DNA of 59,644 nucleotides, filler included, from Catajapyx aquilonaris (Eukaryota): the NCBI GenBank assembly GCA_000934665.2. It is 2 parts of 2 records of this genome, joined end to end, with 100 filler letters (N's around TTAATTAATTAA, not from the genome) between each part and the next. Parts side by side here need not be neighbours in the genome. Positions count along the whole stretch, not along the records: positions 1 to 29,876 come from JYFJ02004753.1; 1 more part is not named here. One strand, given 5' to 3'. A program made the position numbers and the translations under genes. Below the pieces are notes generated by a model. The model worked only from the letters and a program-made list of their open reading frames with translations. It had not been told where the DNA came from and did not search any database. Numbering within the stretch: the first letter of the stretch is position 1; each line of letters begins with the position of its first letter. This document shows positions 1-59,644 of the stretch, piece by piece.

Positions 1-61
1 GAGATAAAGGAAGTTAACGACGGGCTATTGAATATTTGTCGGGCAAGTAGCTCTCTTTTTA

Positions 62-127
<66 letters not shown>

Positions 128-1279
128 CTCATAGAAAGCCCTAAGAGAGCACAAGAAAAGAGATGTAAGCGACGATCCCGCTGATTTCATGGACGTGTAT
201 TTGAAGAGGATTAGAGAGGAGAAGGGCCCTGATTCCAGCTTCTTCCAGAGCGAGGGAGGCAAGTACAACACCTTGGCCCTTGACACGTGCAGCCGTGCAG
301 GGCATACTTGTACTGTTCAATACAACCCATGAATTGGAGAGATATAAGGTGAGAGGCATGTCATGACGACGAGCCATCACAGACTCAACCCGTCACATGT
401 AATCAGGAACATGTTTCATTGCATTGTGTACAAAACATTCTTGGGATAAATATAAATAGCCTACGCGAGTATGTAATAATTGAGCACTGTGTGTTGCAGA
501 AAATTCACTGATGATTGTGATGGCTGACTTAGTTGACGCTGGTTCTGACACATCAAGCAGCACCCTGTACTGGTTGTTCCTGTTCATGATCCTTCACCCA
601 GACAAGCAGCGGAAGGTGCAGAAGGAGATAGACCAAGTGATCGGACGGTCCAGACTCCCTTCCCTGCTGGACAGGTCCAACATGCCATACACGGAGGCAG
701 TCATCAACGAAACACTGCGTCACCAGGTCCTTCTTCCGCTGGGTCTCTTCCACGAAGTCATAGAGGACATGGGTAAGGACATGCTCATCACGTGCGAAGT
801 ATAAAAGAGGACATACCTGTAATTGACCATTGGTTATAACTACAGAGCTGAAGGGTCACCGCCTCCCCAAAGGAACGGTGGTGATTCCGAACATGTACGC
901 GTCCCAGAGGGACCCCAGGGTGTGGGACAGTCCCGAGGAGTTCCGTCCGGAGAGGTTCCTTCCTCCTCCAGAGGGACAGGGAAAGGGGCAGGACACGCAC
1001 GGGGCCTTCGGAACCGGTGAGGAACATTTTCACACGCTCTCTCCTGGAGCTATACATCACTCTGCATTCATTCTACTCATTCTCATGACTCTGTCCACAG
1101 GTAAGCGTGTCTGCTTGGGGGAGACCCTGGCCAGGGCGGAACTTTTCCTCTTCTTCACCGGTCTCCTGCAGAACTTCACCTTCGCCTACCCTGCAGAAGA
1201 TGGGCCGCCCACAACCAAACCGTCCATCGGCTTCACCAGACAAGCCAGACCCTACAAGGTTGTCCTGCAGGAGAGATAA
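1..1279 (+). CDS. Cytochrome P450, CYP2 clan, 3' part (5' exons lie outside the window)
   Basis: Spliced exons encode I-helix ADLVDAGSDTSS, K-helix ETLR, PERF and heme motif AFGTG/KRVCLGE; stop at 1277-1279. Confidence 0.93.
62..127. repeat. (AAT)n microsatellite in a P450 intron
   Basis: Uninterrupted AAT run. Confidence 0.95.
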
Positions 1280-2161
1280 CCTGGACATGTGCCTTCTGTG
1301 TCCCCCACCCTCGCTATGTCCATCGCGCACTTGATAGTCACAGGTACACTAGATGTAGTAAAAAAAGTTGTGGACAAATGTGCATTATATGTCATGCCAT
1401 CATACAACCACGAGAACTTGAGCAAGGTGAAAGTCAAGGAAAACATCATCGTTACCTTGCTTGCATAATGAATGATGTAATGTGCCACGACACGCTCTTC
1501 CGAAACTATATAATATTGTCATGTAGTAGTATACATCATGGACTATAGCTGCTGTATAGGGTGCCTTGGAATAAATGTTTGTTCTTCAGAGCTTGTGTTA
1601 ATTACTGCCTCTCCTTGAAGTTTACCACATGCCATGGTAGAAACCCAATATCTGTGCATAAGTTAGGGTGCTACTTGTAGATACAATATCAAAAAGAGTA
1701 GTCAGGCTCTGCTTAATGTCGCGCAGAAAATGGCATATCGTGCGCATTTCTAGCATGAACGGTTGTAGAGAGATGAGCCATAAGTAGCCTAATGATATTT
1801 CATTTTATCTCCTCTGACCTATTGACCTATATGACAATATTGAAAATATATTCCTGCCTGTTACGGGTGTCAACGTAAATACATGCTCCAACTTGTGTAC
1901 TAATCGAGGAATGTAGGGAGACAGTATTTATCGTGAAGTGATGTGGAATTGCCTCACTACCTGCATTATCGGACATCATGTGACCATCATCACAAGGACG
2001 AGGAGGGAGGTAATATGTAGTTACGTAATGCTCTCGGCCAAAGCGACTTCGGAGAGGCACTTATATTATATACCCTTGACTGCCTCCCAGGTGTCCTGTC
2101 GCCACCACTGTACCTTCAGCGTTACACGGCAAGAAAGTGCGCTGTGCTGTAGCCAGCAGCC

Positions 2162-5100
2162 ATGATTTGGGAGGCCCTGATATTCGTGGCCACAGTGCTG
2201 ATCTACTATGCCTTCTCCACCATCAGGAGGCCACAGGGATTCCCTCCAGGCCAGTATATACGAGTCATCACGACAACCAAATCATTTTATAGTCAATCGG
2301 CACTATATAATCGTTGGCAGCTAAATATTTTGAGAGCTACTAAAACTAACTGTGGATAAAAATAAGAGCAATTGCTAGCTCGAATAAAGACACTTCCATC
2401 TGAAAACTGTGCAAGACAATCTGTGAAAGTTGCCTATAAAGTATACTGTACCATACTGACACTTTTTGGCATAAGGCTAGTGCCTGTTGTTGCCTGTCAA
2501 TCAGCAATGTATATGTCGTATTAGACTAATTAGAGCTTCCAAGAAGCACTGGAAAACTTCTTTTCTCGCGTATCATGATGAGTTCCAGAGATATCGCCAG
2601 TAGTACCAGGTGATAACATGCAGGTAATCACAAACCGTACAACATTACAGATATAATTATCGTGACAGGATTGCATCATGATTGCATTTTCACTGCATTG
2701 CATCACCCCTTTTTCACTCCGCTTTTTTCTTCACCTAAGTTATACGCTCACCTTGATATCATCTCCCATCAACTTCCCTGTTATTTCTCCCGTAAACCCT
2801 TTTCAGACTAAATAAACACTGTCTTGAACTGAACCCACTTGTGTTTTATGTGTGTGCACCAACCGCTCGGTCACAATATCACGCAGCTTGGCAGCTTATA
2901 ATTATGTACACTATGCGTATGTTAGACTCCAACCTCCAAGGGAACTGATAAAGTGTTGGCTAATAGACCGCTGGGACTAACACAAGTATCTTTAAATATA
3001 GAGCGTTATGTATGTGCTACATACCTGCTCTTTATGAGTGTCAATAACATGTGCACCTGCCAACAGGTCCAACCGGATTGCCGATAGTGGGCTACCTTCC
3101 TTTCATAAAGATTAATGCTCACGTCAAACTTCAGAAAATGGCTCGGAAGTACGGAGACATCATCGGAATGCGCCTCGGACAAAGATGGTGGGTATATATT
3201 ACACTGAGGTTCCTAAAACAGCTGTCTTGCACTCGCTTGCACTGCTGCATATATAGGCACATTATGCACGGTATACACTTTTTTGATGACCAGGGTGGTG
3301 GTTCTGAATGACCAGGAGACGATTAAGGAGGCCTTCAAGGATGACCGGCTGACCGGAAGGCCCCATTTTCCTTTGATTCTGACAAGGTCAGAGGGGAAGA
3401 AGGAAGGAATAGTGTTCTCGGATGGAAGCGAGTGGCACGAGCAGAGGAGGTTCACCATGAGGAACCTGAGGGACTTTGGTTTCGGGAAGAGGTCCATGGA
3501 GGAACACATCAACGCGGAGATAGAGCAGGTCATGGACCAGTTCAGGTGAGTCAGCCCGTATCACCACAATAATGACAAGATCGCACTCACGGTCGCCTAA
3601 TCTTCATCTTGACACATCGTTTCTTTTTGCAGGAAGGAAATCGGAAAGCCGATCGATTTGCGTTTCAAGTTCAACCTGGCGGTCATCAATTCCCTGTGGT
3701 ACATAATGACAGGGGAGAAATTCAGTTACGACGACCCGGAGCTGAAGCAGATCTTTGAAGGCATCTTCGCGTACGTATATAGACTGAATCTGAATTAGCC
3801 TTTGAACTCTCTCTCTCTTTGAAATAAGTAACTGAATGTGAGCTATGTTGTGGGCACCGCGAATTCAAAAGATATAGAGAAAATGTGTGGCACATGCAAA
3901 CAAGATTTTATTCATTTTATTTTCAGGGTGTTTGAAGGAGAGAACGTAACTCTGCAAACCGACCTGTTTTACCCTTATATGATGAAGCTTCGACCCAATT
4001 TGTACCACGTGAATGAAGTGATAGACCTGAACAAGAAGCTATTTGATGTTTGCAGGGCAAGTCGCTTTATTTATTTAGCCACAAAAGCAGAAAAAAGCAG
4101 ATGATGATGATGATGGTGTATTGATTTATTCACAATAGAAAGCCTTAAGAGAGCACAAGAAGAGAGATCAAAGAGACGATCCAGCTGATTTCATGGACGT
4201 GTATTTGAACAGGATCAAAGAGGAGAAGAACCCGGATTCCAGTTTCTTTGAGAACCAAGGAGGTAAGTACAGTATACCGCACGTTCTCTCCTCGAAATGT
4301 GCCGCCATATTTACAATACAATGCTCATGTGGCTCCATAAGTGCACTGCATCATGCGATAAATTGTGGGGAAGTTTTTTTTTTAATTTTACAAAACCACA
4401 CAATCATCAATGCCGACTCTGCACCGTTGGGTTTAACAATAACAAGTGTGTATGTCAGCCAAAAATATTGGTATGTGTTGCAGAGAGGTCGCTGGTGGTG
4501 GTGATGGCCGATTTGTTCGGCGCTGGCTCTGAAACATCAAGCAGCACCCTGTACTGGTTGTTCCTGTTCATGGTCCTTCACCCAGAGAAGCAGCGGAAGG
4601 TGCAGAAGGAGATAGACCAAGTGATCGGACGGTCCAGACTCCCTTCCCTGCTGGACAGGCCCAAGATGCCTTACACGGAGGCAGTCATCAACGAAACACT
4701 GCGTCACGAGGTTCTTCTTCCGCTGGGTCTCTTCCACGAAGTCACAGAGGACATGGGTAAGGACATGCTCACGTGCGAAGTATAAAAGAGGACATACCTG
4801 TAATGAACCATTGGTTATAACTACAGAGCTGGGAGGTCACCGCCTCCCCAAAGGAACGGTGGTGATTCCGAACATGTACGCGTCCCAGAGGGACCCCAGG
4901 GTGTGGGACAGTCCCGAGGAGTTCCGTCCGGAGAGGTTCCTTCCTCCTCCAGAGGGACAGGGAAAGGGGCAGGACACGCACGGGGCCTTCGGAACCGGTG
5001 AGGAACATTTTCACACGCTCTCTCCTGGAGCTATACATCACTCTGCATTCATTCTACTCATTCTCATGACTCTGTCCACAGGTAAGCGTGTCTGCTTGGG

Positions 5101-5260
5101 GGAGACCCTGGCCAGGGCGGAACTCTTCCTTTTCTTCACCGGTCTCCTGCAGAACTTCACTTTCGCCTACCCTGCAGAAGATGGGCCGCCCACAACCAAA
5201 CCGTCCATTGCCTTCACCAGACAAGCCACAAAGTACAGGGTAGTCATCAAGGAGAGATAA
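2162..5260 (+). CDS. Cytochrome P450, CYP2 clan, complete multi-exon gene; tandem paralog of the upstream copy
   Basis: N-terminal anchor MIWEALIFVATVLIYY, PPGP hinge, WHEQRRF C-helix, ADLFGAGSETSS, ETLR, PERF, FGTGKRVCLGE; stop at 5258-5260. Confidence 0.93.
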
Positions 5261-5723
5261 CTTGCACCTCTATGGTCATCCATTTGCCCCCAACCTCTTT
5301 TGTGACAGTACAGCCACCATGACTATAGCTGCTGTAAAATGTACTATTGAATAAAAATGTTCATCACACTGCAGGTTTTGTCATCTACCACTTTTTACTA
5401 TACTGTACGTACGCTCTTCGACGCAACTTTGTGTGTCCAATCACGAGTGAAAGTATTCGACTGACAAGAGTAATGTGGCCAGACTTTTGGTGGTGTGTAA
5501 AAGCTATTTATTTTCCACTAATGTTAATTGCATTGGGCATCATACCTTGTACAAGACTGATCGATTCATCACACTTTGACTGAAGTGAAATTACGCAGAA
5601 AGGATAAGGATAATCTCCCTGGACAAATTTGATCGACATTGACTGTGGTTCTGCGGCTGATGTCTGGCTTCTTGGACGATGGGCATGGATGACCAGAGTA
5701 CAGCCCAGCCAGAGCTCTTAAGT

Positions 5724-8700
5724 CTAAGCGTGGTCTCCTGTCACATGGCGCATGGAGAGGTGGTGTTGTGCCTGCAGGGAGGATGCTGTAGACGGGATTG
5801 AGGCGGTGCTGGTGCGACTGCTGCTTCCTCCGCTGGTGGTGTCTGGCTGGAAGTAGGCTGCCGGCAGTCCTGTGGGCTGCTGGAGGAGGTGTGCTTGTGC
5901 TGGAACCATCATCTGAGGTGGGGTGAATGGGTTGTAGGGATGGGCCTGTTGGTGGTGGAAGAAGGGGGGTGGTGGTGGCGGCGGCGGCGGCCCATACCTC
6001 CCCTGCTGTTGCTGGTGCTGCTGGTTCTGGGCGAAGGGAAATGCAATGAAAGGATTACCGGAAGGTGGTGGTTGTGGTCCCTTTCTGGCTGCTGCTTCTC
6101 CGAGTGGATCCATCATGATCATATTCCGCTGGTTCTGTTGCTGCTGCAGGAAGGGAGGAAGCTGCAGGAAGGGAGGAAGCTGCAGGGGTGGGCGTGCTGA
6201 TGAGGCGATGGGTGCAGGTGGTGCGGAGGCCTGGTTCCCCCCGATCTGCTTTGTTTGGAGATGTGGCATGACGTTGGTCTTGCTGGCGGCATCCTTGGCT
6301 GTCTGGAGCGTGTTCTGGATGACATTGATCCTCTGCATGGCCCACTCGAAGGTGTCGTTCATCTCGCTCCTCAGACTGCGACCCGCGCTGCTGCCTGACG
6401 GGGAAGTGGTCGCCTGAGACCCAGTCGGAGTGCTGTGGTTGCTGCTGCCGCCACTGACTGCACGGGTGGAAGACGTGCTGATGTTGCTTCCGGCCCTGGA
6501 GATGCGTCCAGAATGGTTGCTGCTCAGGGACTCCCTCCGACCCAGGGGGACCATCGCCGGCGCCGTCATGGCCATCACCGCCGCCGCCGTCGCCTTCAAG
6601 GCGCTGGCGCTGCCCCGGCGGAACCCGGCAGACGACGACGACGACGGCGACACCGGCGACCCCAGGAAGATGCTGGACCCCGGACTATGATGCTGCTGCG
6701 GTTGAGGCTGCCATGGCGGGGGCTGCATGTTGCCCATGTGCAACAGAGGGGTCGAAATGGACGGATTGGACGGAACTGAAGGCGGTTTGGCAGCGGTGGG
6801 CGATGAAGCAGCCCCGGCGGTTGTTGCAGAAGGAATCATTGTTGCAGGTGGAGGGGTGGCGGAGGGGAATGAACTGCTCCCCCGGAACAGTTCAGAGCTG
6901 GACGACTTATTTCCCTGGTTGAACAAGCTCATGCTTGGAGGCCTTGGCATCATCAGGTACGACGTCTTCCCAGAGGAGGACACGGAGGACTGCGACGATT
7001 TGCTGCACACAAGGAAACAATGCCATGCAGTCAACATGCATCAGATGCTTGCCCTGATGTACTTACTTTTCGAACGGGTACGAGAAGGTGCCTCCGTCGA
7101 GTGGTGGTGGATGCTGGAATGGAACAGGGGTTGGCGTTCCAGAGGACGACGGTGACACCGATGTTGATGTTGGTGGAAGTGCCGCCTCGCTGGTAGGCAA
7201 GGACAGGATCCGGACGCCCTCTTCGTCGTCGAACTCGCTGATGGCCGCGCTGGTGTTATTCTTCTCGCAGCTGCTGTTGGACAGGGTCGTCCTCACCGCT
7301 TCTTCCGGGTCCGCGGCCGGCAGACCGCACTCCCCCAGCAGGAGGGCGTTGTCCACTCCCTGCAGCCCCTCCCCAGATAGTTGCTTCTCCTCCTCGCCCC
7401 AATCCATAAACGCACGCCCGTAATCAAGGACCAGTGGTGGCTTATCGTCCGATGGATCCTCTTCTCCGTAGGCGCCCTTCCTCAGCAGTCTGGCCCTGCC
7501 AATTACACACCAACACCATGACAGCAACTAGCAGGGCTACACACACACATTGTTCGGGAATGCGAATGAAACAGTTACATTTTGCCTTGTCCCGGATGCA
7601 GCATGGTCCTGAGGAATCTCTGCAGGGTCTCCTCCACTGCCGCGACGGTCTCCTCCCTGAACTTCTTGGCCGCGCTGTCTCCAGAGGACTCCTTGGTCGG
7701 AGGATCCGAGGATGCTGCGGGTGCCTCCTTAGCAACAGCACCCTTGTCACTCTTACCAGTCACCTTCGTGCTGGAACAGAAAAGGCCGGAGAATATGAAA
7801 GTGAAATACCATAGCATCTGACCGTATCATTCAGGGTGGTCCAAAATACACGCTAATGTAGATGCTTATTTTTAACCAGTTGCTGTTGAAGTAACCGAGC
7901 AATTTGCTGCGAAACAACCTTGGACTGGCAAGTATTTTGTATGGCTCTGTGCACTCATACCTCTTCTTATTGCTTATGATTGGTTTCTTCTTGAGTGAGG
8001 ATGGGGTGGGAGATGCCTTCCGGGTGGAAGCAGCAGGAGGGACGATCCTCTTGACTGGGGAAGGGTCCCTGCTGGGCTTGACCACCTCCTCCTTGGTCAC
8101 TTGCTTCTTCTCCTGCTTCATCTTCTTGTCCCCATCTTCACTCGGAGACAGTTCATCCGATGCTGGCTTCTGGCTCCTGTAGTCGTTCCCTTCCCTGTTC
8201 ATCTGACTGAACTGCCAGGAGGCAGCAGCAGATATACGTTTGTCAGATTTGCATGGGAACGCAATTAACACGTCTTTGCCGCAGGTACACTCACCTGGAT
8301 GGCCCTTCCTTTGCAGTTGACCTCGAGCTTCTTGAAGATCTGCTGCCTGATAGCCGCGCTGAGCCTCGGGTTCTGCCTGACGTCGATCACCTCGATAGTC
8401 TTGTTCGCCTCTACAAGGGCCAACAGGCTGCGACCACCCCCGCTGCCCACATCGCAGTTTTGGACGTCCAGAGCTGACGAATAAACCCGACAGATAACAC
8501 ATATTCATGCCAGCGAATGGTGGGGACAAGAGGCGAACCTTTGATCCAAAAGTCATCGTATATCTGTGCTGCCAGAAGCGCGACACCCTGGTCACCGATG
8601 GGGTTGTCGTTGAGCGTGAGTCGCTGCAGTCCTGGGAACCCATCCAGGTCAGGACACTGGTACCGGAGGGTGTCCTTCCACAGCTCAGACTTTCGGAATA

Positions 8701-9587
8701 TAGTCTGCGCCTGAAACGACCCATGGAGCATCATGATAGTACAGTCTATATACAGCCAGACTTGGACATCAAGCAGTACCTGGATGAGTTCTGCCAAGAG
8801 CCCAGCCCCGACTTTGGTGATGCCGCAGTCGGTCAGGTTGAGTGATGTGATGCTGCAGCTGTGTCGAAGCACGGGCGACACATGCTGGCAGATGAGGTCG
8901 CCCTTGTTGCACTTGGTCACTGACAGGTGTCGGAGGGTCGTGTTCTCTTGCAGGCCCTGATGAGGGTGAAGGAAAGATTCGCACATGAAATGCAACAACA
9001 AACAAAACAACGGTGGACGTATACCTCGATGAGGACCGTGATGTGCTTCTCGCTGAAGGGAAGGTTCTCCAGTTCCAAGCAGGTGAGCCTCTGGGTGTTC
9101 TTCAGGCAAATTTTGATCGACTCCGTGAGAGACCTGAGCGTACTCTCGGCCGTCGGCAATGGAAGGCCCTTCATGTGCAGGACCTTCAGGCTCTTGCTGT
9201 TGTTGTCCATCTTGTTGCAAGCCACATACCCGCCTGATCACAAACCCAGCATATTATATGCTCCCTCCTCTAGTATAATAAGGATATCTTACCGTCCTTT
9301 CCCCTGGTGTTCCTGATGGCGATGGACAGAAGGTACTGGTCGCAAGCGATCCCCTTGACGACCGGCGTCCACTCCCGGCTCTTGGCCAGATCGGCCTTGA
9401 AGTCGAGGATCCCCTGACCCAGCAGGCTCTTCATTGGCCTCTGACCCCCGACCTTCAGCTGGGAGCACACCGTCTCGTACGTGTCCTCGAACCTCTTGGA
9501 GCTGGTCCTCTTCCTGAGACCCAGCAGTTGTGTCGAGGTCCTCTTCGCCTCCATCTTCAACTGCCCCTTGTCCATCGTCGTCGACAT
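5724..9587 (-). CDS. CEP78: Centrosomal protein CEP78-like (LRR N-terminus, long low-complexity C-terminus), multi-exon
   Basis: N-terminus FEDTYETVC...GILDFKADLAKSREWTPVV, RI-like LRRs (LNLTDCGITKVGA; GLQRLTLNDNPIGDQGV; DDFWIK; IEVIDVRQNP) resemble CEP78 as recalled. C-terminal exon boundaries are approximate. Confidence 0.8.
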
Positions 9588-9847
9588 CACGCTTATCACG
9601 ACCTCGGGCTAAATACGCGGAGTCATAAAAATGGTGCACCAGAATTTAAACGGCAGAATAGCTTGTGTGCCGCCGGCGAGGTGATGACGTTCGCCAGTCT
9701 TATTTCGATTCAACAATGGTTCGGTTGCCAGGTGCGGGGCAGGCACAACAAACGGATCTTTTTTTGGAATTTAAAAAAAAAAAAACAGTTGGCAACACTG
9801 CTGCTTTTCCTTACATCCGGGGATTGGGAGAGAGAGAGAAAACAAAG

Positions 9848-10512
9848 ATGGCGTCTGTTCGACCCGTTTGGAACGCGCTCTTCCGTCGCCTCGGGGCCGC
9901 CCCTGTGCCGACCCCGCGCCCAGGGCCGCCCCTGCTGGTGCTGCCCACGACCATCCGGCGCCAGCTGACCAACTCGGCCCTCCTGCGCGGCAAACATGAC
10001 GAGCACGACGGAGGACTCCCCTTCGGTGTAAGTTCCAGCAGTGTTCCATTTCTAATCAACCCCCACTGACTCGTCCCCTTCCCGCTTATTTTTAGAACAT
10101 GCCGTTCAGTAACAGGAACCGGTACATCTTCACCCTGATCTACACCGTCTTCTTCGCCTCTGGGTTCGGCATACCGTACCTGCTCCTGCGGTTCCAGCTG
10201 CTCAAAGGAAGCGGGAAGCTCGGAGGAGACCTCCTGTCGGGCGAGGACGACGACGAAGACGGGCCACTCGGACCCATCATCAGGACGGTCAGTATATACA
10301 TGCACCTCTCTTACGAATTTGGAATCATTTTAATGGGGGCAACAATGCCCCCCCCTACACACACACAAATAGTATTCTAAAGCATGGGCAGCTGAAGGGG
10401 AATAGCAAGATAATAAGAGATCTGGTCTTCTTTTCAGCTGAGGGAATGGATGGGTCCATCGCAGAAGGAGAAGTGCCCCATCCATAAGGGCCCCTGCACC
10501 TGTGATAACTGA
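9848..10512 (+). CDS. COX7C: Cytochrome c oxidase subunit 7C with C-terminal extension (exons 9848-10027, 10096-10287, 10438-10512)
   Basis: Arg-rich presequence, then HDGGLPFG|NMPFSNRNRYIFTLIYTVFFASGFGIPYLLLRFQLLK, which matches the COX7C core; GT-AG phase-0 introns. Confidence 0.85.
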
Positions 10513-10661
10513 GAAGAGGACTTTGTTTGTCCCTATATGGGAAAGAAAGAAGAGAAATAAATTTGTGTTGTGTGACATATTGCGTTTTCTTTCCCCTCCC
10601 TCGCTCCCAACCAATGGTTTCCCAGTGCTGTTGCCCAGCAGCAAAAGATTGGTTTGTGTCG

Positions 10662-11915
10662 ATGGACGAGAGGCGTCGTCGTCCTCCACCTTGCGTCCCG
10701 ACGCCGGTGTGGTGGGTTGACGAAGGGGAAGGTGTGGTGTACTTCGAGTGGCGTCTGGTGTCACATCAGTGCCGCTTCCCGCCCCACCGGACCACCCTGT
10801 CCCCGACGCCTATCCTGGCTCCATGCGAACCTCTTGCCTCCAACACCACCTCTCGTTATTCTTCGTGGCTCATTGGCATCTTTCCGTGCAGGAGGAGGCC
10901 AGGAGACGCCAAGCCCTTCCTCGCTCTTTCCTTCCATCTGCGCACAACATCCAGGCCTCTCATCAAGGTACTTATTGTCATTATAATGTCGATTGCAGAC
11001 TGACCGAAATAATTAATTGGGGTGGTCAGGTGTCGGTGCAGGTGTCGGCTTATGACCTGAGAGGTGCGCTGCGAGGTCCATCCGTGTTCTCCACCTGCTC
11101 CCAGATGCGTGCTGGAGACGCCCTGGAATTTCCAGAGTACTCCGACATGGAGAAGATGCTGGTGGACCTTCCAGAGGACACGCTTCTCCTAGAAGGGAGC
11201 ATACAGGTGCATGGGGTCGGATGCGTGGTCACCGTCGATGGATCTGCCCTCGTCCTGACCCGAAGGAAGGCCCTCTCAGGAGCAAGTCCTGTGCTGGCCC
11301 GCATGCTGGAAGAAGACATCACCGACGACGAGGACGAGGACAACAACCCTTGCTCTCACCTGGTCCTCGACCTCCGAAACTGCCACTCCCAGCCGGTCAA
11401 AGCCATCATGGCCCACTTCCTACAAGCTCCTGGTAAGGAACCGCAAAAGGTACCCGCAGGACTGGCCCAGCAACTGCTCGACCTTTCGACCTGCTTCGGA
11501 GCAAGGTCACTCAGGGTCGCCTCAGAGGCCTCTCTGGTCGACAGCATTTCCGTGGAGAACGTGCTCAAGTACTGGAGGTTGGCCTCCAGATGCCAAGCAC
11601 ACACTCTCCAGGTATTGTGCAGGTCCATTTTTCATAATAATTACATTGAATTTTCGTCCCCAGCACTGCTAGCTACTGCTAACTTAGCAGTATACCATTC
11701 CCAACTAAGTTAGCAGTATAACTATAGCAGCGGGACGAAAATTCCTCCCTATAAAATTTTTATTATTTCCGCAAAAATTGCAGGAGAGATGCTCCTGGTA
11801 TATGAAGACTAACTTGGATCTAGTCAAGTCCGAAATATCCAGGGAGGACTATCCGGATCTAATCCGGGCCACCTCCATATCCGGAATTGGGCTCAAGAGG
11901 ACGAGAGTCAGCTAA
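10662..11915 (+). CDS. Divergent MATH-like/BTB (SPOP-like) protein, 3 exons
   Basis: BTB core (RKALSGASPVLARML...LRVASEASLVDSISVENVL); last exon 11784-11915 ends in the basic tail LKRTRVS*; first exon has MATH-like FEW..SWLIGIFP..FLALSFHL. Confidence 0.65.
11648..11744. mobile_element. Short inverted-repeat (MITE-like) element in the BTB gene intron; related copy at about 24300-24368
   Basis: GAATTTTCGTCCC...GGGACGAAAATTC ends with inner TACTGCTAACTTAG/CTAAGTTAGCAGTA; similar sequence near 24300. Confidence 0.55.
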
Positions 11916-12274
11916 GGAGGTGATGGTGATTATGAAGCCATGCACTACGTATAATATACGTTGTATAGAATCAGTGTAAACAATACATCTGCATCACCAT
12001 CATCGTCGTATGCAGTGTCATTCTGCGTTTGACCCGAATGCACATATACTGCTATAGTGTATCAGGGAAAGAGACAAAAATAAGCACAGCACATATCGAC
12101 CGATTCAAACGTGAGTAATCGGCAGGACCACGCGGCCGGAAATTGCCCGTCGCATCCGGTGCAGCAGCGCGTATACTAGGAATAGATAATACTATATAGG
12201 GGGCTACAGAGATAGACCAGCTGGGCTTTGGCTCGGTTTCCTCTCCCTCCATCATCACTTGTCATATCGAGTGC

Positions 12275-13150
12275 ATGATGATGGAGGATGGGACCAGGAT
12301 GGTGTGTCCTCTTCTGCTGATCCTTTTGTATCACTTGGGGTCCACCGCTGGTTTTGGAAACGTTCATCAGCAGGTGAGGATTTTCATAATATACACGTTT
12401 GCTGCCTGGATGTGTACTGTTGATGATGGAGAGCGTTGTTCCGGTGCGACCTGATGCACCACCGTCATATTCAGCCCGAGTTCTGCCGGATTCCAGACGA
12501 CCTTCCGGAGTCATGGAACGACGCACTGACCCGATGCGCCGACGGTACTCACGTGGACGGACAGGACGTGCGACAGGTCATTATTTCACTCAAGTTGAAG
12601 CCGTTAATTTAGTATATTTTATTTTGATGTAGTGCTTGCTGAGGTGCGTCCTGCTGGAATTTGACATGGTGCGTACCTATTATGTTCTGGAGACTTCGCT
12701 TTACTAATGATGAATATACTGGACAGATTGACTCCGAGGGAGACCCCATCGTGTCGAAAGTGGTCGACTCGTTGCTGCCTCCGGACGAGTACCCTTCCTC
12801 CAATGGCTACCTGGCCTCCGTTGCGCAAATGTGCCTCGACACAGGTCAGTCGGTGCTGCTGCAATATACGGATGAAGCATGCGCATCTGATCATTTGCAC
12901 TGTGGCCATCAGTGGAATAATGTTATATTCTGAAGACATTGCCTGCTGGCCTTGATTGTTCCAGCAAAGGAGATGCGTCACCTGCTGACCAACGGATGCA
13001 AGCTAGTCAACTTCATCCCGGCCTGCGTCATGCACGTACTTCCAGACGTACGTATTAAGCCATGGATATTTAAATGACAAACGAAACACTTGAAGTACAC
13101 AACTCCTTTTATTGTTTCCCCTGCAGGAATGTAAACGTGCTGGAAGATGA
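12275..13150 (+). CDS. Secreted 8-Cys odorant-binding-protein-like protein A, 153 aa (exons 12275-12373, 12475-12576, 12633-12668, 12727-12844, 12965-13047, 13127-13150)
   Basis: All introns GT-AG and frame-consistent. Signal peptide then PEFCRIP..ALTRC..QCLLRCVLLEFDMIDSEGDP..MCLDTA..GCKLVNFIPACVMHVLPDECKRAGR; two paralogs in the window. Confidence 0.8.
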
Positions 13151-14226
13151 GAATATGGAAATGACCCTCGGATGAAACTTACCGCAGTCTGAGGAGAAGC
13201 TATATGAAAAACTAAATTTGCATTTCTTTTTCTTTGTAGGCCTTAAAACTTGTTTCGTAATGATCACTTGGGTACATAGTGCCTGCACTGTACAGCACGC
13301 AACACACCTGCTGAGCTTCATATCAGCTGTTTTTTTTTTTTTCGTGCACGTTATGTAATGTCTCGCTTTAATTAACATAAGTACATCATGCTGTAATCAC
13401 TGTCACGCTGTCAACGAAACGTTATTTTTGTCCATGTCGTCGTTGGTCCGGTTTTTCGTACCACTGTCAAAGTGACGTCAAATATGTCTCATTTCCACAT
13501 AATTAGCCTATATATTCCTCTCCATTGCACTGTAGCAGGCTTTGAAAATCAACAGTGGGATGAGAAACAGCTTGCTAATAATATTTCCGCGCTTAAAATC
13601 AATGCTTGAATTTTATATTTAGGGGATAATCGTATTATCCAGTGTCAACGAGTGTGTACTCTAGTCATAAGAAATGTAAATGACGCAAAATATAATGTAT
13701 TCCCTTCGCACTTTATAGTCGTAGGTAGTGTATGGCACAAAAATAATAAACCAGACTCTATATAGAAAATATTATCTCACGATCTTTTGTTGACGTGCTC
13801 TCTGACACCCGACAAATACAGTGAGCCTGTCTTGCTCAATCCGTACAACTGGTACGTCGCTGTTCAAGTGATGGTGCAGCTAATAATTATTATCCAGGCT
13901 TACAACCTTTGATCCGCGTTCCATCTGCTGCGATGGCTCATCTGATGCGGATTTCTAGTCCAAAAGGTCTAGCGCATGTCTCTCTGGGCATCGCGGATTG
14001 GAGGATTGCCATGCATTACAATCATCAGGTGCTGCAAGTTGGTACATCTCCGTTAGTAAGGTACATGTGACCTGAACGCAGCAGAAGTCGTCCGTTCTGG
14101 ACTGAACCGACTGGAATTGCAAGTGACTTGGGTTGCCTGCATGTGACTTCCTGCAAGTAGTGACTATCGAAATTATCAGGATTGACCCCCGTTGATTGAT
14201 CCATGCATGGTTAGTATCCGTAGGCG

Positions 14227-16875
14227 ATGGCTTCATCGATGGATGCAGATGATGGTCCCTCTGGAGCGACAGCTGAGGAAGATGTGAGTGCTGAAGCAGC
14301 TTCTGAAGAGGCAATCAGCCTGAGCTCTGTGAATTCGAAGCCTGGCTTGCTGTTCGCTGGAGAAGATTTGTACCTCGGAGGTGCTGGGAATATGGACGGG
14401 GCCTACGACGACGATGACGAGGAAACTGTTGTTGGTATGGGCGTGGGTGGTCACCTGGAGGACCTGGTGACCAGGGTGTGCGGTGGGTTCGGTCGCTGGC
14501 AGTGGCAGCTCCTGGGCTGGGCCTTCCTGGCCAGCTTCTTCGGGGGATACCACAACACTGGCCACTACGTCCTGCACTCTGCCAACACCCCTCACTTCCA
14601 CTGCAACGTCCCTCACCTCGAAGGAAAGGTGGACTGGACAATCGAACAGATCAAGACCGTCACTCAGCCAGACATGTGAGTCCATATCTCTCACACGTTG
14701 GGTGTAGTACAGCACTGTACAATGATTATGCATTGTGTAATGTTGTGTTGTGACGTGTTGCAAGGGACGACCCCTGCTTCATATACGATCGCAACTACTC
14801 TTCCCTGTCGTCCATGTCCTACGAGCAAGCCATGCTGCACCTGAGCAACCAGAGGAGAGACGACCAAGTGCGTCCTGCGGGCAGCATACCGTGCACCCAG
14901 TGGGTGTACGACACCACCGACTTCGCCTCCACCACTGTCACCGACGTAAGTCCCATCAGCTGGCCTCATCAATGCCAAATGACATGACGTTGACGTAATT
15001 AATAATTGCAGTGGAACCTGGTGTGCAGCAGATCTGCTCTTCGACCCACCATCCAGAGCGTGCACATGTGCGGTGTCCTGCTAGGAAGCCTCCTCTTCGG
15101 CATCGTCTCAGACAGGTAGTACAGCAGGTGGTCGTACATGTTGTATACGGTTAAGTGTATACTGTACACGTCATGTGGTGCGCAGGTACGGTCGTCGTTG
15201 GGCGGCGATCCCAGGAGCGGCGGTGGTACTGGTGGCGTCGGTGGCGTCTGCGGTGGTGCCCTACTACCCCCTCTTCCTGGCCATGAGGTTCCTCGCAGGG
15301 GCAGGCATGGTCGGACTCTACGCATCCTCATACGTCGTCAGCAAGTATCGCATGTGGCGTAATAATGGTACGGTGTCAATGATGAATCTTGCTTATTGCA
15401 CAGTGTTGGAATGGATGGGGGTAGAGAGACGGGCGCTGTCAACGATGCTGTACGAGATGGGTCCACCAGCAGGAGTCCTCTGCTCCATCGGCCTCTCTTA
15501 TCTCCTCACCAACTGGAGGCACCTGCATCTTGCCATGGGCATAGCCACCTCAGTCTTCATTCTCTACTACTGGTATACTGTTACTCTCACCCGCATGATC
15601 CTTACAGCAGCACTCTCATATTATTTGTGCAGGATTCTCCCAGAGTCTCCCAGATGGCTTCTGGTGAGGGGACGTCTGCAGCAGCTGGAAAGAATGCTGC
15701 GCAAGGCAGCTGCCAGCAACAGAAAGGAACTGCCCACTGACACTACTCTTCAGCTCTTGCTCCAGAGGGCTAGAGTGGTATGTAAGAAACACAGGGCATC
15801 AACAACAACATAAAGAGTTGGATGGTGCACGACCACTGTGTCGGTGCCATCAGCAGTACAAGTGAATTGCTATGAACGTAGCATGCATTGTAGGAATTGT
15901 GTGTGCAGCAGCAGTTGTCTGCGGATGCTGAGACCAAAGAGAGTGGAGGTACTCGTGCCCCAAGGAAAGGTGGAGGTGTGATGTCCTTGGTCCGCACCCC
16001 CCAGATGCGTTCTCGCAGCCTGAAGCTCGGCCTGCTGTGGCTGACCATAGGCACGGTCTCATATGGCACCACATTCCTGCTGGCTCGTCTGGCCCTCAGC
16101 ACCCGGGTGCTGCTGGGCCTCCACGAGGGGGTTACACTCCTGACCAGGTCAGTAGCCTTCAAGCCCATTGACCACTGGGGACGGAAGAGGGTCCATGCAG
16201 CTGCCTTCTTTGGCATCGCACTCTTTTCCATGCTCGCCTGCTTACCCTTTGGTAATAACATGCTGGGCATTACCCCATTACATCAACTGGTTTCCCACAT
16301 TCAATTCACCCTTTTCCGAAACAGATTATCCAGTGCTGATTGGTACGTTTCTGCTCCTGAGTCGCGTGTGCACAGCAACAAACTTTACATTGATCTACTT
16401 GTACACAGCTGAGCTGATGCCAACCCAAATGAGGAACCTGTCCATCAACTGTGGATCAGTGTGCGCCAGGATAGGTGCCATCTTGGCACCATTTCTGGTT
16501 GACCTGCTGGTTAGCATCATATCCACATGCAAGATTATTAAAATACAGTATCTGCAACTTGCTTACAATTTTCAATTCTCAATAATATTGCAATGCATTT
16601 GTACAACTAACACCAAGCCTCACTGAATCCTCCTCTCTCGTAATCATAAGGGCTGGTACCACGTGTCAATCCCAACGGCAATATTTGGCTGCCTATCATT
16701 GGCTGCAGGAATGACCTGCCTCTACCTGCCAGAGACCATGGGCAGGCCCCTCCCAGACACCATTCAAGACGTAGAGGATTCAATGAGGAGCACCAGGGAA
16801 GGACAAAGGCTCCATTCGTTCAAGAGGGAGATGGGAAGAGACGGGGAGCAGAGGAAGATGGAGGATTGCGCATGA
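14227..16875 (+). CDS. SLC22 organic cation transporter-like (MFS), multi-exon
   Basis: GGFGRWQW, Cys-rich first loop, WNLVC, SDRYGRR, LPESPRWL, YTAELMPTQMRN, LPETMGRPLPDTI motifs. Confidence 0.92.
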
Positions 16876-18149
16876 CTACATTCCACTTATGTTGTCAAGC
16901 TCTTGCGGCACGCTGGTCTCACCCTATGAAATGCAGAGTCGAGGAATTTAGGACCACAAAATACATTATGTTTTAGCATATATTTTGTCATACGTGTTAA
17001 ATAAACGACTATGTTTAGTTATGCTCTTAACATTACTTTATTGTAAAATTTCATCACATTTCTCATTGTCTGAGCTGGATTGGCTGCAATTGCAGACAAG
17101 TATACAGTAAATGCTACTTAACCATCCCCATTCGAATGTTTCCTGCGGTTTACTGCGACTGCATACGTTTTATCATCAAAATATCTGCATAAACAAGGAA
17201 AATAAGAGCACTTCAACTGATTGTGCACGCAAAAATATAAATACTTGACACAGTTTTCAACATTTCTTTTTTGTCACTAGCTGACCAGAATTATTATGTT
17301 ACTCTTATGATTAATTTTTTTCTGAGCAACCATCACGACAACGCCTGCAGTGGTAATACTGCCAGGCTGAAACATATCAGCACCATTAGCGTCTGAATGA
17401 TCACATCAGGTGGCTGGGATTCAACTCGACCATTTCACAGCAACTCATTGCCCCCATTAGTTGGCCGACTCCAACTGATGAGAAACACTTCTCTGGGGGC
17501 ATAATTAACTAGTTTATCGCAATAAAACCAGTTCTGATGCTCCTTCTCCCACCCCACAATATTGGAGGGGGAATACTGGCCACACATATTGATCGTACTT
17601 ACAAATTATGGTTATCAGTTAACAATAATTCTGTTTGTGATAACCGTAATTTGTAAGTATGATCAATGACAATTACTGTCCACCCTGGCAGCTTTACCAT
17701 GAACACAACCAATCCTGACGAGGCATATGGCGCACTACTTACAAGTATATTTGTACCACATTTTATTGCTGGCAGTGTTGCATTCTTTCTGCAAATTTGC
17801 CTTAACTGCTATACTAGTGAGGAAAGCAGCATTAAGTAAATAACAACGGCAGCTGTTGGCGTGGCCTAACACAAAAGTTGTAAATAAATATAATACCAAA
17901 TACCGAATAAATTAAAAAGAAAACAAATATGGCAGATAAATACTCGTAAGTTCAAAAAATTTCCTGGCTGTTTCCTGGCTGGTTTGTTTTACAATGTGAA
18001 CAACAGCTGCTCTAAAAATAATCTCAAATCTTCTCCAAAATAATGCTGTTCAGGTATTCAACCCCCGGTTTATCATGTACCAAATAAATATGACTAAGTG
18101 ACATTAAACAAAAAAAAAACAAAAAAAAATGCACAAGGGCAACATCACA

Positions 18150-19034
18150 TTACTTTGAGGAATTCAGCTTCTTTGGATGAGTCCCCAAATGAACACGGAG
18201 GCCAGACCGACTTTCATACGATGTCGGGCAGTGTGGGCATGGATACGACTTCTTTGGCTGGTCTTCAACCTTTGGCACGTCCGATGGAATCTCCAAGCAA
18301 CTTGTGTTGATGTGAGTGGCGTGGTGCTTGCGCATGTCAGACTTGGAAGCGAAGAACTGATCCACACATAGCTTGCAAGCAAACCGGCCAGTTTTTAAGA
18401 CCGGCTGATGGGGTTTGACTGGAGTGTGAGAATATGAGTCGCGCATCTCATTGGCTACTAACACGCTGTCCTCAAACGCTTCCTGATGACTTGGCCGCTT
18501 CTGTTCAAGTGGTTTCAAAATGGAAGTGTAAGCCTTGGGCCAGTACTTCAGCGTAGCGAGACTCATGTGCGAAACAACGTGGACGAGGAGTTGCGATTGC
18601 GTACGGAAGGCTTTGTGGCAAAACTTGCAAGAGAACTGCTTATGAGACCTCCTGTGCCTCTTTGCCACATGCTTCATCAAGCGGGTCATCTTACTGAACC
18701 GCGCCGGGCAGTGCTTGCAAGCGAATCGCTTACTCTTCCTCTTGTACACCCCTCGAATGTGCACCGCCTGCACGTGCTTCAGTAGCTCATCCTTGGTCCA
18801 CAACCGCTTCCTGCAGCATCCGCATCCGTAGGGCGGCTCACCCGTATGCACCGACCCATGGGACAGGAGCATGTGGTAGGTCGGGAAGGTCGCCCCGCAC
18901 AGATGGCAAATCTTCTGCTCAGCCTTCTTTGCAGCCGCAGTCTTCCCAACCATGGCTGGCTCCTCCTCAACAACGGCAGCAATGGGTTCCGGTGGCTCTT
19001 CCTTCACCCGTGGCGGTTCTTGGTCACCCGGCAT
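18150..19034 (-). CDS. C2H2 zinc-finger protein (6 fingers), single coding exon
   Basis: 294-aa ORF with six CxxC...H...H motifs and an HTGEPPY linker. Confidence 0.88.
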   Translation of the reverse strand: MPGDQEPPRVKEEPPEPIAAVVEEEPAMVGKTAAAKKAEQKICHLCGATFPTYHMLLSHGSVHTGEPPYGCGCCRKRLWTKDELLKHVQAVHIRGVYKRKSKRFACKHCPARFSKMTRLMKHVAKRHRRSHKQFSCKFCHKAFRTQSQLLVHVVSHMSLATLKYWPKAYTSILKPLEQKRPSHQEAFEDSVLVANEMRDSYSHTPVKPHQPVLKTGRFACKLCVDQFFASKSDMRKHHATHINTSCLEIPSDVPKVEDQPKKSYPCPHCPTSYESRSGLRVHLGTHPKKLNSSK

Positions 19035-19302
19035 TTGTCTTCTTCACTACAAGAGGATTGCCCGATAACAATGTGCAGTTTCAATGAGATTAAGAACACC
19101 AACCTGAAGCTGAGCCTGAAGCACCGTGGCCTGAAGCACCATGCCGGTCTCTGGCGCTGTTCGATCTTCTTCTGGCGCTTCCGGTGTTGCCAGACAGTGA
19201 CAAAGGAAGTGCGCTTCGGATGTGGCAACACTGTCGGCAGCAAAGATGGCGCTGCCCACTGGTCAGTAGTTGTTGCTCTCTCTCAAGGACTAAAGAAGGA
19301 AG

Positions 19303-21118
19303 GATGCTGCACCAGAACCAGCAACCAGAAGAAGATGGCCAGCAGGTAAGCAACACACGGGACAACCAGCAGATGACAACACTAATGGTCTTCTTCCAGG
19401 AGGACAAGGTGTGCCTCCTGCTGGACGATGGGGCTCGGCTGGAGTACAGCCGGAAGCAGCTGGCCTCCTGGAGCAGGTTCTTCAGGGCCATGTTCAGCCA
19501 GGGGTGGAGGGAGAGCAACCAGCAGGAGGTGGAGGTCGGAGGTGTCACGGGGGACCAGCTGATGGAGGTCGTCGCCTACGCCTCGCATGACAAGCAGGTG
19601 AGCCCATCCGGTTGGAGGCCACCAAACGCAGCTGCTGACCTGTGCCGTCTTTTCCAGCTGCCGGTCACTGACCTGGGGTCTATCCTCCGCATCCTGCGCA
19701 CCTCCGACTGCTTGGACTTTGCTTCGGTGCGTGAATCCTGCATTTCAGCCTTGGGTCCCCCTCGCTCCACAGGGCCGTACAGGTGCCTGCCCGTCTTGCA
19801 AGCTTGCCTGGACTTTGGCCTGACCCAGCCCTCCCTACTGACCTGCGCACTGAACACCGCTCGGTGGTACCTCCCGTCTCTCCAAGGGTTCGAATGGGAC
19901 GTCCGCTGTCTTAGTTGGGAAGCGCTTCTTTCGCTCCTGCAAGATCCGCAGGCCAGGCTTGATTGCCAGCAGGATGCGACCATCTTGGCCAACACCTGGG
20001 CCAAAGGCTGCCAGCGCAGGATGAAACTAGTGGAGGAGGCGGGGATACGCGGCCTCGTTGGGGATACGCCTGTCCCGAGGGAGCCTCCGTTTCAGCCCTG
20101 CATTGCCGGAGTGTCCAACAACGACCAGACTGTGGTCATATACACATTCAACATGGAGGCAGGCACCCTGGACAAGCTGGCTGAGATCACAGGAGAGGTC
20201 GCCGATGGGAAGTGCCGTCTCCACGGACATTACTTCATTTCACATGGTTTGTTGCCTGAAGTTTTTTGTCCTGTCATTTTGTCATTATTTCAGTGTTTTT
20301 TCCATTCAATGTTCAAGTGATTCAAGTGGAGGTATGCTATGTTATTAAATGGCAGCGTTTTCCCAGGAAAGGACGTGTACATAACTGGTGGCGAGTACAA
20401 GTTTGGGTACAGCATATGGAACGAGCAAGTGAGGCATTGCGACTTTGTGTTGGATCCGTCCAACTGGACCAAAGTGACCTGCTCCCTGATGGCAAACAAG
20501 CGTCGCCACCACTCCTGCTGCATTGTTGGTGACAAGTTGTACCTTGTGGGAGGGTACGGACGGCACCGGCTGCCAGTGGACACCCTGGACAGGCTGTGTC
20601 TCCGGACAGGCAAGTGGCGCAGCTGTGGAAATGTGCCCAATCCCACCCAGATGTCCATACCTGCCGTGAGCTGCTTCAGAGTGAACCAGCTGTTGCTATT
20701 CAGGTCTAGCTCGGAGGCCAATGTGTACGATACGGTATTTGGTGAGTGGATGAATCTGCATGTAGAGAAGGGACCGGGTGTGGGGGTCGTGGCTTTCAGG
20801 TATGCGGTCCCACACCCAAACGGCAGTGTGTACCTGGTAGTGTCCCACTCTGCGGAGCTGATGGCGTCTAGTCAGCAGCACGGCACTTGGGTGGTGGAGA
20901 GGGTGGGTCGCTTCAAGGGAGAGGAGGTCCAGGGGATGTGTCTCGTCAGGGATTTACTGTACGCATTCACTTCCTCCGAAGACGAAGGCTGGACGGTGGA
21001 GATGTACGACCCAGCAAGCCAGACATTCGAGGTGAGGGCAAGCTCAACAGAGGAACACCCTCTCGCTAATGTCCAGTTTGAGCACGGAAGTTGTTTCGTG
21101 GCCCCTGTCTACAGATAG
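19303..21118 (+). CDS. BTB-BACK-kelch-like protein, multi-exon (start codon uncertain)
   Basis: BTB (RKQLASWSRFFRAMFSQGWRESNQQEV) and kelch repeats (VYITGG, LYLVGG..W, VEMYDP); introns near 19346, 19598 and 20247. Confidence 0.85.
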
Positions 21119-21460
21119 AGTCTGGTGCAACTTGTACGGTAACAGTGATAAAAAGTTGTGATATGTGCACCACCGGTGTTGTGAGATTTGTCAAAAATTT
21201 GAGGGCTTCCCGAATGGTCCAAGACCAAAGAGATGTATAGAAAGCGGCCAGACATGTACAGATTTTTAACGCAATAAACATGCAGTAAAACTGATGTGAT
21301 AATCATTTGACTAAGCTGTCAGCACGATTCAAATTTTTGTGGAGATATTTGGCAACACTGTTTACCCAGTGCTGCCAGCTTGCGGCGTGTTGCTGAACCT
21401 TGCAGGATCAGCAGACATGTGAAACTTTCTTTGGGGAAATATTTTCTGTCAAAGGGGAGG

Positions 21461-21926
21461 ATGTTTGGGAAGAAGTCTGGCTCCTTCGCTAAGGGTGGGT
21501 CCCAACACCTGGAGATTCCAGAGCCCCCGACCGCAGACCAGATCCTGGAGGACATTGACGGGGCACCAGACGACGACGTTGCCTTCTCCGTCGTCAGGCG
21601 AACCGAACGCATAAGTATGGAAAATGTGGTTGCGATCTGGCGTCAGCTGCAGTGCTGTTGTTTCAGGCTTGATGGAGGAGATGGACTGCTCGGACGACCC
21701 CTGCAGGTCCCCCGTGTCACCTGGCATCGACACGAGCCAGCAGGTTGCGGCTGGTGAGGTGGAAGCTTCCTACCTGAAGGTGAAGCAGTACATCAACTCC
21801 TGCGGTCACCTGAACTCCCAGGTGGACCTGATGAACACCAAGCTGGATCAGCTGAAAGGGAGCGAGGCCTCGCTGAAAAGTGCGGTCCAGGCTGCAATGG
21901 TGTCCAATGAAAAAAAGACCGGTTGA
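21461..21926 (+). CDS. UPF0449 (C19orf25-like) protein; exons 21461-21614 and 21667-21926
   Basis: PEPPTADQILEDIDGAPDDDVAF matches the recalled UPF0449 motif; phase-1 GT-AG intron; coiled-coil-like C-terminus. Confidence 0.8.
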
Positions 21927-21959
21927 CTACAAAACGTTTATTAAACTACAAGGAACACG

Positions 21960-22154
21960 TCAGTTGCTCTTTTCCTGCCGCTTCCTGACCTCCTGCTCGT
22001 ACATGACGTCCGCCCACTCCTGCGCCTGGTTGTACTTATTCCGCCTGATGACCGGCTGCAGGCCAAACCTCCACAACAGCAGCATGCTGGTGGTGGCCAC
22101 CAGGGCTCCAACCAGCAATCCCACGGGTCTCCCCTGACCCACCGGACCCGCCAT
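21960..22154 (-). CDS. 64-aa small single-TM protein, function unknown
   Basis: MAGPVGQGRPVGLLVGALVATTSMLLLWRFGLQPVIRRNKYNQAQEWADVMYEQE..; coding-like GC3; AATAAA shortly after the stop. Confidence 0.65.
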   Translation of the reverse strand: MAGPVGQGRPVGLLVGALVATTSMLLLWRFGLQPVIRRNKYNQAQEWADVMYEQEVRKRQEKSN

Positions 22155-22160
22155 CACTTA

Positions 22161-22406
22161 TTATCCTTGCTGCTCCTCTTTGGAATGAACGCCTCCAGGG
22201 AGTGGAGGGCCACCAGGGTCAGCGCTATGGTCCCCACTAGGATCTTGACCTTCGTGGGCATGGGCTGCCTGCTGCTGCTTCAGTAGCCTCTCCTCCCTCT
22301 GCTGCTTGAGGATAGGCCTCCAGATGTACACTCCGCTGGTCACTCCAACCACAAGGGCCACGAACAGGCTGGCACGACTCAGCCCACGGGGTCTCCTGAT
22401 CAGCAT
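22161..22406 (-). CDS. PIGBOS1: PIGBOS1-like mitochondrial microprotein, 81 aa
   Basis: RGLSRASLFVALVVGVTSGVYIWRPILKQ resembles PIGBOS1 (LTFAQLLFATVLGIAGGVYIFQP); ATG directly after a TTTTGCAG acceptor. Confidence 0.75.
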   Translation of the reverse strand: MLIRRPRGLSRASLFVALVVGVTSGVYIWRPILKQQREERLLKQQQAAHAHEGQDPSGDHSADPGGPPLPGGVHSKEEQQG

Positions 22407-22611
22407 CTGCAAAAGGGATCACAGGGGAACAACCCCTGGGGTTTAATATGTCGCCCATAGGGAAAAAGTGTGGCATGGCGAAGGGTGGGGATTGTGTCGT
22501 ACTCGGTACGGCCGCCTTGGACTAGTTTGAGCGATGCTGAGACGCCCAAATCTTGTGCGGAACAATTATCCGGCTGCACGACCGCTGATTCCATGGGGGC
22601 CGCCATTGCTT

Positions 22612-22714
22612 CAGGGTTGCCAGATGGAAGGAAGCAGGGTTGCCAGATGGAAGGAAGCAGGGTTGCCAGATGGAAGGAAGCAGGGTTGCCAGATGGAAGG
22701 AAGCAGGGTTGCCA
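22612..22714. repeat. 23-bp tandem repeat CAGGGTTGCCAGATGGAAGGAAG, 4 full units plus a partial
   Basis: Units start at 22612, 22635, 22658, 22681 and 22704. Confidence 0.95.
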
Positions 22715-23096
22715 ATAGCGGCGCGCAATTCAAACTGCGTGTGCAAATGATGAAGAGGCGGTTTAATTTGCGAAATAATTTATTCAGTCTCTCCGTCGGG
22801 AGAAAAAGAAAGACACAAAACAAACATTTAAATAAAGTGGCCAGAGTGACTGTGCGGCCTTGAAATAACGGAAGTGAAGGACACGAAGACATGGAAGAAC
22901 GAAGAAGTAAGAGGCAGTGTTTGCTGGTGCAACTAATAAGTCCCATCCTGATTGCGAGTGTCCGGCGTCGGTGGCGTCCATGCATTGAGCGTGTTGTTCA
23001 GTCGTGAACTATAGAGGAAAGTTGTGGAAAGAGATGGAAGGAAGGAGCGTCGTTGGCGTCGGTCAGCAGCAGCAGCAGGAGGAGGTTATATGCTGT

Positions 23097-23745
23097 TTAG
23101 TAGTGGATTCCATGGGCGGCCAGCTTGGCGGCATGGAAGCCGTGTCCGTGTCCGTAGGCGCCGTAGGCCACGGCGGGGGCAGCGTGGACGACGGGGGCAG
23201 CGTGGACGACGGGGGCAGCGTGGACGACGGGGGCGGCGTGGACGACAGCGGCCTGCAATATATAGGACATATTCATTGTAGCACGTTGAATCATCGGTTT
23301 ATGTGCATTGCATATACAGTACCTGACGGTCGATGACGGCGTTGAAACCGTTGATTGGGTCAGAGGTGTACGAGACGGTACGGAGGGTGCCGTCGGGGTC
23401 GGCCACGGAGTAACGTCCGACGACCACGCCACCGTCGCGGGTCTCGGTGTGTCCCTTGGAGTCGCCGGTCAGGGCGTCGTTCACGCTGTACGAGTAGGTG
23501 TACTGGGGATGGGGGTCGAAGGGCTCGATGGCAACAGGGGCGGCCACGGCCACTGGAGCAGCGTGGGCCACGGCCACAGGGGCGGCCACGGCATGGTGGG
23601 CGAATGGGGCGGCGTAGCCATGGTGCACCACACCGGCGCTGGCAATGCCCACAAGGGCGACGAGGATGGCGATCTGCAACAACAATAATCCCAAGTCAGC
23701 CTGTGACAATGCACCGTGCCAACACTCGCTCCTTACCTTGTACAT
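23097..23745 (-). CDS. RR-2 cuticular protein (chitin-binding R&R), 3 exons
   Basis: MYK micro-exon, signal peptide, AAPV repeats, [58 protein letters not shown]. Confidence 0.95.
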
Positions 23746-23779
23746 GTTAGTTGCTTCTGGTTGGTACTGATTCTACCAG

Positions 23780-23820
23780 TGGACTGATGAGGAGGGCTTG
23801 GCCGTCCCTGGTATTTATAC
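23780..23820 (-). promoter_or_regulatory. TATA box plus arthropod initiator of the cuticle gene
   Basis: Minus strand GTATAAATA at about 23820-23812 with TCAGT about 25-30 nt downstream. Confidence 0.7.
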
Positions 23821-25194
23821 GGGGGGTGCTGGCCAGCAGCACACGAATGATGGCCATGGCAATGCTTCCTGCTATTTTTTCCCCACATTTGCTGCTGGCA
23901 CCTTACCACGCCCTGTATACCCACTCCCTGTACGCAACCTTTGCTGGAATATTACACGCGTACAAAAAAAGAAAGAAACAGGAGGTGTACGTGTCTGGAG
24001 GAATGCGAAGGTGATCCTGCATCGGAGCAACACCCGCCCGCAGCCAATCAACTTCCGCAACCGGTCCAGCAGTGGAAAGATACATTTTGGTGGCCACCTT
24101 CCCTTCTCCTATGCCCAAGTTCTAGGACGCCCTACTATATGCGCAGGCCTCCAGTTCCGTTTCACACGACACACGCAACTCAATAGTAAGATCAGATGAT
24201 AACTAACTTGGAAGACTCGCAAGAACGGTGTCTTACCGCCCCATTCATTGTTCAATTTATTCATTGCTCGATTTGCGAGTGAGCTGCTAAATATATAGCC
24301 GTCTCACTGCTATAGATACTGCTAATGATAAGTTAGCAGTACCTATATAGCATTGGGACGAAAATTTCACCCAATCTCTCCAGAACCAGGTGGAACAATA
24401 ACAACAAGTATTATTCATCCTGATGACTGGCAATACATGGCGAAGTCAATGCCAAAATTATTAATGGATCGAGTGTCCTTCTGGGCAACATAAGCAGCTG
24501 CTTATTGCAACTTTCCTGGTGGAATAATTTAAGTATGGTCCAGTCAGAATTAAAGCGAGGGGGGAAAGGTGATCCGACAAGTGGGATTAAAGGTAGCATG
24601 TTGCGATTACACTGCCTGGTTAGAGGGAATAAAGATCTTTGAAGGGCGGTCGAGGTCAGTTGTTTATTTCAGCCTCGACTCTTTGGATGGACCGGTTTAC
24701 TATGCCACCATTTCCCTCGCACTTGCTCTTGAGAAAATAAAAGTGAGAGTGAGCCAAGCGACGACCTTGCCCGATTATTCCTCAATCATTTTCCCCCATC
24801 TCAGCCTGCCTCTCCCAATAAAAGCCATTTGTCCCTCAGGGTTACGGACACAAGCAGCACCGGTTCACGGCATTCAGCCATTCAAGCTCGGTGCAATTAT
24901 ATAGGCTAGATATCAGGCCGCGAATCCAGTTCCTGTTCTGCTCCATCTTTTTATCTACTTATTTGTGCCAATTACAGAGGCTGTGCACTTCACGCTGACC
25001 ATTACAAGTTAAACAAACATCGGTCGTATATTTCACGCTTTTATTTATTCTTTTGCGACCTGTAGCCAACTGCTGTATACACACAGCAATGCAGAGTGTT
25101 GAGGATGAGTATTATATAATACTGGCAATAATTCATGTGCGAGCTAATCATATAAAGTGGACTTATATGCACTGTACAGTCCATCACTTGTGAT

Positions 25195-26305
25195 TCAGAC
25201 GTAGCAGATGTCTTCAAATGTTTCTTGGGCGCACTCGAGGACCACACGAGACTTTTTGCAGGCCTCCAGGTTGGAACTGGACACCATTGCTGCAATAGAG
25301 TGGACAGTACAAGGCAAGATATACTAATACCTCCACAACAATAATTAAAAAATACGGTACTACAGTATTTTTCACCAGCTCAGAAAGTGGAATGTACAGA
25401 GGTCTGTCTCACCTGTAACTGCGCACATGTCGATCAGGGAGGAGTAGAAGGCGTTTGTTTCTGGGTACTTCTTGACCGGTATTAGCAAGTCGGCGTACTT
25501 CTTTCCCACTGGAAATCCGTCGCTGTCCAGCTGACAATAATTAATGATTATATTGAATCATCACACTCACTCACAGGGTCAATATATTTAGGTCTACACT
25601 TGGGTTTCCCCATCTCGAACTATCAATGTCAGAAAATAACTCGTGCCCATAAAAGAACGGTCTAACTTTCTCACGGTGTATATGTATTACAGGATATTCT
25701 ATGATTGTATAAGGAATCGCTTGTACTGTACTTACTATTCCGAGTCTGTCCAAGGCGCATTTCTCCAAGGAGCACTGGAAACGATAAGGAAATATCAATA
25801 ATTACATATAGGTGTACTTCAATCTATGCAGCATACAAATTGCTTATAAGTAATGTTGTGTGTAGGGCATGTCACGCAGCCTTATTAGTTGCACATGACA
25901 TGTTACTTGCTTTGCAGAATACTTATTATTTACATTGTGCTATAGGCCATGCATTTCAGGAAGACGTATCGTTGTAAAGGATGCGCACGTGTTTAACTGC
26001 ATGCATTTTTTTTTTTTTAAAAAAAAAGGTATATACCCTGTCGATGTTGTGCTGCACTTTCGTCTGGACGCTGCATGCCTCGAAGGCTCCGGGCATGTGC
26101 TTGGCCAGGGCGTCGTTCTTGTCCGGCAGACGACAATGCTTGGGCTGAATATATTGTAATGGTCAATGCCGAAGAATTGATTCTGGCATGCAAAATCCAT
26201 CAGAGGAAATCAATGCGTATATACCAGTTTGGGAACCCCCAGCGAAGGATTGGCGGTCATCACCAGTAACACGATCATCACAGCTGATGATGCTGCGTAG
26301 TTCAT
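25195..26305 (-). CDS. Secreted 8-Cys OBP-like protein B, 146 aa (exons 26305-26225, 26144-26037, 25774-25736, 25530-25413, 25289-25195)
   Basis: MNYAASSAVMIVLLVMTANPSLG signal; PKHCRLP..FEAC..RCSLEKCALDRLGILDSDGFP..YPETNAFYSSLIDMC..ACKKSRVVLECAQETFEDICYV; all GT-AG; exon 4 is 118 nt as in the paralogs. Confidence 0.82.
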
Positions 26306-27174
26306 CTTCGGCTTATGCTGGTGATGCTGGATTATTATGCCCTGAAACTTACTTAGATGGACTATACTGAAGGCCTTGCATTAATTATTAATTATAGAGC
26401 TCCCATAAAAGAGCAAACAAATAGGAATTGCCGGGTAATAAAATGGTCGGCTGATATGATCTCAAGTACTATAATCTCGAGGAGATCTCTGATGTGAGGG
26501 ATGAAATTTGTTAATAACCTTACCTTTGCGAATAAGGATGAAAGGTGTAGACGACAACAGTCGACGTTGATAATAATATTATACAATGAGTGGTGACAAG
26601 TGTATGTGTCTTATTCCGACCCGCAGCAGAAGTTGACCCTGACAGAGATATTATAACTGACCAGCAAGCACTGGTGCCCAGTGAATGAGTCTAGAGGACT
26701 CCTTTTATCGCGTGCCAATTATTGTTCGTTATCTTGTTGTTGGTTGGTTGGTTTGTGCCGCGGGGCCAATTGCCAGTAGGCCAAATCGGCGCTTCCTCTA
26801 TACACACACACGTGATGCTGATGTAATAATCCGGCAGAAGATATAGGCAAAAGAGCATCAGCAGGAAAGATGACTTCCTTCCATTGTTGATTGCGCCTTA
26901 TCATATTGGCAGCAAGGTTCTCCCCCTCATTATTTTTTCCTGCTTTGCCTATTATTGCCTCTCGCTGTAACGAGAACATACAGTCGCAACACCGGTTTTA
27001 ATTTGCACCTATGCGTGGAGAGATTCTAACTCAATAATTGTGACAAAACCGTTCGCCTTGCGATACAATCTGACAACAAATCAATCGCCATATGAATTTT
27101 ATTTAAAAATCGACAGCAGCTGTTATTTAGCTCAGAAGTTGGAGGTTTGTCCCCAACACCGACAATGTTGCCGA

Positions 27175-28080
27175 TTATTTCTTGTAGCATTCCTGGAATC
27201 GTAATTGGCATTAGAGTGTTTTTTAATGCATATTTCTGCGTTAATAACTCACACTGAGGAATTGTTGCGCGGCGCACTCCAAAATCTTGATTGGTTTGGA
27301 GCATTCCTCGTCCTCTCCGTACCAATCGCCGTTGCTTCTTGTGCTTTGATTTGCTGGAAAAAATGATACCGGCCATAGTCACGATGCCAAGTCTATAACA
27401 ATGAATCGAAGTAATCACCTTCCTGTGTACAGTTGTCGACTATTTGCGAGAAGAAGTGGTTGGTCTCCGGGTACAGGTCGGGAGGCAAGTAAATGTCTGC
27501 AAATCTCTGTCCGATTGGGTATCCTCCCTCGTCCAACTATATATTTCAGTGCGGAAAACATGCAAAATGTTACACAAGGACTGAGGATTACTCATGATTG
27601 GTAAGAATCATGTGCATAATATCAATCGAGGCTGATATATGCGACGTTATTCTTACCAGGCCAAGTTTATTGAAAGCGCAGATCAGCACACACTGAAATA
27701 AACACAAATTGAGAGCTGCATGTGTATATACTAAGTGAGCAATGTCTGCATACATTCAGCGCAATTGTGTCTGCAATTTACTTATACCTGAGGATTGGTG
27801 TCTGGATTGTCTGGGGTCATCATCTGGTTCTTGCAGTTTTGGTAGTGAGGATTGAGGACATTGTTCTCCAGGTCTTTCTCCGGGTGGCGGCAGTGAATCT
27901 CCTTATCATTAGAGGCGTCATTACAATGCATCAGCAGGGGTTATTTTGTACCAAATCCAGAGTTGAACTTACTTGTGAGTGAGTGAGCGCGCAGCAGATC
28001 ATCAGAAAGGTGAGCCAGCGGATCCAATGACGGGTCGTGAAGGAGAGATTCTTCACTGCAGAAGTGTTGCAATGGCCCAT
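27175..28080 (-). CDS. Secreted 8-Cys OBP-like protein C, about 164 aa (exons 28080-27973, 27901-27788, 27692-27657, 27536-27419, 27353-27253, 27192-27175)
   Basis: Hydrophobic WIRWLTFLMICCALTHS; EIHCRHP..YQNC..QCVLICAFNKLGLLDEGGYP..YPETNHFFSQIVDNC..ECSKPIKILECAAQQFLSECYKK; same intron phases as paralog A. Start codon less certain. Confidence 0.8.
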
Positions 28081-29179
28081 TTCTCTGCACAGGAGCACCT
28101 TATTAATGCCGTCTCTGTTGTGCTTGTAATGATGTGCGGCAATCGCGACAGACGGATGAGTATGCCGCTCAATGAAAGGCAGATATGTAATTCCCGATAT
28201 TGCACCACCCGGATGCCGCTCGCCGCTGTAAACAAGCATGCTGCGTACGAATGACCACGCAATGTTTGACGCAATTAGGCATGTCCTCCGTCGCAATCAC
28301 CTAACCTAACCTACCGGACTCACAAGTCAGTTTGAATTTTGATGCCAGCTATTTCATATTAGTTCGATAGCAACTGGTTCAGTTTGGATGGAACAGCAGC
28401 TACGTTTTTAAAAAAAGGTGTTGGCCAGCACGTGGCGCCTCGTAGTGACCGGTTGACTCACTTACACTCGCACCACCTGACCGAGAGAGGGCAAACCTCC
28501 GCTAGTGCGGACTTGCGCCCGCTAGAGTGCAGGTGGCTGAAGCCGATAGTGCCACCTGGCGACTCACTCAGAACTACATGGTCAGTCCAATTGGCAGAGC
28601 TCTCTGGCGGCCACCTCCTCAACTCGGTCCCCACACTCAGAAGGCGCTCATTCAAACAGAATACATATCGCAATGTGTAGTACCGTCTCCAAATATTATT
28701 AACGCGATGACAAGAGGAAGTAACTGCTAATTAAATACCGTCCCCTACTGTACAATCAAATTCCCCGAGCATATCTCAACTACACACGGGGCTAACAAAG
28801 GTTTTTGTTTAATAACCTTTAGGAGGTCACCAATAAAGGATATCACGAAATATAATCAGCACAACCGTCTGCCGTCACGTTTACCGTAACAGTGTATTAT
28901 ATTGCGAAATATGCGCATTTTGACCAAAATGTGCAAGATTGGAGATTATTATTTTTTGAAAGTGACTGTATGCATTACATAACAAGTGCATTATTCCAAA
29001 CGATTCCAAAAGCATGAGTTTAAAATGTCATATTGGTTTTCAGAACGGTTCAGGACATAGCCGCATGACTGTATACTCATTGAAAGCAATGGAACCAACG
29101 CCAGAGAGACAATCTGATCGAACTACTTTATCGATCTACTGTATCTACTGATCGAACTACTGTATTGAATACAGTAGTT

Positions 29180-29615
29180 CGAGTACTTGGACTTGCCCCC
29201 GCCAGATGGACATATCTTCCCGTACTTGGGCTTGCTCCCGCCAGATAGACATCTCTTCTCGTACTTGGAATTGCTCCCGCCAGATGGACATATCCTCGCG
29301 TACTTGGACTTGCCGCCGCCAGATGGCCATAGCAGTCCTCTAGTGCGACTTGCCTCCGCCAGATGGACATCTCTTCTCGTACTTGGAATTGCTCCCGCCA
29401 GATGGACATATCATCGCGTACTTGGACTTGCCGCCGCCAGATGGCCATAGCAGTCCTCTAGTGCGACTTGCCTCCGCCAGATAGACATCTCTTCTCGTAC
29501 TTGGAATTGCTCCCGCCAGATGGACATATCATCGCGTACTTGGACTTGCCGCCGCCAGATGGCCATAGCAGTCCTCTAGTGCGACTTGCCTCCGCCAGAT
29601 GGACATCTCTTCTCG
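29180..29615. repeat. Minisatellite of about 40-bp units with higher-order structure (CGTACTTGGA.TTGC..CCGCCAGATGGACAT)
   Basis: About ten degenerate units; a 3-unit block containing GGCCATAGCAGTCCTCTAGTGCGAC recurs about every 119 bp. Confidence 0.9.
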
Positions 29616-29877
29616 CAAGGCTTATTTTAACCAGGTTCCGTCATCTAATGTAATTCGTCTGGCACGCTTCCGTTGCATGCCGCTCGAGGCGCTGATGCCA
29701 GCCGCGGGGGGAAACTGCCGCTCACCGCTATGCATATGCTTACGTTTTCATTTAATATTTGCATGCAAAAAATGTATAGGTTGAATCCGGATATAACATC
29801 CTCGGCTACAACCGATCCTTGGTTATAGCAGACTGGTCCCGCCATACTCACGTACTCTATGGCCTGTGTATTTATAN

Positions 29878-29976
29878 NNNNNNNNNNNNNNNNNNNNNNN
29901 NNNNNNNNNNNNNNNNNNNNTTAATTAATTAANNNNNNNNNNNNNNNNNNNNNNNNNNNNNNNNNNNNNNNNNNNN
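29878..29976. other. Assembly linker: N-run, TTAATTAATTAA, N-run
   Basis: TTAATTAATTAA (29921-29932) gives stops in all six frames and is flanked by Ns, as in artificial contig spacers. Confidence 0.85.
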
Positions 29977-30534
29977 ACGTGTGCATTTCATCACTAACGG
30001 ATGTTTTGCAGCATGCAATGCAATTGATTTGATTCCGCAGGAACGGGGGAGAAAAAAGGACCAGTTTCATTCTGCAAGGAAGGAATACCGGACATGAATT
30101 GCTTTTCGACGCCGTCCGAAGGCCAAAATATCGGCCCGAAAATTCCGCGATGGGTACGGTTGCAATAAGCGCACTACGGAGAGTCTTTTCCGTAGTGGGA
30201 CCAGTGAACGTCGGATGCACTGTTCGCCAGATAAAAAATCGAATGTGGGCTGATGCACCCAAATAACGTATGCATTTGCCTATGTCCCGGGTCGGTGAAG
30301 CCGACGGTCTACGTCACTCCCCCCCCGTGGCTTTCTTGGAAGGGGTGGGCTCAGAGATTAGCCCTTTTGGGCGGGTGGAAAACAGGTCTCGTGAACCCTC
30401 CATATACTGTGCTTGGATGACTCAAGGCTCCGTGTGGCTGATGGGCAGGAGGTCCATTATCTCTGCAAACATGGGCAAGCTGTTTTCAAAGAAATACTGA
30501 AGCTCCTTTTTACTCAGGCCCAACAATAATGATC

Positions 30535-31036
30535 CGTTGAGCAATCGATTGTGCAGATTCCGGGAATAATCCGGGAAGAGATCCAGTCCGGATGGAATCA
30601 CTTGTCCTCTTCCGGGGTCGAACCATCCCCTCGTGACCACCCCGGGATGACCCCCCTTGCGAAAGTGGCAGTTGGAGAGCAGCCTGGCCATCCCTGGATG
30701 ACCTCCCTGGACCCCTGAGGAGGTGTCCACCCCCGCCAGGAAGAGGAACCTCTCCGTGACCCCGTGCAGCATGACCTCCTCCAGCCCCCTCCCACCCCCC
30801 TCGCTGACCCACACCACGAACTTGTCCCTTCCCGTCTGGATGGAGACCAGTCTGGCCACCTGCTCCACCAGTGACCTCGGGTCATGGTGGTGGTCGGATG
30901 ATGATGGTGACCCGAAGAGCAAGAGCAGGTACACCGCGCACTTGTGCTCCACCGCACCAGGTCTGTGCAACCAAGAGAACCAGTACTCGAACTGACCTGA
31001 GTTGACCTGGTGTGACCCCCTCTTCTGCCGGGTCAC
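30535..31036 (-). pseudogene. Possible fragment of a divergent ionotropic receptor N-terminal region
   Basis: Coding-like ORF ending GWFDP..DLFPDYSRNLHNRLL, resembling the LFPD..NLHG entry into IR S1; no LBD or TM follows, and a repeat abuts the 5' side. Confidence 0.4.
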
Positions 31037-31865
31037 GGTTCACTTCCAGCCTGACCCACGTGGGAAATGAAACACCTGCTGCGTTTTGAAGGGGCGCACT
31101 ATGAATCCGAGGTGTGACAAATCTCTGGCCAAGTGCCCGGAACGCCTGAAGGCTTTTCGCCAATTTATGTCCTCTTAAAAGGGAAGAAATTCCCCGTTCC
31201 TCTCCCCTCCTCATGTCAATGTCATACCATGTCGTAAGTTAGTAACATTAAAATAGCATAAAATAAAGCCAGCTCCGTTTGGGTCAGACATTTCGGTGCA
31301 AGTAAACCAATTCTGAGTGATTTGGAGAACGTCTGAAGTGGCTAATTTGTGTGTACAGGAAGGGCTGCATATGGTCATCGACAAGCTGTCATGTCGCCAT
31401 ATGATTTTCCTTTTGAGAATATGGGCATGTGTCCCCCGCATCATCAATGGGAACCCCACTAATTTGGATCAACTAGGTTACGAAGCCATAACTATATACA
31501 GTAGGCTAATACTGACCCCGTTTTGCCTTCTCCAGAGACTTGTGCGTTTAGGCACACGTGGACTTGGAGGGCCACGTGCTCTTCGCCGGTGCCGGTGTTG
31601 TGATTCACCCGGCTTGTGAAATATTGATCAGGCAGATATTGATCTCACGGCCGGGAATGCAAAGCGCGGGATAGCTTGAATCTGCCCTCAGAAGTGAAGA
31701 AATACGAGCGCAAGGTGCAACATGCTAATTAAACTAAAAATATCGGCCAGATCCATCATCTGCGACAGTTAGTCACAGATGATGGTTCTGGGTTTTTGTA
31801 AAGCTGCGTGAAAATGATGCGTAAGAAATAATTTGAATGGGAAGAGAAGAAATTGCAATAATAAA
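31037..31865 (+). repeat. Dispersed repeat family, copy 1 (others about 51811-52317 + and about 58400-59322 -)
   Basis: Shared blocks such as GGCCACGTGCTCTTCGCCGGTG and GCGCGGGATAGCTTGAATCTGCCCTC at all three loci. Confidence 0.85.
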
Positions 31866-32241
31866 ATTCTAGGAAAATGGGCGCAAGCAGACGTAACTGG
31901 TGCGAAGATCGAGTCTTCAAGACCACCAATTATTGTCTTGGTGTGTACAAAATGCAACCGGAAAAATATGCGGACAAATAATTTCCGACCTGCAGAAGCA
32001 AACTCCAAGTCGTTGGCATCATCAAAAGGAGCTATCTCTGTGACAGTTTGACCCCGGCCCTCTCTGCTGACCTCTTAGTCGTTCAGCGGGGGAAAACCTA
32101 TATTATCGCCCCTTCCTCTGATAATATTCGCCAACTTTGTATGTATAAGGTCAGCAACGTTATGCGCATCTCATTTGTCAGATCACTGTGCCTACTCAAT
32201 CTAATGTGAAAAGGTGAATTCAGACTAAGCGCATCGGCGTA

Positions 32242-33574
32242 ATGAGGCCAGCATTGTTGTCACACGCATTCCTTCCCTGGCTGCTGATTGGCTGTTGCTG
32301 GGCAAGCAGTGATTCTAATGTCGCATGGAACAATCGGGTGCAAGGAGAAGGGCGGGGCAAGGAGTCGGAAGGTCAGTACCTTGTATACGGTATGTGAATA
32401 TGAGAGATTGAAAATCAGCGACCAATGCTGCAAAAAAAACACCCCGCATTCGTCTCTTCCAGCAGGAGGAATCCGGGATAAAATGGCAGGAATGAAGCAT
32501 GTCATGCTTTCCGAATTTGAGGTATTCTATAGCATCGGCAGCAAGTGTGAACCAGTCGCAAATTCCGACCTCTTTTCCTCAGGGGGTCAAGCACCACATG
32601 GATGTCCTGGAGGACAGGATGACCCGTAAGTTGGAAGAGTCACTGTGCGAGAAGCGACTGGCCGGACTGGAGTCTGAGCTGGTCCAGATGAGCGACCGGA
32701 TGAAACTCATGGAACTCAACTTGGCGCTGAAACTGGACGCGATTGCAAACGCGACCGGAGGAACGTCCGTGGCGACGGAAAATGCACGTGATTGCTCGGA
32801 GGTTCAGTCTCAAGGTAACAGAAAAAGCGGTGTTTACGCGGTGATCATCGGAGGAAAACAGGTTCAGGTGGGTGACATTCGCTGCGTGTCTACGATGTCT
32901 CGTGGGGCATCACAATTTCGCGTGTACATAACAGGTGTACTGCGACCTGGAGACGGACAGGGGTGGATGGACCGTGTTTCAGCGCAGGGACGACGTGTCT
33001 CCTCAGGAGGATTTCACCAGAGGATGGAAGGAGTACCAGACAGGATTCGGAGACTTGTGGAAGGAGTTCTGGTTGGGTGAGTTGCCCCCACATTGTCAGA
33101 GTGGGCTCATAAGTGGGCAACTATTGTTATTATTAACTGGCAGGATTGGACAACATCCACCTGCTGACCATTTCGGCCCACGTCCGCCTCCGAATCGACA
33201 TGGAGGACTTTGACGGTGAAAAGGCGTACGCAGAGTACGACCGGTTCAGGATCGAGGGCGAGAGTGACAAGTACCGGCTGTTCCTCGCCGGGCACACCGG
33301 ACGGGGAGGTGCAGGAGACTCGTTGGCTCAGTACCACTCCGGTATGGCCTTCACCACCTGGGACCAGGACAACGACAAGAAGGACAACCTCAACTGCGGG
33401 CAGACCTTCTCAGGAGCCTGGTGGTACAGGTACTGCCACGTATCCAACCTGAACGGACTCTACCTGAGGGGGGAGACGGAGAGGCAGGACGAAGGGGTCA
33501 CCTGGGACGCCTGGAAGGGGGCCTCCTACTCACTCAAGAAGGTCGAGATGAAGGTCAGGCCGAAAGTCTGGTAG
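32242..33574 (+). CDS. Secreted fibrinogen-related (FReD) protein 1
   Basis: Signal peptide, coiled-coil, then [65 protein letters not shown]. Confidence 0.92.
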
Positions 33575-34887
33575 ATCCAAATTGTCGCCACTATACAGAA
33601 AAGGAGCAGTGGTCAACTCCTTCCTGACAATAAAGGTGGTACAGACGCCTCCAGTAATGCTGGGGAAGGGATAAAAAATATGTCTCAGTAAGGGACAAAG
33701 CGCCAATGCAGGTTAATAAGACAGGATGTGCAATGTGAATGTTTAGAACAGTACAAACGAAGATTTCGGCTTCGTGTGAGTTGATGCAACTGGTTATTAC
33801 TGCTGTAAAACAGCTTTGAGAAGGCCACTGATTTCTTACAGGATTCATTATGCACGTGGATAAGGAGATACCGGATCACAAACTGTATGAACCGTTGTTA
33901 GCAATAATCATCTCACATATAACTTGCATCCTCTCCCATACATTTTGTCAGTTCCTCAATAAAAATGCATATGCATGCAGTTCCTTTCCGTAGTTTTATT
34001 TCCTTAAGAGAGCAATATTACTAGGCCAGCCTCACGACATCGACCATCTATCACCGTCACTTGTAGAGAGTAGCCCTATAATACAAGTATACAATACTAT
34101 AAGTATAAACAAGTTCACACCCATAGCATATTCACAAGTATACATACTAATGGAACAATTTTTGGCCTTCTGCAATTACAAGATTGTCTGAAATAATATA
34201 CCGGTATGAGCCTTGGTGAAATGGTCGACCTCAACAAGCATTTCTACATGTAGTTTGATCAGAGTGGCAATTTCACTCGATAATAGCTAGTTCATTGACT
34301 GATTGAGCTACAGACTTATGACTAACAAGACAGTGTTGTTGGTCCTGTCGAAGGCCATGCACATGATTCCAGCTACCGAGACCTATAGTTAATTCCAATG
34401 GAAATAAACCTTTGATTATGGTCAGAATATTTTAAGAAGTTGCAACCCAGTCGCGACTGCAGACATGACCTTGGAAATGCAAGTGTTACGATATTTTTTT
34501 GCGGGTCATCTTTTTTGCCACGGTATGCCCTTCATTTACAGCAAATATTATGAGCAGTTCGGAACAAGTTGTAAAAGTATGCGAAAAAATATTATTGCAA
34601 CAACTCCAGTTCCCCACAAGTCGGTCCATAATATTATTAGATGAAGCCAATGGAATTTACTGCGCAGAACGTGTCAAATGATCACTTACATCATAAGGGT
34701 CAAGGACTCGGGAGGTTTAGAAGTAGTTAGTCTTCCAATTCAAAGGGTGAAGTTGGAGGAAAAGCCAGTTCTCAGACCCTGCCAATTAAATTACACAGGG
34801 CGAATGCAAGGGTGTCAGAGGTCATTGTCGCATGCAGCTAACTTCATGCGCCTCGCGCACATAATTTGTTCCAGAATTTCATCCGAG

Positions 34888-36492
34888 ATGAACGTACCAC
34901 TCGCTTTGCCAGCGGTTTTGTGCTTTTTGGTGTGTGGCACATTGGGACGAAGTGACACATTTTCTGACACCAATCAACCCGCCGAAAACATCGCCCATGA
35001 TGGTCAGCCGGTGAAGCAAAAAATTACGGAGGAAAAGCTGCTGGAAAGGGCCGTCGCATCTGTGGTTCAAGCCATGAGGGAAGAATTCGTTCGAACCAGT
35101 AAGTATAACGAGAGTAGATTTTGCTCGGAGGAACATTTTCAGTTAATAATTTTACTCTCTTACGTATAGCAGGAGAACTTAGAGAAGAAATGAGCGCGTT
35201 AAGATCTACCATGGAAGCTAGAGTTCAGGTGAATAGTAAATTGAGCAGGGAGAGTTTATTAAATAATGTAATAAAAAACTCACTTCATGTATAGCTATTG
35301 TTTTTCAGGAGGCTGAAGATAAAATTACGAGCGAATTAAAAAGAGCTATGGAGACAGTTACGTTATCTTGTGACAATGAGATTAACACTACACTGCCCGT
35401 GGGTGAGTATCTTTTGATTACATTAAAAATATATCAGGTCATCTGCATACAACTATAATCATGCATTTAGAAAACGCTCAAAAATTGTAGCATCTTTACA
35501 ATCACTAAGAAAAGGAGCAAAGAAAACTTGACCTTATACAAACTGACGGACGTTAAGCTGACATTTTAGAAAGAGTGATGTACATATCTTTCCTAAAATC
35601 TCTAAACGTCATTAGAAAAGACTGATCATTACATTTCCATTTTCGTTCACTGTATACCCATGTTGTAACGTGAAGAGATTTACTTCCTGACAGATCCTGG
35701 TATACTATCAGTGTCCAGCTGCGCCGATGTCCAGAGAAGAGGCCACGTCAAAAGCGGCGTCTACACACTGACCGTTTCGGACACTCCGGTCCAGGTGAGG
35801 CCGCATGTTTTGTGTGGTCGAATTGAGACACGATTGAAGTTCTCCGTGCATGACAGGTGTACTGCGACCTTGAGACAGACGGCGGAGGATGGACCGTGTT
35901 CCAAAAGAGAGATGACATCACACCTCGAGTCGAATTTAACCGGAATTGGAGCGATTACAAGAAAGGGTTTGGGGATGCCCAAGGAGAATTCTGGCTTGGT
36001 GAGTCGCATGCTCCTCTCGACATGATGGTGTCCTCATTTCTTATCAAATTGATCTCGAGCAGGACTGGACCACATACATTGACCTCCTCGATCCCTGTCG
36101 TGCTCCGAGTAGACCTGGAGGACTGGGGAGGAGAGAAGGCGTACGCACTGTACGACACCTTTCGAATAGGAAACGAGGATGACAAGTACCGTCTCCACAT
36201 ATCGGGGCACGACCTAGGGCGAGGTGATGCTGGAGACTCGCTGATGCGATACCACAACGGGATGCAATTCTCGACCAAGGACAGGGACAACGATGCTGCA
36301 TCAGACAGCTGCTCGGTGTCCAGCTCTGCTGCATGGTGGTACAAAAGCTGCCACGAATCAAGCCTGAACGGGGTCAACGACAGGGAAAGAAGCAGGAACT
36401 TGTACGACCAGGGAATCACCTGGGATTCGTGGAAGGGGATCAGATATTCTCTCAAAAAGTCGCAGATGAAGATCAGGCCCGGAAGCTGGTAG
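34888..36492 (+). pseudogene. Fibrinogen-related protein 2 with an apparent frameshift near 36075
   Basis: Signal peptide and full FBG motifs, but splicing 35999-36062 gives GLDHIH-TGA; the domain continues in another frame. Confidence 0.7.
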
Positions 36493-39400
36493 GAACACTG
36501 CCAGCTGGGTCAGTCACTGTGCAAAGGCAGTCAATAAATTAGAAGCTAATTGTTAATTTAAAAAAATTATACATTGTCGTTGTTATACATCTAGCAGGTA
36601 GCATGTTTCGGATCTATCATCTGCATGAACAAACATTTCTTTCCCCGTGTCCCCTAAGGGCATATACGTACCCACACGCCCGTCGAAAATGGTTGAAGGA
36701 AATTTTAAGAGGAAATTTGGCAAGGTGATTCCCCTGGTGACATCACTGCTGAAGGTCGTGTATTTTCAAAACACGCGAAAGCCGTAAGAAAAATCAGAAT
36801 TTATTTACAGAATGCACGCAAGGATATGCACCGCTGAAATTACTCGGCGTAAACCGGTTTTTGTGGTTATAACAATATTTTATTGCATAGTTACATAATT
36901 ATTCGATTGTCACGCCTGACTGCCGTCGAGTGTCACTGTCCTCGTTTCGGAAACTGAAATGTGAAATTAATGCTTTTTATTTACAGCTGTTTTGCAAATA
37001 AACAGAAATGAGCAAGAGCCTCATTATTACCATATTCTTTGCCATATTCATTATTTCGTAAAATAATGGCCCGTTTCTCCCCCTAAATGGGCTAAATAAA
37101 TCCCTCATAAAGATGACCGCACCTGGCCTTCAAATGACCCGTCCTGTCCTCTTGCCTCACACCTCAATTAGCATGTTCAAGGAATATCGCAACGGAAAAG
37201 TGACGCGCGAGAGCATTTCGCAACGAACATTTAGAAGGAAGCTCTGCCCTCTGGCCCTTCTAAAATAAGACACTCTCTTTCCTGTACAGTAAGCATGCGC
37301 TTTTGTTCCTTTAACACACCTTCATCACTCTGACGTCAGACTCGGCTCCAACAAAAAATAAAAAGCTCAATACACTCTCCTTTTTTTATTATCTTCATCA
37401 TCGTCCCCCACCCCCTACCATCCCATCCCCTCCAACCCCCACCTTCTGGCTTCTTTCACTTTCTCTCCTCGGTCTGGTCCAAAGAGGCCAGTTCACCTGT
37501 TGGTTGCCACGGAGTAACAGCGCTGGTTGAGAGTCTTGGGAGATTTACTTCACATACACAGTAAGTAGGCCTTCAATTTCATATGGGACACGATTCGAGC
37601 CGGTTCATTGTAACATATAGTTACCTCCCCGGTTACCTCAAATCGCATGCCAGTTTATCCCTTATATTTATTGCTGACTCGTTTAAACTGGTTGGTGTGG
37701 GTTATTCTGGCATTTTCTGTTGGTTGAACCGAGCACTTGTGCAGTACATCTTACTCGTATTCATTATTTCAAGGTAGAAAATGCAGCCTAATAATAATTA
37801 TGTTACGTCGTGAGAGAAAGGGCAAATAGTAACGGGTTTTCACTCTTTTCAGAGCATTTCCCACAGCAACGAAACCTGGTATTTAAAATCTCGCTTTTGC
37901 GGGTGCAGTTACTCCAAGCCTATAATTGCACGACATTAAAACGATTAAACCAATATTATGATAAGCCTTCACCGACATTATTTCGAATGTTTAACGGGTG
38001 TAGTAAATCCAGATTGTTGCGCGGAGTTCGGTTCATTCTCACTGCTGGATTAAATTTTACCCATTGTTGCATTATTCAAGGCTGCAACAAAGCATCCTGC
38101 AATGGGTGGAAACAGCACCATTAAAGACACAGCAAGTCCTTCTTCCGGCCAGAGCTAGAGCCAGCAGCATATTATATTGAAAGCGGGCCAGAGCAGTAAA
38201 ATAATTGAAGTTTAAACATAAACTTTCAGTTGCACTTTAAAAAAATGATAATCCGTATTGCCACTTTGCACGGAAAATTACACTTGGTATTTGGAGCTTG
38301 CACTGCATACACTCGACGCGGTTTCTGCACATGATGATCTTTACACTGATAAGTGCACCTAGCTGTGCTCGGGGGGGCTTCATTATCAGAAGTGCATGAA
38401 GATGAAAGGGGGCAATTACACGGACGCTGAAACATATCTTATCCGGTTTCAAGCAGGTTCTTGTGGTAATACAGTTTCTATGCATAACTTCTCTCCTTAC
38501 ACCCTTTCTTTCTTTCTTTCTTTCTTTCTTTGTGATTTGACGATGTGATTGTTGGTCGACCCAAGTGGCATTGCCACAGACCGACCAAGAACATAAATAA
38601 ACAAGCCTGAAACGAAAAACAGTCATTGAAAGGAACAGCGCATGCAAAAGTAATTGCATAGTGCCAACAAATCACCATGGCATTCGGAATAGTGTTTTGG
38701 ATGACAGTGCATATTACGACAGGAAAATAAGGTCTGGAAAAACTGCAGTTATAGTTACGAATTACTTATTACAGGATGATGCTTTCACTTATTTTCACAA
38801 TTCAAGGCATAAAGTACCTTCCTCTGTATCATTAAATATTTCGATCTTGCGCAACATGTTTAGCAAATTCTTACGCTGTGTTATAATCTACAGCAATTGG
38901 TTAGGTAAAAGCACAGTCGCAACATCACATGTCTCATAACTTCACCTGGCACCAATAGATTAATATTTGCCTTTGAAGAACATTAACGTACTGTACTCAC
39001 TATACGATATATATGGTACCATTTCAAAATGCCACGGATATTAAATCATGTTAGTTTGGAAAGGTGCCAAGGCGTCATGCCCCTACACTATATGATTTTT
39101 AATGTGTAATATTTCTCAAAAACAAAACTTACATGGCACTAACGCAATCATGAAAACATGAATATTCCGCTCAGGTGGGGAGGGGGAGGGTGATACATTT
39201 TAACCTCCCTCTCCAACTTTAATATTATTTTCATTTTTCGAAAAGTTTTTCCCTCGTGAGGGCATCATCATTGCACATTGGGTTGACTCACATTTTTCTC
39301 GTTGGGAATTTTTGCACCTACAGGCCATTCTTTTGCGAATCTNNNNNNNNNNNNNNCCCCCCCCAGCTTGACCCTCGAACATGCCAATCGTAGAAGAAAT

Positions 39401-40636
39401 TGCGTGCATCGAGAGAACAAGGCCGAATTGAATAATAATAAATAAGGGCTACCGGGTGTTTCACGATGGGTAGTCCCACCAAAGAATTGACTATACCGCA
39501 TAGTTTTAATGAGTTGTGCTTACAACAATGAGCTTTGAGGTTAGAAGACTTGGAAAGCAACATAAGTGCAGCAATCCAGACCATTTATGAGGATATGCTG
39601 CGGAGGATATTCGATAATATATTGTGACCTGCTTATCGCACCACCTTATATAAATTGCAAAAAACACTTAAAGCATGACGCGATATTATGTCAATCCACA
39701 CTGGCCTGTAATAGAAAAGTGGGACTTGCAGCTTTATAAACAAACAAAAAATCATCAGAAGCACTAAATAAATAATGAAAGAGGCCTTCTTTTGAAGGAC
39801 TTCCAATTTTCCTCTCCCCATCACCTCTCCTGACGTACGGTGTATAGAGATCTGAGAACTTCCTCAAGAACATTGAAACGGGGTGCTTTTTATACATAAA
39901 TACGATATAACGTACAGATAGTTGTATAAAGGCAGGCCTGTGCAGTGACGCACAGGCTTAACTATAGCTAAACAGGCAATCATGCAAATTGAAGTTAAGA
40001 ATGCTACCGTAATTACGTATATGCTCTGAATTTATTGCTAGTGGAGACTAGAAACTCCTTTATGATGTAAGACGTGAGACCTCAGCAGCACTTTATTAAA
40101 TCAGTTCGTCATGATAACTTTGCCCCTTTGATTAGGAATATATAGCTACTCTATACTCTTGAAACACCTACAGTAAATTGTACTGTGTCATAGGGACGTG
40201 AAGACGACCAGCATGTACTGTAGGCCACTCTTGAGCCCTGTTGTATTAGCTCAAGTGAAAGGGAAAATTTTTGTTTTGTAAATAGGGATTCCTAAAACAT
40301 GGTGGAAATTTCAGGCGACTCAGGGGCCCTTACAATGGTTACATCTGCATTTTATCAAATGTGTCACGTGTCCGAGAATTTAAATGATTTTATACAGTAT
40401 ATATGTGACGCCTCTCACTAAAATGGCGTATTTAACTTGACTTCAGCAGTTAGCAGAACAAAATGGTTAAATTGTTGTATAGTCAACAGAAAGCACGTTA
40501 TAGCTTGCAATATACGGTACATTACAATATATATTTTACAATAAATTATTTCTTACGCTCCACTAGACCTGTGATGAACTGTTTGAAAAATAAAGCAAAA
40601 ACACATGTTTTTCCTCCATTTTTATGATGGAGGTTG

Positions 40637-40640
<4 letters not shown>

Positions 40641-40677
<37 letters not shown>
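40641..40677. repeat. (CT)n microsatellite
   Basis: Uninterrupted CT run. Confidence 0.95.
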
Positions 40678-40680
<3 letters not shown>

Positions 40681-41402
40681 TGTGGGGGGGGNTGTGGGGG
40701 GGGGCGGTGTAGGGGGGGAGAGAAACATGGCGACAAGTTCATTTTTTCAACTTCTTATCATGCTTACCAAATTCCCACAAACATATCAAATTAACAGAAA
40801 TACTGTATTAGCGCTTAAAGGTAAAGCGTATGATGCTTCGGCATTAACGTGAAAGTCACTGTATTTTACATGCACTTGTAAAAAACACAACAAGGTCATG
40901 GTGATTCCCCGACACGTTATAACGCACAATGGAAGAAGTTTTGTGGGCTTGTAATCGTACTACTATTCCCGACTATTCCCTTCTCCTGTCCTTCACCGTG
41001 TATGTCCGTGTTGACTAGTCGCCTGTATGGGTATAGTAGTTACCGCTGTTTTCACTTTCCCCTTTCAACAATAATTGGAGGAAATGTAGCGGTCAGAGAG
41101 GGTGGGATCCACGTCAATGGAGGCGAAACACGTGCATGGTTATAGCATCACCAATCACTCATCACCAACGTGCGTGTAGTACTACAGTACTTTCCATATA
41201 AGCATGGCAGTAGTGTGCAGAGGGAGAGCATATGCGCCAACTGGTAGGGGCCTATCGTACTACGTCCAAGTTGGGGGGTGGGCAATAAAAGCAGTATTGC
41301 CAAAATTTGGCAACGAGTCCGCTCTATATAGTCTAGGCCGGTCTAGGCAGAAAACATACCACGTGATCAGAATCCTGTTTTGTTTCAGAGATTGTCCAAA
41401 AG

Positions 41403-43406
41403 ATGGGAGACAAAATCTGCGACAGAGACGCTTTCTTGGCGCTGACCTCCGAGGTCATCCAGAATCTCACCACCTCTGCAGGTGACCCCGGGTTACACGA
41501 CTTTGACACCTGGTACAAAAAGGTTGCTGAGACATTTTCATTCCTATTTGCCTATACTTGCTGCACTTACAAGTAGGAAGTCGCTCTTTATGCCCCTTTC
41601 TCAATGCAGGTGCTGGACTACAACCTTCTAGGAGGGAAGCTGACCCGAGGCACGATGGTGGCCAAGTCGTTTTCCATCCTGGCAGAGAAGGAGGATGTCA
41701 CAGAAGAGAACGTCAGGTTGGCTCACCTCATGGGATGGTGCATAGAGCTGGTGAGTCCATTTTACACATGTTGGGAATGGGAAGTGTGATCTGTGCTTTG
41801 GATCTACAAAGTGGTGTTTTTATGCCCACGTTGTAGACGATCAGGAAGGGGGGGAGAGTTGATGGCTTATTCACTCCTGGTGATGTGGTGATGTAAACAA
41901 AGTCGTCGGAATGCCATAAAGATCAAGGAAATATACCCAACCATTTAACTCTGGTGGAAATATTTTATGCCACATTTTTCTGTTTCTCCACAGTTGCAGG
42001 CGTTCTTTCTGGTGGCGGACGACATGATGGACAATTCCAAGACCAGAAGGGGTCACCCTTGCTGGTACCTGACCAACGGGTTGAGGTCAAAGGCCTTCAA
42101 CGACGCCTTGCTCATGGAAATGAGTGTCTTTTATATCCTCAGGAAATACCATCACGACCAGCCATACTACTTGAAGTGCGTCAATCTTTTTAACGAGGTA
42201 AGAGCATCATTCAGGGAAACGCGTTTGGCACATTGAAACCTCACCTCAATATAGGCTATTGTTGCCTTCCTGGCATCAGGGACAAGAGAATCAAGAATCC
42301 TATGTTGCCTCTCTATTCTGTCCTACGAATATAATCTCTAGAATCTGTTCTTGCGCCACACGTGCAAAATAATACCCCGTTCCTTTTCAGGTTGTTTTTA
42401 ACACGGAGAAGGGTCAGTCCCTTGACCTCCTGACCTCATCCGGAAGCAGGCCCCGGTTCGACCTGTTCACAGAAGAGAGATACGCAACTATAGTCAAGTA
42501 CAAGACTTCCTACTACTCCTTCTACCTCCCCGTGGGACTAGCAATGTTCATGGTGAGTCCGAGTGAGTTGCGCAATTATAGTAGGCCTATGTATATAGTA
42601 TGTAAGTACATGTCACGTGCATAAAAAGGTACCGGTAGGCCTAAGGTACAGTATAAATTATTGTGGTAGGTTGGCTGCAATAAGGAATTCATTTCCCCAT
42701 TCTCAGCACCCTTGAAACGTTATTCTGCGGCATGTGTTGTTACGTCATTATGTATATGCTCAGTGTGCAAAGATTTTTTAAAACTAGTTTCTCAACTGCT
42801 TTTTGCGCATTTCAAAGATTTTATACGTGGTAACTTGAGTTCTTCCATTGTTAACCACAGGCTGGCATGTCTGACGAAAAAAGTCACTCTGAGGCGGAAG
42901 GAGTCCTCTTGAAGATCGGTCACCTCTTCCAAGTCCAGGACGACTACCTGGACTGCTTCGGCGACCCAGAGGTCATTGGGAAGGTGGGGACGGACATCGA
43001 GGAGGGGAAGTGCTCCTGGCTGGTGGTCACCGCACTCAAGCACGCCTCCAAAAAGCAGAGGATGGTTCTCGAGGTATGAAGAGGGAACCCAAATTTTTAT
43101 TGACAATATTGTTAGTTGACAATGTCCTCTTGAAAACTTCATCTTCAGCGACGGTTACTGCAGGATGTTTTCCAACTTTGTTTTTTGTCTCTTTCATGAT
43201 CGTAGGAGTACTACGCATCAGAGGACCCAGAACACGTGTCCAGAGTGAAGAGCCTCTACAGGGACCTCCGCCTCGAGGAGCTGTACAGGGAGTTCGAAGA
43301 AAATTCGAGGAACTCTATCATGCACGACATAGGCAGCATGAAGAACAAGCGCATGCAATCTCTCTGCACTGCTTTTCTCAACAAAATCCTGGACAGGAAG
43401 CGATGA
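41403..43406 (+). CDS. FPPS: Farnesyl pyrophosphate synthase, multi-exon (an upstream exon is possible)
   Basis: [30 protein letters not shown] (FARM), [34 protein letters not shown] (SARM), [14 protein letters not shown]. Confidence 0.95.
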
Positions 43407-44330
43407 ACAGCTTCGCACCCCGATTGCATGAGACTGCGTTCTAGTTCAGGTCATGATGCACAAAGATATGTTGTTAAAATAGTTATTTTTTGAGGTGTAA
43501 GAATGTACTGTAAAAGCGCGTTAATAATAAGCACAAAATAATGTGACGGTCAGTACTTCTTTCAAAAGAAAACCCGTGCTTTTTTTTAAAAAAAACTTCA
43601 TATGCAGTTAAATCTACAGGGTGTTATTATAACATGTATGAGCCTTATAAGTAGCGGGTATAGTTCTAGTAGCAGCATCGTTAGCCACACTTCCATGGTT
43701 GCATGATCAGTTTCCCAATCGCCTGCAAATCTCTGGAAAAGAGCGATTCGCATATCATAAAATCACCACTCCAATCAGCAATGCTTCACCTTTTATCTTC
43801 AGCTCAACATAGAGTAGGAAAAATGGGAATAAATTAATAAGTTTGAAAAGTCACATATATTATGTAAAAGGATGGCGTCAAACCAATCGGATAAGATACA
43901 TTGGGCTGCGCCTTCCTGGTTTATGTAAAAAGAGTTATATCCACTTCATGTAGACCTTGGGATGATGCACCAGGGGTCCAAGGCAAAAGGAAGTACAGTA
44001 CTGTACAGGGAATATACGTAGTTGAAAGCTTTTGGAATGGGTCAACTCAATGACGTCCATGAATGATTCACTGATGTGGTGGAGTTTTAAAAGCTTCTCT
44101 AACGCTACCGACTTCTGGACGGACAGCCTTACTTGCTATTTATTTCCGCTCATATTAATAAACCAACCAAATTCAACTTGCTCAAGCGACAGGAACGTCC
44201 AAATCACAGCTCTACTAAAGTTTACGACACTGACAAGCTTTTCAGGAAAAATGCATTATATACCACGATTGCAATTTTGATCAATTTTATTGCGACCAAA
44301 AGTTGCCGTTGCTGTACCTTACCATGTTAA

Positions 44331-46873
44331 TTAGACTTGGAGAGCTCGAATCGTTGCTACAGCCTGGATTTGACGACGCTGACGTTCCCTGTAACATTTG
44401 TTGCAATGAGCAGGATTATTCCGTTCCCAATAGTACAACCATCGGTGGTGTAACTTGCCATTGTTCCTGTCCAGACACTCCTTGACTAGCTGTGTGGCGT
44501 CTCCAGCACAACCCCAGCACAAGGTGATTCCAGCCCCTCCGTGTCCGTGGTTGTGCACCACCTTCAAGAACCAAAGCAATGTCACAGCAGTGAACGTCGT
44601 TGCAGTTGGAAATCAGCGATAACGACCCAACGACTCCCGTGTGAACCCTGCCCATTCCCACCTGCATTGTTCTTCCGGAAGGAAACTTGACGAGTTCTTT
44701 TTCTAATCTGACTTTGGTCCGACCAGGCCTCAGACCCACTCGGTGCTCCAGTATTTCTGCATCCTGCAACAGAAATTGAGCGTCAACGTGGCTCTAAGAA
44801 AACGGGAACAACGAGGTGTCGTTGCCAAACGTGACCTTGAGCGAAGGAACCAGCCTGCAGCATCCTTTCCAGATGAAGTCTTTGTCTTTCTCGTACGGAT
44901 CAGTGCACCAGTCTCCTTCCTGGTGGGTTCCTCCCAGGACAACCCAATTCTGACTACATGGAAAAAAGAATTTATTGGTTTCCCCTCTGTTCAAACATCA
45001 GACCAAAAAAGACGCTTACTTTGGAATGACGTAGTTTCCGGTGTCGCTGGCATCCATGACGCAACGATCAATCCACGGGGCTTTCACCTGAAAATTTATT
45101 CCACGTGTGTAATCTTTTGCCAACTCTCAGGATGCGTGCTTAACTCTGATTGTGAAAGAAAAAAAACAGTTTGCAAGCATTGCAAGACCTTTCTGATTAA
45201 ATAACTTCATGTTTGTTGTCAGTTTTGAGACGTTTCAGACGTTCATGCGGTGAATATATTTTAATGGGATCTCTGAAGCGTCTTCTTCCGAGGCATTTTT
45301 TTCCGAAAAAGGGCAGAGTAAGCTGCGTCCTAATGGCAATTAAATTCTCTGTTTCACATCAAATTGACCTTCATCCCAGGCAAACGGATAAAATATTTCA
45401 AAATCGACTTTTTTTTTGCTCGCTGCTTGCTCAAATAAAATATGAATAATTTGCTGCAGAGAGTTGAAATTTCTAAAAGAGTCGAAGTTTTGCAACACCC
45501 TATGCCAGCTAGAATGTGCACACATCAGTATTCTGCTAGCTTCATTATGGCAGATCGTAAAGATTACTGATTTTCACAATTTCGTGCACATGCCTACCGT
45601 CCTTTACCCACAACATGACAATTTTTCTCACAAGAGTAATTTCGACAATTTTATAGAGTGATTGGAGGCTTATTACGTCGACTGGAATCCTTGAGCATTC
45701 ATTTCATATCTAGACTTATAGGGAAGGTCTCACGATGATGACGACGATGATGATGACTGCATGGAGTCTTACCCGCATGACCTGTCCTCGTATTGGGTAG
45801 CAGGCCTTGTCCCCAAGTAGATTGAAGGCCTCCAGTCCCGGAGCCAAGACCACTACCTGGAACCCTCCTTCCAGCAGTTCCTCCAGACGGGACACCTTCC
45901 TGGACAGGAAGTGTCCTCCCCCGGAAACGAACATGTCCATCAGGTACGGAAGGAACTTGCACCCTTCGCAGGTGAAGGTGGTGTACTCGTACCCTTCGGC
46001 GAACCTGTCCCCCAACCTCCTCAGCTCCTCTGGACCCATGGCCTTGAACCCGTACACGGCGTCCTTCCAGGGAGGAGGACCCGTTCTCTGGTCGAACAGG
46101 AGGACGCATGGAACCATGGAAACCCCTGCTTTGGGACCATCTTCGGACAGCCAAAGACTGTGCAGGAACGAGTGTGTCTCGGACGACCAGTACCTGAATG
46201 GACATCATCAGTGTCACACAAAAATTGTACGCATAAAAATCAGACTGCGACTCTTTGATTGTTCTTCATTATTTTCAGGCATTCATGCTTAGTGACCGAT
46301 TTTTGAACTTTCAACTTTGCCCCATAAAACCAGTGAAAGTTAAGTAACCATCAGTTTTTGCTCATTTTCTCTAAAAAGTCACTACTTTGTTGTAAATTAA
46401 TGTCACAATTATTGTTAATCACGTCACTTGGGAAGTCTGAGAGGGAAAAGTCTCATGATCTTGTGTGTTTTAAACATGCTGACGCAATTTGTACTGTGGG
46501 TTGCATGTTGTTACGTGACTGGCACATGTAGACGAAGCACAGAGAACGTGTTACGTTATTATTAATTATCCTTTGAGCATATTATTACAGACTCTGCTTA
46601 AAGATGACAACATCTTTTCCCGCACAAACATCTTCCCATCCTCTATCGCACTCTTTTTCCTTACGTAATTTTCCCAGGGTCGTTTTCCTCTCCGAGATAG
46701 ACCGGCCCCCATATCCCCGCAGCGACGTCGGTGGTCGTGTATGGCGAGACAGAGTCTGCGATTAGGGTCACATGCACTCCGGGTATCTCTCTCTGGATGC
46801 ACACCGCGGTGCACAGTCCGGCCACACCTGCTCCAAGCACCGCCACTCGAACCCCGGTGCTGGAGGACCCCAT
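44331..46873 (-). CDS. D-aspartate / D-amino-acid oxidase family, multi-exon
   Basis: [14 protein letters not shown] motif, [51 protein letters not shown]. The C-terminal end is uncertain. Confidence 0.9.
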
Positions 46874-47416
46874 CTTTCTCACTCAGTCACTGAGGAGACA
46901 ATGTGAGCTGGCCAGATAGGCAGGCCTGATAAAAGAGGAGAGCCTGGACCTCGACCTTGGCACTTGCCGGCTGATGATAACGCAAGGGACGAACGTTAAA
47001 GGGATGAAAAACTCTTCAGATTGCAATAAAAGGTATTCACTGTCGACCCACACAATGCATGTCATTATTTGGGAAAAAGCGGCATTTAAAATTTGAAATT
47101 AGGCTGAGCGTTTTGCACTGACCCAAGATTTCGCAAATACAGTAGGCCTACACAGACATCGGAAAAACCTCACTTCCATAAGTCTCCAAAAACGATACCA
47201 GTTCATGGGAAAACCACCATTCACGGAAAAGTAATTTCGCAAGCATTAGTATGATTGGAGCAATAAGGTCGCTTCATAAGAGCCTTCCGTTCTATACTTG
47301 CCAATGTAAAAAAAAAACCCAACGAGATATACGTAAGTGCATCTAAACGTCTGAAAGGTCACCAATGCCCACGCACATATATTGCTGGCAGCAATCCATC
47401 TGCATCACTGCCAAAG

Positions 47417-50108
47417 ATGAATCTCTTCAGTACGGAATGCGTCTTGCTGTTGTTGGCTCTAGGCTGCAACAATGATGCCCTGGCTGATGGAAACACAGTG
47501 GCTGAAAACATTCCCTACAGCAAAAATCCGGATGCAAACCGGGTGCCGGAAGAAACGCTGAATTTTATTGTCAGCGCGGTGATCAAATCAGTGGAACCGG
47601 TGCTGGCACAGGCTGCTGCTAACATCGTTTCAACTGTCGGTGAGTATACATATAATGCAGACACACTTTGTCACTTCAAGCATAGCACATCATAAAAGAC
47701 TTATTATTCAAGAGCAAAAGATGAAGGAAAACAACGAGGTAATTGCGAGACGGCTGGCATCAGACGCCGACAGGAGGCTGCAGGAAAAGCTGTCACCTCT
47801 GATCGGAACCATAGATCAGGCTCATGCTCGACTCACGCAACAAGTGGAGGCAAGTTCATTCTCAAATTGATACACAAAGAATAATATGCCAGTACGATTC
47901 TATTTCCAGTCTGACCATTCATCTATCTTGCCAGTTTATTATCATGCACTTGCTAACCTCAATTCTTATCTGAAGGGCCAGGAGCACAGAACTCGGTGTA
48001 TGATAGTCTACTTATGGTTTCAGAATGCAAGAAAAGAGGCACAGAATGCAGCGGATAAGATCTCGAGCAGCCTTGAATTGGCTCAGGGTGCCATCATCAA
48101 AGTCAGCAATCAAGCAGCGATCCTGGAAACGGAGGTACGCAAAGTCATAAGCCGCTTCGAGAAACTAGAAGGCGACTTGCCCCGAATCATTGGGGATGTG
48201 GTGAGTCGCAGGTGTGCCAGCGACAGTTGGAAGCAAGCCTCGGACGCTTCTGCGAACAGGTTGGTCCACAGTGATCACAATAAGGTGTGTAGAGTCATGC
48301 CTTTTTTATCTGTTGTTCTTCCAGGGTTATAGCCGCATGCGTAGATGGCCAAAAGCGCTTGTCTAGAGAAGTTGCGTCTGCTGCCGCGAACATAGACTCG
48401 GCAGCGGAACAGTGCCAGCGACTAGAGACGACCGTCGCAACATGCAAGACCGACTTGGAGGTTTTTATCTGCAATTTTAGTCGTATTAGTTAAACATAAT
48501 GAAGCCGTACGTACGTTGCAGGATACGGAGACCAGGATCAAGAAGGAGATTCAAGCAGCGGCTAAGGCGGTGAATGATGCTCGAACGGCGATTAGTGACA
48601 AGGTGGACAATGCAGTTACCTCTTCCTCCAGCTTTCAGGATCACATCAATGCTCTGATCAAAGGTGACTCATCAGAAAGCTTGACAATATCAATTAAAGG
48701 ATCTACAAGAACTTATTAGTGTGACACACACTGCCTTGGTGCACCATGCCGTATCATGATTATAATTAGCGGTTTTTTTGGTCTTACTATTAGAGGTAAA
48801 CATTATTTTTATTTCGCTGAAAAGCTTTCTGCTCTTCTAAAAGCTGAAACGGTAACTTCAGGTATTAAGCCATTTTCAAGCGATTTCAAGGCTCCTTTTT
48901 TTCTCACACAAGTAGTAACTGCGCATTGCATTAACCTGCACGCGCCTTTATTACTTTCATAACATTCGTACAATTTTGACGGAAAGGACGGCAGATTCAC
49001 AGAGAAAAATGTACAGGCACATTTTTTGGGTAACTCGGAAACATGTTTTACGCGTATTATATCAGCTGCACTTTATGCTACAGTACTGGTATATTCTGAT
49101 ACCACAACTGAATTTGCCAGGTCCCCGTTGTCGGCGATTTCCACTTAATATTTTTTGAAGTTAGTGTTCTACCGGAAAACTCAGGTAGCCTCGTTTGATA
49201 ATGACAGATTCAGATGCAGATCGACATGGCCACACTTGCGGTGCAATAATGGCATGCATGTCCCACAATTCGCTAATTAACTATACACTTTTCAGATTAC
49301 TGCAACTATGTGAAGCCAACGTTTCCTTCCAACTGCGCCCAGCTGAAGAGGCTGGGTAACAGAGCCAGCGGTGTTTACACGGTCAGAGTGGCTTCGGTGG
49401 AGATGGCGGTATGTATATGGGGACCACGTATAATAATGCGAAGGCGGAGTGTGACGGACCTGATTCTCTTTCAGGTGTACTGCGACATGGAGACGGCCGG
49501 AGGAGGATGGACGGTGGTCCAGAGACGAGACGACCTCACTCCTCGGCTGGACTTCTTCCTGGGCTGGAAGGACTACAAGAAAGGCTTCGGAGAGATGAAC
49601 GGAGAGTTCTGGCTAGGTATAACACGTTGCTGTAGGTCCCGGGTATAACATATTAGATGAATACCGTTGCATTGTGGTTGCAGGACTGGAAGGAATCCAT
49701 CTCCTGACTGCGGATCAGCCGATGAGCCTGCGGGTGGACCTGGAGGACTTCGAAGGCAGCGTGAGACACGCCACGTTCACCAGGTTCTACGTTTCGGACG
49801 AGCGAGACAAGTACAGGCTGCAGGTCGAAGGTTACGGAGGAGACGCCGGAGACTCACTGACCATCCACGCCGGGATGGCTTTCTCGACCAAGGACGTGGA
49901 CAACGACCGGAACCCTGGAAACTGCGCCCGGATCTTCTCAGGGGCCTGGTGGTACAACACATGCCACCAGTCCAATCTGAACGGGCAGTACCTCAAGGGC
50001 TCCCACGGGTCATACGCAAACGGGGTTAACTGGATGACCTGGAGAGGGCAGCACTACTCTCTCAAGAAGGCGGAGATCAAAATCAGACCCATAGACTATA
50101 CTAGTTAA
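47417..50108 (+). CDS. Secreted fibrinogen-related protein 3 with long coiled-coil N-terminus
   Basis: Signal peptide, Ala-rich helical exons, then [59 protein letters not shown]. Confidence 0.9.
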
Positions 50109-52145
50109 ATATTTAGTCCCAGCACCAACATTTTCATCATCATATTCTGCATAGGTATATACTAAGCTGTGCGACGCATTTTCCTTTGCATTCGTGTGAA
50201 CATTGAACTTCCGATTTAACGAAGTTATATAATAAGGAAATGAAACCATCATTCTTGTCATTTTTGCTCATGTTACAATTATAATAATGGCAACTTGTGT
50301 ACGTAATTTTTCAATTATCCCACTATTGATTCTATTTGATTTTTTCACAATAATTGTATGCTGGCATGGAAGAACGTTGCAAATGATTTTTGGCAACTTT
50401 TCAGGAGACGTGTTTTTCTGCCGTGGATCCCATGCAAAGTGAATGCACTCTTTCTGCAATGTCCGGCTTTTTCTCAGCTTAATGAACGGATAGCGTTGGG
50501 TGGACTATAGGCTACCGTTCGAACCAGCTGGTCATACGTTTCTGCAGTGTCAATTAAAAACAGCCAAAATGACACTTACAACGTTCTTCCATAACAGCAT
50601 TCAATTACTTGTGTGGCATAAGTTCGATTTCGTTAGCTTTTTTATTAAAACTTTGTCGAAATTTCATACATAGTTACAAATTTGCATAGTACCAAAGTTT
50701 CCGGTTCAAATGTGAATCATATCAAGAACTGAGAATAATATTTTAAAACTCTAGCTGTACCAGAGCTGTACAGCTTTTATGCAAGAATCGATCATGACAA
50801 GTGAATGCGGCTACGGTTTTCTCTCTCGAAATCGGTTGATGGAGTGAACAATCCACACATCTCTGACTTGAACTGTGATGAAGAGCAATGCAACATCCTA
50901 TGTATTTGTCCAGTTTTTCCAGCAAACATTTCACCAATTATTAATGTTACGTGCTTCCGCACCTAGCACATAAAGATTTGAGTGGGGACTAATAACACAC
51001 GTTATGTATAAGAGCACTCTGTGTTGGATCTCAAATCTAGTACAAGCAATGGCTATGGAGGCCTGGGCTGCACTGGTGATCTGGTGGGCCACAGGGAGAG
51101 AGGTCTTGCCTCAGGTGGGGAGAGGAGGCGGAGGATTGCACCACAGCTCGCAACAGCCCCAGCGCTCCACTGGCCGGCCTCGGGTAGGGGGGGAAATCCC
51201 TCGGATCACCAGTGCTGGAAACAGTCTGATTATCGTACTACAACATGTTCCTCTTTTTTTTTAAATCTGTTTCTTCGTCGTCGTCCGCCCCAGCGTCGCC
51301 GCCGGTCCCGACGAAAGGACCCTCAGTCCAGGAGCCTGCGCGGCACCACCACCAGACGCCCCCGACGCGTGCAACGGGGGCTCTGCTGTCCCTCGGGCCC
51401 CGGGAGCCGCCGGGAGCCTTGCGCGGTACTATGTAAATAGGCAAAAGAAAGTTACTAAATATTTATTGTATGGTTAATATGGACTACCATGGGCACACTA
51501 TTTCATCAGGTCATGACCCAGGGTCATCACACATTATTGGCCTCCATCTTGAATCCTAATGGACGAAATCTTCGGCTCCACTTCCGGAATCATTCCTTAT
51601 GCACCATGCCAAGTGGGACACTTTCATCATCGAATGCCAGGTTTTTTCCAGCTACCGCTTGAACCACTATTTGTTCCATTCTACAACTCATTCCCCTCTC
51701 GGCTCCCCACACTGCCGCCAGGTGCCCAGGTCCCCCACCGTCCTCCTTTTTTTCTCGTCCGCTAGATGGTGTTGCGATCCCCCCTCCGTCCACTTCAAGG
51801 GAGAAATGGGACACGTGGACTTGCAGGGCCACGTGCTCTTCGCCGGTGTTGTGATTCACCTGGCACGTGAAATATTGATCAGGCGGATATTGATCTCACG
51901 GACAGGAATGCAAAGCGCGGGATAGCTTGAATCTGCCCTCCCAGAAGTCAGCAGTGAAGAAATACGAGCAAGTGCGCAAGATACGACATGCTAATTAAAT
52001 ACTACGATGATGGATCAGGGTCATTCTCCTTAAAACCTCCGTGGAAATGATGCATAAGGCGTATACTTTGAACGGAAAGGGAAGCAAAATTCTAATTCCA
52101 TGGTCGTCCATTGTTCATTTAAAATGTACTGGTTAGGCATTTTGA

Positions 52146-52270
52146 GGGCCGGTTTCACCGAGCTTGGTATATGATAAAACCAGGTTTCTTTAGGAAAATC
52201 CATACAAATAGATAGGGATTTTGAGAAATACCCTGGTTTTATCATATACTGAGCTCGGTGAAACCGGCCC
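52146..52270. mobile_element. PIF/Harbinger (Tourist-like) MITE, 125 bp
   Basis: About 39-bp TIRs starting GGGCCGGTTTCACCGAGCT; TGA on both sides; the empty site is visible in the repeat copy near 58430-58445. Confidence 0.8.
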
Positions 52271-52323
52271 TGAATCAACTGTTGTGAGAAATTAGATCTC
52301 AAACAACAAATCGAAAAATCAGA

Positions 52324-52398
<75 letters not shown>
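52324..52398. repeat. (ATT)n microsatellite
   Basis: Uninterrupted ATT run. Confidence 0.95.
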
Positions 52399-52749
52399 TC
52401 ACCAACCCCCAACGAAGTGTGTTCAGGACACTCTCCTTTCTACATATTTGACACAACACAGAACCCTGTAATTTTTTGGGTGCCTTTTAAAGAAATTATA
52501 TAAACTAAATATAATTATCTCCGTTATATCTCCGTATATTCAGCTGGTTCGATCCAGCTATTAGGCTATTCAGCTATTCAGCTGCTTCTCTGTCGGCTCT
52601 GCCTAAGTGCCTATTATACAATATGTTTAATTATTTATATACCTAAGGCGGCTGTTCTGCTATTATACTATAAAACTGCATTTAAGTTGACAATTTTTAA
52701 CAACTTGCATTAACGGAAATAACTTGAGGGAATTTCCCGTTCGGATATA

Positions 52750-52906
52750 CAGGGTGAACCAGGTTCAAGTCCGACCGTGTGGTCCGAACAATAACGGTGA
52801 TAAATAGCGGTGATTGTGCGCCATTCACGTAGCTGCTACGTGAATGGCGCACAATCACCGCTATTTATCACCGTTATTGTCGGACACTTGAACCTGGTTC
52901 ACCCTG
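52750..52906. mobile_element. Tc1/mariner-type palindromic MITE
   Basis: TA|CAGGGTGAACCAGGTTCAAG...CTTGAACCTGGTTCACCCTG|TA with a near-perfect internal palindrome. Confidence 0.8.
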
Positions 52907-53220
52907 TATGAGTCAACAAAAGGACCGTACCGTATAATCAACTGGAGTTTCTGACGTATGATCAGTTTTACTGAATGCATCATTAAATCGGAGCGATACT
53001 CGAAAGTGTATTTTTCATGCGATTTTAAAATCAAACCCATTGAGTTAGTATACCAGCTGAGTGAGCTGACTAGCCTGATCGAAGCAGCTAACCCGCTAAA
53101 TAGCCGAATAGCGGAATAGAACCAGCTGAATACCCGAATAGCACTAGCATAGTGGTGCTCTGAGAGAGAAAAAAAAAGGTGTGTCGTTCCTATTTTACAA
53201 TTTCCACTTCCATAATTATA

Positions 53221-54227
53221 TCTATATTTATATTTTAGTTAGTTTGTGAGTTTCTCAGTCTGTCAGTTTGTGAGTTTGTAAGTTTGTGAGTTTGTGAGTT
53301 TGTCAGTTTGGATGTTTGTCCGAGTGTTTGTCCCTTATAGAAATCCAGGGGAAGGCCCATACACCGCCTTAAATTAGCATATCGGGGGTTACTTTTTCCA
53401 AGGAATCTAACTCCGCATGTTTCAGCTTCCGAAAATGAACCTAACTCCCACAACACGCATATTCCCGAATCTTCTCCCTACTCGCCCCTCAACAATTAAC
53501 ATAATTACATCAACTTCTATAGCAACAACGACAATTTATATTTTCCCAAGTTAGCAATCCCATGGAAATGCCCTTATGCACAATACCTATGAAAGTAATG
53601 CATTTGCATGCATATATTGTATATCTTGCGCCTCTCTTTTTTTTTACAAGTCCCATAGCCGTAAATTATTCAACTCATCCGCCAATTACGCTAATTGGCC
53701 ACCTCACGTGAGTTCATATGGTATGGTCATTCTGGGATTTTGTAGATTTGAAATTAGACTTCTCGACACAAATAAATACAATTTTTTTTAAATTTTTTTT
53801 AAAAAATACGCACAGTGTTGAAAACCAAATTTCCCACCAGGCATCTGTATGTACATTTCTCAAGTTCTTCAGGGCAAACAGTTGGAAAGAGGTGGGTGTG
53901 TGAGGTGGGGTTGAGGGGTCATGGGGTCAAATATTCTGGGGGGAAAAAACATGGCTGTGCATTCTTTTCCTGGGACAACTCCATCCCAATTCCTCTTTTT
54001 ACACATCCAATCAGAATGTCTACATTGACTACGCTATAACCAAAGCAGGCAATCTATCACAGAGTGACAAACTTTGGCTTATTGTAACTTGGCCTTATTT
54101 TAAGGTGTATCGAGTTCCAGTGTATGGAACGCAAATTTTACAAACAAACAAACTTCCTAAAATATATGTACCCGTATACCTTTAACAGCATCCCAACATA
54201 CCCGGGCAACGCCGGGTAACCTGCTAG
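53221..54227 (+). mobile_element. Non-autonomous Helitron
   Basis: 5' A|TC start followed by (GTTT/GAGT)-type microsatellite; 3' hairpin CCCGGGCAACGCCGGG then CTAG|T. Confidence 0.75.
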
Positions 54228-54546
54228 TATAATTATAAATATAATATACGATATATAAAATATAAAATATATTATATCATTATAATTATAAATCTATTAA
54301 AATAAATAATAATATACAATTATATTTTCAAATTTCAGGCATTTTCAGTAATTGCATTTTGTAGAGAGGGTAATATCACATTGAGACCTGAGGTACAGTA
54401 TACTGTACCTGAATTTTTCGCAAAACTGAAGTGTGCAAAATTTTTGCAATCCTATTTTCTTGCTCTTGGCAGACCTTAGAGTTAAAAATTATTACTATGG
54501 CAAGTATAATCTGTAAGTATTTTTGTCTTGGGTCTCAGGAGGTTAA

Positions 54547-56882
54547 CCTGTTGAGGGCCAGGTTTTCTTTTCAATTATTGCAAGCCCCCACAGCCCGAGT
54601 TTTTTTTTTCCAAATTCAGGCGATAAGAATGAGTGACCAGACCTTACTTGTTAGTATTCTAAGCGATTCTAAGGCAGCTTTGTAAGTGCGTTGCCCCAGG
54701 TAGGATTTTCCGCCGTGTCCTCACACCAATGCAATGAATTGCAATGGTGTCGAGTGTGACCAGGGGCGAACTGTGGTTTACGGGCGGCCCGGGGGCGGCC
54801 CCGGGGCCGCTATGTAAGTGTGTTTCTCCAGGTCGGATTTTTCGCCGTGTCCTCACACCACTGCAATGAGTTTCAAGGGTGTCGAGTGTGACCAAGGGCG
54901 AACTGTGGTTTGGGGGCGGCCCAGGGGCCGCTTTGGAAATGCGTTTCGCCAGGTCGGATTTTGCGCGCGTCCTGAGGGTAATGCAATGTAGGCCTAATGA
55001 TGGCGGTTTGTGGACGGGGAAATCAATCTACAGGGTGTGCTGTAAGTTCTTATCCACTGAATCATCTGGCTCTCACAAAGTAACTAACATGATTGTTTAT
55101 TCTAGAAAACAAGGTATACGCTTGTTACAATAAGAAAATGGGCGCCGATATTAAAATTCTGACTTCATATTCACAGTCAGCTCCTCCGAATTGCCCATGT
55201 GCCCAAAACCTTGTTGCCTGTAGTGTAATTATAGAATTTACAAACCACATAATACATTATTGTTGAAAGGGTGGGCACTCAAAAATGTAATGTCTTATCT
55301 TTTCCCTATGAAAATTTTCCGTCAATATTAACTTTTTCAGATATCGCCTGCCGTATGCCGTCTTGAATTTCTCCTTTTAGCACTGTATTTGAAATGAAAA
55401 CGTTCGAAAAAAACCCTTATGACAATTTTCATTACAATCGGGACATTTGAGAAAGGCACTGTCCGCCATTTTGGATCCGCCATTGTGAATTTTCGTCGTT
55501 TGAGATAGGATCTGAAATAAGCGCCCTCTGAAACGCCCGTATGCTAATTTTGACGCTGATGTGACCATTTCTCGCATACGATGTCCACCATTTTGATTTT
55601 TGAATTTTTGACATCGGATCTGAAATCAGCGCCCTCCGAAACGCCCAGATGCTAATTTTGACGCCGACCATTTCTCGCATGTAATGTCCGCCATTTGGAT
55701 CCGCCCTTTTGAATTCTGAATTTTTGACATCGGATCTAAAATCACCGCCATTGAAAACCTCAATATAAATATTTCTGAATTTTTGGCAATGGAATTAATT
55801 ATTTGCCCCACTGTGCGTCGTGCCATGTTCAGAGAGAATAAACGACAACAGCTGCTAGTGGTGGGACAAAAGTAGCGAGACTGCTACTTGTAATAACTGT
55901 TGAAATAACTGCAACTCAGTAGCAGTTAGTTATTATGATATTTGCGACTCAGCAGCAACTAATGCATGCGATTCCGCCATGACGTTATTCTGCTGTGTTG
56001 TCATGATGTTGGTACAGCGTGCCCCTACCCTTGCCACATTTAGTCTCTCCCATTGCTTCATCCTTTTTCAATAATGCCAACACCAATTCCCAGCAGAATT
56101 TCTATGGCTGCTGATGAGTTGCAACTATTTTCAGTAACGGTTACTTAAATAACAGTTATTGCAAAGTAGCTGTTATTTGTAGTTTTGTACTACCGACGAG
56201 GGGAGCGGATCCGCGCTGATATGGGCCCATCTGTAGGGCTGTGCGATATCTGAAATTACATATCTACTTTCGATACTTAAAAAATATCGAATCGAAGTAG
56301 ATATATCGAAAATCGAATAACCGACATCGAAAACCGACATCGAAAAAGGTCGAAAACCGAATCGAACCGACATCGAAAAATATCGAATCGAAGTCGATAT
56401 ATCGAAAATCGAAAAACCGACATCGAAAACCGACATCGAAAAAGATCGAAAACCGACATCGAATCGAAGTCGATATATCGAAAATCGAAAAACCGACATC
56501 GAAAAAGATCGAAAACCGACATCGAACCGACATCGAAAAATCGCGATATTCGATACATCGAACATGCCAAGTGTCGGATATCGCAACTTCGATATTAGGA
56601 AAATATCGTATCGACAGTCGATATATCGAAATATCGTACAGCCCTACCCACCTGATTGGCTGTCTAGCTTCCAAGATCCTCGCGGATTCAAGCCAATCAC
56701 GCAGTCCGTGATAGTTGAACTCCCAACCACGAGATGGCATGGCAAGAGCAGCTTAAAAGTCATTGGCTCCTTTTAAAATTAGAACAAACGAGCGCACAAG
56801 AAGCAAAACGTCATATGACTTCCGTGGGCCCTGAGGCACGTCTTTCCTCGGACGTCATACGACTTCCGTGGCCCTCAACAGG
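54547..56882. mobile_element. Non-autonomous piggyBac-like element with internal tandem repeats and a nested insertion
   Basis: TTAA|CCTGTTGAGGGCCA ... TGGCCCTCAACAGG|TTAA; duplicated subterminal CGTCATA.GACTTCCGTGG; internal repeats of about 120 bp at 54680-54965 and 55460-55745; no transposase ORF. Confidence 0.8.
56234..56646. mobile_element. hAT-like MITE filled with TCGA/CCGACATCG repeats
   Basis: TAGGGCTGT.CGATAT...ATATCGTACAGCCCTA ends; 8-bp flanks CCCATCTG and CCCACCTG (7/8 match). Confidence 0.75.
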
Positions 56883-58006
56883 TTAATCACGCTGTCTCAT
56901 AAAAGTAATAACATGCGGTATGAATTTTTAAAGCAAAAATATTGGTGAAATTTTGATGCCAATTGAGGCGACCACATTGACGGGACCCGTTTTGCGCACA
57001 AAATGTTGTTATATCTGGCTAATATCGAAATTCGCCTCTCTAGATTTTGCGGAAATCTCAATAAAACATCCCAGGCTTCATTTTAAGCCAAATTCAACAT
57101 TTTTCAAAACGGTCGATTTTTGAAAAAAGAAATCCAACAGAATTTTGGCCGCTATCTTTAATTCGAAATTTTGATTTTTCACTAACACAATTTCTACCGT
57201 CTGAAAGGGTGTTAAACTAGGTTCACATTCCAGTAATCACATTTTGGATATCTAAAAATCTTCCGAAGTTATGGCCTTCCAACTGCATAATTTCCAAATA
57301 CACATCTAGTAATGTTCGTCCAGGCAGCGGCGAATCCAAGAGCTTCGGCAAATGCCGCCAGGTGGCTCGGACCGTAACTGCCTTAGGACCCAGGACCAAG
57401 ATCGATAAGACTTTGATAAATAACAGGCGTGCAGGGCGTGGGCGTGTATCTGCTGAAAGATAGGCCTGTATACGCTGAAGATAGGCCTGTATCCGCAAGG
57501 GAGGAAGGTTAGGTTAGGTTAGGTTGGAACAGCGTACCTCATTGGAAAAATGTTGCAAATCATGTGTTAAAGTTCCTCTCCCTTTTACAACAATATAAAG
57601 TGGGTATGCCTGCGATGGTACGCTGCAAACACGACATCGCGCGCGGTATTCTGAAATTTTGGTAAGGACAGATTTTATTATTTCCACCGGGCGTTATGTG
57701 ATCGGAATATTAACATGGCATCACCTGGACATCACGTGGGCATGGCATCACCTTGGGTCACCAATGACATGCCCGTTTGTCGCACCGGAACCCGCGCAAA
57801 GACATAATAATTATGTATTATATTTATTATGGTAATATTCTGCCCATAACAGCGGGCTAAATGGTTGCTGTTAAAATTATAAGTATATAATTTATGCAAA
57901 GCGCCATCGCAAAACCCGCATTTTGTTCTTTTTCGTTTGCAGCCACCTGGCGGCATTTGCCAAAGCTCTTGGATTCGCCGCGGCCTGGACGACTATGTGT
58001 ATTTTA

Positions 58007-58085
58007 GCGAATTTTGCATGTCTGCCATCAGTTGGAAGGCATAATTATTATGCCTTCCAACTGATGGCAGACATGCAAAATTCGC
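58007..58085. repeat. Perfect 39-bp-arm palindrome with a 1-nt centre
   Basis: GCGAATTTTGCATGTCTGCCATCAGTTGGAAGGCATAAT-T-followed by its reverse complement. Confidence 0.9.
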
Positions 58086-58399
58086 GAAAATTCCGTATCT
58101 TTCGGGCCCTGTCGTTATGCAACCACGTGTCGCAAGGACAAACAAAATGAGGCACTTGCATAAATACATGGATACTACAACATACTCGGTTTTGGTCGGG
58201 CGCTACATTGGGGGACCCAACATGGTCGCCGGCGGCCATGTTGGGCCCACATGTAGCGCTTCCCTTTAGTACCTATAAAGTTCAGTGTATTCCGGTAGGT
58301 TCGCCATATAACAGTGCAGTGAAAGGTCTCATGGCGCTCCCAGGTGAGCTCCTCCTGCAGACGATAAGATAAGAACGTAGAGGTAGTGTCCGGGGGGCT

Positions 58400-59322
58400 G
58401 GTTGTTTGAGATTTAATATTTCAAAACAGTTGATTCAAATGCCTAACCACATTTTAAATCAACAATGGACGACCATGGAATATTAGCATTTTCTTCTCTT
58501 TCCATTCAAAGTATGCCTATGCCTTATGCAGTTATGCATCATTTCCAAGAAGGTTTTAAAAATAAATGATCCAGATCCATCATCATAGCATTTTGATTAG
58601 CATGTTGCACCTTGCGCACTTGCTCGTATTACTTCACTTCTGAGGGCAGATTCAAGCTATCCCGCGCATTGCATGCCTGTCGGATCAATATCCGCCAGAT
58701 CAATATTTCGCAAGCCGGGTGAATCACAACACCGGCGAAGAGCACGTGGCCCTCCAAGTCCACGTGTGACTTCTTGCTTAAAATAACTTATATGTAAGTA
58801 GGCCCCAAGCAAACACACAAAGGCCACGAAATACTCTGGAAGATGCAAAACGGGGTCAGTATTAGGCTATATACGACTTCGTAATGTAGTTGAACAAAAT
58901 TAGTGGGGTTCACATTGATGATGCGGGTACACATGTCCATATTCTCAAAAGGAAAATCATATGGCGAAATGACAGCTTGATGTAAATGACCTTGAGCAAC
59001 CCTTTCTGTATACACAAATTAGCCTTCATACGTTCTCCAAATCGCTCAGAATTGGTTTACTTGCACCGAAAAGCTGGACCCAACCGATTGTTTGGAGCAA
59101 TCACTGCTCTTTTTTTATTACTAACATACGACATGGTATGACATAAGTGAGAGGAGGGGAGAGAGGAAGGGCAATTTTCTCCCTTTTACGAAGAGATTCT
59201 AAGTTGGCGAAAAGCCTTCAGCGTCTTTGGCCAGAGATTTGTCACGCCTGGAATCCAAGATACGTTCATTGGGAACGCGGCAAGGGTTTCATTTCCCACG
59301 TGGTTAAGGCTGGAAGTGAATT
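58400..59322 (-). repeat. Dispersed repeat family, inverted copy of 31037-31865 and 51811-52317
   Basis: Reverse complement of CACTTCCAGCC..CCACGTGGGAAATGAAAC through GATAGCTTGAATCTGCCCTCAGAAGTGAAG. Confidence 0.85.
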
Positions 59323-59644
59323 AGATCCGAAATTAATATCATTTTTGACTGACAATATGTTCGACGGAGGACATAAAAAGGTCCCGTTGAGGCCTGGAGA
59401 GGTCTAGTCGCGATGGAGCTTCATACATTGCTTGTCCTGCTCGTGTTGGTGGTGGGGAAGTGGGGAGATGGGAAGGTGACCCTTGACCTTCGAGAGGAGG
59501 AGGACAGTGAGTTGTTTCGGGTGACTGAGTTTGTCCATTTGGTCAGTCGGATGTACCCTTCTTGCCTTTTGGTGCCTGCCACGGACCAAGGAAGAAGGTT
59601 CAACGGGCCTGAACTATCCGGGTTCATCAGGAGGATACACCGGG

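Follow-up and report, generated by a model that had tools for sequence, protein, structure and literature searches.

A family of three eight-cysteine protein genes in Catajapyx aquilonaris that most likely belongs to the insect-type odorant-binding protein (OBP) superfamily

The window of this study, which is the whole analysed stretch of 59,644 nucleotides (filler included) from Catajapyx aquilonaris, contains three genes for small proteins that are pieced together from short exons. The coding part of the first gene (g1) covers positions 12275..13150 on the + strand and consists of six exons (12275-12373, 12475-12576, 12633-12668, 12727-12844, 12965-13047, 13127-13150); its model is based on the assembly, on GT-AG borders and on the open frame. 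The two other genes are located on the - strand. The coding part of g2 (25195..26305) has five coding exons (26305-26225, 26144-26037, 25774-25736, 25530-25413, 25289-25195) and that of g3 (27175..28080) has six (28080-27973, 27901-27788, 27692-27657, 27536-27419, 27353-27253, 27192-27175). When rebuilt from their window coordinates all three genes yielded the open frames that an earlier note on this DNA had proposed, with 153, 146 (including 8 Cys) and 164 aa for g1, g2 and g3, respectively, and with GT..AG at every intron. The exon phases are identical across the three genes, and g2 has a single exon where g1 and g3 have their last two. A fourth copy of the family was looked for within the window and was not found, and the same result was obtained for Rfam families and tRNAs. 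Elsewhere in the window, a cuticle-protein domain of the R&R type (23302-23772) shows that the host is an arthropod, an ORF with a fibrinogen domain is at best 50% identical to rotifer, cnidarian, barnacle and other proteins, and a BTB-Kelch ORF gave no match at 1e-10.

Comparison of the deduced proteins by blastp (database size 1e7 residues) gave E values of 4e-20 for g2-g3, 2e-11 for g1-g2 and 2e-6 for g1-g3. The clustered paralogues have a pairwise identity of about 30% (26-39%), and the alignment of the three proteins has 25 invariant columns, all 8 Cys among them. The common exon of 118 nt that had been recognised before is the fourth coding exon of each gene (12727..12844 on the + strand in g1, 25530-25413 and 27536-27419 on the - strand in g2 and g3). 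It is entered in phase 0 and left in phase 1, and it codes from a D-x-x-G just past C3 to 3-5 residues beyond the fifth shared Cys, which corresponds to C4 in the classic OBP formula discussed below. This exon is the best-conserved stretch, with nine of 39 positions invariant and with copies in g2 and g3 that are 33-38% identical to that of g1. The motif that the earlier note had drawn up for it contained wrong dot counts and is replaced here by the invariant residues D2, G5, P7, D14, P18, Y22, P23, N26 and C36. These data support that the three genes form a genuine family of small proteins encoded by short exons.

Transcript support was found in run X5, which consists of contigs of the same organism from another study (tissue unspecified) and was judged as RNA-like by its joints alone; a DNA run, X1, was used for comparison. 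X5 contigs join 12576/12633, 12668/12727, 12844/12965 and 13047/13127 in g1 (introns 2-5) and 25289/25413, 25530/25736 and 26144/26225 in g2 (three coding introns). A further joint at 26341/26524, with CT..AC on the + strand and a shorter side of 116 letters, reveals a 5'UTR of g2 (26342..26639, - strand). It contains an intron at 26342-26523, which on the - strand has its GT at 26523-26522 and its AG at 26343-26342, and a first exon without coding sequence whose end is at 26524 and which extends to about 26639 or further. The structure of g2 given in the earlier note is corrected accordingly to five coding exons preceded by one non-coding exon. None of the g1 and g2 joints seen in X5 appeared in X1. 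The 15 of 19 X5 joints that were listed did not include those for g1 intron 1 and g2 intron 2. The X5 contigs demonstrate splicing of g1 and g2 at the joints seen. No X5 transcript contig was found for g3 (X5 depth was 0 over 26688-27775), and the model of this gene therefore rests on its sequence and its likeness to g2. That some or all of the three genes are dead or wrongly built has a practically negligible chance of being true: g3 is without a transcript contig in the sole RNA-type run and has an unusually long N-region ahead of its hydrophobic core, but X5 transcript-type contigs splice g1 and g2 as modelled, and three open frames, canonical splice sites and 8 of 8 shared Cys are kept at 26-39% identity.

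All three proteins have a hydrophobic core in the N-terminal region and candidate cleavage sites with small residues, in line with the signal peptides assigned to them earlier; this signal-like character was determined by a simple rule for small residues at sites -3/-1 and not by a trained predictor. The predicted mature chains comprise about 120-130 residues and have approximate pI values of 4.67 (g1) and 4.74 (g3), which are acidic, and of 6.97 (g2). These features agree with those of OBPs, which carry a signal peptide at the N-terminus and have mature chains of some 120-140 residues. In addition to the 8 shared Cys, g1 has one Cys inside the signal segment and g3 has three in the N-terminal segment. 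Hydrophobic periodicity in the helix band was above that of shuffled sequences for g1 (reached by 0 of 1000 shuffles) and g3 (4 of 1000), and no helix-band excess was detected for g2 (375 of 1000). Chou-Fasman-type propensities were uninformative.

The spacing of the eight Cys was as first reported, with 16/19/18, 13/12/15, 3/4/3, 42, 14/13/20, 8 and 8 residues between consecutive Cys (g1/g2/g3 where the values differ). According to PMC4145409, assignment of proteins to the OBPs rests in the field mainly on the Cys pattern, and the classic formula is C1-X25-30-C2-X3-C3-X36-42-C4-X8-14-C5-X8-C6 (PMC5623005). We took Cys 1, 3, 4, 5, 6 and 7 of the eight as the classic C1-C6. Of the two extra conserved Cys, one then falls inside the C1-C2 interval and the other is located 8 residues past C6. 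The Cys signature of PBP/GOBP proteins, which the earlier note had recognised in the whole family, is present in its strict form in g1, but g2 and g3 fit only if the ranges are loosened (C1-C2 25-34, C2-C3 3-4, C4-C5 8-20); the strict formula thus fits one member and the loosened formula all three. The misfits are an X4 instead of X3 between C2 and C3 in g2, a C1-C2 distance beyond the range in g2 and g3, and a C4-C5 distance beyond the range in g3. If 8 Cys are placed randomly in 120 residues, the strict formula is obtained in 11 and the loosened formula in 47 of 200000 trials. A D-x-x-G after C3 is regarded as typical of OBPs. All three proteins have it, but the G three residues earlier that would complete a (G)xxDxxG motif was found in only two of them.

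More than six Cys are also found in Plus-C OBPs, and the family had been labelled Plus-C-like. Membership in this subclass of insect OBPs would be in agreement with eight rather than six Cys, with the long C3-C4 spacer of 42 residues (inside the Plus-C range of 41-46) and with the C-x8-C-x8-C tail. However, we consider it very unlikely and have dropped the label. The Plus-C criteria are a Pro directly after C6, C4-X19-29-C4a-X9-C5 and C6-P-X9-10-C6a. Pro follows C6 in none of the three proteins, in either numbering: the next residue is V, A and A, and the residue after the last Cys is K, Y and Y. There is also no Cys at 9-10 residues beyond a C6-Pro. Should the tail be read as C4a-C5-C6, C4a-C5 becomes X8 instead of X9 and C4-C4a becomes 14/13/20 in comparison to the required 19-29. 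The family thus lacks the C4a and C6a positions, and one of its extra Cys is N-terminal to C2, where the Plus-C formula has none.

A more serious alternative, possible although doubtful in our view, is a lineage-specific family of disulfide-stapled secreted proteins that is unrelated to OBPs and resembles them in its Cys by convergence or chance. Such proteins might be cuticle, egg, seminal, immune or digestive-fluid proteins. The absence of any profile or sequence tie to an OBP in Pfam and PDB searches with fragment queries is consistent with this alternative. No Pfam family, PF01395 included, was hit at E<=10 by any of nine single exons or by any of four intron read-throughs, all of which are fragments. 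Sequence searches of the PDB, in which three exon profiles and three read-throughs served as queries, returned no OBP chain; the best matches (E 0.5-3.3) were to unrelated chains, and one match fell on the intron-coded filler of a read-through. Relatives were also not found in large protein libraries. The exon-4 profile gave three matches among 1.84 billion representatives, to repeat proteins of 846-3154 aa, which we rejected as spurious because these long proteins matched in 5-10 short stretches. A word-based search of longer proteins with g2 exon 4 plus two read-through codons had 0 matches at E<=10, a metagenome scan with the exon-4 profile produced 383 pattern matches of which none was confirmed, and ESM Atlas had no usable match for exon 4. 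AlphaFold2 applied to the g1 read-through (exons 2, 4 and 5 plus intron-coded filler) gave an unusable model with a mean pLDDT of 38.5. The fit of the strict OBP formula to a single member and the missing helix-band signal of g2 also speak for an unrelated family. However, the negative searches were performed with fragments only, and those of Pfam and PDB are weak for this reason and because one intron splits the best-conserved motif after C3. In addition, a chance origin of the strict formula is rare in the random trials described above, and size, acidity (two of three), the signal-like N-terminus and the arthropod host are all consistent with OBPs. The family does not match the formulas of other small soluble carriers: chemosensory proteins (CSP / OS-D) have C1-X6-8-C2-X16-21-C3-X2-C4 (PMC12495806), and neither a C-X2-C nor an X16-21 gap following C-X6-8-C occurs among the family spacings.

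With moderate confidence we therefore regard g1, g2 and g3 most likely as divergent members of the insect-type OBP superfamily with eight cysteines. The family shares with classic OBPs (PBP_GOBP, PF01395) the N-terminal, size and charge features given above, the six-Cys spacing (strict in g1, loose in g2 and g3), the helix periodicity of two members and the clustering of paralogues with ~30% identity; OBP families are large, divergent and clustered. It differs from classic OBPs by two more conserved Cys and by the X4 between C2 and C3 of g2. Since their eight Cys are spaced like those of insect OBPs, the three proteins are probably, by analogy, carriers of small greasy molecules. Insect OBPs bind small hydrophobic ligands and are expressed in chemosensory or secretory tissue. 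How the three proteins fold, how their disulfides pair, whether they carry ligands and whether they act in smell is what we infer, the helix-band periodicity of g1 and g3 being an indirect hint to the fold. The signal peptide would direct the protein to an extracellular fluid, for example the sensillar lymph or the haemolymph. The OBP fold consists of six helices with interlocked disulfides C1-C3, C2-C5 and C4-C6, and the mature chain would presumably form a compact alpha-helical bundle stapled by these three bonds. The fourth disulfide probably pairs the two extra Cys, one in the C1-C2 segment and one 8 residues past C6, and the bundle may enclose a pocket in which small hydrophobic molecules are carried.

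Note that OBP-like proteins of chelicerates and myriapods are linked to OBPs mainly by Cys pattern and modelled fold (Vizueta et al., PMC5381604), and they are described there as lacking the two Cys that are also missing from Minus-C OBPs. They resemble the present family as small secreted non-insect or early-arthropod proteins, whereas the family keeps all six Cys and adds two, a comparison by published description only. Springtail OBPs (Folsomia candida, Orchesella cincta), which Pelosi et al. (PMC4145409) reported in 2014, are likewise comparable by description only, as a small number of divergent OBPs from a hexapod that branched off early. The novelty that the earlier note had seen in the family is weaker in view of these Collembola OBPs, and the gain is incremental; the absence of the family from the large libraries searched still stands. 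No copy of the family proteins was found by the exon-4 profile among the 1.84 billion representatives, and short-exon carrier genes can thus escape public protein sets. If the three proteins are OBPs, they represent unannotated members with an unusual additional pair of Cys, come from an arthropod lineage that has been sampled poorly, and are relevant to the origin of the insect OBP fold, both its timing and its course. It is conceivable, albeit unlikely, that the predicted four-disulfide family constitutes a distinct OBP class of an early-branching hexapod. In that case the additional disulfide would connect the C1-C2 segment with the C-terminal tail and so be placed differently than in Plus-C proteins. 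The family could then reflect an early state of the OBP fold and help to close the gap between the OBPs of insects and the OBP-like proteins known from chelicerates and myriapods.

The three small genes under study, g1 (12275-13150, plus strand), g2 (26305-25195, minus strand) and g3 (28080-27175, minus strand), were read from the window and assembled by coordinates, giving six coding exons and 153 aa, five coding exons and 146 aa, and six coding exons and 164 aa, respectively. Rebuilt in this way, they agree to the base with the models of the earlier note, which had described a three-member family of secreted 8-Cys, "Plus-C-like" proteins resembling odorant-binding proteins (OBPs). Every intron starts with GT and ends with AG, the exon phases are identical across the three genes, and the single terminal exon of g2 corresponds to the last two exons of both g1 and g3. 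The fourth coding exon (exon 4) is 118 nt long in all three, and D2, G5, P7, D14, P18, Y22, P23, N26 and C36 are invariant among its 39 residues; the motif string previously put forward for this exon has a wrong dot count against these positions. Kinship was examined by local blastp among the spliced proteins with the database size set to 1e7 residues, yielding E 4e-20 and 36% identity for g2-g3, E 2e-11 and 29% for g1-g2, and E 2e-6 and 29% for g1-g3. Their alignment contains 25 invariant columns, all eight cysteines included. Searching all six-frame pieces of the window with a profile built from the three proteins recovered, at E<0.1, only exons of g1, g2 and g3, and the 59.6 kb therefore hold no fourth copy or fragment.

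Transcript support comes from the public runs of this organism, four DNA runs from which the assembly was probably made, and a further one, X5, from another study, which contains 23% of the sampled words and was compared over 12000-28300. Within this range at least 15 GT..AG or CT..AC intervals are skipped by X5 contigs and not by those of X1, one of the DNA runs; X5 behaves as a transcriptome. Introns 2-5 of g1 (all four), three coding introns of g2 and an additional one in its 5' leader are among these joints, so that splicing as modelled in the earlier note is seen for these coding introns; the leader intron means that g2 has a non-coding first exon, ending at 26524. The X5 joints listed include neither the first intron of g1 nor the second of g2, and the repeat 25994-26035 was skipped in the comparison. 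X5 gives no cover of g3, which has no bearing on whether this gene is silent; the predicted g3 model rests on its intact frame, canonical splice sites and likeness to g2.

The spacing of the eight shared cysteines reported earlier (16/19/18, 13/12/15, 3/4/3, 42, 14/13/20, 8 and 8 for g1/g2/g3) was reproduced. With OBP classes defined as in the cited part of a 2025 review (PMC12495806), the formula excerpted from PMC5623005 for classic OBPs is C1-X25-30-C2-X3-C3-X36-42-C4-X8-14-C5-X8-C6. If cysteines 1, 3, 4, 5, 6 and 7 are taken as C1-C6, g1 fits this formula strictly (30, 3, 42, 14, 8), whereas g2 (32, 4, 42, 13, 8) and g3 (34, 3, 42, 20, 8) fit with loosened ranges only. Among 200000 random placements of eight cysteines in 120 residues, 11 satisfied the strict formula and 47 its loosened form. 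This null is crude, since real Cys-rich families are non-random, and the three kin proteins count as a single observation; the match is nevertheless non-trivial. The two remaining cysteines, one between C1 and C2 and one eight residues past C6, probably form a disulfide with each other because each of the three proteins retains both. Membership in the Plus-C subclass is rejected: in the same excerpt its formula is C1-X20-41-C2-X3-C3-X41-46-C4-X19-29-C4a-X9-C5-X8-C6-P-X9-10-C6a, and our proteins lack the proline after C6, have no cysteines at the C4a and C6a positions and carry one extra cysteine ahead of C2. The CSP formula is absent from the spacings of all three.

General properties of the predicted proteins were considered beside this pattern. 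Each N-terminus shows a hydrophobic core, beyond which lie candidate cleavage sites with small residues, and the approximate mature chains are of 13-16 kDa with a pI of 4.67 (g1), 6.97 (g2) and 4.74 (g3). Amphipathic helices are marked by hydrophobic periodicity at 90-110 degrees. In this band the signal of g1 was reached by none of 1000 shuffles and that of g3 by 4; that of g2 was not raised (375 of 1000 shuffles reached it), and no protein showed a rise in the beta band.

The main rival is a lineage-specific secreted family unrelated to OBPs, in line with which none of nine single exons matched any Pfam family at E<=10 and a PDB search with exon profiles returned no OBP chain. Read-through queries, in which same-frame exons were joined across introns with stops as X and intron-coded filler between them (one query each for g1 exons 2, 4 and 5, g2 exons 4-5, g3 exons 3-4 and g3 exons 5-6), gave no Pfam match in four and no genuine PDB match. 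Modelling the g1 read-through, filler included, with AlphaFold2 gave a mean pLDDT of 38.5, and the model was discarded. The Pfam and PDB negatives are weak because no query spans the whole domain and the best-conserved motif, G-x-x-D-x-x-G following C3, is split by intron 3. A word-based protein search with g2 exon 4 found no relative, and none of 383 pattern matches of a metagenome scan was confirmed. An exon-4 profile run against 1.84 billion representatives found three long repeat proteins only; it missed the window's own proteins, and g1-g3 are therefore not in that public collection. We regard this rival as possible but rather unlikely. An OBP-like family is the reading we favour, as moderately probable; it rests on cysteine pattern and general properties, by which OBPs are usually assigned by the field's own account (PMC4145409, in the part cited). 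Of the family claimed earlier, the kin genes and their OBP-like pattern stand, while the Plus-C label falls and the exons and read-throughs remain without a Pfam match.

g2 and g3 lie in tandem, with g1 12 kb off on the opposite strand; sugar-transporter-like, zinc-finger, BTB-Kelch, UPF0449 and cuticle-protein genes lie between. The BTB-Kelch gene (19094-21118, plus strand) is transcribed, its intron 20246-20365 being seen in X5 contigs, and a search of proteins 211-672 aa in length found it no relative at E<=1e-10. DNA-run contigs are fragmented at 22640-24380 (short pieces, loose ends, 1-base deletions at 24346 and 24348), which points to repetitive sequence or differing haplotypes near the gene for the R&R cuticle protein (23302-23772, minus strand). 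Elsewhere, exon ORFs of two tandem cytochrome P450 genes (484-1545 and 4139-5257, plus strand) match Pfam p450, both covering profile positions 261-350 and 350-407. The GC-rich (0.53-0.58) segment 5570-11710 carries long overlapping open frames of up to 438 aa on both strands, without a Pfam family except one LRR_6 match at 8414-9253 (minus strand). Three fibrinogen-C-domain (ficolin/techylectin-like) genes lie within 17 kb on the plus strand (33137-33571, 35854-36489 and 49277-50105); for the second, the best public relatives, spread over many phyla, are no more than 50% identical.

The R&R chitin-binding cuticle domain encoded in the window identifies the host as an arthropod. The cited part of Pelosi et al. 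2014 (PMC4145409) places OBPs in hexapods only, with two springtails contributing seven sequences, and reports none in crustaceans, myriapods or chelicerates; that of Vizueta et al. (PMC5381604) describes OBP-like proteins resembling Minus-C OBPs in chelicerates and a centipede, and none in crustacean proteomes. The finding would be weightier if the host were a crustacean, to which nothing in the window points. If it is a springtail-like hexapod, OBPs are expected, and g1-g3 would be new, unannotated and somewhat unusual members of the family.
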